NCBI GenBank assembly: GCA_965215015.1
Contig: OZ244042.1
Coordinates: 1,920,001-1,984,000, forward strand
DNA: 64,000 nucleotides
Direction of reading: 5' to 3'
Origin: Candidatus Poribacteria bacterium
GTDB lineage: Bacteria; Poribacteria; WGA-4E; PCPOR2b
The notes below the pieces were generated by a model, which worked only from the letters and a program-made list of their open reading frames with translations, was not told where the DNA came from and made no database searches. Below are positions 1 through 64,000 of this stretch, one piece after another. Both the position numbers and the translations under genes were made by a program. Each line of letters begins with the position of its first letter. Within the stretch, counting starts at the first letter, position 1.

Positions 1-69
1 CACCCTTACAAATTCGGTGAAGATGCCTCTCACCGCTCGCTTCATCGGGCAGCGACAGCTCAGCCCAAA

Positions 70-141
70 GTAGCAGGCACGCTCCGCGTGCCCTCCCCCT
101 GCTAAATACCCGGTGGGTTGTCCGTCAGTTCCTGGCTCATT
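70..141. repeat. REP-like hairpin (GTAGCAGGCACGCTCCGCGTGCC) plus a dispersed repeat also found at ~61757-61926
   Basis: 96-141 CCCCTGCTAAATACCCGGTGGGTTGTCCGTCAGTTCCTGGCTCATTG matches ~61878-61926. GTAG-GGCAC..GTGCC-type hairpins recur at ~10918, 18229, 43936, 61701 and 62025. Confidence 0.6.
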
Positions 142-373
142 GCTTTAGGGAAACTTCGGACTGGCCCACGAGCGGTCCTAATCCAAGTCACATTTTTCAT
201 CGCTTCATTCAAAATTCTATCTTCCCCATGGTAGATTTCCGATATTATGGCAGATTTACCATGATATGGCAACCGTGTAATTAGGGGATTTGGAAAACGC
301 TTGGAGGGAAACAATCTGGAAGGTCATTGAATCATAATGTGTATTGCGTTATACGCGGACGGAACAATTTGAG

Positions 374-402
374 TAGAAAACCATTCTGTAAGGTGTTAAA
401 AT
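374..402 (+). promoter_or_regulatory. Putative sigma70 promoter with extended -10 (TGtTAAAAT)
   Basis: TAGAAA-N17-TAAAAT with TG at 394-395, directly before the candidate RNA and rpiA. Confidence 0.4.
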
Positions 403-407
403 TAGAA

Positions 408-578
408 ACCGAGCACGGACAACCCGTTCGACTGAGCGACTGTCAATCCCGATTAGCTCATATAAGAAATCATGTAACAGCCCCGAGTTTTTCCGAAAAA
501 ACTCAGGGGCAAATACCAATCGTGTTAGACCCTGGTGTTTGGTGAATTGAGCCAAGACGGTTGCACGATGTTCCGGGT
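408..578 (+). ncRNA. Candidate structured ncRNA, rod-like, possibly 6S RNA
   Basis: The 5' end (ACCGAGCACGGACAACCCGT) pairs imperfectly with the 3' end (ACGGTTGCACGATGTTCCGGGT). Inner stems are GCTCA/TGAGC and TAACA/TGTTA, with an apical hairpin GCCCCGAGTTTTT..AAAAACTCAGGGGC. About 170 nt, starting right after a -10 box. Confidence 0.33.
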
Positions 579-657
579 ATCTTTGCACTCTCTTTACATA
601 AAGCCAACCGATTTACCGGGACGAATCCCTGCCTATTTGCAGGTATCAGGAGAAAGT

Positions 658-1329
658 ATGGACACAGAAAAACTCAAACAACTCGCAGCAGAACAGGCTG
701 CCGAGGAGGTGGAGTCCGGCATGATTGTCGGGCTTGGTACAGGTTCAACAATTTACTACGGACTGCTAAAACTCGGTGAAAAGGTTCGGAGCGGCATCGA
801 TATTATCGGAATTCCGACCTCAAAGCAGACGGAAGATATTGCAGTTCAGCAGGGTATATCGCTCTCAACACTTGGGGAGCACCCTGTGATCGATTTGACC
901 ATTGATGGCGCGGATGAAGTCAATCCTAACCTCGATCTCATCAAGGGGGCAGGCGGAGCGTTAGTCCGAGAGAAAATCATCGCCCATGCCTCCAAACGGT
1001 TGGTCATTATCGTTGATGAAGGAAAACAGGTTGAACAATTAGGTTCTAATTATCCAGTACCAGTGGAGGTTGTCCCATTTGGATGGAGAGCAACCCAGCT
1101 CGCGCTGAACCGGGTCTGCCGAGACTCAACCCTGCGTCCTAATTTTGTCAGCGACAACGGTAACTATATTCTGGACTGCGCTTTCGATGGCATTCCTGAT
1201 CCAGTCGCCACTGAGAATATCATCAATAATATCCCCGGCGTTGTTGAAAACGGACTTTTCATTAACCGCACCGATCAGGTCATTATCGGTGCGGCTTCAG
1301 GGGTGCAAATCTTAAACCGTCAAGAATAA
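658..1329 (+). CDS. rpiA: Ribose-5-phosphate isomerase A
   Basis: Motifs GLGTGST, DGADEV, KGAGGAL.REKI, PVEVVPF, SDNGNYILD, PGVVENGLF. Start moved to ATG 658 (RBS AGGAGA). Confidence 0.96.
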   Translation: MDTEKLKQLAAEQAAEEVESGMIVGLGTGSTIYYGLLKLGEKVRSGIDIIGIPTSKQTEDIAVQQGISLSTLGEHPVIDLTIDGADEVNPNLDLIKGAGGALVREKIIAHASKRLVIIVDEGKQVEQLGSNYPVPVEVVPFGWRATQLALNRVCRDSTLRPNFVSDNGNYILDCAFDGIPDPVATENIINNIPGVVENGLFINRTDQVIIGAASGVQILNRQE

Positions 1330-1384
1330 AACCAAGTGTATTACACTTTCTTCTTATATGAACCCCGTAGGTCAGACACCAATG

Positions 1385-1634
1385 AACTGAGGGAGGCTCA
1401 TAATAATTGTCTGAATCGCGGATTCAGCAGATGCAGCGGCCGGCACAGATACAGATAGGGGCGCAGGCGGTAGATGGGGCAAGATGTCCTACCCACGGGG
1501 TTGGAGGTGCTTTGTTTTTCAAGTTATGGGTGTGAGTTTAATGGCAGTTGCGTGTTAGCCAAGCCATATGCCATAACGATTGTGTGGTTCACGGCACGAC
1601 GGCTCGTGCCGACCCCTTTATGAGCATCCCTTAA
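1385..1634. mobile_element. MITE-like element family A, copy 1
   Basis: Imperfect terminal inverted repeats CTGAGGGAGGCTCATAA...TTATGAGCATCCCTTA. Aligns along its length with 3692-3939. Non-coding. Confidence 0.65.
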
Positions 1635-1644
1635 TGAACCAATA

Positions 1645-3426
1645 TCATGTTCCTCGAAACAATTCAATCCAAACAGTCGTACCAACTCCTTCTTCACTCT
1701 CGACGAAAATTTCCCCATCGTGATCGGTGACGATTCGCTGGACAATCGCCATACCGAGCCCGGTCCCGGCAGCCTTTGTTGTATAATACGGGGCGAAAAT
1801 CTGTGATAATGTCTCCGGTCCCATACCGATACCTGTATCTTGAATCTTGATCTGAATCTTCTCCTCATTGACCAACTGAGTTGAAATGTTCAGTCTTCCT
1901 CCGTCCGGCATCGCTTCGATTGCGTTTTTAATCAGATTTCCTAACGCCTGTGTAATCTGTTCTGCGTCAAGGGAAAGGGGAGGAAGATTCGGAGCGAGAT
2001 TTGCCTTCATCTGAATGTTCTTGACAGATTTCGCATACAGGTTCACCACGTTCTGTACAACTTGATTGAGATTCGACAGCTGTCGTTCAGGAGGGGGCAT
2101 TCGGGCAAATTGGTGGAACTCATCCACCATTCGCTCTAGACGGTCCACCTCTTCGATAACTGTGTCGGTACATTCGATAAAAATCTCCTCAAACACCTTG
2201 TAGTTACCCCTACCTTGATAAGCGCGCTGAAGGTTTTCGATCGAAAGCCGAATCGGAAATAGCGGGTTCTTGATCTCGTGCGCGACGCGACGGGCAACAT
2301 CGCCCCACGCCGCAAGGCGTTCAGCGGCAAGCCGTCTCTCTAGGCTTGACTTTAAGGCTGCCCCCATTTGGTTAAAGGCACCAGCCAATCTCCCAATCTC
2401 ATCTCGACTTTGGATAGCGACCTGATGCTCAAGGTTGCCCGACGCGATTTCAGCCGATCCTGCTACCAGCTGATTGATAGGTTTTGTCATTTGAAGTCCA
2501 ACGATATAACTCATAATATATACCGAAGCCAGGCCAGCTCCACCGATAATAACTAGGATAAACATAAGCCATTGTTGTAATTCAATTTGATTTCGATGGG
2601 AATATGCAAGAATCAACTCTGTCCCAATGGCTTGGGATTTCTGCCTCGATTCATTTGACATCTCGATAACCGAGGTTAAAATTGGGATACGACCGACGCT
2701 GTGCGGCACGCCTATCAGTTTAATCTTTTGAAAAGGCTGATCGGCGTCGGTTGTAAACGCTAGGAGCGATTCTCGTCGGTACTCTGGGATTGTATCGCCA
2801 GCCGCGTTCAGTGGTACGAGACGAGTGCCTTCTTTGAGAAAAATTGGATGAAGTGTCAAATCCTTCAGGGCTTGATTGAGATGTTTATGTAAAAAATAGC
2901 CACCGGTGACAAATCCCAAAAACTTACCCTCCGTTTGGAGTGGCAATGTAATCTCGATTGTGGCCCGTGCTTCCGGGGTTCGGAGCCGCGATGCCAGTTC
3001 CGGCTTCAACTTTCGTGCCCGATCTAACGCTTCCCAATCTTTTTCGCCGTGATGCAAGTTGACGGAATAACGGTCATTATTTTCTACCTTACTTGCTGTG
3101 ATAACGCCCTCGTGGGTTCCATATTCCAAGATATCCAGCACACTATCGGTAATACTAGACGGATACGGTTCATGCTTGCGAATCGCTTGAACGACACGCC
3201 AGTCCTTGATTTCGCTCCGCACTTTCTCCTCAATATCTTGGCGAAGCAAATCTCTCGTGTGGGTGAGCCGTGTTCTAAGCTCTTGGGCATCCGTTTGAAT
3301 TTGCTCATCAAACCGCTGCACGACAACCCGCCTCGCAACCACGAAAATCCCGATGATTGTGATGAGGAATACAGAACTATAAGTGAGGAAGATTTTGTGA
3401 TGGAGTTTGCTGATAGTAAAAATCAT
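1645..3426 (-). CDS. Membrane sensor histidine kinase (2 TM, periplasmic sensor, HAMP, HisKA, HATPase), NtrY-like
   Basis: HAMP (KPINQL...DEIGRLAGAFNQM), H-box VAHEIKNPL, N-box NLIKNAIEAM, G1 DTGIG, F-box FAPYYTTK, G2 GTGLGM. Confidence 0.93.
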   Translation of the reverse strand: MIFTISKLHHKIFLTYSSVFLITIIGIFVVARRVVVQRFDEQIQTDAQELRTRLTHTRDLLRQDIEEKVRSEIKDWRVVQAIRKHEPYPSSITDSVLDILEYGTHEGVITASKVENNDRYSVNLHHGEKDWEALDRARKLKPELASRLRTPEARATIEITLPLQTEGKFLGFVTGGYFLHKHLNQALKDLTLHPIFLKEGTRLVPLNAAGDTIPEYRRESLLAFTTDADQPFQKIKLIGVPHSVGRIPILTSVIEMSNESRQKSQAIGTELILAYSHRNQIELQQWLMFILVIIGGAGLASVYIMSYIVGLQMTKPINQLVAGSAEIASGNLEHQVAIQSRDEIGRLAGAFNQMGAALKSSLERRLAAERLAAWGDVARRVAHEIKNPLFPIRLSIENLQRAYQGRGNYKVFEEIFIECTDTVIEEVDRLERMVDEFHQFARMPPPERQLSNLNQVVQNVVNLYAKSVKNIQMKANLAPNLPPLSLDAEQITQALGNLIKNAIEAMPDGGRLNISTQLVNEEKIQIKIQDTGIGMGPETLSQIFAPYYTTKAAGTGLGMAIVQRIVTDHDGEIFVESEEGVGTTVWIELFRGT

Positions 3427-3678
3427 TGACGGTTTGTGCGTCGACTGTTTGATATAACAATGCTAGAATAACCCAAGTTACTACGGCGTGTTGACATTTT
3501 GCTGTCGCCAATTCGGGAAACACTATAATCATTGGGCAATTCACCAAAAACCGATAAAGCCCCGGTAACCAAACCGATTGCCCTCGTGTTCCAAGAAACT
3601 CACACCAGTTATTGAATATAGGAACGTTCAGAGTGTAGCAAAGTTTATCTGTGAAATCAAGAACGAATTTTTTAACGC

Positions 3679-4057
3679 TAGGGCTATTTAGTTCAGGGGT
3701 GCTCATAATAATTGTCTGGATCACGGACTCAGCAGATGCAGCAGATTCCACGGATACAGATAGGGGGCGCAGGCAGTAGATGGGGCAAGATCCCCCTATG
3801 GGGTTAGGGCTATTTTGTTTTTCTCCATTGGGGTTGATATTTTAATGGCAGTTGCGTGTTAGTCAAGCCATAGGCCATAACGATTATGTGGTTTAGGGCA
3901 TGCGACTCGTGCCGCCTCCTTTATGAGCCCCCCTCAGTTAGTTTTCGGTCATGGGATCTGCTTATGCCAGTTGTCCAGGCCGTCTTTTATCCGTGTCATC
4001 CGTCAATCGGTGCTTATCCGTGATTCACACAATAATATAGGAGAATTAAAGTACCCT
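3679..4057. mobile_element. MITE-like family E (TAGGGCTATTTA ends) with family A copy 2 nested at 3692-3939
   Basis: Ends TAGGGCTATTTAGTT and AATTAAAGTACCCTA; the same end occurs at 33742 and, reversed, at ~29614-29628. The nested copy has ends TCAGGGGTGCTCATAA / TTATGAGCCCCCCTCAG. Confidence 0.55.
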
Positions 4058-4076
4058 ATTTTTACCGCTTTTTCGC

Positions 4077-4105
4077 TTGATCGGTGTTATTAATCTTGAT
4101 ACAAT
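4077..4105 (+). promoter_or_regulatory. Putative sigma70 promoter of the large secreted protein
   Basis: TTGATC-N17-TACAAT with TG before the -10. Confidence 0.5.
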
Positions 4106-4372
4106 ATCCACAACCGAACACTTTAGAATACATAACAGTCGATATAAGAAGGCTGCTGTTAAGAAATCGTGCAACAGACCTTGAGCTTTCAAGAAAAAAC
4201 TCGGGTTCTCTTCGCGCCATATACTCTCTTTAAGACTTACGCAGTTGAATGCTCAATCCCTTGTTCTCTTCCCCCTGCTTGTGGGGGGCGGCGGGAAGGG
4301 GGGTATAGAAAAAGCAACCCGCTGATACCAAGCAAAGGCCTCAGAAAAACTATCTATAAGGAGACACTCCCT

Positions 4373-7300
4373 ATGTTTAAGCGTCATTTCATTTCCTATT
4401 TGGTGGGAATTTGCAAACAACGGCAGCACCGTATCGCACTTATTAGTCTATTGATGTGCATCGTAGGTTATCAAAATGTATACCCCCAACAGCAGATTGC
4501 CCAAGATGCCTACGCCATTTTTCAACAGAGCTGCCTCATCTGCCACGGACCCGACGGTGCCTATCGAGAGACACTCCTAATGGAACACAACTCACTCATC
4601 GCAAACGGGATAGTTGTCCCCGGAAACCCCAATGCCTCCGAACTGTATAACCGGCTCCTGACGACTGAGATAGCCAAACGGATGCCCCTTGGACAACCCC
4701 GGCTATCCACTCAAGCGATTGCCACCATCCGAAACTGGATATTCGCTGGCGCACCCGATTGGGCGGCAACCCCCGCCCCCGATAGACGCTTTATCTCTCC
4801 CCATGAAATACTCAATACCATCGAGACTCACGTCATGTCGCTTGCACCATTTGACCGTGCCTTTGCCCGGTACTTCACAATGACACACCTCTATAACGCA
4901 GGTGAGCCAACGCGCGCGCTTGACGGCTATCGTAACGGCCTCTCGAAACTGGTCAATAGCCTCTCATGGGGGAGTACCGTCACCAACCCCCAACCCATTG
5001 ACCGACAAGGCACCATCCTCTACATTGACCTGCGCCATTACGAGTGGGATCGCAATGATGGGTGGGGGCAGATAGAAGCAGCATATCCCTATCACATCGG
5101 GTTTGATGCACCGGCACAGACCGCGCTGCGGGCCCAACTGACCCGGTTACAGACGGAGATGAAATCTGATATACCATCGGTTCATGTCGACTGGTTTATA
5201 GCACAAGCCTCTTTACCCCCACTCTACCATGATTTACTCTCTCTCCCCTTAACGGATAGAGAGTTAGAGACCCGATTAGAGGTTGACGTTGTCCGTAACC
5301 TGCAAAATGCACCGGGGGTGCGTGTCTGGCGGGCAGGCACCAACAATTCGGGTGTCTCCAATCACAACCGAGTGATAGAACGCCACACCTCTCGCTACGG
5401 TGCCTATTGGAAAAGTTACGACTTTGGGGGGAGTGTGGGTACACAGAACGTCTTCACCCACCCCCTGTCATTCACCCATGATGGTGGTGAGGTTATCTTC
5501 AACCTACCCAACGGGTTACAGGGATACTACCTTGCCAATGGGGCCGGTTTCCGTCTAAATGAGGCACCGATAAACATAGTTTCTAATCCCGCAGCGAGTG
5601 ATCCAACGGTGCGGAACGGACTCTCCTGTTTCGGTTGCCACACAGAGGGTATGAAGCCCTTTGAGGACCAAGTCCGTTCGGTGATAGCGAATAATACCGC
5701 TCCCGTTTATGACAAAGCGCAGGCGTTGCGGCTCTACGTGGCAAAATCAGAGATGGACGCGCTTGTGGGTGAAGATATGAACAGGTACAGGGTTGCCCTT
5801 GAAGCGACGGGCGGGGCGTTTGATGACATTGAACCCATCTCCCGTTTCCACGAGGCATTTCAGGAGGAGGTAGACACAGCACACGCCGCAGCCGCGCTCG
5901 GGTTAGAGCCGGGGGCGTTCTTGGAAAAGATACGTGAGAATATAGGGCTACAGGACCTCGGTTTGCTGGTGTTAGACAGTGAGGCTGGAAGTATGAAACG
6001 GGACACATGGACATCGAGTTTTCGGGATATAGTTTTTGCGTTGGATTTCCCGGAGCGTTTCACCCCTCCCACGGCGATAACCCCGCCGGTAGTGACACCG
6101 GGTACGGTTGTGTCTATCCCGGACCCAAACCTGCGTGCGGCAATAGCGGAGGCACTGGACAAGAGCCCCAATGCTCCGATTACTGCCGAGGAGATGGCAA
6201 AGTTGAGCAGGCTCGATGTGCCGCGCAGGGGCATCCGTGATTTGACAGGGCTGCAGTTTGCGACCAATCTGACACGGTTAATTATCGACGACAATGAGGT
6301 CTCCGACCTCTCACCGCTAGCGGGCTTAATCGAGCTGCGAGATCTCCGGATGCACGACAACCTCTTGTCCGATATATCGCCTGTGAGAGGCCTAACAAAT
6401 CTCACTCGCCTTGAGTTTGACGACTCTACAGTCTCTGATATATCTCCCGTGAGAGGCTTAACCAATCTCACTTACCTTGAGTTTGACGACACTTTGGTAT
6501 CCGATATATCTCCCGTGAGGAACTTAACAAATCTCACTCACCTTGAGTTTGATGGCACTTTGGTATCCGATATATCTCCCGTGAGAGGCTTAACCAATCT
6601 CACTCGCCTTGAGTTTATCGGCACTTTGGTATCCGACCTCTCGCCAATTGCCGGATTAATCAATCTGGAGGCGTTATATTTTGAGGGTGATAATGTCTCC
6701 GACCTGTCGCCGGTTTCAGGATTAATCAACCTCAAAACTATTGATGCTAGTTGGGGTAGCTCTATATCCGATTTATCGCCCTTGGCGGGCTTAACAAAAC
6801 TGGAGGTGATACTTATGAGCGGCGGAAAGGTATCAGATCTCACGCCTTTAGCAGGCCTAACCGGCTTGAAAAAACTGTGGTTTCAGGCCAACGACATATC
6901 GGATATATCCCCCCTCGCAGGGTTAACACAGCTAACTAGTGTGAATCTTGGGTCCAACAATATATCGGATATATCCCCCCTTGCAGGGGCAACCAACTTG
7001 AAATGGCTAGCGATCCAGCGAAACGAGATCTCTGACATTTCTCCGCTGCGGGGATTCCGCGAGAATATAACGACGTTCGTTTGGCATGACAACCCGGGAT
7101 TCCCAAAAGTGGGACCGTCAATCGAGGGGCCGTGGTTATGGGTTGTATTACCGGAAACAGCACCGAGTAGCAGTAAGGACCTACTGTCAGAAGTGAGCGG
7201 CGGCGCGGTAACAGAGACGGAGATTGCTACCCATGGGGCAACCGTGGGAAGTTCTGTAGGCGATGATGTGTGGACCTACCGCACACTCCCGCCTACGCGC

Positions 7301-8635
7301 TGGAACGTTCGCCAAATGCTTGATGGCAACATCCCTGGTGCCAGCCTCTACGGCACGGTGTCCTTGCATTCACCACGACGACAGGACACAACACTATACG
7401 TTGGCAGTCATAACGAGTTTAAGGTCTGGCTCAACGGGGCTTTGATTTACGAGTCTCTCCGTTACCATGCGAGTGACGGTTACACCGATTCTCTGCCGGT
7501 CACGCTGAAGGAGGGACGAAATGTGCTATTGGTAGCCGTTAGAGCCCAGTATAATGCCTTTTTTGGGTTTGAACCCGGCACCGAATATACAGTCGCGAAC
7601 CCCGGTGTCGGATACGCTTTTTCCAAGACACCCATTCATACAGGCGATACCTTTACCCTTGATCTTCGCGCCGAAACAGTCTCTGACTTGGCAGGTTGGC
7701 AGTTCGATATTGCCTTCGACCCGGCTGCCCTCGAAGCCATTGACGTCAGCGAGGGCAATTTCCTGAAGGCAGATGGGGGCTCCACCTTCTTTCGGGGGAG
7801 GAACATCGATAACGCGACAGGTAAAATCTCAGGACTCAGTGCCGCGCGATTGGCTGCCCAAGGTGTAAATGGCACCGGCACCCTGCTGCAGGTCAGGTTC
7901 AGGGCGAAATCTGCCGGTGAAACAGTGTTAGTGCTGCAGAATTTCCAGTTCGGCTCCATCACCGGCGATACTATTCCTGCAGGACCGCGTCAAATTCGCA
8001 TCGCTGTTGAGGGACGCCTGGCGACCGGGGACGTGAATCGAGATGGCGTTGTTAGCATTTTGGATCTCATTCTCGTCGCACAGCAATTGGGGAAAAAGGT
8101 GGCCCCCAACTCACCGGTAGATGTCAACCGAGATGGTGTTGTCAGCATCCTTGACCTTATCGGCATCGCGCAGGGGATCGGGAACACCACAGCGGCTGCC
8201 GCCCCGGCACCCTCCTCACTGGGGGTAAATCCTGAGACGATAGCGGCATGGATTGCACAGGCACAGGTGGCAGATGACGGTTCACTTGCCTTCAAACAGG
8301 GTATCGCAAATCTCCAAAACCTGTTAGCCGCGTTGATTCCTGAAGAGACCGCATTATTGGCAAACTATCCAAACCCGTTTAACCCGGAGACATGGATACC
8401 GTACCAATTAGCAGAACCGGCAGAAGTCACGCTGACAATCTATGATAGGAACGGGGAGGTCGTTCGCCGGTTAGCCGTCGGACATCGAGGCGCGGGGATG
8501 TATCAGAGTCAAAACCGGGCACTATATTGGGACGGACGGAATCAGCTGGGTGAACCTGTCGCCAGCGGCCTCTATTTTTACACACTCACAGCAGGCACAT
8601 TCACAGGGACACGGCGGATGTTGATACTGAAATAA
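4373..8635 (+). CDS. Secreted multidomain protein: two c-type heme motifs, internalin-like LRRs, beta-sandwich, cohesin, dockerin-like, C-terminal FlgD/T9SS-CTD-like domain
   Basis: CLICH and CFGCH heme motifs; IPDPNLRAAIAEAL LRR cap with 22-aa SDISPL.GLTNL repeats; LAGWQFDIAFDP..L cohesin-like; duplicated DVNRDGVVSILDL; ANYPNPFNPETWIPYQL...WDGRN..GEPVASGLYFY...MLILK. Start at ATG 4373 (RBS AAGGAG); the ORF-track N-extension is repeat-derived. Confidence 0.88.
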   Translation: MFKRHFISYLVGICKQRQHRIALISLLMCIVGYQNVYPQQQIAQDAYAIFQQSCLICHGPDGAYRETLLMEHNSLIANGIVVPGNPNASELYNRLLTTEIAKRMPLGQPRLSTQAIATIRNWIFAGAPDWAATPAPDRRFISPHEILNTIETHVMSLAPFDRAFARYFTMTHLYNAGEPTRALDGYRNGLSKLVNSLSWGSTVTNPQPIDRQGTILYIDLRHYEWDRNDGWGQIEAAYPYHIGFDAPAQTALRAQLTRLQTEMKSDIPSVHVDWFIAQASLPPLYHDLLSLPLTDRELETRLEVDVVRNLQNAPGVRVWRAGTNNSGVSNHNRVIERHTSRYGAYWKSYDFGGSVGTQNVFTHPLSFTHDGGEVIFNLPNGLQGYYLANGAGFRLNEAPINIVSNPAASDPTVRNGLSCFGCHTEGMKPFEDQVRSVIANNTAPVYDKAQALRLYVAKSEMDALVGEDMNRYRVALEATGGAFDDIEPISRFHEAFQEEVDTAHAAAALGLEPGAFLEKIRENIGLQDLGLLVLDSEAGSMKRDTWTSSFRDIVFALDFPERFTPPTAITPPVVTPGTVVSIPDPNLRAAIAEALDKSPNAPITAEEMAKLSRLDVPRRGIRDLTGLQFATNLTRLIIDDNEVSDLSPLAGLIELRDLRMHDNLLSDISPVRGLTNLTRLEFDDSTVSDISPVRGLTNLTYLEFDDTLVSDISPVRNLTNLTHLEFDGTLVSDISPVRGLTNLTRLEFIGTLVSDLSPIAGLINLEALYFEGDNVSDLSPVSGLINLKTIDASWGSSISDLSPLAGLTKLEVILMSGGKVSDLTPLAGLTGLKKLWFQANDISDISPLAGLTQLTSVNLGSNNISDISPLAGATNLKWLAIQRNEISDISPLRGFRENITTFVWHDNPGFPKVGPSIEGPWLWVVLPETAPSSSKDLLSEVSGGAVTETEIATHGATVGSSVGDDVWTYRTLPPTRWNVRQMLDGNIPGASLYGTVSLHSPRRQDTTLYVGSHNEFKVWLNGALIYESLRYHASDGYTDSLPVTLKEGRNVLLVAVRAQYNAFFGFEPGTEYTVANPGVGYAFSKTPIHTGDTFTLDLRAETVSDLAGWQFDIAFDPAALEAIDVSEGNFLKADGGSTFFRGRNIDNATGKISGLSAARLAAQGVNGTGTLLQVRFRAKSAGETVLVLQNFQFGSITGDTIPAGPRQIRIAVEGRLATGDVNRDGVVSILDLILVAQQLGKKVAPNSPVDVNRDGVVSILDLIGIAQGIGNTTAAAAPAPSSLGVNPETIAAWIAQAQVADDGSLAFKQGIANLQNLLAALIPEETALLANYPNPFNPETWIPYQLAEPAEVTLTIYDRNGEVVRRLAVGHRGAGMYQSQNRALYWDGRNQLGEPVASGLYFYTLTAGTFTGTRRMLILK
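6368..6631 (+). repeat. Four near-identical 66-bp tandem units encoding LRRs
   Basis: TCCGATATATCTCCCGTGAGAGGCTTAACCAATCTCACT.. recurs at 6368, 6434, 6500 and 6566. Confidence 0.85.
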
Positions 8636-8726
8636 ACCAGATGGGCTTGTTTCACTTTAGCCATACGGAAATTCCGATGGAACTATTGTATGTAGGTCGA
8701 TTTGCCAAAATCGACAATCCCTATCG

Positions 8727-9400
8727 GGGATTCACGGTTTCATCGGAAGAAGAACCAAGAAACGAAACAGCAACCTTCCCTGACGAAAGGAAAGACGGGA
8801 AGCCAGTTCTCTCGCTTTCTTTTTTTCCGTTCCCCTCCCCCTGCTTGCGGGGGGACTAAGGGGGGTTCGTCTTCCCCCTGCTTGCGGGGGGACTGAGGGG
8901 GGCCGTCTTATAGAATACCAGACCCCAATGAGTAGATAGAAGCTTTTCTCTGAATTTAACGCAAAATCGAACCCCCTCGAACCGGGAGAGGGAGGCACCC
9001 GTCCCGATGCCGTTGCCCTCTAAAGGGAATGCTTACCGCATCCGGGACTCACGGTTTCATCGGGAGAAGACCCAAAAAACGAAACAGGAACCTTCCCTGA
9101 CGAAAGGAAAGACGGGAAGCCAGTTCTCTCGCTTTCTTTTTTTCCGTTCCCCTCCCCCTGCTTGCGGGGGGACTAAGGGGGGTCTGTCTTCCCCCTGCTT
9201 GCGGGGGGACTAAGGGGGGTTCGCCTTCTCCCTGCTTGCGGGGGGACTAAGGGGGGTTCGTCTTCCCCCTGCTTGCGGGGGGGACTAAGGGGGTCGTCTT
9301 CCCCCTGCTTGCGGGGGGACTAAGGGGGTCGTCTTCCCCCTGCTTGCGGGGGGACTAAGGGGGTCGTCTTCCCCCTGCTTGCGGGGGGACTGAGGGGGGT
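8727..9400. repeat. Duplicated ~110-bp element followed by 2 and then 7 tandem 35-37 bp G/C palindromic units (CTTCCCCCTGCTTGCGGGGGGACTAAGGGGG)
   Basis: ~8727-8903 matches ~9044-9220. Units at 9152, 9188, 9225, 9262, 9298, 9333 and 9368. The same core occurs at ~4270, 29040-29250 and 61730-61965. Confidence 0.88.
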
Positions 9401-9466
9401 CCGTCCTAGAACATAACGCTCTATTCTAGAATCAATCCGCTTTAACGGAAAACCGATGGATTTTCA

Positions 9467-10909
9467 ATGGCTAGCAACTTGAATGATAGTATGCAATGGA
9501 AACGCACAAATATTGTTTGTACAATCGGGCCCGCTAGCAGCTCGCCAGAAATGTTACGTTCCCTGATTGAAGCAGGGATGAACGCGGCAAGAATCTCGTT
9601 CTCACACGGTTCACACGCCGATCACGCGCAAACTATAGCCCATCTGAAAACAGTATCCAACCAGCTCGGCGTAAGAATACCAATTTTGCAAGATCTCTCG
9701 GGACCAAAGATGCGGATTGGCAAATTCTTGGACGAGCCAATCAAGTTGGCCCCCAATGCCAGGTTTACCCTGACAACACGCGAAATCAGCGGCAATCTCA
9801 ATACTGTATCAATCAACTATCCCCAACTGGTTGCGGATGTTAAACCGGGGAACCGTATTTTACTGGCAGATGGAGAGATTGAGTTGTGTGTAACTTCAAC
9901 CACAACCACGGACATCATCTGCGAAGTCATTGCCGGTGGGCTGCTATCTTCAAGCAAAGGGATTAGCGTCCCCGGCATCACATTGCAAACCCCCATTCCA
10001 ACCCCAAAGGATGTCGAAGACCTGCGCTTTGGAATTAATCATCGAGTTGATTGGATCGCCCAATCCTTTATCAGAAGTGCCACAGACCTTCAGAACCTCA
10101 GATCTATCCTTCAACAACATAATTCCGATATACCAATCATCGCCAAACTGGAAAAACGTGAGGTATTGGAGGACTTAGATAACATTCTCACTGAAGCAGA
10201 TGCTGTGATGGTTGCTAGAGGGGATTTGGGGTTGGAGGTGCCCCTCCCGGAGGTGCCGCTCATCCAAAAGCAGATTATCAAGAGGGCAAACCTTGTGGGT
10301 AAACCGGTCATCACCGCAACCCAGATGCTTGAATCGATGATTATCAATCCACGTCCCACACGAGCAGAGGTCACAGACATTGCCAACGCGATTCTCGATG
10401 GCACCGACGCTTTAATGCTTTCCGGGGAGACTGCTATCGGCGAATACCCTTCTGACGCAGTCCGAACAATGGCTCAAACCGCTACGACAACTGAAACTAC
10501 CATCAACTACGTAGAGCACTTCAAACGCCAACCAATTACCCTTGAGGAGAGCGTGCCGGATGCAATTGCACACGCTGCCTGTCATACCTCCATAGAAATC
10601 GGCGCGAAAGCAATTATCTGCTGTACACGGACGGGGCAAACTGCGAGGCTAGTAGCGAAATACCGCCCACCTGCACCGATTGCAGTTGTCAGCCCTTATG
10701 AAACCACGCTCCGGCGTGCTGGACTCTTTTGGGGAGCATTCCCTGTCGCAATTGAATTCGCGCCTGACACGGACACGATGATTGCACGGGCGAAGCAAGC
10801 TGTATTGAAATCAGGGCTTGCACAGGTGGGAGACCGAGTGGTTATCATCGCAGGAATACCGGCGGACGTACCGGGTACAACAAACATGATTAAAGCAGAT
10901 ATCCTTTAG
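9467..10909 (+). CDS. pyk: Pyruvate kinase
   Basis: RTNIVCTIGPAS, FSHGS, DLSGPKMR, IIAKLE, MVARGDLGLE, TATQMLESM, PTRAEVTDIANAILDGTDALMLSGETAIG. True start may be ATG 9491. Confidence 0.97.
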   Translation: MASNLNDSMQWKRTNIVCTIGPASSSPEMLRSLIEAGMNAARISFSHGSHADHAQTIAHLKTVSNQLGVRIPILQDLSGPKMRIGKFLDEPIKLAPNARFTLTTREISGNLNTVSINYPQLVADVKPGNRILLADGEIELCVTSTTTTDIICEVIAGGLLSSSKGISVPGITLQTPIPTPKDVEDLRFGINHRVDWIAQSFIRSATDLQNLRSILQQHNSDIPIIAKLEKREVLEDLDNILTEADAVMVARGDLGLEVPLPEVPLIQKQIIKRANLVGKPVITATQMLESMIINPRPTRAEVTDIANAILDGTDALMLSGETAIGEYPSDAVRTMAQTATTTETTINYVEHFKRQPITLEESVPDAIAHAACHTSIEIGAKAIICCTRTGQTARLVAKYRPPAPIAVVSPYETTLRRAGLFWGAFPVAIEFAPDTDTMIARAKQAVLKSGLAQVGDRVVIIAGIPADVPGTTNMIKADIL

Positions 10910-11105
10910 ATGCGAATAGTAGGCATACGGCGTATGCCTACCCCCTTAAAAAGGTGCAACGAACACGCGACTACAAGTTCAAGGGCGTAACTCCTATGTA
11001 CTAATCAACCAACATAACCCCAGTGGGGCGACAGGTGTGTAGAATTCTAACCTAACTAGCAACTTAGGTTAGAATAGCTCGCTTTAACGAAAGGACAAAA
11101 TTCGT

Positions 11106-12848
11106 TTGCAAAGAGTACCACTTAGACAATACGTTTCACTCCTCACGTACTACCTCAAACCCCTATGGTTTCGAGTGACGCTGCTCGCCGTTTTCATGCT
11201 TGGTGGGATCGGCTTAAATTTGCTCAGTCCCCAAATTATTCGTTACTTCATTGATACGGCAAAGGCAGGGGGCGCTCTCCGAAATCTGCTTATTGCCGGT
11301 GGATTATTTCTTATAGTTGGCATCTTTGGGCAAATCGTCATGCTAGTCAGCTCCTATCTGGGTCAGGATGTCGGGTGGCGGGCGACCAATCGGATGCGCG
11401 GGGATTTGGCGTTTCACTGCTTAAATCTTGACATGTCTTTCCACCAGCAGTACACCCCCGGAGAGATGGTCGAACGCGTAGACGGGGACACGACTGCACT
11501 CTCAAATTTTTTCTCAGAATTTGTAATTCAGGTCATCGGGAGCACATTCCTCCTAGCTGGCATCATCATCATGGTCTCCCGAGAGGATTGGCGAGTTGGC
11601 ACTGCACTAACAGCGTTTGTAATTATTGCATTTGGCGTCTACAACCTCATACGAAGCTTTGCTGTTCCAGCGTATACCGCCGAGCGGGAGGGTTATTCCA
11701 AACTATACGGCTTTATCGAAGAACGGCTGATCGGGATTGAAGACATTCGGACAAACGGGGCAAACGCCTATACGATGGACCGGTTCTACGATGTCAACAG
11801 GGACGCTTATAGACGGGTGCTGAGATCCGAAATTAGGGGCGAGGTGGTGCAAGCAATCACGAGGATTATGTTTGCCCTAGGACTCGCGATTTCAATGGGT
11901 ATGGGCATTTACCTCTTCCGAGACGGGGTATTCACCATCGGTACGGTCTTTATGGTTGTCCATTATACTGCCATGCTCCGGCATCCCCTTGATCAAATCA
12001 GTCGTCAACTTAACGACCTTCAGAGAGCAACGGCAGGCTTAAAGCGAATCGAAGCCTTGCAGCGCACAACCTCTCACATTCAAGATGGAACCGAAACCCT
12101 GCCCGCCTCAGGAGCAATCTCCATCGAATTTGATGGAGTGACGTTTAACTACAATGAAGGCGAGCCAGTCTTAAAAAAAATCTCCTTTAACCTAGCACCG
12201 GGCAAAATCCTCGGCCTCTTGGGGCGGACGGGCAGCGGGAAAACAACCATGACTCGCCTACTGTTTCGGTTCTACGAGCCGAATAGCGGTGAAATCCGTT
12301 TGGGGGGGATGCCGATAATGAAGGTACAGCTAGACAGCTTACGCCAGCATGTAGGGTTGGTAACACAAGACGTTCAGCTGTTTTATGCGACCGTCCGGGA
12401 CAACATCACGCTTTTCAACTCTAAGATTACCGATTCGCAAATTTTGACGGTCATTGAAGACCTTGGACTGTCCGCATGGTATGCGTCGCTCCCAGCTGGG
12501 CTTGATACCGTGATCGCCTCCGGAGGGCTTTCCGCTGGAGAGGCACAATTGCTTGCATTTGCGCGGGTATTTCTCAAAGACCCGGGAATCATCATCCTTG
12601 ACGAACCCTCTTCACGATTGGACCCAGCAACCGAACAACAGATCGATCGCGCCGTTCAGAAATTGCTCCATAACCGGACAGGCATTATCATCGCCCATCG
12701 GCTCGGCACCGTTGAACGGGTCAACGAAATTATGATCTTGGAAGATGGCGAAATCCGTGAACATGGAGCGCGGGAGCATCTTGTGGAAGATCCGAATTCC
12801 CGGTTTTCACAACTGCTTAAAACAGGGTTGGAAGAGGTCATTGTGTGA
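11106..12848 (+). CDS. ABC exporter half-transporter (TMD plus NBD)
   Basis: Six hydrophobic segments; Walker A GRTGSGKT; degenerate signature LSAGEAQ; Walker B IIILDE; AHRL. TTG start with AAGGA RBS. Confidence 0.93.
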   Translation: MQRVPLRQYVSLLTYYLKPLWFRVTLLAVFMLGGIGLNLLSPQIIRYFIDTAKAGGALRNLLIAGGLFLIVGIFGQIVMLVSSYLGQDVGWRATNRMRGDLAFHCLNLDMSFHQQYTPGEMVERVDGDTTALSNFFSEFVIQVIGSTFLLAGIIIMVSREDWRVGTALTAFVIIAFGVYNLIRSFAVPAYTAEREGYSKLYGFIEERLIGIEDIRTNGANAYTMDRFYDVNRDAYRRVLRSEIRGEVVQAITRIMFALGLAISMGMGIYLFRDGVFTIGTVFMVVHYTAMLRHPLDQISRQLNDLQRATAGLKRIEALQRTTSHIQDGTETLPASGAISIEFDGVTFNYNEGEPVLKKISFNLAPGKILGLLGRTGSGKTTMTRLLFRFYEPNSGEIRLGGMPIMKVQLDSLRQHVGLVTQDVQLFYATVRDNITLFNSKITDSQILTVIEDLGLSAWYASLPAGLDTVIASGGLSAGEAQLLAFARVFLKDPGIIILDEPSSRLDPATEQQIDRAVQKLLHNRTGIIIAHRLGTVERVNEIMILEDGEIREHGAREHLVEDPNSRFSQLLKTGLEEVIV

Positions 12849-12905
12849 CAGGCCTTCTACTTCGAGCAGCATCTCTGACATCCAGCGAACTATTTTCTCT
12901 CTCGG

Positions 12906-12935
12906 TTGACTCATGAGGCTGGTAGAATGTATAAT
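12906..12935 (+). promoter_or_regulatory. Putative sigma70 promoter upstream of the E2 gene
   Basis: TTGACT-N18-TATAAT. Confidence 0.55.
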
Positions 12936-13086
12936 TAACCGAAGCTGACACCTACAGTCAAGGGGGGCGGGCGGATAGTGGGCGACAAATGTCTAGAAGA
13001 AGGTACAACGAAGCTAATCCCAAAACCCCAGAAAGCGATATATTCTTTCGATCCAGTCGAGCGAAAGGCTACCACGGATAACAGAT

Positions 13087-14205
13087 ATGACAACCGAATT
13101 TAACCTCCCCGAACTCGGAGAAGACATTGACGCCGGCGATGTTGTCGCCCTGCTCGTGTCTGTCGGCGACACAATTGAAGTAGATCAGCCTGTGCTAGAG
13201 ATCGAAACGGATAAGGCTGCAATCGAAATACCTTCTGCCGTCAGTGGTATCATCACGGCAATTCATGTGGAGGAAGGCGGAATAGTGGAGGTCGGGAAGC
13301 CGATTCTCACGGTTGATACAGAGGGGGTGGGTGAAGGAGGGGACAAACCTGTACAGCGACCAAAGGAAACCGTCCCCACCCTCGAAATAGCACAACCTAC
13401 ACCTGCCAGCGTGAAAAGGCAGGAGGAGACACCGACCATCGTAGCAGCTGAAACACAAGTAACCACTGAAACGCCTGAACCGCTACCAGATTTCTCAAGA
13501 TGGGGCGAAGTCGAGCGAACAGCAATGGGAGGGATACGCCGTGCCACCGCGAAATACATGGCTACTGCTTGGGCAACAATCCCGCATGCCACAAATTTCG
13601 ATAAGGCGGACATCACAGAGCTCGAGAAACTCCGAAAACAGCACACCTCAAAGGTTGAGGCTGCCGGGGGCAAACTCACTATCACGGCAGTACTCCTCAA
13701 AATTGCGGCGGGCGCGTTGAAGCAGTTCCCGCAGTTTTGCGCGAGCGTGGACATGGAGAGCGCGGAGATTATCTACAAAAAATACTATCACATCGGTGTG
13801 GCAGTCGACACGCCGCAAGGACTTCTAGTACCCGTCATCCGTGAGGTCGATCAGAAGAATATTATCGAATTAGCGATTGAACTCAGTCAGGCAGCGGAGA
13901 AAGCAAGAAATAGGAAACTCGGTTTTGAAGAAATGCAGGGCGGGACCTTCACGATAAGCAATCTCGGCGGCATCGGTGGAATGAACTTCGCCCCGATTAT
14001 CAATGCCCCTGAAGTTGCCATTCTCGGTGTTGCCCGCAGTCGGATTGAACCAGTATTTACTGATGACCAGTTTCAGCCGCGCCTGATGTTGCCACTCGCG
14101 CTCTCCTACGATCATCGCTTGATTGATGGTGCCGATGCAGCCCGTTTTCTGCGTCGGTTGGTTGATGTACTGGAGAATCCCTTCTTACTCGCTCTGGAAG
14201 GATAA
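13087..14205 (+). CDS. aceF: 2-oxoacid dehydrogenase E2 (dihydrolipoamide acyltransferase, AceF-like): one lipoyl domain plus catalytic domain
   Basis: Lipoyl motif ETDKA; PDFSRWGEVE; GTFTISNLGGIGG; catalytic DHRLIDGA. No peripheral subunit-binding domain is visible. Substrate specificity is inferred. Confidence 0.8.
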   Translation: MTTEFNLPELGEDIDAGDVVALLVSVGDTIEVDQPVLEIETDKAAIEIPSAVSGIITAIHVEEGGIVEVGKPILTVDTEGVGEGGDKPVQRPKETVPTLEIAQPTPASVKRQEETPTIVAAETQVTTETPEPLPDFSRWGEVERTAMGGIRRATAKYMATAWATIPHATNFDKADITELEKLRKQHTSKVEAAGGKLTITAVLLKIAAGALKQFPQFCASVDMESAEIIYKKYYHIGVAVDTPQGLLVPVIREVDQKNIIELAIELSQAAEKARNRKLGFEEMQGGTFTISNLGGIGGMNFAPIINAPEVAILGVARSRIEPVFTDDQFQPRLMLPLALSYDHRLIDGADAARFLRRLVDVLENPFLLALEG

Positions 14206-14269
14206 ATAAAGCATCTAAAACCAAGAAAAGGAGGCAATTCCCTTAGAAAAACGCTGTTAAGGACGCCCT

Positions 14270-14881
14270 ATGGAAGACTACGATATTAATGAATTGATTG
14301 AACAGTTAGAATATGATGAAGATCGAGAAGCGACAATCTCAGCGTTGGTTGAGATTGGTGAATCTGTTGTGCCTGACTTGATAGAGGCGTTAGAAAACGT
14401 GATTTGGGATGTGTGTGATGGCGCCGCTGACGCCTTAGCGCAGATTGGAGCCCCTGCTGTCCCCGCTTTGATAGATACGTTTGCCCATGAATTCAGGCAT
14501 GTTGCACTCAATGCCTCCGACGCAGCCGCTCGAATTGGAGCCCCTGCTGTGCCCGCTTTAGTTGAAGCATTAAACGACACCTATGACCCCGTCCGAGAAT
14601 ATGCTGTCCGGGCGTTAAGTACGATTGGAAAATCCACCCAAGCTGTCGTGCCGGCATTGATTCAAGCACTCGGCGACGATGAAGTAGATATTCGCACCTA
14701 CGCTGCCGTTGGACTGGCAAATGTCGGTGAGGCCGCCAGCGACGCCGTGCCCGCTTTGATCGCCACCTTGATGGAGGAATCTGGCTTAACGGAGGAATCC
14801 AATCGAGTGCGTCAACATGTCGCTTTTGCATTGGCAAAAATCGGGACACCAGAAGCAGAAAAAGCCTTAAGCGAACTGTGA
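14270..14881 (+). CDS. HEAT-repeat (PBS-lyase-like) protein
   Basis: Repeated AA.AL..IG..AVPALI.AL units. Confidence 0.88.
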   Translation: MEDYDINELIEQLEYDEDREATISALVEIGESVVPDLIEALENVIWDVCDGAADALAQIGAPAVPALIDTFAHEFRHVALNASDAAARIGAPAVPALVEALNDTYDPVREYAVRALSTIGKSTQAVVPALIQALGDDEVDIRTYAAVGLANVGEAASDAVPALIATLMEESGLTEESNRVRQHVAFALAKIGTPEAEKALSEL

Positions 14882-14951
14882 GGTAAAATTATGGTTCAGA
14901 AAGAAATCCCCTCGACGAAGACATGAGATACAGCTCATTGAGATAATTCAT

Positions 14952-14980
14952 TTGAAAATTAAGTCACGATGTGGTATTCT
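14952..14980 (+). promoter_or_regulatory. Putative promoter for the oxidoreductase operon
   Basis: TTGAAA-N17-TATTCT with TG extension. Confidence 0.4.
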
Positions 14981-15188
14981 TAATAAGGTTTTCTGCTGCT
15001 CAGACTTTATCCAATCATCAAGAATTGGTATATTCGCTTAATTGGTCAATGAACTCTTCAACCCCTGCACTCCTGAATTTGGTATAATCAAAAGCAAAAT
15101 TCTCAGCTATCACTATGTAGAGGGAATTTGGCTTTGTCAATCTGCGTTTTTTAAACAGGTGGAAACCCTACGATAGAAAGGATATGAA

Positions 15189-16970
15189 ATGGGAAATTAC
15201 GATTTTGCTATTGGTATGGGTGGGGCACCCGGCCAAGGTATTGAGAGTAGTGGACCACTGCTGTTGAGGATTTGTGCGCGGCGTGGCGTTTATGCGTTCA
15301 CCTACAGTGCCTACCAATCCCTCATCCGTGGCGGCCACACCTTCTTAACCATGCGCCTCTGCTCCGAACCCATCGCAAACCATGGTGATAAGATTGACTT
15401 GGTCATTGCCTTGAACCAAGACGCAATGGACAAACACCTTCAGAACGTTGTCCCCGGAGGGGCAATTCTCTATAACAGCGACAACACGAAGCCCGAAGCG
15501 GAGGTCCCAGAGGGCGTTCAGCTATGTCCACTCTCCTTTAAGGAGCTGTCTAATAATAGCCGAAACCGAATCATGCTAAATACCTTGTTGCTTGGTGCCA
15601 CGCTTAACATGATTGGCGCAGGCTTGGAACAGTTGGAAAATATTTTAACAATCCAGTTCCAACGTAAGGGGCAGGACGTTGTTGACGAAAACGTCGGTAT
15701 CGCCAGAGCGGGGTTCGATTATGCTGCTGAACATTTCACACCGTTCCCCATATCATTGCCAGAGCAAGACAAACCGCTGGCGGTAACAACCGGCAACGAC
15801 ATGATGGCAATGGGGGGCGCAGCAGCCGGCGTCAAATTCTATTGCGCCTACCCGATGAGCCCTTCGACCGGTGTGTTGCACTGGATGGCTACCAACGCCC
15901 GCGACTTGGGGATCATGGTACGGCAGGTTGAAGACGAAATCGGGGTCGCTAATATGGCAATCGGTGCCGCCCATGGCGGTTGCCGGGCGATGTGTGCCAC
16001 CTCCGGCGGCGGGTTCGCCCTGATGACTGAAGCTATCGGTAGTGCCGGAATGATGGAAATTCCCGTAGTTATTATTAATGTCCAACGCGGGGGGCCATCG
16101 ACCGGGCTACCAACCAAGACCGAACAAGGGGACCTGTGGCAGCTACTTGGTGCCAGCCAAGGCGACTTCCCCAAAATTATTGTCGCGCCAACCAGTATCG
16201 TTGATGGTTTCGATGTCATTCCAGAACTCTTCAATTTGGTTGATAAGTATCAGTGCCCGGGGATGGTCATTTCCGACCTCACACTCTCTATGGGATACAC
16301 CAATATCGATCCAGAGCTTATCAATTGGAATCAGAAAATTGATCGCGGCGAGATTATCACTGAAGATAACGGTTCAGACGACAAATACCAACGTTTTAAA
16401 ATTACCGAGAGTGGTATTTCTCCACGAGCGTTGCCCGGAACACCGGGACATGTCCATGTTGTCGCGACGGATGACCATGATGAAGATGGAGTGCTGATTA
16501 GTGATGAGTTCACGAATCCCCACAAACGCCGAGACATCATGGAAAAACGCCAGCGTAAGATGGATGGCATTATGGAGGAATTGCCAGCTCCCACCCTGAC
16601 AGGACCCGAAGATGCAGAACTCACCCTGATCGGTTGGGGCTCAACAGAAAGCCTCCTCAGCGAAGCAGCAAGTCTGCTCAGAGCAGACGGGCACAGTACG
16701 AACCATATACACTTCAGATGGATCTACCCAATGGACACAGAGAAGGTGAATCAGCTGCTCTCGAAGTGTAAACGTGCTATTATTGTTGAAGGTAACTATA
16801 CCGGTCAGTTTGCTCGCTTCCTGCGGGGCGAAACCGGCTTCAAGGCTAACGGCCACATCCGTAAATATGACGGTGAGCCATTCATGCCGCACCACATCGT
16901 TGACGGCGCGAAAGAGATTGAGGCAGGCAAGACCGAGTTGTATATCCCGTATCAGGAAATTGTAGTTTAA
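15189..16970 (+). CDS. korA: 2-oxoacid:ferredoxin oxidoreductase alpha subunit
   Basis: GGAPGQG, IRGGH, YPMSPST, QVEDEI, ATSGGGFALM, QRGGPSTGLPTKTEQGDL, IGWGST, KYDGEPF. Confidence 0.93.
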   Translation: MGNYDFAIGMGGAPGQGIESSGPLLLRICARRGVYAFTYSAYQSLIRGGHTFLTMRLCSEPIANHGDKIDLVIALNQDAMDKHLQNVVPGGAILYNSDNTKPEAEVPEGVQLCPLSFKELSNNSRNRIMLNTLLLGATLNMIGAGLEQLENILTIQFQRKGQDVVDENVGIARAGFDYAAEHFTPFPISLPEQDKPLAVTTGNDMMAMGGAAAGVKFYCAYPMSPSTGVLHWMATNARDLGIMVRQVEDEIGVANMAIGAAHGGCRAMCATSGGGFALMTEAIGSAGMMEIPVVIINVQRGGPSTGLPTKTEQGDLWQLLGASQGDFPKIIVAPTSIVDGFDVIPELFNLVDKYQCPGMVISDLTLSMGYTNIDPELINWNQKIDRGEIITEDNGSDDKYQRFKITESGISPRALPGTPGHVHVVATDDHDEDGVLISDEFTNPHKRRDIMEKRQRKMDGIMEELPAPTLTGPEDAELTLIGWGSTESLLSEAASLLRADGHSTNHIHFRWIYPMDTEKVNQLLSKCKRAIIVEGNYTGQFARFLRGETGFKANGHIRKYDGEPFMPHHIVDGAKEIEAGKTELYIPYQEIVV

Positions 16971-16982
16971 GGAGGAATTAAG

Positions 16983-17882
16983 ATGGCAAACGATGGAAAA
17001 CCCATAAAGGCAGCTCCTACAGCGAAAGATTTTAAAGGAAGCATTTCCCCGGATTGGTGCCCCGGATGCGGGGATTTTGGCGTGTTGAGATCTCTTGAAA
17101 TCGCTTGTGCTAAAACTGGACGCGAACCGCATGAATTTATCACGATTAGCGGAATTGGCTGCTCGTCCAACTTGCCCGGATTCATCAACACCTATGGGAT
17201 GCACACCCTACATGGACGGTCACTTGCTGTGGCGACGGGGATGAAACTCTCCAATCATGAGATGAAAGTCATTGTCACAGGAGGCGATGGCGATGGATAT
17301 GGGATCGGCGGAAATCATTTCCTGCACACCACCCGCCGCAATATCGATCTCCTGTATATTGTGATGAACAACCAAATCTATGGATTGACGATTGGTCAAA
17401 CCTCGCCCACAAGCGAAATGGGCATGAAGACCAAGAGTACCCCTTTTGGCAGTGTCGAACAACCTCTGAATCCGCTCGCGTTGGCGATCCTCTCCGGCGC
17501 AACCTATGTAGCCCGAGGGTTTAGCGGCGACACCAAGCACCTCGCTGAATTGATGTATAGAGGGATTGAGCATAACGGGTTCGCACTCGTGGACGTCTTC
17601 AGTCCCTGTATCACCTTCAATAAGGATAACACCTTCGCTTTCTTCAAACAGCGCGTGAATAAGCTCGAAGAAGAAGGACATGATCCCACCGACATGCAAG
17701 CTGCCCTTCAACAAGCCATGATTTGGGGAGATGAGATTCCTATCGGTCTGTTTTATGAGGACACAACCCGTGAGGCGTTGGAAGACCTCGAACCGGTCCT
17801 GCAGGAAGGTGCTATGGGTAGAAGGACAAATCTCGCCATTACAAAAGAGCAAGGTGAATCGATTGTCAAACAGATGATGTAA
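16983..17882 (+). CDS. korB: 2-oxoacid:ferredoxin oxidoreductase beta subunit (TPP-binding)
   Basis: WCPGCGD, SGIGCS, HTLHGR, GGDGD...NNQIYGLT.GQTSPT, SPCITFN. RBS AAGGAGG. Confidence 0.94.
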   Translation: MANDGKPIKAAPTAKDFKGSISPDWCPGCGDFGVLRSLEIACAKTGREPHEFITISGIGCSSNLPGFINTYGMHTLHGRSLAVATGMKLSNHEMKVIVTGGDGDGYGIGGNHFLHTTRRNIDLLYIVMNNQIYGLTIGQTSPTSEMGMKTKSTPFGSVEQPLNPLALAILSGATYVARGFSGDTKHLAELMYRGIEHNGFALVDVFSPCITFNKDNTFAFFKQRVNKLEEEGHDPTDMQAALQQAMIWGDEIPIGLFYEDTTREALEDLEPVLQEGAMGRRTNLAITKEQGESIVKQMM

Positions 17883-17937
17883 GCTAGGCCGCGAGGCAAC
17901 CAGCCTAACACAATCTATATCCGTTACAACCGTAAAT

Positions 17938-17978
17938 CAGCCTGAAATCGTTAACCCGATTTCAGGCTGTTTTTCTTT
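17938..17978 (+). terminator. Rho-independent terminator between korB and the convergent tRNAs
   Basis: 13-bp stem CAGCCTGAAATCG/CGATTTCAGGCTG followed by a T-run. Confidence 0.8.
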
Positions 17979-17994
17979 CTGTTCTTAGAGAAAA

Positions 17995-18070
17995 TGGTGG
18001 GGCGTACTGGATTTGAACCAGTGCCTTCTACCGTGTGAAGGTAGCGCTCGTACCCCTGAGCTAACGCCCC
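17995..18070 (-). tRNA. tRNA-Val(CAC)
   Basis: Reverse complement GGGGCGTTAGCTCAGGGGTACGAGCGCTACCTTCACACGGTAGAAGGCACTGGTTCAAATCCAGTACGCCCCACCA forms a full cloverleaf with CCA encoded. Confidence 0.95.
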
Positions 18071-18114
18071 ATAAATTGAATCGCAGGAAAAGGAAAATCA
18101 AGACGGGAAGAAAG

Positions 18115-18190
18115 TGGTGGGCCCACTAGGATTTGAACCTAGGACCGGCCGGTTATGAGCCGGCTGCTCTAACCCCTGAGCTACAGGCCC
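18115..18190 (-). tRNA. tRNA with CAT anticodon, most likely tRNA-Ile2 (lysidine-modified)
   Basis: GGGCCTGTAGCTCAGGGGTTAGAGCAGCCGGCTCATAACCGGCCGGTCCTAGGTTCAAATCCTAGTGGGCCCACCA. Paired 1:72 and no GGG/CCC anticodon stem, so not an initiator. ileX-like sequence and position downstream of rpoD. Confidence 0.9.
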
Positions 18191-18212
18191 CCCTTGAATT
18201 GCACAACTACTA

Positions 18213-18629
18213 TAACGCAAGTTGCTAATGGTAGGTATATTCCGTATGCCGTAACCCCTATTTAATCATTCATTGACCTATTGCTGTATGTCTAGCGTTC
18301 AGCAGGTCAATGAACGAATGAACCCATAATGAACTTCTTACGCATTAAATTCCACATTCCGTACTCTGGCAGGCACCGGAACAATAACTAGGTTCTGTTG
18401 ACATTTGACAAATCGAACCCCATCTTCGTGCCAAGAGTATTTTGGACAGGCACAAGACCTGCCCCTACATTAAGGCGATGCTTGTGGAAGGGCAACCCTT
18501 GGGATTGCGTTGCTGGCGGTCAATTTTCCAAAATCAACATTAGCGGGCTCATCTTTTGGCGGATTACCCGATGATTACAGCATTTGCCGAGTTGGCGACA
18601 GCAAAATATCAACTAACAACTTAAGGTTA
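18213..18629. mobile_element. Composite MITE-like insertion (family B ends) with nested repeats
   Basis: Ends TAACGCAAGTTGCTAA and CTAACAACTTAAGGTTA resemble the ends of 43921-44046. Contains octamer repeats, a TGTTGACATTT-type end (~18391) and REP-like hairpins. Confidence 0.55.
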
Positions 18630-18657
18630 TTATAAAAGTTTGTCGTAGATTTGTCAA
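18629..18657 (-). promoter_or_regulatory. Perfect-consensus sigma70 promoter facing the tRNA pair
   Basis: Minus strand TTGACA-N17-TATAAT immediately after the rpoD stop. Confidence 0.8.
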
Positions 18658-18667
18658 CGAAAATCTC

Positions 18668-20446
18668 TTAACTATCAAGAAAGCCGCGCAGCTGCTGACT
18701 CCGGATGGGGTGACGCAATTTTCGCAGTGCTTTGGCCTCTATCTGACGTATCCGTTCGCGGGTGACTTGAAACTCCGTACCAACCTCCTCCAGGGTCCGA
18801 GGGTACCCATCCCCAATCCCAAATCTCAAGCGGATGACCTTCGCCTCGCGATCCGTCAACGTCCGAAGCACCTCTTCGATACGCTCCTTGAGCATGGTAA
18901 ACGTTGCTTCGGCAACAGGGGACTTTGAAGCTTTATCTTCAATAAAATCTCGGAGTTGGCTATCCTCATCCTCTCCGACCGAGGTTTCTAAAGAAATTGG
19001 CTCCTGTGCAATCCGAAACACCTGTCGCACTTTATCAATGGATATATCCATCTCGCCAGCGATTTCCTCCGGTAGAGGTTCTCTGCCCTTCTCCTGAACA
19101 AGGTAACGGGAGGTGCGAATCAGTTTATTGATCGTCTCGATCATATGGACAGGGATACGAATCGTGCGGGCCTGATCGGCGATAGCACGGGTAATTCCTT
19201 GACGAATCCACCATGTCGCATAAGTGCTAAACTTATAACCCCGCTTGTACTCGAATTTGTCCACAGCTTTCATCAAGCCGATATTCCCCTCCTGAATAAG
19301 GTCCAGAAACGTCAATCCCGGCGTTCGATTTCTATATTTTTTCGCAATGCTGACGACAAGCCGAAGGTTAGCTTCAATAATCGTCATCTTGGCTTCCTGT
19401 GCTGCCGCTTCTCCCGCGTGGATGCGCTGAGTCGCACAGTTCAGCTGTTCACGGGACGCGCCAATTTTACGCTCCAATCTTTTGATGGTCCGCCTCGCTT
19501 TAACAATCTCCCGGTTATATTCCTTGAGCTTCTCGACACAGTCAGGAACAGCTGATTTTACCTTACCCAGTGTATACTCCTGAACCTGCTGACAGATTTC
19601 AGCCGCGGATAGGCCAGACGCCTTCTCAACCTGTGTCACCTGCTTTTGTAAGTTTGCCATGTGGGTCGCAATATCTTTAATCTTATCTGCAATTTTACTA
19701 ATCTCTTCACGATCGATTTTCAGTTCCTTGAGCGTTTCCACCAATCTTAAACGGTCACATTCAATCTTTTTACGAAGGGCTTCTGCCTCCTTAGTAGGCA
19801 GCTTTTCATAGCTTAGCTTGCGTTCTTGGAGGCGTATTTCTAAATCTATCTCCTTCAAATCTACCATCAGTTCCCGTGCTATCTTCAGGTATTTCTCTTC
19901 TTTGTCATTAGCAGATGTGCTTGAAACCTCCACCGAAATCACATCAGAAGCCTTTTTCTCACCGATTAAAATTTGATTCAGCAGTTTCCGAACCTCTGCA
20001 ATTGCGATCGGTGTTTCAAATATTGTCTCCTCGACCTGACGATGCCCTTCTTCAATCTGCCTTGATAAAGAAACCTCTTGCTGCTTAGTCAGCAAAGAAA
20101 TACTTCCCATCTCACGTAGATACACCTTCACCGGATCGTCAACCTTATCGAGTTTCCCCGGATCCAGTGATAACTCATCACAATCAGTATCGTCGTAATC
20201 TTCATTGTCGGAGTAGTTAGGGGTATCAAAATTGGCTGCTTGATTGATAACTTTGAAATTCATTGTTAAATCTCCTTCATCAAGATCTGTTGGATTTTCT
20301 GAAAGGTTAATTTCTTCTAAATCAATTTGAAGTAGGTCATCAAGATCGTCCGGTGGTGAAGGATTCGGCTGCTCATCATATTCAAGAAAATGTTTCTCTT
20401 TGCCTATATTGATCAAGCGATTATCTACTTTAGTTCCGGAAGCCAT
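18668..20446 (-). CDS. rpoD: Primary RNA polymerase sigma factor
   Basis: [12 protein letters not shown] (region 1.2), [76 protein letters not shown]. Confidence 0.97.
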
Positions 20447-20489
20447 TGTGGTTTATTCTCCTAGTGCCCCCCCAAAAAAATAACAGGGA

Positions 20490-22277
20490 TTAACGGGCTA
20501 ACTGTCTTCTTCGGTTTGAGAGTTCAACGAGCTCCGCAAGAATGCTTTTGCTGTTATTCCCTTGTGCAAGGGCTTCAGAACGCCTCATACGTTCAACATC
20601 CCACAACAGAAAATTTTTGAGTTTCTTCAGACACCCCTCTACTCGTGTGCTTAAATTTGGAGGAATTGTCTTTTTTAGAAGAGCCTTGGAGATTATGCCT
20701 GTAATTTTTTCATTAGCACAAGCATTTATGAGATTCTGCATGTCAATAGTGGCATCACTATCACTCGCTTCCCAGAGCATTCTGCCAATGGTCGCAAAGT
20801 CAGGATGGGTAAAATCTTGATAGTGAAAATTGGCCTTGGCAAGCGGAATCAGGTCGGGACCCTGTAACAGGGCTTCAATCAGTTGCCACTCAATTGATTC
20901 TCGAGGACTCCTCCTAGCCGTTGGTGCGGCGCGAGTGTGTCCCGGCGGCGTAACTGAACGAGATAGCTTAACGCCCAAACGCTGCAGTTCCCTCAAAAGC
21001 ACCGGTCGATCAACATCAAGCTCTTGCGCTGCATACTTCGTATATTCGCTGAGCTCAACCTGATTTTTGAGGTGCGATAGTGTCAAAGCAATCTCTTGGA
21101 TAGCCCGCGTTTTCACATCAATACGGTGGATTGCATGCTGCTGCGTCGCCCGTTGAATCTGAAATTCGATCAGATTCATCGCGGAATTGATGAGTTGGTT
21201 GAACGCATCAAGACCTTGAACGCGAATGAATTGATCCGGATCCGTGCCGGGGGGTAAGGTCGCAACCTGCACACGCAAGCCTGCCGCCAAGAGGATGTGT
21301 AAGCCGCGCAACGCCGCCTGAAAGCCAGCCGGATCGCTATCATAGAGGAGAATCGTTTCTTCGGCAAACCGCTTTAATAAATCGGCATGTGAGCTGCTAA
21401 ATGAAGTACCCAGCGACGCGACAGCATTTTGGACACCCGCTTGATACGGCATGAGCGCGTCAAAGTAGCCCTCAACAAGAATGACTTTCCCCTCTTTTTG
21501 GATCGCCGAACGCGCCTCGTATAAATTGTAAAGGGTTTTGCTCTTATCGTAAAGATCCGTGGTAGGAGAATTAAGATATTTAGGAAGTTGTCCTTCCGAC
21601 AGGGCACGGCCGCCAAATCCAAGGGGATTCCCCCCTACATCGCGGATTGGAAAGATAACGCGCCCTCGGAATCGATCCGTGGTTCCATGATCGTCGTTTC
21701 TAATGAGACCAACATCAATGAGTTGTTGGATTGAGAAACCGGCTTGTGTCGCAGCCTTAACGATATCTTGGTGACCCGGGGTCGCGTATCCGAGTTGAAA
21801 TTCCCGAATCGTTTGATCTTTGATGGATCGGTTTTTCAAGTATGCCAGCGCATAGCCACCAATTTTCGGATCCAAAAGCTGCCGATGGAAATGCTCCACT
21901 GCAAAGCGATTCAAATCTTGCAGTTCCAGGCGTTTTTGGCTAATTTGGCGTGCTCTTCCATCCTGGGTTGGCAGCAGAATGCCTGCACGCTCTGACAGCC
22001 ATTCCATCGCTTCCATAAAAGATTTGCCGTCATACTTCCTAAGGAAGCTAATGACATTACCACCGGCACCACACCCAAAACAGTAAAACGCCTGCTTTTC
22101 AGGGGAGACGTTAAAGGAGGGAGTTTTCTCGTCGTGGAAGGGACAAAGACCTTTATAAGCTTTACCAACAGCCTTCAACAGAACCCCACACTCCGATATC
22201 ACTTCGACAATATCGTTCTGTGCACAAATGTTATCAAGTATCTCGCGTGGAATGTAGTTAGAAGCCTGTCTCATCAC
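20490..22277 (-). CDS. dnaG: DNA primase
   Basis: CPFHDEKTPSF..CFGCG zinc finger, DRFRGRVIFPI, GFGGR, KYLNSP, VEGYFD, YDSD.AG, DPD. Confidence 0.97.
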   Translation of the reverse strand: MMRQASNYIPREILDNICAQNDIVEVISECGVLLKAVGKAYKGLCPFHDEKTPSFNVSPEKQAFYCFGCGAGGNVISFLRKYDGKSFMEAMEWLSERAGILLPTQDGRARQISQKRLELQDLNRFAVEHFHRQLLDPKIGGYALAYLKNRSIKDQTIREFQLGYATPGHQDIVKAATQAGFSIQQLIDVGLIRNDDHGTTDRFRGRVIFPIRDVGGNPLGFGGRALSEGQLPKYLNSPTTDLYDKSKTLYNLYEARSAIQKEGKVILVEGYFDALMPYQAGVQNAVASLGTSFSSSHADLLKRFAEETILLYDSDPAGFQAALRGLHILLAAGLRVQVATLPPGTDPDQFIRVQGLDAFNQLINSAMNLIEFQIQRATQQHAIHRIDVKTRAIQEIALTLSHLKNQVELSEYTKYAAQELDVDRPVLLRELQRLGVKLSRSVTPPGHTRAAPTARRSPRESIEWQLIEALLQGPDLIPLAKANFHYQDFTHPDFATIGRMLWEASDSDATIDMQNLINACANEKITGIISKALLKKTIPPNLSTRVEGCLKKLKNFLLWDVERMRRSEALAQGNNSKSILAELVELSNRRRQLAR

Positions 22278-22640
22278 AACTCACCTTCGTCTGATACAGG
22301 TTTAGATTTGCTTTTCCCTGGTCAAGCCTTGCCCGATTTTCCAATCGAGCAACTCTGAAGAAACGAAATGGGAAATTTCAAACCGAAATCGGTACGAAAC
22401 GTGAAACGTACTGCGAAATCTGACGACTCAACCCAATGAATTGGGCAATGGTATTGATGGATCGGTTAACTTTCAAGGTTGTCGTTGCAATATTGACCAT
22501 GCCCTGTTGGAAGCCATCTTCTTCGATCGTCCTGTGAATTGAATAGTTGTCCCTCACAATTTTCCAGCGCTGCTCGCACAGAAAGGAAATTTTCTTAATG
22601 CGAACGGATAATTCTAAAATATTAGTCCAAATTTCTCTGA

Positions 22641-25061
22641 CTATTCCTTCAATGTGACAATCGTTGCACCTGCCCCGCCTTCGTTAAGGGCCGCCAATTG
22701 AAAATCATTCACTTGCGCGTGATCCTGCAAAAGGTCATGAATTGCAGCACGCAACGCCCCGGTGCCTTTGCCGTGAATAATCCGCACCCTCGGTAACCCC
22801 GCAAGAAACGCATCATCTATGTATTTATCGGTCGCCGCCCAAGCCTCATGGACCGTTTTTCCCTGCAGGTTCAACTCTGTTTTAACGTGCCCTGTCTTGC
22901 TATACTGGACAGCCAAGATTGACGTGGAGAGTTGACGTTTATTGTCTTTCGGGTGCACAGGCTCAATTTCCTCGTATGATACCCGCATCTGCATATGACC
23001 AATCTTGACGAGCAAAGGCGTTTTCCCATTTGAGATTGAGAAAACCTCGCCAAATTGGTTCAGGCTTCTCACACGGACCTTATCACCGACTCGCACCCTG
23101 ATGACATCGGGGTTTGGTTCTACCGAATCTTTTTGCTGCTGGTATTTCTGTTTCAGTTGCTGCTGTGCTCCTTCAATACGACTAAAAGCACTGCTGACAC
23201 TAGCTTTTGAGGCTTTCGCTCGCCGTACTTCTGCTATCGTCTGTTCAACAAGTTTACGAGCATCCTTGAGAATTGTAGCAGCTTCTTGCTCCGCTTGCTC
23301 CCGAAGTTCTTCCCGATCCGCGTCAATCTGGTTGACTAGTGTTTCGTGCTTTCTGGCAGCGATATCCGCCATCCGGAGCTTCTCCTGCACCATTTCACGT
23401 TCAATGTCAAGTTTGTTCTGAGACGCCTGCATACTGACGATCAAATCTTCCACAGCAACCGCCTGGTTGCCGGTATACGCTTTGGCAGCATCGGCAATCG
23501 CGTCAGGCATACCTAATCTTTGTGCAATTTTGAAGGCGTTACTGCTCCCGGGCACGCCAATCTGAAGGCGATAGGTAGGTTGCAGCGTTTGCCAATCAAA
23601 TTCCATTGAGGCATTTTCCATGCCTTCCTGTGCATGCGCGTACGCTTTCAGGGCACCGTAGTGGGTTGTAGCAACCGTACGCACCTTACGTGCCCCTAAC
23701 CAATCCAAGATTGCCATGCCGAGGGCCGCCCCTTCCGTTGGGTCTGTGCCTGCCCCAATTTCATCCAACAGCACCAACGAGTTTTCATCCGCTTTTTTCA
23801 GGATGGCGATAATCTTGGTAATATGGGACGAAAAGGTACTGAGATTCTGCTCAATACTCTGTTCATCGCCAATGTCAGCGAACATCTGATCGAAGATGCC
23901 AATTTCAACCCCCATCTTCGCGGGGAGGTGCAACCCCGACTGCGCCATGAGTGTCAATAATCCAATCGTTTTGAGGACAACAGTTTTCCCGCCAGTGTTC
24001 GGGCCGGTGATAACCATCGTGTGAAATGTGTCGCCCAGCGTTGCATCAGTTGGCACAATCCGCTCTGGTAAGTTTGGATCGCGTTCCTCTTCCTTCTGTT
24101 TGGCACTGTTCCGAAGCTTCATCTCAAGGAGCGGATGTCTCGCTTCTATCAGTTTGATAACACCCCGTGTGTTAAGCACTGGTTCAACGCCGTTAAGTTC
24201 TATGCTCAATCGCGCCTTTGCCCCTAAAAAATCCAAGCCCCCCAATATATCCAAGGCAAGCTCTAGTGCTGCCAAATGCTCGCGTACCAAGTCACTCAGC
24301 TTAAGTAGAATGCGCCGTATCTCTTGACGTTCCTCATCTGCCAGTTGGTGCAGTTCGTTGTTGAGATCGACAATGCCAAAAGGCTCGATGAAAGCGGTGG
24401 CCCCGCTTGAGGATTGACCCTGAACAACGCCGGGAAAATTGTGCTTTGAATCTTGTTTGATGGGAATGACATAACGCTCGTTGCGGGAGGTGATAACGTG
24501 TTCTTGGATGGACCGCTGATGGTGCGGAGACTGGAGGATAACCTCTAACTTTGATTGAATGCTTGTTCGTGTGTGTGCCAGCTTCCGGCGAATCGCTCGT
24601 AGCGCAGGGCTAGCATGATCAAGGACATCGCCATCTGGACTAAGACATCTGTCAATAGATTGGGTAATTTCAGGAAAGGTCGGCAGATTGCGAACAATCG
24701 AGGATAGCTTGGGAAAATCCTTCGGATTTCGCTTTTTGATGGCTCGCTGAACATGTTGGGCAGCCTCCGCCACGCGAGCAACGCCAAGCAATTCGTCCAC
24801 CTCCAGAATGGCACCGGGCTTAGACACCTTATGGAGCGTCGGAGAAATATCCTTCAAACCTTGCAGCGGAAAACCGTTGGAGGTTTGGTAGAAGGCCTTC
24901 GATTCGCTACATAATCGCTGCTGATAACGAATCGTGTCAACCTGCCGGAAAGGCTTCAACCTTGCTGCCCTTGACACCCCTAGTTGGGAATGTGTATACT
25001 GCTTAAGCAATGCCTTCAGCTTATCATATTCTAAGACTTTTTCAGTGTGAGGTGATATCAT
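22641..25061 (-). CDS. mutS2: Endonuclease MutS2
   Basis: ITGPNTGGKT, DIGDEQSIEQNLSTFSSH, LLDEIGAGTDPTEG, TTHY, C-terminal Smr IIHGKGTGALR. Confidence 0.96.
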   Translation of the reverse strand: MISPHTEKVLEYDKLKALLKQYTHSQLGVSRAARLKPFRQVDTIRYQQRLCSESKAFYQTSNGFPLQGLKDISPTLHKVSKPGAILEVDELLGVARVAEAAQHVQRAIKKRNPKDFPKLSSIVRNLPTFPEITQSIDRCLSPDGDVLDHASPALRAIRRKLAHTRTSIQSKLEVILQSPHHQRSIQEHVITSRNERYVIPIKQDSKHNFPGVVQGQSSSGATAFIEPFGIVDLNNELHQLADEERQEIRRILLKLSDLVREHLAALELALDILGGLDFLGAKARLSIELNGVEPVLNTRGVIKLIEARHPLLEMKLRNSAKQKEEERDPNLPERIVPTDATLGDTFHTMVITGPNTGGKTVVLKTIGLLTLMAQSGLHLPAKMGVEIGIFDQMFADIGDEQSIEQNLSTFSSHITKIIAILKKADENSLVLLDEIGAGTDPTEGAALGMAILDWLGARKVRTVATTHYGALKAYAHAQEGMENASMEFDWQTLQPTYRLQIGVPGSSNAFKIAQRLGMPDAIADAAKAYTGNQAVAVEDLIVSMQASQNKLDIEREMVQEKLRMADIAARKHETLVNQIDADREELREQAEQEAATILKDARKLVEQTIAEVRRAKASKASVSSAFSRIEGAQQQLKQKYQQQKDSVEPNPDVIRVRVGDKVRVRSLNQFGEVFSISNGKTPLLVKIGHMQMRVSYEEIEPVHPKDNKRQLSTSILAVQYSKTGHVKTELNLQGKTVHEAWAATDKYIDDAFLAGLPRVRIIHGKGTGALRAAIHDLLQDHAQVNDFQLAALNEGGAGATIVTLKE

Positions 25062-25130
25062 AAGATTGACCTCATTCGCTGAATTGACCCAGTTTCCATG
25101 CTATGGGCAAATCAGCCAGTCCCAACAACT

Positions 25131-26240
25131 TCACTTCTGCACATGTTGAAGCTTGTCACGGTAGAAAAGTGCTTTTTCATAGAGTGTACGGGGCGGTGCA
25201 AACCCAAAAACTTTTTCATAAAAACTACGCCCACCGAGACCGACCGCTTCAACATAGTAGTACAAGGGATCCCGTCCTGCCGACTCAGCACGCCGAGCAT
25301 CACGCAGGTTTTTGAGAAAGTTGTTTGCAGTTTTTTCAAACCGATTGATAGCCTGGCGCCGCTCGTCGGTGAGTCCCCCATGAATATCCTTATCAACCTT
25401 GTAGTTGTGAATTGCTTCGGCATAAGCAGCAAAGGCACCATGATAGTTGCCTTCACTCTCCAACCCTTCAGCAGCTGTCAGATCCGGCGGCTGCGAAAGA
25501 GTCGCAATCAACGTTTTGGCACCGGGAATTAAGGCACGGCTTTTTTGCTGAATTGCTTTTGCTAGATTCGTTTCAAAGAGATCTATGATGTCTTTATAAA
25601 TTGCTAAGGCATTATCAAAATCACCGAGTTTCTCATAGCAACGGGCTTGACTCAATCGAAAATCCGAAAATGCGTAATCACGCATAGCAATCTGAGGCAA
25701 CTTATCCTCTGCGGGGGTATATGCCTCTAGTGCTTTTTGGTATTCGCCCCTCTGCTCATAGCAGCTGCCAATCGCTTTTTGAGCATACAAAGCGAGAATC
25801 TGGTTTTCCTGCTGATGCTCATTCACGACCGTTTGAAAGTGGGTAATTGCCCCGTCGTAATTCCCTTCATAATAATGTGCTTTTGCGTAATTGTATCGTG
25901 CTTTATCTGCGACAGAAGTTCCGGGATATGTTTGGAAAATGGTTTGAAGCTGGGTCGCAGCAGTTTCAAATGATTTTTCTGTCCCGTCCGCATCTAACCA
26001 ATCGCTCTCGGCTTCCTGATATTTCTCAAGGGCTTGGGTATACTTCAAAAAGGCTTCTGCGCGTGCACGCTGGTGCTGGTGCTGATAAAAAGCAAGACCA
26101 CCGACGACCAAAATCACTATTGCTACGCTAATGATAATCGATGTTAAGTTCTTCTTGAGAAATTCATATACTTGTAGCGTGCTGTCAACAAACTGATCAT
26201 TTTTTATATCTTCTTTTGTCAAACGTCTGCCTTGATCCAT
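25131..26240 (-). CDS. Membrane-anchored TPR protein (YfgM-like)
   Basis: LTKEDIKNDQF N-terminus, one TM helix, multiple TPRs (A.YY.GNYD.A, CYEQ.GEY..A). Confidence 0.82.
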   Translation of the reverse strand: MDQGRRLTKEDIKNDQFVDSTLQVYEFLKKNLTSIIISVAIVILVVGGLAFYQHQHQRARAEAFLKYTQALEKYQEAESDWLDADGTEKSFETAATQLQTIFQTYPGTSVADKARYNYAKAHYYEGNYDGAITHFQTVVNEHQQENQILALYAQKAIGSCYEQRGEYQKALEAYTPAEDKLPQIAMRDYAFSDFRLSQARCYEKLGDFDNALAIYKDIIDLFETNLAKAIQQKSRALIPGAKTLIATLSQPPDLTAAEGLESEGNYHGAFAAYAEAIHNYKVDKDIHGGLTDERRQAINRFEKTANNFLKNLRDARRAESAGRDPLYYYVEAVGLGGRSFYEKVFGFAPPRTLYEKALFYRDKLQHVQK

Positions 26241-26274
26241 CTATCTTCTCTTGAACCTCTACTTAATTGGAACG

Positions 26275-26350
26275 AAGAAATGAAACCGGAACCCCCCCTT
26301 ACGAAGGGAAATACGGTTCCCTCGTTGTCTCGTTTTCTTTTTCTTGCGTC
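26275..26350. repeat. Hairpin repeat related to the flank of the 8727/9044 elements
   Basis: AAGAAATGAAAC..CCCTTACGAAGGGAAATACGG..CTCGTTTTCTTTTTCTT parallels ~8757-8830. Confidence 0.45.
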
Positions 26351-26415
26351 TTAGTCCCCTTGCATTCCTACGTTTTATTGAAAACCAGTAACGACTTATC
26401 CCCTAACTGATAAAC

Positions 26416-26643
26416 TCAGGCGCACGGTTTGGGTGTGTGATGCCCACAAGTTCCACATATCGGCATTTCAGGTGTTGATGCACCCGGAGTGTCCAATGTC
26501 CCAACACCAAAGACAGAAAATAACTGTGTAATGTCACCGCCTTCGCATTCAGGACAAGTGGGAGAGGGCTCTTGCCGGCTTGAAGTGAAAAGCTTCTCAA
26601 ACGTCCTATCACACTGCTTGCAACGAAATTCGTAAATTGGCAT
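26416..26643 (-). CDS. FmdB-family zinc-ribbon protein
   Basis: MPIYEFRCKQC..FE...CPECEG plus a C-terminal CGTC. Confidence 0.85.
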   Translation of the reverse strand: MPIYEFRCKQCDRTFEKLFTSSRQEPSPTCPECEGGDITQLFSVFGVGTLDTPGASTPEMPICGTCGHHTPKPCA

Positions 26644-26715
26644 TTCGTTTCCCTCGAAAAAACCTCGAAAAAACAAAGCCCCAATGTGTGAAGTTCAAAC
26701 ATCCAGAACGGTTAA

Positions 26716-26787
26716 AGCGGGTGACGGGACTTGAACCCGTGACCCTCAGCTTGGGAAGCTGACGCTCTACCGCTGAGCTACACCCGC
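26716..26787 (-). tRNA. tRNA-Gly(CCC), CCA not encoded
   Basis: Reverse complement GCGGGTGTAGCTCAGCGGTAGAGCGTCAGCTTCCCAAGCTGAGGGTCACGGGTTCAAGTCCCGTCACCCGCT. Confidence 0.94.
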
Positions 26788-26803
26788 TCAGAGAAATTTC
26801 TAA

Positions 26804-26833
26804 ATTATACTGATTGACTTATCGCATTGTCAA
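26804..26833 (-). promoter_or_regulatory. sigma70 promoter of tRNA-Gly
   Basis: TTGACA-N18-TATAAT ending 17 nt before the tRNA. Confidence 0.75.
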
Positions 26834-26911
26834 GAGATTTTAGCACCCGGTACAGGATAATCGCATGTAAATAGTGGATATAACTGAAGCGTGCTCATAA
26901 TTCGAGACACA

Positions 26912-27979
26912 TTATATCTCCACCTTCTCCCCAGTTTCCGCGCTCAAATAAATTGCATCCAGCAATCTCATGAATGTCAAGGCATCAGCGGGGGACACAT
27001 CGGGGGGAGTGGTGCCACGAATCGCGCCAGCGAAATCGCGGATCTCTGCGTCGAAGTCGCCATCACTGTGCGCCACATATTCGTCGGTGAAATCATCACC
27101 TTCGGTGTAGATTGCCCCAAGCAATCGGCGTGTCCCCGAACGCTTCGTACCCGAACGTTGGGAGGTCGACTCCTGTTCGATGGTGCCACTCGTGCCTAAA
27201 ATTCGTAAACGGAGATCCCACGCGCGATCTGTCCATGTCGGAATAACGGCGGAGGTATCCATCTGGATTGTCATACCGTTGGCACACCCCACCAGAAAAC
27301 TGAGGTAATCCTCAGAATGATGGTCTACCGCCAGCGTCGTTGGAAACGCACTATGGCTAACAGCAAAAGTCCATTCGGGTTGTGGGCAGCCCATCAAAAA
27401 CCACGCCTGATCAAGGTAGTGTGAGCCGTGCTGACCCAACGCGCCGCCTTTTAACCCCCAGCGATAGAGCCAATCTCTGCCCGGGCCCGGTTCATGATTG
27501 ACCCCACGTTCCCGGTAATGATAGTGCACCCGCGCATGATATACCTGTCCGATTTTACCCGATCCGATGATTTGACGACTTTTTTTATTTTCTGCCTCAT
27601 GCCGCATGAAGTAGGAATATACAAGGGTTTTCCCACTGGCTGCCGCCACTTTATTGATCTCCTCCACATCCGCAGCGTCGCGCCCGTGCGGCTTTTGTAC
27701 TAAGACATGCTTGCCCGCATTCAACGCATCAATTACCATCGGTTTCCGCACATCAGGGGATGTGGCGACCCCAACCGCTTCCACCGCGTCGTCCGCGAGC
27801 AATTCCCGATAATCGCCGTACACTCTAGGAACATCGTTATCGGCAGCGACCTGTTGAGCGAGCTCCTGATTCAGATCGGCAACCGCCCACGCGGTAGTAT
27901 GTTCGCCTGCTTTGGCACCTGCTACCCATGTTCGACCAACTCTGCACCCGATCACCCCGATTTTGATTTTGTCCGCCAT
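26912..27979 (-). CDS. Gfo/Idh/MocA family oxidoreductase
   Basis: IKIGVIG, ALNAGKHVLVQKP, GGALGQHGSHYLD, C-terminal DAIYLSAETG. RBS AAGGAGG before MADK. Confidence 0.9.
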   Translation of the reverse strand: MADKIKIGVIGCRVGRTWVAGAKAGEHTTAWAVADLNQELAQQVAADNDVPRVYGDYRELLADDAVEAVGVATSPDVRKPMVIDALNAGKHVLVQKPHGRDAADVEEINKVAAASGKTLVYSYFMRHEAENKKSRQIIGSGKIGQVYHARVHYHYRERGVNHEPGPGRDWLYRWGLKGGALGQHGSHYLDQAWFLMGCPQPEWTFAVSHSAFPTTLAVDHHSEDYLSFLVGCANGMTIQMDTSAVIPTWTDRAWDLRLRILGTSGTIEQESTSQRSGTKRSGTRRLLGAIYTEGDDFTDEYVAHSDGDFDAEIRDFAGAIRGTTPPDVSPADALTFMRLLDAIYLSAETGEKVEI

Positions 27980-28001
27980 TATGATACCCTCCTTTTGCGT
28001 C

Positions 28002-28769
28002 TTACGCATCATCGGTCAACAACTGAGGAAGATGTGTTTTCATCAAGTTATCCTGCGGTTGATAACCAAGAATTTCAACGGCACCACTAATATCAAGATA
28101 GCTCTGTTGATAGGCAGTCGAATTGGCAGACCTGCCATACGTAATAAGATATTTTACAGGCCCTTCATAATCAACTGCCCGTCCAAAAAGTTGGGCACAA
28201 TCGCGCGGCGTCAGGAGTGTACTACAGGTGCGTAAATGGTTCGCTTCATACCCTCCTGTGAAAGTGCCAATACGAATACTGATAAAACGCATGTCAAAGT
28301 CATTGACAAGGTAACGACCGGCGACCTCTGCCATTCCTTTCATCGCTCCATACCAACCATCAGGATTCACCTGTTCGGCTGAAGAAAATCGCGGCGGTGA
28401 ACTCAACTGTTCGTTCCAGCCGGTGACGTGATTGGTAGAAGCAAACACAATTTTTTGGACGGCCTCCTCGCGGGCAGCTTCAAATAGCAGCATTGATGCC
28501 CCAATATCGGTCACCTCACCCGGCACCTTGCCAAATTGATCTTGAGTCACAAGGGCAAGGTGAACAACGACATCCTGATTTTTGCAAAGTTCTCGCATTC
28601 GCCGATAGTCCCGAACATCTCCCAACTCAGCGCGGGATTTCGATCCCTCAACCGCCTGGAGGTCTACCAATGTCAAGGTATATTTATCTTCCTTTTCCCA
28701 CGCCCCCCACAATGTACTGCCGACTTTGCCTGCCGCGCCGGTAATGAGCACCCGTTTTTTTATAGCCAT
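28002..28769 (-). CDS. NAD-dependent epimerase/dehydratase (uronate dehydrogenase-like SDR)
   Basis: VLITGAAGKVG, VVHLA, FASTNHV, PDGWYGAMK (YxxxK), SIRIG. Confidence 0.88.
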   Translation of the reverse strand: MAIKKRVLITGAAGKVGSTLWGAWEKEDKYTLTLVDLQAVEGSKSRAELGDVRDYRRMRELCKNQDVVVHLALVTQDQFGKVPGEVTDIGASMLLFEAAREEAVQKIVFASTNHVTGWNEQLSSPPRFSSAEQVNPDGWYGAMKGMAEVAGRYLVNDFDMRFISIRIGTFTGGYEANHLRTCSTLLTPRDCAQLFGRAVDYEGPVKYLITYGRSANSTAYQQSYLDISGAVEILGYQPQDNLMKTHLPQLLTDDA

Positions 28770-28903
28770 ATCTATCCTATCCCTTTCTGAATATGAGACA
28801 ACTGTAGTCATTCCCTATAAACCTTTGGTGCGAGTGAGTGAGGCTGCCGTTTCCACGTTCAACAGTTCATGGGTTTATTAAAAGAAGAGTTCATTAGTAC
28901 ATT

Positions 28904-29272
28904 TAGGGTTACGCAGTTGAAGGCTCAACACCTCTATAGTTCGGCGATTCATCGCCGCACCTGACACCTCTCACTGCCCGATTCATCGGGCGGCTCCAGT
29001 TAGTCCCAAAGTAGTAGGCACGTTCCCCTGTCGCAACCCTCCTTCGTCCCCTGCTTGCGGAGGGATAGAGGGGGGCGGTTATCTTCCCCCTGCTTGCGGG
29101 GGGATTAGAGGGGGGTACTACCACAAACTCACGTGCGTAACTCCTAATTTAGACACGTTCCCCCTGTCGTAACCCTCCTTCGTCCCCTGCTTGCGGAGGG
29201 ATAGAGGGGGGGCGGTTATCTTCCCCCTGCTTGCGGGGGGATTAGAGGGGGGTACTACCACAAACTCACGTC
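28904..29272. mobile_element. MITE-like family C (GGAGTTACGCA ends) carrying duplicated CCCCTGCTTGCGG units
   Basis: AGGGTTACGCAGTTGA...TGCGTAACTCCT at 28904-29146; ~29018-29133 is duplicated at ~29154-29271. Confidence 0.6.
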
Positions 29273-29458
29273 AAAATGAACCCATAAAAAAATGGTTCTC
29301 ACGTTTCACGCCCGGCCTTTGATTGGAGAGTATATCAACAGTTCCAAACTCGTACCATTGGTTAGTAATATTGAATGCAAAAGCATAGCACGCTTTGCAA
29401 CGGTTTGCAAGCGGAATTTTTGAAGGAAGAGAATACATCGATCACACTTTATAAATCC

Positions 29459-29629
29459 ATAGGCTCATTTCGTTCCCCTGTAGGAGGGATTTTCAAATCC
29501 CAACACTCAGTGCATTGATTCACTTGTTCATTGGTGCATGAGTCGGGCAAGAGGCCCGCCCACGATGTAGGGGCAATCTTCGGTCTACCCGCCAAAATCG
29601 GTCAAAAAACCGAAAACTAAATAGCCCTA
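29459..29629. mobile_element. MITE-like family E copy
   Basis: 29562-29628 is the reverse complement of ~33742-33808; ends TAGGCTCATTT / AAATAGCCCTA. Confidence 0.6.
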
Positions 29630-29646
29630 ATAGATCCATTTCGCAA

Positions 29647-29675
29647 TTGACAAACAAAGAGGAAACGGTTATAAT
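29647..29675 (+). promoter_or_regulatory. Perfect-consensus sigma70 promoter of the helicase
   Basis: TTGACA-N17-TATAAT, followed by an AGGAG RBS and ATG 29707. Confidence 0.85.
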
Positions 29676-29706
29676 CATGCCATCAGCTATTTCTTAGGAG
29701 ATGTGA

Positions 29707-32085
29707 ATGCTTTACAAAGGGTTACAATTAGATCCGTTTCAGGAGGAGGCGATTCATGCAATAGATCGGAATCGTTCTGTACTCGTCACTGCACCGACAG
29801 GTGCCGGCAAAACCGTACTGGCTGAATATGCTATTGAAAAATGTATGGAGATGGGGCGTCGCGTGATTTATACGGCACCGATTAAAGCCCTCAGCAATCA
29901 AAAGTATCGAGATTTCTATCAGGCTTATGGCGATCGCGTCGGGATTGTCACTGGCGATGTGGTACTAAACCAATCTGCTCAAGTGCTATTGATGACGACC
30001 GAGATTTTCCGCAATATAATCTTTGATAATATTACCCACTTAGACGACGTTGAATACGTCATTTTCGACGAAATCCACTACATCAACGATATCGAACGGG
30101 GAACAGTCTGGGAAGAGAGTATCATCTTTGCCCCTCAGAATATCAAATTTGCCTGTTTAAGTGCGACTATCCCAAACATCAACCAATTTGCCGAGTGGAT
30201 GCGGACCATCCGAGAGGTTGAGATTGATGTAATTGAAGAGCTGGAACGACCCGTTCCTTTGGAGCATCACCTCTACTTAGAAGGATACGGCATTGGCGAT
30301 CTTGGGTGCTTACAAAAGATTCAAAAGTCCATTATCTATGGCGACTTCGACGACTCTGACGGCTTTGAGGGCATTGACGACGAGGCCAATAACGAGGCAA
30401 CTCTTGAAGAAGCACTGCCTGATTGTCTCATTCAGACAGACCTTATTTCCTACATTCAGAATCAGAACAAACTCCCTTGTCTCTACTTCTGTTTTAGCCG
30501 CAAGGTTTGCGAGCGAAATGCAGCGTTTTATGCCAAACGGAATTTCCTGACACCCGAACAACGCAGAGAAATCCTTCACCTGTTTGATATGCTATGTACA
30601 CAATACAGCATCCGAGATGAGCGTAATATCAAAGCCTTTCGCCGCCTTGTTGCTACAGGTGTCGCGTACCACCACGCAGGCATGCTGCCAACCTTAAAAG
30701 AGGTAGTCGAACGTCTATTTACCTCTCGACTGATTCAACTGCTGTTCACAACGGAAACCTTTGCGGTTGGAATCAATATGCCGGCATGTACGGTCATTTT
30801 CGAGAGCTTGGAGAAATACGACGGCGTCAGTTTCCGATACCTGAAAGCGCGTGAATACCATCAGATGTCAGGGCGAGCGGGACGGCGTGGGATTGACCCA
30901 ATTGGTTATGTGTATGCACGCGTTTTCCCAAAATTCGCTCATTTTGAGAGTGTCAAACGGATTCTCTCCGACAAAATCGAGCCAATCGAAAGTCAGTTCA
31001 ATCTCTCCTATTCAAGTATCCTGAATCTTTATGACAAATATGGAGATGACATCTATGATGTATGCACCCAAAGCTTGAACAACTTCCAAAATCATGAACG
31101 GGTGCGGAAGACAGAAGCACAGATTCAACATAGTTCCGCAACGCTAAAAAAACTCCCCGAACCCACTTGTATTCATGACGGTATTGATGGATTTGATCAG
31201 ATTGGCAGCTATAACCATCTCCGAGATCAACTCAACGAACAGCGTAAATTCCTAAAAGTAGAGCGGCGCGTAATTAAGAGAAAAAGAGAGAAGTGGAAAC
31301 GGCAAAAGAACCGACATCAAAAGCTTATTCGGATCGAACGGCAGCTACAGCAGATGGAATCCACAAAAAATGAAAATCTCTGCCATAACTGTAAACAATT
31401 CAAAAGCTGCGATCGCAGTTACCGCAAAATCAAACAAGTTGAAAATCGGATTCAGAAACTTCAAAATAGAAAAACTGGACTTAAAAATTATCAGCGAAAA
31501 CAGATCGCTTCGCGTTTGAAAATCCTCGAAGCACTGGGATATATTGATGCCTCCGGATTGCTCGCACGCGGGAAGATTGCATCGCAAATCTACGGTTATG
31601 AAATACAGGTGACCCAACTCCTCTTCAAAGGTATCTTAGAAAAATTAAGTGAAGATGAACTCAATGTCTTGGCGATGGCGATTGTGTGCGAAGACAGAAA
31701 GGACTGGGGATACTATAAAAAACTCGAAAATAAAAAAATCCAAAGATTGCTGCGAACAGCGGACAAAGAGGTCAAAGCAATCCAAATATTAGAGGAACAG
31801 TATCAGGTTGACCCGGCGACCCCAAAGCCAGTAACAAAGTTAAGTACAGCGATGCTTGCATGGAGTCAAGGCTGTGAATTTGCAACACTGCACCAATATG
31901 CAAACTTAGCGGATGGGGACTTTGTGCGAGCGTTTCGACTCGTGATAGATCTCCTCAGGCAGGTACGCCGCGCAGTAGTTGGACACGAGTTGTTATTGGA
32001 TAAGGTGGACCGGTGCCTTGATAAAATCAATCGTGATGTAGTAGACGCTGAACGGCAGCTACGCGCCGGACAGGAAGCGTCATAA
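29707..32085 (+). CDS. Ski2-like (HelY/DOB1-type) DEIH-box RNA helicase
   Basis: APTGAGKT, PIKALSNQKY, DEIH, LSAT, HHAGMLP, TETFAVGINMPA, QMSGRAGRRG.D, C-terminal DSHCT-like GDFVR...IDLLRQ...INRDVV. Confidence 0.93.
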   Translation: MLYKGLQLDPFQEEAIHAIDRNRSVLVTAPTGAGKTVLAEYAIEKCMEMGRRVIYTAPIKALSNQKYRDFYQAYGDRVGIVTGDVVLNQSAQVLLMTTEIFRNIIFDNITHLDDVEYVIFDEIHYINDIERGTVWEESIIFAPQNIKFACLSATIPNINQFAEWMRTIREVEIDVIEELERPVPLEHHLYLEGYGIGDLGCLQKIQKSIIYGDFDDSDGFEGIDDEANNEATLEEALPDCLIQTDLISYIQNQNKLPCLYFCFSRKVCERNAAFYAKRNFLTPEQRREILHLFDMLCTQYSIRDERNIKAFRRLVATGVAYHHAGMLPTLKEVVERLFTSRLIQLLFTTETFAVGINMPACTVIFESLEKYDGVSFRYLKAREYHQMSGRAGRRGIDPIGYVYARVFPKFAHFESVKRILSDKIEPIESQFNLSYSSILNLYDKYGDDIYDVCTQSLNNFQNHERVRKTEAQIQHSSATLKKLPEPTCIHDGIDGFDQIGSYNHLRDQLNEQRKFLKVERRVIKRKREKWKRQKNRHQKLIRIERQLQQMESTKNENLCHNCKQFKSCDRSYRKIKQVENRIQKLQNRKTGLKNYQRKQIASRLKILEALGYIDASGLLARGKIASQIYGYEIQVTQLLFKGILEKLSEDELNVLAMAIVCEDRKDWGYYKKLENKKIQRLLRTADKEVKAIQILEEQYQVDPATPKPVTKLSTAMLAWSQGCEFATLHQYANLADGDFVRAFRLVIDLLRQVRRAVVGHELLLDKVDRCLDKINRDVVDAERQLRAGQEAS

Positions 32086-32204
32086 GCATCGTCAGCCGAC
32101 TTTTCCCTTGTCTCTATATTCATGTTGTGTTACAATGGTTAATATATGTTTATGATTGTGTGAAATCAAGCAGCTTGTACACACTTAACGAATGGAGGAA
32201 GAAC

Positions 32205-32777
32205 ATGGCAGATCAAGAGTTTGAACTTACCACAAAATTACGAATTCGACCTGCTGCTCCAAGCGATGCGAAAGCTTTGGAACAGTACTGCTTTACCGGC
32301 AAAACTACAGCAGAAATTGACCAAGAATTACAGGACGATCTCTCGCGGACCCAAAAGGGAGAAGTCTATCGAATGGTTGCTGAAGCAAGCGGCCATGCGA
32401 TCGGAAACATCCGGCTTGAACGGCACCCCCTCAACCCTGAAATTGGGGACGTCAGCCAGTTGGCGGTATCTGCGCCCTTCCGGCAGTTCGCGGTCGCAGA
32501 TAAATTAATCGACTCCACTGAGCAGATCGCACAAGAAAATGGCATTACGACGCTTCAGATTGAACTGTCCCGATCCGAAGAAGCAATCATAAACGCTTAC
32601 AAAGGATGGGGATTTGATGAACGCCCCGTTATTACACTACAAAAAACTGTCGGTTCTCCGGATACAGTCAGTGATCCTGACCAAGAACCGGCCATAGATG
32701 AAACCCCTCCCTCAGAAGAAGAATCTGAAAATTCAGCAGATCCGGATAACAACGAACAACAGCAAGAACTGTTATAA
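32205..32777 (+). CDS. GNAT-family acetyltransferase with an acidic tail
   Basis: IRPA..D, LAVSAPFRQFAVADKLI (motif A variant), AYKGWGF. RBS GGAGG. Confidence 0.78.
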   Translation: MADQEFELTTKLRIRPAAPSDAKALEQYCFTGKTTAEIDQELQDDLSRTQKGEVYRMVAEASGHAIGNIRLERHPLNPEIGDVSQLAVSAPFRQFAVADKLIDSTEQIAQENGITTLQIELSRSEEAIINAYKGWGFDERPVITLQKTVGSPDTVSDPDQEPAIDETPPSEEESENSADPDNNEQQQELL

Positions 32778-32836
32778 ATACGTGCAAAATCTTGCCTTAC
32801 ACCTTACATGTCGTGTTTCACCGATTGGAGTAAATA

Positions 32837-33730
32837 ATGAAGAAATATTTCAAGCTACCTATCGTTGCAATTGGCATCGCCGCTTTTCTTATTAGTTGCG
32901 GAAGCCAAAATCCGTACCTTTCCAAGGGGAAAGAACTGATCAAGTCTGACAAACGACGAAAAGAAGAACGCGCTGTGCAACAGTTTAAGTTGGCAATTCA
33001 ACTTGAACAGAATAATGCGGAAGCGCATTATCTGATCGGGTACTACGATTCTGATACGTTTTACGCAGACGGAACCCCAGAAAAGGCAAAGGCATCGACC
33101 GAAGAACGGGGTAAGCACATGTTCCAAGCTTACCAAAACGACAAACGAAAATACCTTGAAATTCTCGTCTTTGAGACGCTAAGAAGCCGTGAGGTTGACG
33201 TTCAGAACGCAGCGTTAAATGCACTCAAGCGCATCTACCAACAAGCTGACCGTAAAAAATTGCTCAATGCCTTAAAAAAAGCAATCAAGTCCAAGGATAA
33301 TCGTGATCGACACGACGCACAGTGGGTGTTGGCATCACTTGGCAGCGATTACCCCGATGCAATCGTACCAATTCTTGTAGATCTGTTGGAGCACAAACGC
33401 AGAGAAACCCGATTGAACGTCATCAAGGCACTTGGTGCAATCGGCGATGAAAGTGCAATTCCCGTATTAGTAGAGGTCGTCAACTCCGGTTCAGCCAAAC
33501 GAAAAAAAGATAGGGAAGATCCAGAAATACGTGGACTTGCCGTTGAAGCGTTGGGTAAAATCGGAGGTACTGCCGTCGAAAAATTGGTCGAAATCGTCCA
33601 GAACAAGGGCTCCTCAATGCGTGTTGATGCCATTCAGGCTTTAGAACAACTTGGTGACGAAAGGGCAGTTAAGCCATTGTTAGAGGTATTAACCGAGCAG
33701 GGCAACCGAGAGGTCGTTGTCCAGTTCTAA
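32837..33730 (+). CDS. Lipoprotein with TPR and HEAT repeats
   Basis: Lipobox LISC; NAEAHYLIG TPR; AL..IGD..AIP.L HEAT units. Confidence 0.82.
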   Translation: MKKYFKLPIVAIGIAAFLISCGSQNPYLSKGKELIKSDKRRKEERAVQQFKLAIQLEQNNAEAHYLIGYYDSDTFYADGTPEKAKASTEERGKHMFQAYQNDKRKYLEILVFETLRSREVDVQNAALNALKRIYQQADRKKLLNALKKAIKSKDNRDRHDAQWVLASLGSDYPDAIVPILVDLLEHKRRETRLNVIKALGAIGDESAIPVLVEVVNSGSAKRKKDREDPEIRGLAVEALGKIGGTAVEKLVEIVQNKGSSMRVDAIQALEQLGDERAVKPLLEVLTEQGNREVVVQF

Positions 33731-33741
33731 TTCTGTATGTA

Positions 33742-33850
33742 TAGGGCTATTTAGTTTTCCGTTTTTAAACGATTTTGGCGGGTAGACCGAAGATTGCCCC
33801 TACATCGTAGGTAGGGCATCTTGACCCGCTCAAAGAATCAAATGACCCTA
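33742..33850. mobile_element. MITE-like family E copy
   Basis: TAGGGCTATTTAG...TCAAATGACCCTA ends with internal REP-like hairpins. Confidence 0.6.
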
Positions 33851-33899
33851 TCTTACATATTGAGAATCTTTACTCGAAAATTAAGTTGAAAGGAATCTC

Positions 33900-35558
33900 A
33901 TGACTTGGAAAATGCAGCTCAGTTTTCTCTTAATATTTGCAATTTTATGTGCTGTTGGGTGTAGCGACAACCGCTATTACGACGATCGACTCCAAATGGA
34001 GATTCAGCAATTAGATAGCGATCTCGATAACCGTTGGTCAACGACCGGCGTGGTCATAATTGATGTGAATGCAAACGGCCCCGCAAGCCGAGCAAATCTT
34101 GAAACAGGCGAACTAATCTCTTATGTGATTGGTGAACGAACAATCCAAGCTAAAAACGACTATAAACAAGCTGTCAGGAGTGCAATGAAAGAGGACAATA
34201 ATTTTATCCTCAAGCTGGCAGATGGTCGAGAAATCCGGTTGGCTGTCCGAAAAAGCGGCGATAAAGTTGGCTTGGAGGTTGATGGGGCACGCGTTAGCAA
34301 GGTTATTTCGGGAAGCCCCGCTGACACCGGGAACATCAACGTAGGGGACACAATCCAAAGCGTGATTGATGAGTGGAACATCCGAACCATTAAAGACTAT
34401 AAGAAAGCACTCAGCGAATTTGCGAAGCATGATTCTAAAGTTACATTCCGCACAATCGAATTAATTGGTATTAAAATTGGCACCGTCAACGCACTCGGTA
34501 ACCTGGGAGATGTACGCGCTGTACAGCCGTTGGCTGCGATTGTAGAGAGTGAAGGCAGTACCTTGCGTCAACCGGCTGCACAAGCCTTAGAACGCCTCGT
34601 TGCCTTGAGCCAATTGAATACACTCTTTCAGCAATTTCAGCAGGCCAACGTTGACGAACTACCCGCGGATCACTTGAACGCCCCGCAGCGTGAATCTGCC
34701 GAAATTTTGGGGCTGCTCACCAGCGATCTTGAAAACAACCGCGTTACGCTCAACGACCCATTTGGCACACAATTCCGGCATCGATCCGAAGCCTTATACA
34801 AGCAGATAACCGATGGGCAGATGATCGAATTGGGACGAAAATATATCAAGCGGGATATTGAGCCAAATCAGGAGATTCGGCGGGCCTGCATCTCCATTTT
34901 AGGACATCTCAAACCAACGACCGCCATCGAAGATCTAATTGCTGTGATGGAAGATGGTATGGAAATACCCGGTATCCGCTTCAAGGCTGGACTGGCATTG
35001 AGCCAGATTGGCGAAAACTCCGTTGATGCGCTCATTGCTGCCTTCAACCGTGGCGATGCAAGTGTCAAAGATATCGCTGCCTCCGCACTCGGAAACATCG
35101 GCGGAAATAAAGCACGGAACACCTTAATTAATGCCCTCGAAACCATAGACAATCCAACAATCAAATTAACAGTCGCCGATGCAGTTGCTAAAATTGGTCG
35201 TTCCGCTTCAATCGAGGCACTTCGTCATCAGAGGGAGGAACTTCCAGAGGGAAGTGGTTTAAGGACATTCCTCGACGAGCTGCAGGTATTGCTGTTCAAT
35301 ATTGAATTAAAATACCAAACCCATCTAAACAGTGAAAATATCTCAGCCGAGTTGCGACAGGAGTTTAAAAAGAATAAAATCCCGCTCTCTCAAAATGTCA
35401 GTCTTTCAATTCAAAAGAAAGATAGCGAGTGGTGGATAGATGATAAGAACAACAACCGAACGTACATTGTCCGTAAAGAAGCCCGTAAAGAAGAAGGCAA
35501 ACTCAACATCTATGAACCACTGAACGCACAATCAATATCGTATTCGGTCACAAACTGA
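33900..35558 (+). CDS. Lipoprotein with two PDZ-like domains, HEAT repeats and a small C-terminal module
   Basis: Lipobox AVGC; GVVIIDV.ANGPA..ANLETGELI and VSKVISGSPA..GNINVGDTI PDZ-like; HEAT repeats. Confidence 0.8.
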   Translation: MTWKMQLSFLLIFAILCAVGCSDNRYYDDRLQMEIQQLDSDLDNRWSTTGVVIIDVNANGPASRANLETGELISYVIGERTIQAKNDYKQAVRSAMKEDNNFILKLADGREIRLAVRKSGDKVGLEVDGARVSKVISGSPADTGNINVGDTIQSVIDEWNIRTIKDYKKALSEFAKHDSKVTFRTIELIGIKIGTVNALGNLGDVRAVQPLAAIVESEGSTLRQPAAQALERLVALSQLNTLFQQFQQANVDELPADHLNAPQRESAEILGLLTSDLENNRVTLNDPFGTQFRHRSEALYKQITDGQMIELGRKYIKRDIEPNQEIRRACISILGHLKPTTAIEDLIAVMEDGMEIPGIRFKAGLALSQIGENSVDALIAAFNRGDASVKDIAASALGNIGGNKARNTLINALETIDNPTIKLTVADAVAKIGRSASIEALRHQREELPEGSGLRTFLDELQVLLFNIELKYQTHLNSENISAELRQEFKKNKIPLSQNVSLSIQKKDSEWWIDDKNNNRTYIVRKEARKEEGKLNIYEPLNAQSISYSVTN

Positions 35559-35705
35559 TAAACTGAAGTTAGGACAACACCAGCTTCGAGGAAATAGAGG
35601 GTTGAACCGAGCGGTGGATTTAAGTGTGTTTCGAGGCAGGGGAGACGGACACCGAGCTTCCCTTGCGAGAAGATAAATACTAGCCAGCAAGCTGACTCCA
35701 ACCAG

Positions 35706-36542
35706 ATGAAAATTGGCGTTACCTCCGATCTGCATACCGATGTTACCCCCCTAAATAAACAAATCCTGCCGTATATCGTCGAAGCGGCTGAGCAAGCTGA
35801 CTTGGATGTCTTCATCCTTGCTGGAGATCTCTCGCCCAACCTGCTCGAACTCACCGAAAGCCTCATCGCGTTCACAGAATCTAATCTGAACTGCCCAAAA
35901 TTATTCGTCCCCGGAAATCACGACATCTGGGTTAGCGAACATCCTGATATTACAAGTGAACAGAAATACGAGGCCATCACAGTCGTCTGTCGCGAATGTG
36001 GTTTCCATCCACTAGATGCCAGCCCTTTCGTTAAGGACGGGGTGGGATTCTGCGGTACAATCGGGTGGTATGACTACTCATTTCGATGCAACGAGTATAA
36101 TTTTTCTGACGAGGCATACGCCTCGAAACAGCTATTGGGATCCGTCTGGAATGATTCAAATTATGCAAAATGGGAGGGAACAGATCCAGAAATTGCTCGC
36201 CGCTTTGAGAATAAATTGCAGAACCAGATCTGTTCAATCAAAGATTCCGTTTCCCAAATCATTGTAACAACCCACCATGTTCCTTTCCAAGAATGCCTCC
36301 ACTCTCGCGGAACATTGCCAGGGGATTTCTTCAGCGCGTACATGGGAAGTCAGGAGCTCGGCAAGACCTGCCTTGATGAACAGCTTGTCACCCACTCTCT
36401 CTTCGGGCATATACACGCTCCAATTTGGCAGCAAGTTGGCAATGTTACTGCAATCTGTTCCCCGATTGGCTATCTGCATCAGTCCCCTGCATGTGATCTA
36501 TCCGTCTACGCACAGGAAAGACTTACCTGTTTTGAACTCTGA
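35706..36542 (+). CDS. Calcineurin-like metallophosphoesterase
   Basis: SDLH, AGD, PGNHD, THH, FGHIH. Confidence 0.92.
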   Translation: MKIGVTSDLHTDVTPLNKQILPYIVEAAEQADLDVFILAGDLSPNLLELTESLIAFTESNLNCPKLFVPGNHDIWVSEHPDITSEQKYEAITVVCRECGFHPLDASPFVKDGVGFCGTIGWYDYSFRCNEYNFSDEAYASKQLLGSVWNDSNYAKWEGTDPEIARRFENKLQNQICSIKDSVSQIIVTTHHVPFQECLHSRGTLPGDFFSAYMGSQELGKTCLDEQLVTHSLFGHIHAPIWQQVGNVTAICSPIGYLHQSPACDLSVYAQERLTCFEL

Positions 36543-36770
36543 GTTTCAAATATGGACAAACGGTGTGTGAGCTAAGTGAGGGGTGTGAATAATTCGAGAC
36601 ACATTATAACTGAATTGAAGCGAGGGGGCCCGGGTCAATCGTAGGGTCTTGGTTGCCAAGCCCGACAGGTTGGCAGCCCCAACCCCTACACATGGACAGG
36701 TGTTGAGAAGTATCTGAACTGCCCTATGATGCAAAGATATTTCAACCACCCCCTTTTCTATTTTTACGAC

Positions 36771-37336
36771 ATTAGTATTACTCCTTGAGTGGGGGGCTGC
36801 TACTTAACCATCCCGGTAATGCCCGGTGCCTCCTTTAGCAAGTATTGAGGAACTGCGAAATCTCGCTATTATAATCACAAAGCAAAGCGATTGAACGTAC
36901 ATACTTTAGTTTGTAGTAGCGCAATTCATTGCGCGTTCCGACGAGCGATAAATCACTCTGCTACAAACCTAAAGGCTTACCGTGGTTAGGCGTAATTAGT
37001 ATTACTCCTTGAGCGGCGGGATGCTACTTAACTACCCCGGTAATGCCCGGTGCCTCCTTTGGCAAGTATTGAGGAACTGCGAAATCTCGCTGTTATAATC
37101 ACAAAGCAAAGCGATTGAACGTACACACTTTAGTTTGTAGTAGCGCAATTCATTGCGCGTCCCGGCGAGTGCTAAATCCCTCTAGCAAGTATTGACTGCG
37201 AAATGTGGCTGTTATAATGACAAAGCAAAGAGATTGAACGTACATACTTTAGTTTGTAGTAGCGCAATTCATTGCGCGTTCCGACGAGCGATAAATCACT
37301 CTGCTACAAACCTAAAGGCTTACCGTAGTTAGGCGT
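36771..37336. repeat. Imperfect triplication of a ~225-bp unit containing a TATAAT box and a GTAG-type REP hairpin
   Basis: TATAAT.ACAAAGCAAAG.GATTGAACGTACA.ACTTTAGTTTGTAGTAGCGCAATTCATTGCGCG occurs three times (~36870, 37095, 37213). The same REP occurs at ~62574. Confidence 0.85.
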
Positions 37337-37647
37337 AGGGAGTTACCCTGCGCGACGGTGAATCGCCGAACTATAGGTTAAAAACCCTCGGAACGGGGGC
37401 TTTGAGAGCTCAACTGTGTAAGTCCTATTATTTCAAGGAAATCGATCTATCAAGGCGACCAAAAGAAGTTAGATTGCTGTAGAATAATTCGATTATGAGC
37501 CCCCCTCAACTAAGTTACGGAATCCCGGAATGAAGATTTGTACCAGCCAAATAACGTGAAGAATCGAATCTTAACAGGCTACTAAAATGTGATGACCAGG
37601 ACGCTATTCACCAATATCCACAACCGTAACGCGGAGGTAACGCCCGT

Positions 37648-40600
37648 ATGAACCGACAAATCAGTAATTCCACAGAAGCGGGTATCGATTGCACCGATAA
37701 TTCTGCGATGCCGGGTCTATGGGCTTCTTACCTTTTACCTTTTGTTTACACATTATGTTGTTTCTACCTGCTTGACACTTGGACTCTAGACGCTCACGCA
37801 ACTGCAAGTGCCAAAACCGACCAGAACGGAATTACTGTCGAGTTTAATCTCCCAAAACTTGAAATCTCAACGGTTAAACGAAATGGCGTGCGGTATCAAG
37901 CAGTCAGCTTCGAGGGAAGCGGGTTTACCAGTAAAGCAGGAAATCCACGACTCCCTGTGTCGCGCATTATGCTTGGCGTGCCGCCAAACGTCAAATTTCA
38001 CGTCGAAATCCTCCGTGCAACTACAGAAATACGCTCCGGCTATCGTATCCCACCTGTACCACACAAGGTTCCCAAACTCCGCAGTGACAGTCCTGCTTCC
38101 CCCTTTCACTCCGAAAACTTCCAAACAATCGAAGAGGAATGGCGTGAGGATGGGCCCGCTTACCAATCTGCCAGCGACTATCCAAAAACCGTGGCACAAG
38201 TTGTTTACGACGGTTACATCCGGTCCCAACGAGTGCTTTATCTAGAGCTCCATCCAATCCGGTATCAGCCAAAATCAAGAATATTGCGGATTCATTCTCA
38301 TATGACTGTCCGCGTCCACTTTGTGCACCAAGGGGCGGATAACAGATTTCAGAGCACCACTACCTCACCTTCTCAATTTGCAACCACAGAACCGGCTTCA
38401 TTTGAGCGGATGTATCAAAATGTCCTGTTAAACTATGATGCTGCTAAACATTGGCGCGTTCCAACGACAAACGCAAATGCTCCACCGGTTTTGAATCCCG
38501 ATCACAGCATCGGGGCGGGCCCCGCAGGACAGGAGCAAGCGAATCGAAAACGGTACAAGATTCTCGTCGATAAAACCGGTATCTACCGCCTAACGAGCGA
38601 AGATTTACGCCGAACATGGGGAATTGATTTGAGTGGGATTGATCCGCGCCTGCTGCATCTTAGAACGAGCAACAGAGAGGTTCCAATATACATCCACGGT
38701 GAAGAGGATGGACGGTTTGACCGTGGCGACTTCATCGAATTTCTCGGCGTAGATGCAAACAATCGGTATACAAGGTGGAATGTCTATTGGCTTGGTGCTG
38801 AAGGCACACGGGGGACACGCGTTTCCGAAATTCACGCCAGCCCTGATGATTCAACCGCAAAACTCGTTCCCGGCTTCCGATCGAAAATTTACTTTGAGGA
38901 AGACCATTTACACAATAACTTACGACATGTCCACCCCAGCGATGTTTCGCCAGATGACAAGCACCGTTGGTTTGAGGCTCTTGATTTCTGGTATTGGACC
39001 GGTGTCAAAAACTTAGCTGATGCAAACGAAGTGGATCTTGAATTTCCGCTTTATGACCTCACACAAAGTTTCGACCAACCGAGTATTCGCGTAACTCTCC
39101 AAGGTGGAACACCAACCGATCATGAGGTACTGGTTTCGATTAACAATATTCGGATTGATGAGGTGAAGTGGCCAAGCCAAAAGGTTGCCACAATAGGCAA
39201 AACACTACGGGTCTGGAACAATTTGCGGGATGCAACCAAGGGCGAGAAGAATGTGATCACCCTCGCTCGAATTGATACCACGGAAGAAGAAAATACGACA
39301 GCCTTTCCTCATCACGTTTATATTAATTCTTTCGAGGTTGAGTATACGCGTCTGCTAAAAGCAGTCAACGACTCGCTTGAATTTACCACCCCTGCTAGCA
39401 TTGACCCATACAATGCCCGAAGACAACGGCGATTGGAATATACTGTCCAGACCTTCCTTTCGCCAGAGGTCGCAATTTTTGAACATGACGGTGAAGTGTT
39501 GATCTCCAAGCTTCAAAACCTCAAGATTGAACGTGTGGATTTGGACCGAGTTGAACGCAACCGCCTCCGCGAAATATACCGCCTCAATGCCGAAACCGAC
39601 ACTGCGAATCAACCATCGCTACAGGATATTCCACGGGTCGCCTACAACGCAACGTTCCAGGTGCGCGATGCACACGATGCTAAATATATTGCCGTTTCCT
39701 CCGCCGGGGTGCGTCAGCCAGTTCGGGTCCAGGCAGCAATGCCGAGCGATCTGCTCTCCCCCACCAATAGTGCGGATTACCTGATCATCACTCATCCGAT
39801 ATTCCTTGAGCCATCGAAAAGGTTGGCCCAATGGCGATCAACCCAAAAGGGCGGCGGATACCGAACAAAAGTGGTTGATGTTACACAGATTTATGATATC
39901 TTCAGTAACGGCATGGTTAATCCGCAAGCCATTAAGGACTTCCTCACGTACGCCTATAAAAATTGGCAACCGCCTGCGCTCTCTTACCTCACAATTATGG
40001 GAGATGGGACCTACGATTACCGCGGAATCGATAAGGAAATCTATCCAGAGCCCCCGGAGGTCGCGGGATACATCCCAACTCATTATATCTGGACCATCTC
40101 GTTTGGGAAGACCTCTGTCGATCACTGGTATACAACAATAAACGGGGTTGACGAGCTACCAGACTTCTACATTGGAAGGCTGAGTGTGGAAACGCTTGAA
40201 GAAGCCGAAAACGTTGTCGATAAACTCATTAACTATGACGATAAACGTCCCAACGGAAACTGGCGTCGCCGGATCATCTCCGTAGCAGATGACGAAATCA
40301 ATAACTCCGGTGACGAAATCTTCAAGAGGAGTTTGACCGCAACTTCAAAAAACCAGGCACTGCTCGGTTACGAAACTGTACCCATCTATCTTGAAGATGT
40401 CATTGACATGGTTGAAGCGAATAAAGCGGCTTACCCTAATCTGCCGCAACGGGTGGCAAAGGATATGATTATTGATGCAATGGGGGACGGCGCGGTTATC
40501 GCCCAATATGCAGGACATGGAGGACGCATCGTCTGGGCGCATGAGGCTATCTTTGACAACCGGGCAGTTGATCAGGTAGATCAGACCGACCATCTCCCAT

Positions 40601-43600
40601 TCATGTTGGTGTTGAGTTGTTACAACGGCTATTTTGATGCACCCGGCGAACCGAGCATGGCAGAAAAGATGCTCCGACAGGATAAGAGTGGAATCATCGC
40701 TATGTTAAGTGCCACCCGCCTCACCTATGGCAGCGGTAACGACGCTCTCAACTCTATCATTTTTGATATGATTTTTGAGCGAAATATACGACAACTCGGA
40801 CCAATCAGCTTCGACTCCAAGATTGAACAGTTAATCCAGGACGGGCGTGGACAACTCAATGTCATGCTAGAATATACCCTCTTTGGTGATCCGGCGATGA
40901 ACCTCGCCATGGCGGATTATGAAGTGCAGGCGGATATTGAAACGAAAACCGTTACATCTGGACAACTGCTCAAAATCGCTCCGGGGCAGATTGGCGAAGT
41001 TACCTACAATCCCACAATGAGAGAGAAACAGTTTACACCGACTTCAAATTTCAATGGAAAGATTTATGCAAAAGCCGTTTTTCCCGGCACTTATTCAAAC
41101 GTTGAGGGAGAAGAGGGGACACTAAAGGTATACTCAGGCGATGTCGCTGTTGCCCAAGAGGCAACCGTAGTGAACGGTAAATTCCCCGGACTTTCCCTCC
41201 CTGTGCCCAAAGGAATCAGTGCGGGGCAAGGTCATATCAAATTTTATGCTGAAAGCGCAACCCACATTGCTGCCAGCGGAAGCTCATTTGCCGTGCTCGT
41301 ACCGAAGATTCTTGACATACAACCGGAGCTCGTTCCCAGCAGCCCGGGAAGCGAGCCCTCTCAATTTCGTATATTCGCGCAAATCTCCGATGAGTTGAAT
41401 GAACAGGGCATCAAGTCAGTCATCCTAGAGTGGCGGGACCCGGTGAAGAGAGAATCGTTCACAGAAACGATGCTCCGGGATACATCACGCGGGACTGGTT
41501 GGTATACAACTCCCAAGCCATTACCTCTACCGGCCAACCGAGCAAGCATTCGATATGAAATTGTGGTCATTGACATTGACAACCGATATGTCACTTCTGG
41601 ACGACGGACATACCGACCGCTTACATTTCCTGACCTGCGAGTTATCCTCGGACGAAGCTTTGCGAATGATTCGTTGATCTACTACGGCTACTCCCGCGAA
41701 GATGGGGCGTGGACGATTAACGCGGATATTGAGCAGATAGAAGATATCGAATTAAAAGAAAATATAGAAGTGGCTTTCTTTGAAGGAAATCCCGACCTCG
41801 ATGGAGATGGTGTCGTGGATTTCGGCGCAAAGCTACTTGGAAAAACGCAGATTCCACCCAGTGCCTGGCAGCGCAGAAACCCGGTAGAGCCCCATAAAAA
41901 TGTACTCCGGAACAGTGCTGAAACCGATAGTTTGCGCCGTCCCCGGGCTTTGAGGGATAGACCTCTCAACACTAACTGGATTGCAACAGCAACTCTTAAA
42001 CACGAATTGCCAATTGGGAACCACGAAATTTTTGTATACGTTGATCCAGCCTTTAATTCTAACGAATTGCCTTACGCCAAACTACGCGAAGGTGATGAAA
42101 AAGACAATATCGAATCGCGTCTCATCCAAGTTCAGAGTGTCCTCATCGGTAAAAAGGATCAGCGCGTTTTCAGCCAAGACGCTGCGATCGATTTCCGCGT
42201 GCCCGCACGCGCTGTTCCACAACTCGCCGTTTTTACAATTACACCGCTCAATAGCCAACAGCAGCCTAAACCGGTGAATCCATCAAGTCTTATCCCGGTT
42301 GCACTGCCGAACGGAGAGGACACCGCAGCTTACAGCGCAGTGCTCGACATAGCGTCTTTGAATCAGATGCCGCTACAACAGCCAATAACAGCGCAACTGC
42401 GCTTTGACCGTTTGGCGTTGAAAGAAGCGATTAAGCAAGAATTAGGGTTAGAAGAAATCTCAGATCCGGCACCCGATCAGATTGTAACGATTGACGAAGG
42501 AGCAGAGGAAATCGCAAAGGAGATTGGCATGTACCTTTGGGTGGATGTGCTGAAAAACTGGGCCCGCCTCGATTCAGAGTTGGTTACAGAATCTGATGGA
42601 TCGATGCAAACTCAATCTACGCTTGCAAACATCAGCGCATCAAATCACGGGGACGGGGACATCCACGCGGTTCCAATTGATCCAGCCGCCGTACGAGCCG
42701 GTAAATGGGTGCTGCTCTTTACATCGTCCGGAACTTACCGACTGCTAATCAGCCAAGAAGAAAAATCGCTGGAACTCGTTGACTCAAATCGATTGGTGGA
42801 CCCATCTTCCCAAGCACCCAGCGTGTTCAGAGACGGGGTGGCTATCGGGATACGGTCCGGCGAAAATGATTTCCAGTTTGGAGATGTCCTCACCTTTCAA
42901 ATATTTGAAACTGCGTCCAGTGGTTCCGATACTACGTTCTATGCTTCAGGCTTCCGCGAGCAGAATATTGGGAGAGGCAGTATCCAATATATTCGTCTTG
43001 AAGAAAGTTCATTAATACTACCGGATCAGTGGGTCATTCTGTTCATCGATTCGCAGCATTTCCAGATTGAAGGAGAAAAGAACGGGGCCCTAGCACGAAA
43101 CGGTCAGCCCCTGCACGGTAAAGTTGGGACCGAGTTCCTTTATCCTGAATTTGGGCTACGTCTCAAGATATCAGCTGGGGAGCGAGAATTTGAAGCCGGA
43201 GATAGCTTCCGGTTTAAGACAAAGGAGACCGGGCGGATCCGTGCTGAAGTCCCAATGCTTGGCACATTGACATTGATGCAAAGTAACGATACCATTCCCC
43301 CCGATCTCCAACTCACAATTGGTAAACAGAATTTTATTGATGGCGATCCAGTCTCCTCAGAACCGTTCATCCAAGCGACACTTACAGACGACAACGGCAT
43401 CGATTACATTACTCGTCCAGTCCATCTCGAAATCAGTCGGGATAATCAGCAATTCACACCAATCTCAGAAGCAGAGTATCGACTTAGCAATGTTTCAGGG
43501 TCTAATCAGGTCAGTCTAAACTATCAGTCGCCCCACATTGAGCCGGGAACATATCGAATCCGCCTGAGTGCCAGCGATCTTGAGGGGAACTCATCTGATG

Positions 43601-43923
43601 AGGAAATTGAATTTCGCATCCATAAAATTCTTCAGTTGCTCAGAGCGATGAACTACCCTAACCCATTCAACAGAGAGACCGAAATCACCTGTGAACTGAC
43701 CGGTGCCGCCGATGAAATGATAGTCAAAATTTACAGTCTATCGGGGCGGTTAATCCGTGAATTCACTGAACCGGCGCGAGCTGGGTTCACGATGATACCT
43801 TGGGATGGACGGGACAGAGATGGCGATGAGGTTGCCAACGGCGTGTACTACTGCAAGATTCGTGTTAAGAGGACGGGGGAGAAAGACCTGACAGAATACA
43901 TCAAGATGATGAAGTTAAAATAA
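37648..43923 (+). CDS. Giant C25 (gingipain-family) cysteine peptidase, PorU-like, with propeptide and C-terminal FlgD/CTD-like domain
   Basis: AGNPRLPV propeptide; YKILVDKTGIYRL..VPIYIHGEEDGRFDRGDFIEFLG..YTRWNVYWL PorU-type region; ADYLIITH, IYDIFSNG, IGRL, catalytic YAGHG and LSCYNG, TLFGDPA; NYPNPF...WDGRD.DGDEVANGVY...KLK. Confidence 0.88.
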   Translation: MNRQISNSTEAGIDCTDNSAMPGLWASYLLPFVYTLCCFYLLDTWTLDAHATASAKTDQNGITVEFNLPKLEISTVKRNGVRYQAVSFEGSGFTSKAGNPRLPVSRIMLGVPPNVKFHVEILRATTEIRSGYRIPPVPHKVPKLRSDSPASPFHSENFQTIEEEWREDGPAYQSASDYPKTVAQVVYDGYIRSQRVLYLELHPIRYQPKSRILRIHSHMTVRVHFVHQGADNRFQSTTTSPSQFATTEPASFERMYQNVLLNYDAAKHWRVPTTNANAPPVLNPDHSIGAGPAGQEQANRKRYKILVDKTGIYRLTSEDLRRTWGIDLSGIDPRLLHLRTSNREVPIYIHGEEDGRFDRGDFIEFLGVDANNRYTRWNVYWLGAEGTRGTRVSEIHASPDDSTAKLVPGFRSKIYFEEDHLHNNLRHVHPSDVSPDDKHRWFEALDFWYWTGVKNLADANEVDLEFPLYDLTQSFDQPSIRVTLQGGTPTDHEVLVSINNIRIDEVKWPSQKVATIGKTLRVWNNLRDATKGEKNVITLARIDTTEEENTTAFPHHVYINSFEVEYTRLLKAVNDSLEFTTPASIDPYNARRQRRLEYTVQTFLSPEVAIFEHDGEVLISKLQNLKIERVDLDRVERNRLREIYRLNAETDTANQPSLQDIPRVAYNATFQVRDAHDAKYIAVSSAGVRQPVRVQAAMPSDLLSPTNSADYLIITHPIFLEPSKRLAQWRSTQKGGGYRTKVVDVTQIYDIFSNGMVNPQAIKDFLTYAYKNWQPPALSYLTIMGDGTYDYRGIDKEIYPEPPEVAGYIPTHYIWTISFGKTSVDHWYTTINGVDELPDFYIGRLSVETLEEAENVVDKLINYDDKRPNGNWRRRIISVADDEINNSGDEIFKRSLTATSKNQALLGYETVPIYLEDVIDMVEANKAAYPNLPQRVAKDMIIDAMGDGAVIAQYAGHGGRIVWAHEAIFDNRAVDQVDQTDHLPFMLVLSCYNGYFDAPGEPSMAEKMLRQDKSGIIAMLSATRLTYGSGNDALNSIIFDMIFERNIRQLGPISFDSKIEQLIQDGRGQLNVMLEYTLFGDPAMNLAMADYEVQADIETKTVTSGQLLKIAPGQIGEVTYNPTMREKQFTPTSNFNGKIYAKAVFPGTYSNVEGEEGTLKVYSGDVAVAQEATVVNGKFPGLSLPVPKGISAGQGHIKFYAESATHIAASGSSFAVLVPKILDIQPELVPSSPGSEPSQFRIFAQISDELNEQGIKSVILEWRDPVKRESFTETMLRDTSRGTGWYTTPKPLPLPANRASIRYEIVVIDIDNRYVTSGRRTYRPLTFPDLRVILGRSFANDSLIYYGYSREDGAWTINADIEQIEDIELKENIEVAFFEGNPDLDGDGVVDFGAKLLGKTQIPPSAWQRRNPVEPHKNVLRNSAETDSLRRPRALRDRPLNTNWIATATLKHELPIGNHEIFVYVDPAFNSNELPYAKLREGDEKDNIESRLIQVQSVLIGKKDQRVFSQDAAIDFRVPARAVPQLAVFTITPLNSQQQPKPVNPSSLIPVALPNGEDTAAYSAVLDIASLNQMPLQQPITAQLRFDRLALKEAIKQELGLEEISDPAPDQIVTIDEGAEEIAKEIGMYLWVDVLKNWARLDSELVTESDGSMQTQSTLANISASNHGDGDIHAVPIDPAAVRAGKWVLLFTSSGTYRLLISQEEKSLELVDSNRLVDPSSQAPSVFRDGVAIGIRSGENDFQFGDVLTFQIFETASSGSDTTFYASGFREQNIGRGSIQYIRLEESSLILPDQWVILFIDSQHFQIEGEKNGALARNGQPLHGKVGTEFLYPEFGLRLKISAGEREFEAGDSFRFKTKETGRIRAEVPMLGTLTLMQSNDTIPPDLQLTIGKQNFIDGDPVSSEPFIQATLTDDNGIDYITRPVHLEISRDNQQFTPISEAEYRLSNVSGSNQVSLNYQSPHIEPGTYRIRLSASDLEGNSSDEEIEFRIHKILQLLRAMNYPNPFNRETEITCELTGAADEMIVKIYSLSGRLIREFTEPARAGFTMIPWDGRDRDGDEVANGVYYCKIRVKRTGEKDLTEYIKMMKLK

Positions 43924-44046
43924 CCCAGGTTGCTAGTAGTAGATATACTCCGTATGCCCGAACCTGTAGGTCGGGCATCTTGCCCGACCATAGCCCCAGC
44001 GGGCTAACATGTGTGTAGTATTATAAAAAACTAGCGACTTGAGTTA
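43921..44046. mobile_element. MITE-like family B overlapping the stop codon of the C25 gene
   Basis: Inverted ends TAACCCAGGTTGCTAG / CTAGCGACTTGAGTTA with internal REP hairpins. Confidence 0.65.
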
Positions 44047-44066
44047 AAGTAGAGTAAGACTATACG

Positions 44067-45080
44067 ATGATCAGATTCAGTTCAATTTTTATTCTCATCC
44101 TTCTCTGCTACCCCACCGTTGCCTTTGCCGCGGAAAAGTATGCAGGCGACTTTTTGACACTCGGCGTCGGTGCACGACCGTTGGGACTGGGCGGAAGTTT
44201 TGCAGCCATCGCGGACGATTCCACCGCGGCTTATTGGAATCCCGCTGGACTTGGGCGGTTGCGCCATTCCGAAGCAGCTTTCATGCACTCAAGTCTTGGG
44301 GACTTGGATAGTTACGATTTCGTCAACTATGTTCACCCAATCGGTGGAACTGCATCAATCGGATTGAGTTGGCTACGAGTGGGAATTGATGACATCCCGA
44401 TCACAGCACTCCCACGCCCCGCGAATCCGGTCAGCCCAGCCAATCGGCCTGAACAGATTGGAACTTTTAGCAGCACCGACAACGCCTTCTTCCTCTCCTA
44501 CGGCAGGCAGGTTGGATTCAACCTAGGGGCAAAACGGATGAACCTGTTCCTTGGTGGAAATGCCAAATTAATCTACATCACTGCACTGGGCAACACCAAT
44601 GCGCTTGGTGTCGGTGGAGACCTGGGACTCCTTTATGCGACATCTCCCGAAAAATCTCGCCGATTATCAATTGGTATCGTCGCACAGGACTTTTTCAGGA
44701 CAAAGTTGTACTGGAATACACCACCAGAAAATCCAGGCGAAGCCTCCAATACAGACACAATCGAACCTAACCTGAAAATCGGCCTTTCTTACCGCCAAGC
44801 ACTTAAGCCGTTAAACAGCCATTTGTTATTCACAGCGGATACTGATAGCCTGTACTCCTTTGAAATGCACTACGGTGCAGAATACGTTTTTGCAGAGCTC
44901 CTCTCATTAAGGATTGGTATTCAAGAGCGAAAAGGCATTAATACCAGCCGTCTAATGACGGCCGGCGCAGGGCTACGGCTTTCTTTTCTTAGCGGTGCCG
45001 CTTTCTCCGTTGATTACGCCTTCTTGGGGAACAGCGAACTGGGTAATAGCAATCGGATTTCTCTGATGACGCGGTTCTGA
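44067..45080 (+). CDS. PorV/PorQ-family (FadL-like) outer-membrane beta-barrel
   Basis: Signal peptide ending AFA; FLTLGVGARPLGLGG.F.AIADD..AAYWNPAGL; GAEY, VDYAF, terminal Phe. Confidence 0.87.
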   Translation: MIRFSSIFILILLCYPTVAFAAEKYAGDFLTLGVGARPLGLGGSFAAIADDSTAAYWNPAGLGRLRHSEAAFMHSSLGDLDSYDFVNYVHPIGGTASIGLSWLRVGIDDIPITALPRPANPVSPANRPEQIGTFSSTDNAFFLSYGRQVGFNLGAKRMNLFLGGNAKLIYITALGNTNALGVGGDLGLLYATSPEKSRRLSIGIVAQDFFRTKLYWNTPPENPGEASNTDTIEPNLKIGLSYRQALKPLNSHLLFTADTDSLYSFEMHYGAEYVFAELLSLRIGIQERKGINTSRLMTAGAGLRLSFLSGAAFSVDYAFLGNSELGNSNRISLMTRF

Positions 45081-45094
45081 TTGATTCATTCGTG

Positions 45095-45322
45095 CTTAGG
45101 AGTTACGCACTTGAGTGTGTCGTAACGCCCTTCAACCCGTGTCACGATAGCCAATAAGGTGCTAACTGGCGCCGCCCAATCCATTGGGCGGGCGTTGAGA
45201 GGCGTGCCTCATCGAATCTGTAATGGGGGTGCAGAGCCTGCCCTCGCTGAAATTGACTTTCGGTGTCGAGATATCAATATAGACCTACAAAGCGTCGAGG
45301 GTTCAACTGCGTAAGACCTAAG
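45095..45322. mobile_element. MITE-like family C copy
   Basis: Inverted ends CTTAGGAGTTACGCA / TGCGTAAGACCTAAG. Confidence 0.65.
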
Positions 45323-45374
45323 TACATTGAATTCATTAATGTACTAATGAACTTTAGGACCGAGGGTGTATTTT

Positions 45375-45403
45375 TTTCCATTTTTTGGCAAACGTGATAT
45401 AAT
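45375..45403 (+). promoter_or_regulatory. Extended -10 promoter
   Basis: TTTCCA-N17-TATAAT with a TG extension (TGaTATAAT). Confidence 0.55.
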
Positions 45404-45407
45404 TCTA

Positions 45408-45565
45408 CTTGCTGGTGCAGCGAGGAGCAGCCTTAATACGAACCGGATTAGCCAGTGCTTGTATCCCGATTTATCGAGGGCACCGTCAACTGGCAATCGC
45501 ACAATTCCAAAGGGCCATGCTTCAGCTTTGGAAATATGCCACCTGGAAATAGAGGAAGCGAGGAA
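45408..45565 (+). ncRNA. Candidate multi-stem structured RNA or 5' leader, family not recognised
   Basis: Stems CTTGCT/AGCGAG, GGTG.CA/TGCCACC, GATTAGCCAGT/ACTGGCAATC and TTCCAAAG/CTTTGGAA; begins just after the promoter. Confidence 0.3.
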
Positions 45566-45607
45566 ACACACCCGATCCCACGCTTCAATTAACCAATGAA
45601 CCTCTGA

Positions 45608-46375
45608 ATGAATGAACCAATGAACCAACAACGGTCCCCCAGCTTTTTCACCCTCCTCACTCTTATCCTCAGTATGGGGCTGATCTGCTCAAGCCACTCC
45701 AATCTGGGGAGTGATGATGATAGTGACCTTTTCACCTTTGTGAGGCTAAAATACACAGGGGACAGTTGGTTCGGTAACGGTTGGGATGTTGATTTACCTG
45801 CCTCTGATCGAAATTTTATCCGAAAGCTCGCGCAGGCGACCAACATTCCCGTTGCCCGCCGCGAAAAAATTATCTCTGTCGGTTCCCCCGCCCTTTTCAA
45901 CTATCCCTTTGCTTACATCTTGGAAGTTGGCACACTCAACCTGAGCAACGCGGAGGCCGCCAATCTCCGTGAATATCTATTACGCGGCGGCTTTATCATG
46001 GTTGACGACTTTCACGGTGGACAGGAATGGCGCCATTTTTATCGCCAATTCAAGAAAATTTTCCCTCAGCGCGAACCTGAAGACATCCCCATGACCCACC
46101 CTTTATTCCACTGTTTTTTTGATATTGACACGCTTGTTCAGATTCCCGGTCTGAGATCCCTATTCAATGGACGAACCTACGAGCGACGGGACGGCTACCC
46201 CGCCTATTGTCGCGGCGTTTACGATGCACACGGGCGCTTAATGATGATGATTAATTTCAACACCGATATAGGGGATGCGTGGGAACATGCAGCGGAAGAC
46301 TTCTATCCACGCGAACTCTCTGATATGGCTTACCGCATGGGAATCAACGCCGTGGTCTATGCGTTGACGCATTAG
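45608..46375 (+). CDS. DUF4159-family protein
   Basis: FTFVRLKY..W..D.P.SDRNF, LFNYPFAY, LREYLLRGGFIMVDDF, HPLFHCFF, NTDIGDAWE, MGIN..VYALTH. Confidence 0.87.
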   Translation: MNEPMNQQRSPSFFTLLTLILSMGLICSSHSNLGSDDDSDLFTFVRLKYTGDSWFGNGWDVDLPASDRNFIRKLAQATNIPVARREKIISVGSPALFNYPFAYILEVGTLNLSNAEAANLREYLLRGGFIMVDDFHGGQEWRHFYRQFKKIFPQREPEDIPMTHPLFHCFFDIDTLVQIPGLRSLFNGRTYERRDGYPAYCRGVYDAHGRLMMMINFNTDIGDAWEHAAEDFYPRELSDMAYRMGINAVVYALTH

Positions 46376-46376
46376 C

Positions 46377-46808
46377 GTGAACGTAGAGCGGCCGAAAATG
46401 GGAAGGGGTAACATATGGTTTACGTCCCTTGAGCCACTATCATCTATTATAGGGACGAAAGAACATATAACCTCTCAAGATGCAAAGCAATCCGTTATAG
46501 AAAAAGAGTCTCCGTTTCCAGATCGAGATCCGTGGTCGGTCTATCACAACAAGATAGTTGACTTGACAATTGACACCTTTAGAAAGGCAGGTGCTCCAAT
46601 GACCCCGGAAAGTCGAGCAGACGTTCGGGCACAGCTTGCCGCCCAGCACGAAGCCCTCCGAGCATCAGGGGAGCCGATGCCGGCGGTGCCAAAATCTTTG
46701 GAAGTCATAAAAAAAGTGTTAAGTTCAAGAGGTAAACTGCATGAAGGACCGCAGACAGTTCGGAATTCAGAGCGTTCTGAGGAGGATGATGTGCCGCCGA
46801 CACAGTAG
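46377..46808 (+). pseudogene. Possible remnant or hypothetical protein fragment
   Basis: 143-aa ORF with protein-like composition but no RBS or recognisable domain. Confidence 0.25.
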
Positions 46809-46859
46809 GGCATCTTTTATTAACTACCGCTTTTTACTTACTTTCCCATTTGCCGAATA

Positions 46860-48818
46860 TTAGAATTTTCCAAAAACGCGCACGAAGGTTTCCATGAAGT
46901 TATCATCGTTCGCGTCCGTGTTGGCGCGTTGATCGATGTATTGCGCGCCGATGTGTAGAAACAGCTCTTTTTCGTAGGCGACAAAGCTTTTTTCCATCTC
47001 AGCCAGAAGAGCTTGACGAATAAAATCGTTTCCATCCTCAAGCATATCATTGAAGAATAGAACCTGCCCGCCTCCAGTGATTTTGATGGTCTTGGTGAAC
47101 TGGTAAACAACTTTGAGAATAAATGCAGACGCCGCGTCGCGCACATGCGCCGCTTCAATGACACGAAGTCGGATATTGCGTGAGGTCACTGCACCGTCAA
47201 TCTCCCCCACCAATGAGAGATGTTCCAAACGGTCCTCTGCCATCTGAAAACCGTTGCGAATCGTGTATTTGAACATCGGTGTAATTTCGAGCGATTTGGA
47301 TGGACGGATGCGGTAGTTTGTTTTTAGGATGCCGACTTCGTAATGTTTGTTATCCCGATCAAAATCGAGATTGTATCGTAGTTTGAGGCGTCCTGTTGTG
47401 ACCATCTGCTTAATCCCTGAATATTCCCAAGTAACCTTGGCGGTGTTGATTACGTCATCCTGCATCAACAATGGATCTTTGCGCCGTTTCTCGACCTCAA
47501 CACCACCATCTATATCAAAAAATGTCACATCCCCTCTCGCTTCCATTTGCTGCACGTCGGGTTGAGCCCGGTAGAGTTGTCCCTCCTCCCTACTCAGGAA
47601 ACCGGCGAAGTACCAAGTTTCATCGGGAATACGGTCCTTTACCCACTTCAATTCGTTCTCGACAATCAGAGCAGCATCCTTAGAAAGATCCCTCTTGTGA
47701 ACCAGGTTGGTGAACGCCTTTGTTGCTGTCGAGGAATAGCGAAACGCCGTATCCCTGAGGTCCTTTTCAAATTGCAAACCAATATCAAGATCTGTGGAAC
47801 TTCCACTACTACTGGTCTTCTGTTTCATCAACAGCCGCAGGCCTCGCAGGCCAACATCAAATTCGTAATTGGGGTCCTTATCGTTCTCTTCCTCGTCCCG
47901 GAGACCGTTGTTATTCTGATCTCTTTCGTCAAGGAAATCCTCATCGACATCAAAGAGCAGAATGTCATCCTCATAATCGAAGGTGCCATTGTTGTTCTTA
48001 TCAAGGTCCCCGGGAATAATTAGAGAAGGCGGATCTAGCCACGTATTATCGGTGTACCGGTCCTGATCATCGTTATCCCCGACAGACCGAGAGGCATCAA
48101 AACGGGAACCGACGCGGAACGCTTCCCCCTGAAAGATGGTATCCCCAACTGTTCGGAACGCCTTAAACACAGTTGTCGTTGCGTCAAAACGCGAACTGAG
48201 GTCCTTTCTCAATGCGCCTTTTGGCGTTGCCGCAAACTCTGCCTTTAGACCGTAGTTTGCAAAGTTAGTCTCCATATCCAGAGCCCATACCGGCGTGTCG
48301 CGGAAATACCAAGAAGCTCCTAGCTTGGACTTTCCGAATTTCGTCACTTCGCGTATGCCAATTCCAGACCCCTTGACAGCTTCTTGACCGATTACCGGAT
48401 TGAGCAGACCGGGGACCATTAAGATCATCCAATCAGTCCGTTCGGAACGCACATCCCAACGCACCCCTGAGAGGTCAATCTGATCGAAGGTAAACTTTGT
48501 AAAGGTCGTCGGCACCTCTCCCAAACTCAAGATGTTTTTGACATTGCCAGCGGTCTCCTCAATAATCATGACACTATGGAATCCACGCCGAAACACGCGG
48601 TCAAAATCGAACTCGTTCTGTCGGACCGCATCCTCCTCCGTATCTGCGAGAAAATCTCGTCTATTAGTAAAATCATATTCCACACGCCCTGACAGAAAGA
48701 GCTTACCGAATAGACTGTAGACATCCTCGCCCTCTACCGGAAAGGTCAGAGGACCGAACAGGAAGAAAACCACAAAGCCGAAGATTGAAAACTTCGCCTT
48801 TACCTGCCACTTATTCAT
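46860..48818 (-). CDS. Putative outer-membrane beta-barrel protein with Asp-rich calcium-binding-like loops
   Basis: N-terminal signal-like segment, alternating amphipathic strands, terminal FVRVFGKF, DxDxNxNG-like loops (DLDKNNNG, DQNNNG). Confidence 0.72.
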   Translation of the reverse strand: MNKWQVKAKFSIFGFVVFFLFGPLTFPVEGEDVYSLFGKLFLSGRVEYDFTNRRDFLADTEEDAVRQNEFDFDRVFRRGFHSVMIIEETAGNVKNILSLGEVPTTFTKFTFDQIDLSGVRWDVRSERTDWMILMVPGLLNPVIGQEAVKGSGIGIREVTKFGKSKLGASWYFRDTPVWALDMETNFANYGLKAEFAATPKGALRKDLSSRFDATTTVFKAFRTVGDTIFQGEAFRVGSRFDASRSVGDNDDQDRYTDNTWLDPPSLIIPGDLDKNNNGTFDYEDDILLFDVDEDFLDERDQNNNGLRDEEENDKDPNYEFDVGLRGLRLLMKQKTSSSGSSTDLDIGLQFEKDLRDTAFRYSSTATKAFTNLVHKRDLSKDAALIVENELKWVKDRIPDETWYFAGFLSREEGQLYRAQPDVQQMEARGDVTFFDIDGGVEVEKRRKDPLLMQDDVINTAKVTWEYSGIKQMVTTGRLKLRYNLDFDRDNKHYEVGILKTNYRIRPSKSLEITPMFKYTIRNGFQMAEDRLEHLSLVGEIDGAVTSRNIRLRVIEAAHVRDAASAFILKVVYQFTKTIKITGGGQVLFFNDMLEDGNDFIRQALLAEMEKSFVAYEKELFLHIGAQYIDQRANTDANDDNFMETFVRVFGKF

Positions 48819-48861
48819 TAGCTAAATTTCCTTTTACGTCCTGCATTTCGCATTTCACCCC

Positions 48862-51800
48862 TTATATCCCATCGTGGTCAAACCGCTCAGTATAAACCGT
48901 CCATGCCCCTGTCAGGGAATCATATCGGGTCAAGCCGCCGTGCGTGCCAAACCAGAGATAGTCGCCATCGATTGCAATTGATAAGATGCCATTATGAGGA
49001 AGCCCATCGACTTTAGTGAAGGTCGTAAATTGTCCAGAGGTTTTGTCCAACATGGTAACCCCCTTGTCGAATGTACCGAACCAAACCCGATCCCCGCGAA
49101 TTGCCATTGATGTAATCAGATTCGAGCCCAAGCCATCCGCTTCCGTAAGTATCTTCCACGTTTCATTCACTGTATCGTAAACCGTTACACCGCGCCCACT
49201 TCCGAACCAGACCTGCTCCTTGTCAATGGTTATGCAACTGACCTCATCGCTCGCTAGTCCATCCTTTTGGGTAAAAGTAGTCCACATCCCCTGTCTGAGT
49301 GCATAAAGTGAGACGCCCCTTTTCGTTCCTACCCAAACACGATTGTCATCAACCGCTAGGCACCGAACATCATCATTTTTCAGACTCTTGCCGTACTTTC
49401 CTTCCACTGTTGGCAGGATCTCAATAGCAGCGTTATATGTTTCCCAAGCGTTCCGATCGTCGGAGAGAATGCTGTGCTTGCTAATACCGTTTTTCGTGCC
49501 GATCCACACATCGCTTCGATTCTCGACAACCGCTCGGATATCAACGCTCGGTAGTTGATTATCTTCCGTATAGGATTCAAACCGATCCGCGATTTTATCG
49601 TACCGACCGACGCCGCCCTCAGTTGCAATCCAAATATACCGTTTCCCAACAGATAGGTCAATGACATTATTATCGACCAGTTCATTTTTTTCCTCTTTTT
49701 GCTCATCTTCTTCTTCGGCCTCCTCTTCCTCATCCCCGTTGTCTTCCCCATCCCCTTCTGATTCTTCCTCCGATTTCTGAAAGTGCCTCCATCTGTCGTA
49801 CTGTTTATCGTATCGACTCAAGCCACGGTGTGTACCGACCCAGACGTATCGGGGATCGGTCGCAACAGCCACCGATCGTCGATCTGCCAAAGTCGTCGGT
49901 TTGGTGAAGGAGGTCCATGTTCCTTTCTCCTTATCATAGCGGCTCAAGCCCCTTGATGTGCCCACCCACACGTGTTTTGAATCAACCTTGAGCTGGTATC
50001 TCCAGACGCTATCATGAACAAGCCCATCCTCGACCGTGAAAGTTGTCCATGCACCGGACGCTCGCGAGTATTTTAGGACGCCTTTACTACCTGTGCCAAC
50101 CCAGAAACCATCGCTATCCTCCCCGACAGCCTCAACCCCCGAATCGGGGAGTCCATCATTGTGTGTGAAGGAGGTCCACGACTTGCCAATTTTATCGTAT
50201 CTGCTGATACCACTCCAACCGAAGCACCAGACGTAATCCTCGCTGACCTGTCCATACCTGTTCCAATCAACCCGCAGCCCTTTGCGTCTATCATAAATGG
50301 TCCAGGTATCGTTGGTGGGCTGATAGTAACTTACACCACTCGTTCCCCGATCACTGACCCACGAATAAGAACTGCCGCCACTGGTCCACACCCCCTCTCC
50401 GTCTGCGGCAATCCACTGACCGGACCGCGAAGCCATACCTTGCGCCTCTGTGTATGACCGCCAAGTTTTCGTCGCCCGCTCATATCTCTTGACCCCCACG
50501 CCGTTTGTGGAAAACCAGACATAATCTTTCGTACAGGCAATGTCTTCGATGTACGTCCCGGGACCCGCTTCTGTCACCTTCACTGATTCCCATTCTTTAG
50601 TTCGCTTATCATAGTGCGCCGCCACGCCCCCTAGGAAGGCAACCCAAACGCCAGTTGGTGCGTCAATCTCAATCAGCGTGGCGTGGTGTCCCGGTAGCCC
50701 GGATGACTTTGTGAAGTGAGTCCATGTATCAGATGCTTTGTTGTATTGCAGTACACCGCCATCCCCTGTGGCACACCAGACATTTTCTGCCCCCACTGCC
50801 AGCCGGGAAATTGAGGTGATAAACGGGACCTCGGAGGAGAGGGGTAGGGCGTTCTTCGTGTATTCTACCCACGTATCGGTGCGCCGATCAAATTTCAGAA
50901 TTGCACCATTTGGGGAAGCCGCCCAGTTGAGTACCCACAGGTAGTGTCCGTCTAACTCAATCCAACGTGCCGGATCTTCTCTCAGAATCTCTGTATCGCG
51001 ATAGGGCGTATGTTTCTCCCATCGATCTTCCCCCATCTCATAGACAGCAAGTCCGGCAACCGTACCGAAAAAAACCTGTTCACCCACGACAGCAATGCTC
51101 TGAACATTATCGTGCAGCAACCCTTCCGGATGCATGGTAACAACCTGTTGCACTCGGATTCCATCGGAGCGTGCAACACCCCCTGGTGTACCGATCCAGA
51201 TGGTTTCTCTGTCTACCGCAACTGTCCTAACATTCAGGTTCGGTAACCCCTCGGTGATGTGTGTTGACATTCCATCGCGAATAACCCACAATCCATTCCG
51301 TGTGCCGACTAGCAATCGGCCGTCCGGACTGAACGCAAGTGTGTTGACATAATCTGTCACCATCGGAAAAGGTTCAAATTTATCTGTCGCAGCATCTCTC
51401 CGATATAATCCTTCAGTTGTTCCCGCCCAAATTTCCTCATCAATTGCCTGCACCGCTGTTACCCACTTGCTCGTGAGGTAGGAAGGTGAGGCGCGAAAGG
51501 TGGGGCGTGACGAGGAAGGGGCCAAAGGCACCCCCATCGACGAGTTTTGTTGATTCGTTGATCTGCTGATCGTTTCAATCCCCGATTGCGGGGAAGTTGG
51601 TGAGTCTCCTATTAAGACACTCAATCCGCATTTCGTCCCGACCCAAACCTGATTGGAGAGACTGATGCAGGTAACGAAATTGTTTGCCAGCCCATTTCGC
51701 TCGGTATAGAAACGCCACCGCTCCCCTTCTAGTCTTCCCAGCCCCAAGGAGGTCCCAACCCATAGCGTTCCGTCGTTGGCATCACCCACTAAAGAGGTAA

Positions 51801-53055
51801 TATAGTTTGTCGTTAGACCGTCTGCTTTGGTGTAGGTTCTCCACGTTTTTTCGCGAAGTGAGTAGCGGCTCAAACCTTTATTTGTACCAGCCCAGAGGGC
51901 ATTCCCAGTCGAAACCACTACCTTAACCTGATTCGACACCAGCGTATCCCGTCTGGAATACCACGTCCACCCATCTGTCACTTTATCGTATCGCCCCAAA
52001 CCGTGCTCGTATGTGCCAATCCAAATATTCCTACCATCAACAGCTAACGCGGTAATGTGATCGCTAACCAATCCCTGCGCTGTCGTGTACTTGAACCAAG
52101 TGTCTACCGTTGTGATGTACCGCCGAATTCCACGATCCGCCGAACCAAACCAGACATTGTCGCCATCAACTGCTATCGCTCGGATGAAATCGCTCTCTAT
52201 ACGATCCGTTCGGGTATGGCTTTCAGTAAAGGTCTGGTTGATTGTACTGTACTTGCTTACACCCGATTTCTCCGTACCCACCCAAACAGCGTCAGGACTC
52301 AAAGCGATATAGCGGATATGGTTTTCTACCAACCCTTCCTCTTTCGTGTAAGCGTTCCACGCGTCCTTGGGTTTATCGTAGCGTCGGAGCCCGTCTTCTG
52401 TGCCGAACCAAACATACTTGGATTCCACTGCAACTGCGGTGATTGCGTTAAATTGATCTTTATCCTTCTCCTGTTGTAACGCCCACGCCCTAGTAGTCTT
52501 ATCATAACGCGAAATGCCCGCATCGGTACCAACCCAGATATAATTTCCGTCCACAGCGATTGCGGTCACTTTGTTGCTGGCCAAGCCGTCACGCCGCTGG
52601 AACTTTTTCCAATGGTTAGTTTCCAAGTCATAAAGACTAACGCCGAGAGGCGTACCTATCCAGACCGATTTCCCATCGGCGGCGATTGCGATAACATCAT
52701 CAGAGAGGAGCCCGTCCTCCCTGTCTAATTTTGTCCAACGATTGTCTGCTTTATGATAGACGCTGACCCCCCGATCTGTCCCTACCCAGACGTGGTCAAC
52801 TGAAGTTGAAACACAGCGGACATTATCGCTCACTAACGCTTGTTCCGCTGCTGCTTGGGTAATCGCAGCTTCCTCCAAAACAGTTGACTTGTCTGCCCGT
52901 TGATCAATTTGGCTGAGACCACACCCAAGGTGAAATAGCAGCATCAAAACTTGAAAGCAGAATAACGAGACAACGGGATAACGGGACAACAGTGGCCCTT
53001 TCGTTTTCACGTTCTCTCGGCTGCCCGTTTTTAGATCCCCATTAATCTTCCGCAT
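48862..53055 (-). CDS. Multi-beta-propeller lipoprotein 3 (two-component-regulator-propeller-type repeats only)
   Basis: Lipobox HLGC; ~29 repeats of L.S..V.AIAVD...VW.GT..G.SRYD...W..YT..DG. Start ATG 53055 or GTG 53010; the ORF-track start lies deep inside the upstream gene. Confidence 0.85.
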   Translation of the reverse strand: MRKINGDLKTGSRENVKTKGPLLSRYPVVSLFCFQVLMLLFHLGCGLSQIDQRADKSTVLEEAAITQAAAEQALVSDNVRCVSTSVDHVWVGTDRGVSVYHKADNRWTKLDREDGLLSDDVIAIAADGKSVWIGTPLGVSLYDLETNHWKKFQRRDGLASNKVTAIAVDGNYIWVGTDAGISRYDKTTRAWALQQEKDKDQFNAITAVAVESKYVWFGTEDGLRRYDKPKDAWNAYTKEEGLVENHIRYIALSPDAVWVGTEKSGVSKYSTINQTFTESHTRTDRIESDFIRAIAVDGDNVWFGSADRGIRRYITTVDTWFKYTTAQGLVSDHITALAVDGRNIWIGTYEHGLGRYDKVTDGWTWYSRRDTLVSNQVKVVVSTGNALWAGTNKGLSRYSLREKTWRTYTKADGLTTNYITSLVGDANDGTLWVGTSLGLGRLEGERWRFYTERNGLANNFVTCISLSNQVWVGTKCGLSVLIGDSPTSPQSGIETISRSTNQQNSSMGVPLAPSSSRPTFRASPSYLTSKWVTAVQAIDEEIWAGTTEGLYRRDAATDKFEPFPMVTDYVNTLAFSPDGRLLVGTRNGLWVIRDGMSTHITEGLPNLNVRTVAVDRETIWIGTPGGVARSDGIRVQQVVTMHPEGLLHDNVQSIAVVGEQVFFGTVAGLAVYEMGEDRWEKHTPYRDTEILREDPARWIELDGHYLWVLNWAASPNGAILKFDRRTDTWVEYTKNALPLSSEVPFITSISRLAVGAENVWCATGDGGVLQYNKASDTWTHFTKSSGLPGHHATLIEIDAPTGVWVAFLGGVAAHYDKRTKEWESVKVTEAGPGTYIEDIACTKDYVWFSTNGVGVKRYERATKTWRSYTEAQGMASRSGQWIAADGEGVWTSGGSSYSWVSDRGTSGVSYYQPTNDTWTIYDRRKGLRVDWNRYGQVSEDYVWCFGWSGISRYDKIGKSWTSFTHNDGLPDSGVEAVGEDSDGFWVGTGSKGVLKYSRASGAWTTFTVEDGLVHDSVWRYQLKVDSKHVWVGTSRGLSRYDKEKGTWTSFTKPTTLADRRSVAVATDPRYVWVGTHRGLSRYDKQYDRWRHFQKSEEESEGDGEDNGDEEEEAEEEDEQKEEKNELVDNNVIDLSVGKRYIWIATEGGVGRYDKIADRFESYTEDNQLPSVDIRAVVENRSDVWIGTKNGISKHSILSDDRNAWETYNAAIEILPTVEGKYGKSLKNDDVRCLAVDDNRVWVGTKRGVSLYALRQGMWTTFTQKDGLASDEVSCITIDKEQVWFGSGRGVTVYDTVNETWKILTEADGLGSNLITSMAIRGDRVWFGTFDKGVTMLDKTSGQFTTFTKVDGLPHNGILSIAIDGDYLWFGTHGGLTRYDSLTGAWTVYTERFDHDGI

Positions 53056-56000
53056 AACTTGTCCATGTCCCTGTTTTCTGATTGTAGCGACACAAACCCC
53101 GCTCCGTGCCAAACCAGAGTTGGTCACCATCAAACGCGATTGCCTCGACTCGATTATGGGGCAAGCCATCGTCCATATTAAAGATACGCCAGCTACCCGT
53201 GTTTCTATCCAGTCGTGTAACTCCCGCATCTGCCGAACCAAACCAGATTTCCTCCCCGTTCAAAGCGATGCAGGTAACAACATCGCCCCCCAAACCGTCC
53301 GATCGGGTGTAAGTAACAAAATCCCCAGATTCGATGTTGTACTTTGTCGCACCCTTACCCGTACCGAACCAGAGGGCTTCTCCATCAATGACGATGACGC
53401 TAGTGTCTGTCAGGTTGCTCTGAAGCCCGAGCTTATCAAGGACAGAGCTACCTGTGATCAGGGCTTCCCATGTCTTTTTTGCTGTATCATACCGGCAAGC
53501 CCCTTTGTCCGTGCCAAACCAGACCATCTCCTCACCGACCGCAACGCAACGAACATCATCACTCAGAAGAGTCTCTGCGTATTTCTTATCATCACCCATG
53601 CCTTTGATTTCCAGGGCGTGTGTGTATGACTCCCAAGCATTTGGATCATCAGACAGACGGTTGAAGGTTGCAACGCCCCGGTCTGTCGAGATCCATAAGT
53701 CGTAGCCTCTTACGTCCAAATCTCGGATAGTATTGGAAGGCAAACCGTTTTCAACGGTGTAGGTTTCCCAGCGATCACCGGCTTTATCGTAGCGCAGGAC
53801 GCCTCTGTTGGTGCCGAGCCAGGCGTATTTTTCGTCAATCGCTAGGCAGGTGACACCGGGTGTATCGTCCTCCCCATCCTCCACCCCCTTTAGACGGGGA
53901 GCAAACCAACGATCTGTTTGCTTGTCGTATCGATGTAAGCCATTGGTCGTTGCCAACCACACATAACGTGCTTCGGCGGCAATTGCGTACACCTTCGACT
54001 CGCGAAGCGTCCGTGTCAGAGGCGACTGGGTGAAAGTCGTCCATGCCTCTGTCTTGAGGTCATATCGGCTCAATCCCCCGGCTGTTCCCACCCAAGCATA
54101 GTTGTCATCTACCACTAGGGAATACTCAATGAGGTCGTTACTTGCGAGACCATTTTCCTCACTGAAAAATGTCCAATCCTTTGCGGCTTTGTTATACCGA
54201 GCCAATCCCTGTTCGTCCGCCGCGAACCAGACCGCGCCGGTAGTTTCCACAACTTGCATCGTGCGGTCAAAATTAACACCCTCCATCTGTGGGAGTTTCA
54301 ATGTCGTCCACGAGTCTGTTTTATTGTGATACTTCGACGCAATGGCACCACTCCCGCTCCACCCTGAGTACCTAAGCCAAACGCCATCCAGTCCCCTGTC
54401 GATCCCGTAGTTCACGCCTGAGAGCACCCGCCAGCTTGAAAATATCTCCCATTCTCCCGTCCGTCGATTATAACGGCTAGCATCTCCCCATCCCGTAACC
54501 CAGACATAATCGCCTGCGATGAGCAAATCATTGGTTTCATTGTTTCCCAAACCGTGCGCTTCCGTGATAGAGATCCATCGATCCGCCAATTTATCGTACT
54601 GCTTAATTCCTTCCCAAACCGTCGTCACCCAGACATATCGCGGATCGACCGCAATGGTCCCAATATTACTCCATTCTACACTTGGCACGATTTCATAAGT
54701 TTCCCATGTATCCGTCTCAAGTGAATAACGGCTCACCACACCGCCAATATGCGCTGTCCAGAGATATGGGGCATCAAGAACAATCGTCCAAACTTCATTG
54801 TTTGGCAGACCATCCTCCACCGTATAATGACGCCACCTATCCGTCGCTTTATCGTAGCGTAACAACCCGCCGTTGGTGCCGACCCAAACCGCATTTCCAC
54901 CCACAGTCAGCGCGTGGATGCGCGTGATTGGCCTCTCAATAGATTTCAATGGGAGGTCTGCTTTGCTGAAAAAGCGAAACGTATCTGTTCGTCCGTTATA
55001 CCTTACGATGGCCCCGTCTGTAGAATCCTTCCAATTACCAAACCAGAGCCCATCCCCGTCTTCCGCCAGCTTGCTGACCCAATTCGAGTGCAGCATTTCT
55101 GTCGTTGTCGCTGCAACGTGTTTCGACCAGTCGCCTGTCCCTTCATCCAAACAGCTGACTCCGGCGGTCGTACCTACCCAAACCTTCCCACCATTCTTTG
55201 AAATGGTTTTGACGTTATCGGAGGCGAGTCCCTCGTTAGTGTTCTCGCGGGTATAATGCGTCCATGCGGCTTCTGTGATGTTGTACTTTGCCAGTCCCAA
55301 CGGTGTTCCTATCCAGATGGTATCGTCATCAACGACAATCGCTCTGACATTGGCATGAGGAGCGTTTAATAAAGGCGCGAAAGACCGTTCGTTGTCTCGT
55401 TTTTTTCTTGCTGCGTTTTCTTTTTCTATGATGGTTGACCGGTCTAACCGCACCAAGCCGGACAGCGTGCCTATCCAGATAGAATTACCCTCTATTCCAA
55501 CGGTGTTAATCACCGCCGAAGGCAGCCCATCCGTCTCAGTCAGTTTGCCCGCAATACGGGCAGACCGATTATAGTAGATAAGACCATCTGTGGTAGCAAT
55601 CCAGACGAAATTGTCATCTAGTTTGATGTCATTAATCCAACCGGAGACTTGCAACCCAGACGGATGTGTATTCCATTTTCGGTTTTGAGGTTCGTAGGTT
55701 GAGAGTCCAGCTCTTGTTCCAATCCATAGGCGTGAGAACGTGCTCTGAGCACCTCTATGCTCCGACTCCCATGCAATACAGGTCACGAAATCATGTGCCA
55801 ATCCATCTTTCGTCGCAAAAAACGTCCACCTGTCTTCGTTTTTATGTTGAGAGGCAAATTTCGCCACCTTGTTCTCTTTTGATTCTACCGGAATTTGCCT
55901 CTTGCCTAAACCGCGCGGTGTGCCGACCCAGAGATCTTTCCCTACTTCCACAACAGCGGTAATGTAGTTATCCGCCAAACCATCTGCCTTACTCAACGTC

Positions 56001-57145
56001 CGCCAATTAAGTGCCGCCGAAAATTCTGGACCTTCGAGATAAGTTGCTTGGTTCAATCCGGATCGTGTTGCTACCCAAACTGACTCATCCGTCGCTAAAA
56101 TGTGCTTTACGTCATTATCACTCAATGCCTTAATTGCGCCATAAACCCTCCACGTTTCATGGCGCAAGTCATATCGTACCAGTCCATGCTCATACGTACC
56201 GAACCACACTACATTGCCATCTGCGGCAATTGCCGTGATATGATTGGAAGGCAACCCGCCTTCTGTCGTGTATTCCCGCCATGTATTAACAGATAAAATG
56301 TAGCGTTGGGCACCACTGTCAGCAGTCCCTAACCATAGTGACGTTCCGTCTACTGCCAGTGCGTTTATCTGATCGCTCGTCAGCCGATCCCTTTTGGTGT
56401 ACGCCCTAACAAACTCCGAATTTCGTTGATCATAGCGACTGAGGCCCTTATTCTCCGTGCCGAACCAAACAGAATCCTCATCGGCGGCAATCGCAGTCAC
56501 ACTGTTATCGATAAGGCCGCTGTCCTTATCATAGTTGTTCCATGAATCGGTGAGTTTGTCATATCTGGAAACCCCGTTCTCCGTACCGACCCAGATGTAG
56601 TCATCATCAATTGTAATCTGTGTAACAGTGTCACCCGCGAGCCCATCCGCCTCGCGCTTCCGTGCCCAACTGTTTGTCTGTTTGTCATAGCGGGAAAGTC
56701 CGTTGGGGGTGCCAAGCCAGATAAATCTCGAATCAGCAGCAATGCAGGAGACCTCTCGCCCTGCCAAGCCATCGCGCGGCATGTAGCGTGTCCACACATT
56801 CGTCTCCATTTCATAACGACTCACGCCATCGCGTGTGCCGATCCAGATCTGAGTGTCGTCCAAAGCAATCGATAAAACGTAGTTGTGAGCCAAACCGTCT
56901 CTCACAGTGAAGTTACTCCACCGACCTTGCATCTTATCGTATCGACTTAACCCCCGGTCAGTACCTACCCACAAATAACGTGAATCAACAGCTAGGGATA
57001 GAACGCGGTCACTCAGGAGCTGGCTGGCTACACCTCCCTCCTCATCAACGAAAAAATCAGGGTGCATCTGCCGTGGATCATGTATAGAACAACTCGCCAA
57101 AGACAGGAGTATTATGAACCCCAAGATTATAGGGACTTGACGCAT
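53042..57145 (-). CDS. Multi-beta-propeller lipoprotein 2
   Basis: MRQ plus hydrophobic stretch plus lipobox LASC; the same ~29 repeats, colinear with its neighbours. Confidence 0.87.
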   Translation of the reverse strand: MRQVPIILGFIILLSLASCSIHDPRQMHPDFFVDEEGGVASQLLSDRVLSLAVDSRYLWVGTDRGLSRYDKMQGRWSNFTVRDGLAHNYVLSIALDDTQIWIGTRDGVSRYEMETNVWTRYMPRDGLAGREVSCIAADSRFIWLGTPNGLSRYDKQTNSWARKREADGLAGDTVTQITIDDDYIWVGTENGVSRYDKLTDSWNNYDKDSGLIDNSVTAIAADEDSVWFGTENKGLSRYDQRNSEFVRAYTKRDRLTSDQINALAVDGTSLWLGTADSGAQRYILSVNTWREYTTEGGLPSNHITAIAADGNVVWFGTYEHGLVRYDLRHETWRVYGAIKALSDNDVKHILATDESVWVATRSGLNQATYLEGPEFSAALNWRTLSKADGLADNYITAVVEVGKDLWVGTPRGLGKRQIPVESKENKVAKFASQHKNEDRWTFFATKDGLAHDFVTCIAWESEHRGAQSTFSRLWIGTRAGLSTYEPQNRKWNTHPSGLQVSGWINDIKLDDNFVWIATTDGLIYYNRSARIAGKLTETDGLPSAVINTVGIEGNSIWIGTLSGLVRLDRSTIIEKENAARKKRDNERSFAPLLNAPHANVRAIVVDDDTIWIGTPLGLAKYNITEAAWTHYTRENTNEGLASDNVKTISKNGGKVWVGTTAGVSCLDEGTGDWSKHVAATTTEMLHSNWVSKLAEDGDGLWFGNWKDSTDGAIVRYNGRTDTFRFFSKADLPLKSIERPITRIHALTVGGNAVWVGTNGGLLRYDKATDRWRHYTVEDGLPNNEVWTIVLDAPYLWTAHIGGVVSRYSLETDTWETYEIVPSVEWSNIGTIAVDPRYVWVTTVWEGIKQYDKLADRWISITEAHGLGNNETNDLLIAGDYVWVTGWGDASRYNRRTGEWEIFSSWRVLSGVNYGIDRGLDGVWLRYSGWSGSGAIASKYHNKTDSWTTLKLPQMEGVNFDRTMQVVETTGAVWFAADEQGLARYNKAAKDWTFFSEENGLASNDLIEYSLVVDDNYAWVGTAGGLSRYDLKTEAWTTFTQSPLTRTLRESKVYAIAAEARYVWLATTNGLHRYDKQTDRWFAPRLKGVEDGEDDTPGVTCLAIDEKYAWLGTNRGVLRYDKAGDRWETYTVENGLPSNTIRDLDVRGYDLWISTDRGVATFNRLSDDPNAWESYTHALEIKGMGDDKKYAETLLSDDVRCVAVGEEMVWFGTDKGACRYDTAKKTWEALITGSSVLDKLGLQSNLTDTSVIVIDGEALWFGTGKGATKYNIESGDFVTYTRSDGLGGDVVTCIALNGEEIWFGSADAGVTRLDRNTGSWRIFNMDDGLPHNRVEAIAFDGDQLWFGTERGLCRYNQKTGTWTSYAED

Positions 57146-57321
57146 ATTTGTGTGCCTCTTCTGTAGAAAACAACAATCTTTGTGCCCCAATCAAGACATT
57201 TTTCCAAAACCGTGAAATAGTCTGTCTCTTCTGCAATGTTTTGGCTCAATCTTGACGCGAGAAGAATCCCTTTAAGGGCCAACCTTCTATGGAATTGACT
57301 TCTACATATTCTATTTTCAAA

Positions 57322-60300
57322 TCACCTTCGGTCTTCTTCTTCATCAAAATGTGGGGTAAAAATTGTCCACGTATCTGTCACTATATCATGCCGACTGAGT
57401 CCACGCTCAGTCCCTACCCAAACGGAATCCCCATCTATCGCAAGCGCAAACACACGATTATGACTGAGTCCATCTTTTTGTGTAAAGTGTTTCCATTCTG
57501 TTGTTGCCTTATGGTAGCGGGACACGCCAGCATCAAAACTGCCGAACCAGACGAAATCACCATTTGCAACGATACTGGTAATCTGATCGCTGGCTAAACC
57601 GTCAGACGGTGTGAAGAGGCGCCATTCTTCTGTCTTCGTGTTTAATCTGCTGACACCCCCTTCTGTGCCAAACCACACCCAATCCCCGTCAATGCAAATA
57701 CTACTCACTTTGTTCCGATACAATCCAGCCCGCTTCGTATAAGTTACCCAGACCTCCTTTTTCATGTCATAGCGACTGATGCCTCTCTCTGTCCCCACCC
57801 AGACGTAGCGATCTCCCACTGCTATACTAGTAACGCGGTTATCTACAAGACTGTTAGCGTATTCTTGAGATAATAGCATTGTGTCCACATCGTCTGCACG
57901 TGTGAAGGTCTCCCAAGCATTAGGGTCGTCCGAAAGTGTATTGTATCTGCTCACCCCTTTCTCTGTGCCGACCCATAAGGTGCGTCCTTTCACATCGGCA
58001 ACCTTGACAAATGTGTCGGCTAGACCGTTTTCTGCTTCGTGCTGATCCGCCCAATGCGCCGATTTGTCGAACCGGGTTACACCCTTGGCAGTTGCTATCC
58101 ACAAATATTTGTCGTCGGTGACAAGATCGTTCACAGGTTCCTCCACAATGCGCTTCTCCAACCATAAGTCATTTTGTTTATCGTAGCGCCTGGCTCCCCA
58201 ATCTGTTCCGCAATACAGGTAGCGAGAATCGACAGCAATTGCATGCACCACTTCAGCGGGCACAGCGCGTCTCCCCGTATATACCGTCCAGCTATCTTTA
58301 CGCATGTCATAACGACTGATACCGTTGGGACCACCCAGCCAAAGGAAGTTGTCCTCAGCTTTCAAAGTTGGATAGTTTATCCGATTATTCAGCAGACCAT
58401 CCTCTTCCGTAAAAACCGTCCAAGATGAGGCTGCCTTATCGTATCGACTGATACCGTGCTCTCGGCTTCCGAACCACACGAATTCAGTCGTTTCTTGAAC
58501 ATCTCTGAAATTGTTTCCTACATTCTCTGGATGTCCTCGGAAGACCTGCCAAGTCTGATTGGCCCTATGAAATCCGCTGGCGGGGACCGTATCGTCATTT
58601 TCCCACCAGCTCTGGTTATACAACACCCACATATAGTCTATCCCAGAGATAACTTCCCGAATCCGGTCAGCAACCAACCCTTTGCTGGAATCAATGATGA
58701 CCCAGCTATCTGTATGCTCATCATACTTGCTCAAGCCCTCACCCCAACCATAAGCCCAGACATCGTCATTGTCCACGACAACAAAGCCGATGGTTGCATC
58801 CAATAGACCATTCGCTGCAGTGTAACGTTTCCATGTTTCGTTCTGTTTGTCGTAACGTGCCACTCCCTCCATCTGTGCTGGAACCCAGACATAACGCCTA
58901 TCCGCCGCAAGGCGCGTGCGATATGATTCCATATCAGGGGAGACTTCCTTAAAAACCACCTGATGGGTTTCCCATTTATCCCTATCCCGCCGATACCGAC
59001 AGATTCGATTATCTCTCAAAACGACCCATACGTCATTTCCATCAACCATCAATGTTGTCGTTTTGCTCGCTGCCAGCCCATCTTTGACGGTGTAGTGCCT
59101 CCACGTATCCGAATTTTTATAATAAGCGAGCACTCCCCCATCCGTGGCAAACCATACACTGTCATCAGTCACCTCCATCCAATCAATTTGGGTGATGAGA
59201 GGCAAATTCTGCCAATCATTCCTTTTTTTATCGTAGCGGAACTTGCCTCTTGGTATCTGACTATTCGGGGGGGGCGGATGTAGGGGGGCTTTACCAACTT
59301 GCCTGGAATCTCGCTCTGATTGGTGGGACCCGCTCTGGTAGATTTCCGTCACATCCTCCTTCATGTAATGCGTCCAAGTTCCGGTGCGCTTGTCATACCG
59401 AATGATTTCTCCGTTGGCGGTGCCCCCCCATGCCAAAAACCACACCCAATCACCATCTAGTGCTGTGTGTTGTATACTGCTGTGGCGCAGAATAACCGTC
59501 CGTTCCTTTGCGCGAATCGCTCGCCAAGAGTTGTCTTCAGGAGAGTATACACCCAATCCGCCGATTGTCCCCAGCCAAATTTGATCGTCTACCACGCAAA
59601 TATCCCGCACGTTTTCGTGTCCCATCGCTACCCCTGGCTGAGTTAAATTGAATTGTCTCCAATCCAATCCTGGCACGGCGGAAACCCAACTGTTGCGAGG
59701 AAGTACACCTAACCCGCCCGGTGTACCGACCCAAAGGGCGTCTTGGGTGATAGCGAGTGTTCTTACGTTGTTATTCGGCAGTCCATCTGCCCTTGTAAAG
59801 TTGTGCCATCTTTTCTCCCGTTTATCGAATATGGAAAGTCCTTGTTGTGTCCCGACCCAAAGTCTGTTCTTCTCACTTGCAATCGCGTTGACGTGATGCG
59901 TGAAACGTGATGCGTGAAACGTGACACGTTGATTGGTTAAATCGCTGTTCTGCGAGTCCGTGAGTCGAGCTAGCCCTCGATTGGTTCCAAGCCAAAGGGA
60001 GTTGTTGTCAACGGCGATCGCGTTTATCCACGTTCCTTGCAGCTCCTTAAAAGTATGCCATTTGCCGTTCTGCTGATTATATTGACAAAGCCCATTGCGT
60101 GTGCCGATCCAGACCACCTGATCAACCACAGCTACATCAAGGACAAAATCGCTAGGAAGTCCATGCCGCCGCCGCCAGAATTTCCACCGATTGTTCTGAT
60201 ACCGCCCCACCCCCTTTGACGTTCCAACCCAGATTTTATCATCGTCAGCGACAACGCGGGTAATATAATTGGTTGTCAATCCCTGTGCTTTGGTATAGGT

Positions 60301-61500
60301 TTTCCACCCCCCAGATTGCAGGTCAAATCGACTGAGCCCCATCGCCGTACCGATCCAAAGGACACCATCCTGTTCTGCAATCGATTTGATGTTATCGCTC
60401 ACTAAGCCTTCCGCCCTCTTGACGGTACTCCACAACCCCCGAATCTTATCAAATCGTGCTAGCCCATCCTCGTAAGTGCCGAACCAAACATACTTGCCAT
60501 CGACTGCTATCGTTGTGATATTTGACGATGGAAGTCCATCCTCCATTTTATAGTGAACCCATGTGTCAACAGGTTTAATGTATCTTTGAACACCCTCGTT
60601 TGCTGTGCCAATCCAGACATACAGACCATCAACCAAGATGTAATTAATCTTATCTGTTTCGAGTAGATCTGTGCGCGTATAGGTTTTTACAAATGTCTGC
60701 TCTGTGTTGCTGTATAAACTGACCCCGGCATTTTGTGTGCCGAACCAGATGAAATCCTCATCAACAGCGATAGTTGTAACATTGTCGTCCGCCAAACCCG
60801 CGCTTGTCGTCAACTGCGTCCACGAATCGATCTTCTTATCATATCTAGATACACCTTTATCGGTTGCAAACCAGACATATTCTTCCTCCACAGCGATAGC
60901 GGAAATCTGATTACTGGTCAAGCCACCATCGTCGGTGGTGCGAAGTGCCCAAACATCAATCGCTTTATTATATCGGCTCAATCCTTTATCTGTACCAAAC
61001 CAGATGTAGTGCCCATCTACACCGATGGCCATCACGCGATTGCTCGGCAGCCCGTCGTTACGGGTATAAGTTGTCCATCTATCGATTTCGGGTTGATATT
61101 TTGAAACGCCGGATTCTGTTCCAAACCACACGGTATCCGCATCTATCGCTACACTAGACACCTTGTTATTCGCCAATCCATCTTCCACAGTGTAGCTTAT
61201 CCACAAATTTTCGTGTTTGTTGAAACGATTAATCCCTTTGTCGGTTGCGACCCAGATGTGTTTGGTATCTGCTGCAATAGCGTTGACCTGATCGCTTAAA
61301 AGCGCGGTTGTTACCCAGGGCGTAGATTGATTCATCGCTTCTGATGTCTCATCAGGCGCAGTAAAGGTACATCCAATAAGAGATAGTAAAATAACACAAG
61401 CTGCCACTTTAATCAGCCAAGCCTCAGAGATAGGAAACGACCTGAACTGCATAGTATGGCCAAGTAGCCTTCCCCTATAAATTGCACCGAAACGGGTCAT
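57322..61500 (-). CDS. Multi-beta-propeller lipoprotein 1
   Basis: Lipobox LIGC; 29 blades counted by eye. Start uncertain (61500 or 61452). Confidence 0.86.
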   Translation of the reverse strand: MTRFGAIYRGRLLGHTMQFRSFPISEAWLIKVAACVILLSLIGCTFTAPDETSEAMNQSTPWVTTALLSDQVNAIAADTKHIWVATDKGINRFNKHENLWISYTVEDGLANNKVSSVAIDADTVWFGTESGVSKYQPEIDRWTTYTRNDGLPSNRVMAIGVDGHYIWFGTDKGLSRYNKAIDVWALRTTDDGGLTSNQISAIAVEEEYVWFATDKGVSRYDKKIDSWTQLTTSAGLADDNVTTIAVDEDFIWFGTQNAGVSLYSNTEQTFVKTYTRTDLLETDKINYILVDGLYVWIGTANEGVQRYIKPVDTWVHYKMEDGLPSSNITTIAVDGKYVWFGTYEDGLARFDKIRGLWSTVKRAEGLVSDNIKSIAEQDGVLWIGTAMGLSRFDLQSGGWKTYTKAQGLTTNYITRVVADDDKIWVGTSKGVGRYQNNRWKFWRRRHGLPSDFVLDVAVVDQVVWIGTRNGLCQYNQQNGKWHTFKELQGTWINAIAVDNNSLWLGTNRGLARLTDSQNSDLTNQRVTFHASRFTHHVNAIASEKNRLWVGTQQGLSIFDKREKRWHNFTRADGLPNNNVRTLAITQDALWVGTPGGLGVLPRNSWVSAVPGLDWRQFNLTQPGVAMGHENVRDICVVDDQIWLGTIGGLGVYSPEDNSWRAIRAKERTVILRHSSIQHTALDGDWVWFLAWGGTANGEIIRYDKRTGTWTHYMKEDVTEIYQSGSHQSERDSRQVGKAPLHPPPPNSQIPRGKFRYDKKRNDWQNLPLITQIDWMEVTDDSVWFATDGGVLAYYKNSDTWRHYTVKDGLAASKTTTLMVDGNDVWVVLRDNRICRYRRDRDKWETHQVVFKEVSPDMESYRTRLAADRRYVWVPAQMEGVARYDKQNETWKRYTAANGLLDATIGFVVVDNDDVWAYGWGEGLSKYDEHTDSWVIIDSSKGLVADRIREVISGIDYMWVLYNQSWWENDDTVPASGFHRANQTWQVFRGHPENVGNNFRDVQETTEFVWFGSREHGISRYDKAASSWTVFTEEDGLLNNRINYPTLKAEDNFLWLGGPNGISRYDMRKDSWTVYTGRRAVPAEVVHAIAVDSRYLYCGTDWGARRYDKQNDLWLEKRIVEEPVNDLVTDDKYLWIATAKGVTRFDKSAHWADQHEAENGLADTFVKVADVKGRTLWVGTEKGVSRYNTLSDDPNAWETFTRADDVDTMLLSQEYANSLVDNRVTSIAVGDRYVWVGTERGISRYDMKKEVWVTYTKRAGLYRNKVSSICIDGDWVWFGTEGGVSRLNTKTEEWRLFTPSDGLASDQITSIVANGDFVWFGSFDAGVSRYHKATTEWKHFTQKDGLSHNRVFALAIDGDSVWVGTERGLSRHDIVTDTWTIFTPHFDEEEDRR

Positions 61501-61594
61501 AGCGTGGATTCCCCACTTTTTTATCTTTATCCAATTCTTCACAAAACCACAAAACTATGAAAATTCCGAGAATGTCTTAACGGTGTTCTTCAAC

Positions 61595-62052
61595 TAGGGC
61601 GTGTTGACATTTGACAGCCCGTAGGTTGAAGACTCTCCGAACGGAGTTGGGTTGAACGGGAACCTGAAATCCAACTTTCAATCCAAAAGAAGCGGGAAAC
61701 AGTAGTAGGCACACTCTGTATGCCATACCCCCTTCCCCTGCTTGCGGATTGCGTCCTCCCTCCGCTAAACATCCTGTGGGTTGTCCATCAATTCCTGGCT
61801 CATTGAGCCTACCCCCCTCAATCCCCCCGCAAGCAGGGGGAAGAGATACCGTATGGGTATTTGGGACTTCTTTTCCCCTCCCTGCTAAATATCCGGTAGG
61901 TTGTTCGTCAGGTCCTGGCTCATTGAGCCTACCCCCCTCAATCCCCCCGCAAGCAGGGGGAAGAGATACCGTAGGGGTATTTGAGGGGTTAGGGGTGGGG
62001 TTCTTGGGTTCTTAGAGGGGGGTGCGGCACGACGGACTGTGCCTACTACTGG
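61595..62052. repeat. Repeat cluster: GGCGTGTTGACATTT end, REP hairpins and a ~120-bp tandem duplication with CCCCCGCAAGCAGGGGG units
   Basis: ~61757-61862 matches ~61876-61983; the TGTTGACATTT motif is shared with ~3485 and ~18391. Confidence 0.75.
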
Positions 62053-62173
62053 CAACTGACGTTATCATCATCCAATTTTTGGTCCTCAAGCCCTTGAAAC
62101 TCCCAAGCAGATCTTTTTAACAATGCTTTACGTGAATTTATGCTAAAATAATTAAATGCCTACTGATTTTGGA

Positions 62174-62202
62174 ATTATATCACAGGCACACAAAGCCTTC
62201 AA
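62174..62202 (-). promoter_or_regulatory. Putative promoter of the propeller operon
   Basis: Minus strand TTGAAG-N17-TATAAT with a TG extension. Confidence 0.5.
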
Positions 62203-62780
62203 GTGGAGTAAAGTAACCTTTCAGGGCAATCGCATATAAATGGTGCGTAGGACTTTGGCATACAACAATGTCAATCGACTCGCGAACACAGGTTTCCCAA
62301 CCTGCGATCGACCGCGGGTTAGAAAACCCCGATTTCATCGAGGGCAGGCACCGCGCCACGATAGGGGGGACCCCAGGAGCTAATCGATCAATTGTCTAAT
62401 TTCTATAACAGGTGCAATTCCCCTAAGTAACCTTTGCAAATTTCTATTAACGATTTTCTGGATGAAACTCCGAAGGAATCCAATTTCTTCAACATATTTT
62501 GATAAATCACAGACAATTCAGAGGTGTTCATAATTCAACCAAGAACCTGTGCAGACACCCATAGAGGCGTACCGTAGTAGCGCAATTCATTGCGCGTGGA
62601 ATGTCCCCGTGCAGACTCAGACACCTGTAGAGGCGTCCCCTCCGAATCGCGGCTGTTTCTGAAAATCTAGGGGAATCGTGGCGGGTTGCTTTGAATCCCA
62701 ATCTTATCGGGGGTGGTCACTCAATCGGCAAAACCGTAAACACCCAACCAAAAACGTTCAAACCATCAGGAAAGTTCACA

Positions 62781-64000
62781 ATGATTCAAGTAGGATTCGG
62801 TCAACGTGTCGTTACACCAGAAATTGGTGCAGAAATGCCCGGAGGTATTAACAAACACTTTTCTCAAAACGTGCATGATGACCTCCTGGTAAATGCAATG
62901 GTAATCGACGATGGTGATATACAGCTGGTCCTAGCAGGGCTTGATGCACTATCAATTAAACGCTCCATAACACTAAATGCACGACAAAAAATTGCAGATG
63001 CTACCGGCATTCCCACCGACAATGTGTTGATCGCAGCAAGCCACACACACAACGGCGGCCCCATCGCAGATGTCTTCATGAGCGAGGCGGATGCGGCTTA
63101 CTGCGACTTTGTTGCTGTGCAGATTGCACAGGCAGCAATCGAGGGATACGAAAAACGCGAGCCCGCGACCTTAGTCATCGGTGCAGGACATGAGGGAAGT
63201 GTTGCTTTCAACCGACGTTTTCGCATGAAAGATGGCTCAGAGCGGACTCACCCAGGAGCGGGCAACCCCGATATCGTTCAAGTCGCAGGACCCATTGACC
63301 CAATGGTCGGGGTTATCGGTGCTATCAATCAATCGTGCAAATTTCTTGGATGCTGGGTCAACTACTGTTGCCATGCCACCCTGGGTGTCGGCGGAGATGG
63401 ATTTTCCGCCGACTACATCTACTATTTGAGAAAAACCGTTCAGCAGGTGATGAAAGCTGACCGTGCCATCATCGTCTTTGGAAATGGCGCATCAGGCGAT
63501 GTTACGCAAGTCGATAATCTCAGAGATCGAGGAAAGCAGTCTGGTGAACACTGGGGTTGGCATGTCGGGACAACGGTTGGTGCGGAGGTCGCCAAGGTGT
63601 TGGCACGAATGGATTATACAGATGAGGTTACGTTGGCGTGCACAACCGAAACGCTTGAACTTCCCTTACGCGACCTCGGTGATACGTCGCTCAACCAAGC
63701 ACAGTCTTGGGGAGATCAAGCCGTTTGGGCAAGGGAACTCGAATTGCTCAAAGAGATCAAGAAAACTGAACCGAAGGTTACGGCAGAGGTTCAAATGATG
63801 CGGATTGGGGCATCGGGACTAATCGCTGTGCCTGCGGAATACTTCTGTCAGTATGGGCTAGATATTCAGCGGGATTCCCCCTTCGATCCGACGTTTGTCG
63901 TTTCCCTCGCTAACGGTTGTGTGGGATATGTCCCAACACCACAGGCATTTGTCGGCGGGGGTTATGAACCTCGCACAGCACGCTCCAGTAAGCTGTGTCC
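62781..64000 (+). CDS. Neutral/alkaline ceramidase-like hydrolase, truncated by the window end (not in the ORF track)
   Basis: ATG 62781 reads MIQVGFGQRVVTPEIGAEMPGG..VHDDLLVNAMVIDDG...NVLIAASHTHNGGP...FNRR...NYCCHAT...SADY...VPAEYF...SLANGCVGYVPT...GGYE, open to the end. Confidence 0.82.
   Translation, partial: MIQVGFGQRVVTPEIGAEMPGGINKHFSQNVHDDLLVNAMVIDDGDIQLVLAGLDALSIKRSITLNARQKIADATGIPTDNVLIAASHTHNGGPIADVFMSEADAAYCDFVAVQIAQAAIEGYEKREPATLVIGAGHEGSVAFNRRFRMKDGSERTHPGAGNPDIVQVAGPIDPMVGVIGAINQSCKFLGCWVNYCCHATLGVGGDGFSADYIYYLRKTVQQVMKADRAIIVFGNGASGDVTQVDNLRDRGKQSGEHWGWHVGTTVGAEVAKVLARMDYTDEVTLACTTETLELPLRDLGDTSLNQAQSWGDQAVWARELELLKEIKKTEPKVTAEVQMMRIGASGLIAVPAEYFCQYGLDIQRDSPFDPTFVVSLANGCVGYVPTPQAFVGGGYEPRTARSSKLC

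Follow-up and report, generated by a model that had tools for sequence, protein, structure and literature searches.

A Poribacteria genome encodes, in a window of 64,000 nucleotides (the whole stretch of DNA that we analysed), three giant propeller lipoproteins, A, B and C, followed by an outer-membrane beta-barrel, D. Barrel and propeller genes are inherited together and kept side by side across the phylum, which supports the view that they form a real, conserved functional unit. We tentatively favor the reading that this unit is a Poribacteria-specific outer-membrane module, in which a barrel of about 26 strands is physically partnered with lipoproteins of four propellers each and which would act as a glycan binder. 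Family searches (Pfam, NCBIfam), fold searches and literature searches found no characterised counterpart of this propeller-plus-barrel architecture, in line with the first-pass annotation of this DNA, which had named no described system of the kind.

Organization of the gene row

The ORF list contains four minus-strand ORFs at 57322-61542 (1406 aa), 53042-57190 (1382 aa), 48862-53241 (1459 aa) and 46860-48818 (652 aa), and these form the tightly spaced row, in the order A, B, C, D, that had been described before. Gene A (57322..61452, minus strand) likely starts at Met31, at 61452, within an ORF reaching 61542, and gene B (53042..57145, minus strand) likely starts at Met16, at 57145, within an ORF reaching 57190. 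From the stop of A to the likely Met of B there are 176 nt. Gene C (48862..53055, minus strand; ORF to 53241) starts at the ATG at 53055 or the GTG at 53010, and depending on the start chosen the B/C junction is a 14-nt overlap or a 31-nt gap. From the stop of C it is 43 nt to the start of gene D (46860..48818, minus strand). In genome coordinates, A, B and C occupy 1968865-1981542. A promoter and terminator scan gave 26 promoter-like and 11 terminator-like sites against 18.7 and 12.8 expected from shuffles, which is about chance level. Of the sequencing runs that contain 46860-56800, four in all and from a single study, none is on record as RNA. Upstream of A lies a dispersed repeat element (61700..62051, no strand assigned) made of two tandem units of about 110 nt with flanking 20-nt inverted repeats; the unit has at least 23 genome copies of at least 80 nt, and the element is probably an insertion outside the module.

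Architecture of the propeller lipoproteins

A, B and C share 35-36% pairwise identity and have mature lengths of 1349-1353 aa. Each contains a lipobox, as previously noted: LIGC in A (Cys58 codon 61369-61371, minus strand), LASC in B (Cys34 codon 57089-57091, minus strand) and the lipobox-like HLGC, with a non-canonical His at -3, in C (Cys107 codon 52921-52923, minus strand). All 21 of the 21 aligned members of the family keep this cysteine, and the three proteins class as bacterial lipoproteins by motif alone ([LVI][ASTVI][GAS]C plus the conserved Cys). All three belong to the Reg_prop family (PF07494), with 142, 121 and 140 bits for A, B and C against a Pfam cut-off of 20.4, and PorZ_N_b_propeller domains were also found in the propeller proteins. 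Pfam shows propeller families only: Y_Y_Y, kinase, receiver and AraC domains are absent, as had been claimed for all of these but the receiver, and the sequences stop straight after blade 29. Two landmarks that the paralogues had been said to share are visible by eye in all of them, the first (G.I.[RK][YF]..RT.T) as GEIIRYDKRTGT in A, GAIVRYNGRTDT in B and GAILKFDRRTDT in C, and the second (SDD.NAWE.[YF]) as SDDPNAWE in A and B and SDDRNAWE in C.

A blade HMM built from A, B and C themselves detects 29 units in each protein, a few of them weak, giving a sequence count of 29 +/- 1 that agrees with the 29 blades counted earlier; one 50-aa gap in A has no match to this HMM. An AlphaFold2 model of B residues 355-1382 (pLDDT 81.5), which starts after the first propeller, contains 22 four-stranded blades, and these together with the first seven make 29. 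By DSSP count the modelled blades split 7+8+7, which fits four propellers per protein with 7+7+8+7 blades, the division that had been thought plausible. Residues 706-1028 of the model match seven-bladed WD40 propellers (Z 28-29, rmsd 2.3-2.6, 261-276 residues aligned), and residues 343-691 are also delimited by structural alignments (302-305 aligned).

The barrel protein D

D has a signal peptide, an all-beta barrel in its predicted structure and a C-terminal aromatic residue (...FGKF), identifying it as an outer-membrane beta-barrel and matching the Phe-terminated barrel that had been placed after the three propeller genes. In the model (pLDDT 70.2, pTM 0.63) the barrel begins at residue 83 and has about 26 strands; residues 31-82 and 237-323, where D might touch a partner, are below pLDDT 50. 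Neither Pfam nor NCBIfam has a family that matches D at E up to 0.01. Foldseek returned 59 matches at E <=0.001, with TM <=0.34, and among the matches listed all are outer-membrane barrels. VIA gives Z scores of 10-14 to porins, TonB receptors, secretins, BamA, LptD, MtrB and SprA alike. The fold searches return generic barrels, from which no particular relative stands out.

Strands 10 and 11 enclose an acidic insert, residues 237-323 (47850..48110, minus strand), with two D.NNNG..D.E motifs, which we take to be thrombospondin-type-3-like Ca-binding motifs. Positions 248-313 include invariant and near-invariant D/N/G columns. Identity of D within Poribacteria is 72-93%, and its distant relatives outside the phylum resemble it most in the insert. 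Phyla such as Latescibacterota, Gemmatimonadota, Elusimicrobiota and KSB1 contain these relatives, D-like barrels 800-1000 aa long that are all annotated as hypothetical proteins. What they have in common with D is the acidic D/N-rich insert with its flanking strands, at 23-38% identity over parts of residues 28-650, with matches centered on 245-400. Unlike D, they are longer and often stand in tandem arrays, and their neighbors are TPR proteins of about 1070 aa, carbohydrate-binding-module proteins and type IX cargo rather than Reg_prop lipoproteins. At 53 such loci, a protein of at least 20 blades was found at none, and a 5-unit protein about 5 kb away at one.

Conservation and linkage across Poribacteria

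We surveyed 121 Poribacteria genomes. A full-length or near-full-length D was found in 98 and a 29-blade propeller orthologue in 99; both genes occur in 98 genomes, neither in 21 and a single intact gene alone in none, counts that overstate the number of events since related genomes are not independent. The remaining two genomes (G018 and G112) contain fragments only. The 21 genomes without either gene span 10 genera, indicating that the module is dispensable. In 86 of the 98 genomes the gene immediately upstream of D, on its strand, is a propeller gene, with a median of 158 bp between matched segments, and in G104 the order is reversed with the genes still adjacent. The linkage expected from the first-pass annotation is thus kept, whereas its arrangement of three propeller genes and one barrel is not general: the common state is one propeller gene plus D, and the A/B/C trio is limited to two families. 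A quick IQ-TREE tree of the propeller paralogues shows that the trio is a lineage-specific expansion.

Orthologues of A hold the same position in G039 and G020. The host genome has a fourth paralogue, P4, 2.3 Mb away, which is the orthologue of the widespread single partner. In genera g2 and g6, A/B/C are present and a P4-type gene is absent in five of five genomes checked, while G091 and G079 have P4 and D without A/B/C, save a 65-aa remnant of B in G091. D can therefore be accompanied by either propeller type. Conservation of the two partners is matched: identity to the counterparts in family f3 is 72-77% for D and 69-75% for P4. Among the flanks inspected in other families, no gene recurs beside the propeller/D pair; they include an M56 peptidase, WD40 proteins, DUF1501/PSCyt2/PSD1, Lon and a Band 7 protein.

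Predicted partnership and function

We propose that D partners physically with the giant lipoproteins and their four Reg_prop propellers. A complex prediction that paired D 31-652 with residues 107-440 of C, its N-terminal propeller only, scored 0.43 (runs 0.43, 0.36 and 0.47) against 0.01 for the best of three controls, with at least 53% of contacts in common between runs and a partner pLDDT of at least 78. That mark is reached by 58 of 80 solved complexes versus 2 of 110 mismatched pairs; at or below 0.60 it takes in only 7 of the 80 solved complexes and both mismatches. A score of 0.43 sits in a band that the prediction tool rates as more often wrong than right unless the pairing is likely beforehand, and no interface was returned. 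The predicted complex weakly suggests that D binds C.

Carbohydrate polymers at the cell envelope are the most likely ligands of the propellers, given their homology with the BT4663 sensor and PorZ, the two Reg_prop proteins with known ligands, both of which bind glycans. We found no carbohydrate-metabolism context among the neighboring genes. Blades 1-7 and 23-29 are the most conserved between the paralogues, and blades 10-16 the least. As the best conserved parts, the first and last propellers may dock to D or another shared partner, while the middle propellers, as the most diverged part, may give each paralogue its own ligand. In the host lineage the diverged A, B and C occupy the slot upstream of D with P4 sitting elsewhere, so that as many as four lipoproteins probably depend on a single barrel.

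The top structural match of the propellers is the periplasmic domain of the heparin sensor BT4663, a hybrid two-component system of the same repeat family (PDB 4a2l, 4a2m), with Z 29.1 over 521 aligned residues (rmsd 21.8) and Z 28.5 over 545 (rmsd 17.2) at 18-19% identity across two propellers; the high rmsd is due to a different arrangement of the domains. In contrast to BT4663, A, B and C have no Y_Y_Y, transmembrane, kinase, receiver or AraC part, and they have twice the number of propellers, are lipid-anchored and are paired with a barrel. SusCD, LptDE and MtrBC are complexes of an outer-membrane barrel and a dedicated lipoprotein. The module resembles them in its gene-pair logic and, for LptD and MtrB, in the size class of the approximately 26-strand D, whose longest structural alignments are with these two proteins (341-370 residues). 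It differs in that D has no family match and no TonB plug and in that four propellers are unlike SusD, LptE or MtrC.

Type IX secretion and alternative explanations

The gene neighborhood of D contains components of type IX secretion. A PorU gene (442.9 bits, cut-off 420) and a 337-aa gene of the PorV/PorQ family (NF033709; 113 bits, cut-off 90) lie 3 kb away. These neighbors and the PorZ-type propeller similarity were absent from the first-pass annotation. The host genome has two PorU-like genes and 37 Por_Secre_tail matches above cut-off, together with a weak SprA-like match (71.5 bits versus a cut-off of 200). Searches of the genome for GldL and GldM returned no match, as did the control searches anywhere. 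Candidates for GldK were set aside, having generic sulfatase-modifying-type domains below cut-off. PorZ-PorQ of Porphyromonas gingivalis (PMC8545088) is alike in joining a Reg_prop-type propeller protein to a barrel at the outer membrane and, probably, in the binding of an envelope glycan by the propellers, which for PorZ is anionic LPS; PorZ, however, is a type IX-secreted protein of two seven-bladed propellers and a sorting domain, whereas A, B and C have four propellers, a lipid anchor and no sorting domain.

We weighed whether the module is an accessory of type IX secretion, in which PorZ-like lipoproteins present an envelope glycan to the PorU sortase, D holds them as PorQ holds PorZ, and both together form a lipoprotein-type attachment complex in a phylum without canonical PorZ. 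This we regard as unlikely. Among NCBIfam models, A, B and C do match T9SS_PorZ (NF052228) best, yet their 101.6, 120.4 and 123.3 bits fall far under the 260-bit cut-off, which nothing in the whole genome exceeds, and none of the 38 genome matches to the sorting domain TIGR04183 falls inside A, B or C. D is much larger than PorQ and has no match to the PorV/PorQ family at E up to 0.01, with about 26 strands; PorQ has 14. All 14 of the 14 genomes of the host genus have a PorU-like match at 3-13 kb from D, PorU is followed after 288 nt by the propeller gene in the distant lineage G004, about 9 kb separate D from the PorV and PorU genes in G111, and the distant D-like barrels of Latescibacterota and Gemmatimonadota share operons with sorting-domain proteins, but PorU adjacency is missing in G039, G020 and most other genomes with listed coordinates. 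PorU-like genes occur in 121 of 121 genomes, including the 21 without the module, which is therefore no core component of secretion. A further version, in which D and the four-propeller lipoproteins are a new outer-membrane machine and form the glycan-presenting surface-attachment arm of a non-canonical type IX-like pathway, seems less probable again; PorZ-PorQ would there be replaced by a 29-blade protein that has a lipid anchor and docks to a 26-strand barrel.

The D model has 10 strands before the insert and 16 after it, and strand parity puts the conserved N-terminal segment, the insert and other long connections on the periplasmic side, with many presumed outer loops of 2-3 residues. Periplasmic linkers of OmpA-like proteins are one place where thrombospondin-type-3-like motifs occur, and the strong conservation of D and P4 suits an endogenous ligand. 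These features would fit lipoproteins that sit on the inner leaflet of the outer membrane, dock to periplasmic elements of D and, in a structural or biogenesis role, bind either peptidoglycan or an envelope polymer that is periplasmic or nascent. However, the parity is taken from the DSSP string of a pLDDT 70 model whose relevant segments are below 50, and loss in 21 of 121 genomes argues against a role essential to the envelope; we consider this scaffold improbable. The same high conservation is unusual for nutrient-specific surface proteins and so speaks against the Sus-like capture and import that the first-pass annotation had suggested, with surface propellers catching polysaccharide and D as uptake channel. 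That function is attractive for a glycan-binding propeller class, for a lipoprotein and barrel gene pair laid out like SusD/SusC and for diverged paralogues that could offer several specificities, but it found no specific support and is rather improbable: Pfam finds neither a Plug nor a TonB-dependent-receptor domain in D, its structure resembles TonB-dependent barrels (Z 13-14) no more closely than porins, secretins and other barrels, and its neighbors are not glycan-utilisation genes, with no glycoside hydrolase, sulfatase or regulator gene consistently nearby. Strict co-inheritance and adjacency, several paralogues per single barrel and the large size of D could also point to a dedicated device of Slam-like logic, which exports or inserts the propeller lipoproteins at the surface without a stable partnership. 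Against this, D has no similarity to the Slam/DUF560 family in Pfam or NCBIfam, a folded seven-bladed propeller would be too wide for a 26-strand lumen, and the weak complex score, if anything, points to defined docking, making such a device very unlikely. The physically partnered module remains the reading that we tentatively favor.

Implications

Poribacteria are dominant, uncultivated sponge symbionts, and the construction of their cell surface is largely unknown. A 2014 single-cell study of the phylum (PMC3909097) reports many type IX sorting-domain proteins and no secretion machinery found. Our literature search found no published description of the module; supplementary tables (e.g. Table S9, PMC3909097), which lie outside that search, might list its genes. 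The nearest matches in a protein atlas contain no other Reg_prop cluster of about 1400 aa, which we take as a lead. The module is strongly conserved and phylum-specific, and its barrel, of a new family, is paired with the largest Reg_prop architecture encountered in our analysis; for these reasons it is a concrete candidate device for envelope or host-matrix interaction. Its all-or-nothing pattern, with 98 genomes that have both genes and 21 that have neither, is a natural comparison set for finding the role of the module.

Three propeller lipoproteins and an outer-membrane barrel

The ORF listing of the window shows four close-packed minus-strand ORFs spanning 46860-61542. Genes A (57322-61542), B (53042-57190), and C (48862-53241) translate to proteins of 1382-1459 aa, and gene D (46860-48818) to a protein of 652 aa. 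The signal sequences of A, B, and C end in a lipobox-type Cys (LIGC, Cys58, in A; LASC, Cys34, in B; HLGC, Cys107, in C, where His at -3 is non-canonical). Every one of the 21 family members aligned has this Cys, which agrees with the lipoboxes proposed in the first-pass annotation, and the processed proteins would be 1349-1353 aa long. Pfam finds Reg_prop (121-142 bits vs a cut-off of 20.4) and PorZ_N_b_propeller (34-67 bits vs 27) in all three. Propeller families alone are matched, with no Y_Y_Y, kinase, receiver, or AraC domains, as anticipated for proteins made only of propeller blades. Pairwise identity among A, B, and C is 35-36%, and both landmark motifs reported at first pass are found in their translations. 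Upstream of gene A, at window positions 61700-62051, lie two tandem ~110-nt units with 20-nt inverted repeats on either side; the unit is dispersed through the genome, where at least 23 copies reach 80 nt or more.

A blade profile built from these same three proteins counts 29 units in each, to be read as 29 ± 1 given a few weak units and one unmatched 50-aa gap in A. The AlphaFold2 model of B residues 355-1382, based on a 19-row alignment, contains 22 four-stranded blades (pLDDT 81.5, pTM 0.56), and our DSSP count gives its three propellers 7, 8, and 7 blades. The 29 blades and the 7+7+8+7 arrangement proposed at first pass would fit these counts, with the first seven blades lying outside the model. 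In structural alignments, B model residues 706-1028 resemble seven-bladed WD40 propellers (Z 28-29, rmsd 2.3-2.6, 261-276 aligned) and residues 343-691 resemble a larger propeller (302-305 aligned). The best structural match of the B model is BT4663, a heparin-sensing hybrid two-component sensor (Z 29.1 with 521 aligned and Z 28.5 with 545 aligned, at 18-19% identity).

D has no match in Pfam or NCBIfam. It ends in ...FGKF, and its model, built on a 30-row alignment, forms ~26 strands, beginning at residue 83 and running to the C-terminus (pLDDT 70.2, pTM 0.63), consistent with the Phe-terminated barrel first described. The low-confidence segments of the model are the conserved N-terminal residues 31-82 and an 87-residue acidic insert (237-323). 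This insert contains two D.NNNG..D.E motifs, with D/N/G columns invariant or near-invariant, which we take to resemble thrombospondin-type-3-like Ca-binding motifs. Foldseek and VIA-align return generic outer-membrane barrels only (TM ≤0.34, Z 10-14); the Z 10-14 matches are spread over porins, TonB receptors, secretins, BamA, LptD, MtrB, and SprA, and the longest structural alignments are to SlpA, MtrB, and LptD. In our reading of the model, the acidic insert comes after 10 strands and ahead of 16 more, and many presumed outer loops are just 2-3 residues. Strand parity would put the insert, the conserved N-terminal segment, and other long connections on the periplasmic side. Together with the short outer loops, this topology hints at a periplasm-facing partner of D, the segments concerned being modelled at low confidence.

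Linkage of barrel and propeller genes in Poribacteria

Homologues that carry names are all 'Candidatus Poribacteria' hypothetical proteins. D is 72-93% identical inside the phylum; among 1.84 billion cluster representatives, it has just two full-length relatives (64% and 34% identity) and also matches 700-1150-aa proteins, weakly and in part. In our sample of 121 Poribacteria genomes, full or near-full-length D is present in 98 and a 29-blade propeller orthologue (E ≤1e-50) in 99. Both are missing from the same 21 genomes, from 10 genera, implying that D and the propeller were lost jointly, more than once; since related genomes are not independent of one another, the co-occurrence counts exceed the true number of evolutionary events. 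Only fragments occur in the two discordant genomes: G018 has a weak propeller match and pieces of D containing a stop codon, and G112 just a 61-aa D fragment.

Among the matches listed, 86 of the 98 genomes have a same-strand propeller gene directly upstream of D, the matched propeller and D segments being a median of 158 bp apart. The 12 exceptions are genomes with propeller and D on one contig but separated (G091, G113, G030, and G045), on separate contigs (G079, G042, G004, and G046), or without a propeller position among the matches listed (G098, G104, G035, and G006); in G104, a propeller gene is directly downstream of D. The barrel-propeller linkage, which the first-pass annotation had put forward as refutable, is strongly supported by these adjacencies and by the 21 genomes that lack both genes. 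Downstream of the propeller gene in G004, locus L147 (17859-19901) encodes RNA_pol_L and RNA_pol_A_bac then Rpb2_1 and Rpb2_3 in a single frame; this joined RpoA-type and RpoB-type frame may reflect a true gene fusion or an error of assembly.

The order A-B-C-D is also found by locus inspection in G039 (family f1) and in G020 and G010 (family f2), and a single ~1400-aa propeller accompanies D in eight genomes of families f3 and f4. The source genome, a single contig of 5.94 Mb, encodes exactly four 29-blade-type propeller proteins; the fourth, P4 (genome 4311420-4315634, 1405 aa, lipobox VGGC), is 2.3 Mb from D. In a quick IQ-TREE paralogue tree, A, B, and C each form one clade across three genera (SH-aLRT 99-100), whereas P4, 69-75% identical to single-copy D-adjacent propeller genes vs 33-35% to A, B, and C, nests in the clade of the former. 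D is accompanied by either propeller type, A/B/C or P4. A P4-type gene was not found in genera g2 and g6 (5 of 5 genomes checked), and G091 and G079, from the genus of the source genome, have kept D and P4 and lost A, B, and C. In G091, a 65-aa B remnant, 82% identical to B residues 1066-1130, is encoded close to D on its upstream side (L065 139-336); the trio in this genome looks to have been deleted recently. The '3+1' unit of the first-pass annotation is present here and in G039, G020, and G010, but the phylum-wide form is '1+1', of which '3+1' is a lineage-specific expansion.

One complex prediction paired residues 31-652 of D with C residues 107-440, the first propeller and the one nearest the lipid anchor. 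The pair scored 0.43 (runs 0.43, 0.36, and 0.47) vs 0.01 for the top of three controls; 58 of 80 solved complexes attained the mark, as did 2 of 110 mismatched pairs; at ≤0.60, just 7 of those 80 and both mismatches attained it. At least 53% of contacts were common to the runs, partner pLDDT was at least 78, and no interface was returned. The prediction weakly supports binding of D to the first propeller of C.

D-like barrels in other phyla

The D acidic insert and its flanking strands recur, at 23-38% identity, in 800-1000-aa proteins encoded at 53 loci from Latescibacterota, Gemmatimonadota, Elusimicrobiota, KSB1, Zhuqueibacterota, and others, all without names. A multi-blade Reg_prop protein adjoins the D-like gene in 0 of 53 loci. 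Scanning of three of these loci showed type IX cargo, a carbohydrate-binding-module protein, and ~1070-aa TPR proteins among the neighbours, and the common theme is a large D-family barrel beside a very large repeat or glycan-binding protein. The operons at L095, L097, and L104 (Latescibacterota, Gemmatimonadota, and Elusimicrobiota) hold one to several D-like ~900-aa barrels with a ~1070-aa TPR protein or a CBM30/CBM11 protein and type IX sorting-domain proteins, an uncharacterised multi-gene outer-membrane system of other phyla. In the source genome, ORFs of 1119 aa (G000:C1:5030187-5033543, minus strand) and 791 aa (3500864-3503236, plus strand) also carry the acidic-insert region, with 30-32% identity to that of D across ~155 residues. 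Many family-f3 genomes encode the 1119-aa type 15-30 kb from D, and in G033 (L045 7708-11073) it directly adjoins the propeller gene.

Type IX secretion context and predicted function

On the far side of D, window 37648-45080 encodes, on the plus strand, a PorU-type C25 sortase then a PorV/PorQ-family barrel (113 bits vs 90); a DUF4159 protein is also encoded on this side. The PorU protein has 2091 aa, matches NF033707 (442.9 bits vs 420), and carries a sorting-domain tail. The source genome also contains 37 Por_Secre_tail matches over cut-off, a second PorU-like gene (genome 9310-15600), and a SprA-like ORF with a weak match (genome 1372690-1376415). It has no PorZ over cut-off, and searches for GldL and GldM, run without a positive control, gave no match. 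Poribacteria may have a reduced or divergent type IX-like route; PMC3909097 had already remarked on this gap. A 1488-aa plus-strand ORF (window 4169-8635) with a terminal Por_Secre_tail match (genome 1928366-1928626) is another type IX cargo candidate.

PorZ is described in PMC8545088 as a two-propeller glycan-binding protein that, together with PorU and the barrels PorV and PorQ, works in an attachment complex. The PorZ model is the best match of A, B, and C, yet at 102-123 bits it falls far below the 260-bit cut-off, and these proteins have 29 blades rather than two propellers. That the module, D with its propeller lipoprotein(s), serves type IX secretion is unlikely, even though 14 of 14 genomes in the source genus have a PorU-like match 3-13 kb from D, PorU directly precedes the propeller gene in G004, from a distant lineage, and PorV and PorU are ~9 kb from D in G111. 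This adjacency is missing in G039, G020, and most others among the genomes listed, and every one of the 121 genomes has PorU-like genes (1-4 matches per genome), the 21 that lack the module among them. A sorting domain is missing from A, B, and C, and D is unrelated to the PorV/PorQ family. This evidence for and against a PorU link makes the module at most an accessory of the type IX pathway. A Sus-like role, as suggested at first pass, is quite improbable and found no specific support: D has no plug or TonB-receptor domain in Pfam, and the genes that flank it here and in other genomes differ from one genome to the next and have no relation to glycan use.

The ORFs, Pfam matches, and models confirm the original observation of three propeller lipoproteins and a barrel; the literature searched gave no published description of the module, in keeping with the first-pass remark that no system of this architecture was known. 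The module is most likely a barrel-docked, glycan-binding lipoprotein complex predicted at the outer membrane. Across the four paralogue groups, conservation peaks in blades 1-7 and 23-29 and is lowest in blades 10-16, a pattern we read as shared docking through the first and last propellers, with the middle propellers binding paralogue-specific ligands.
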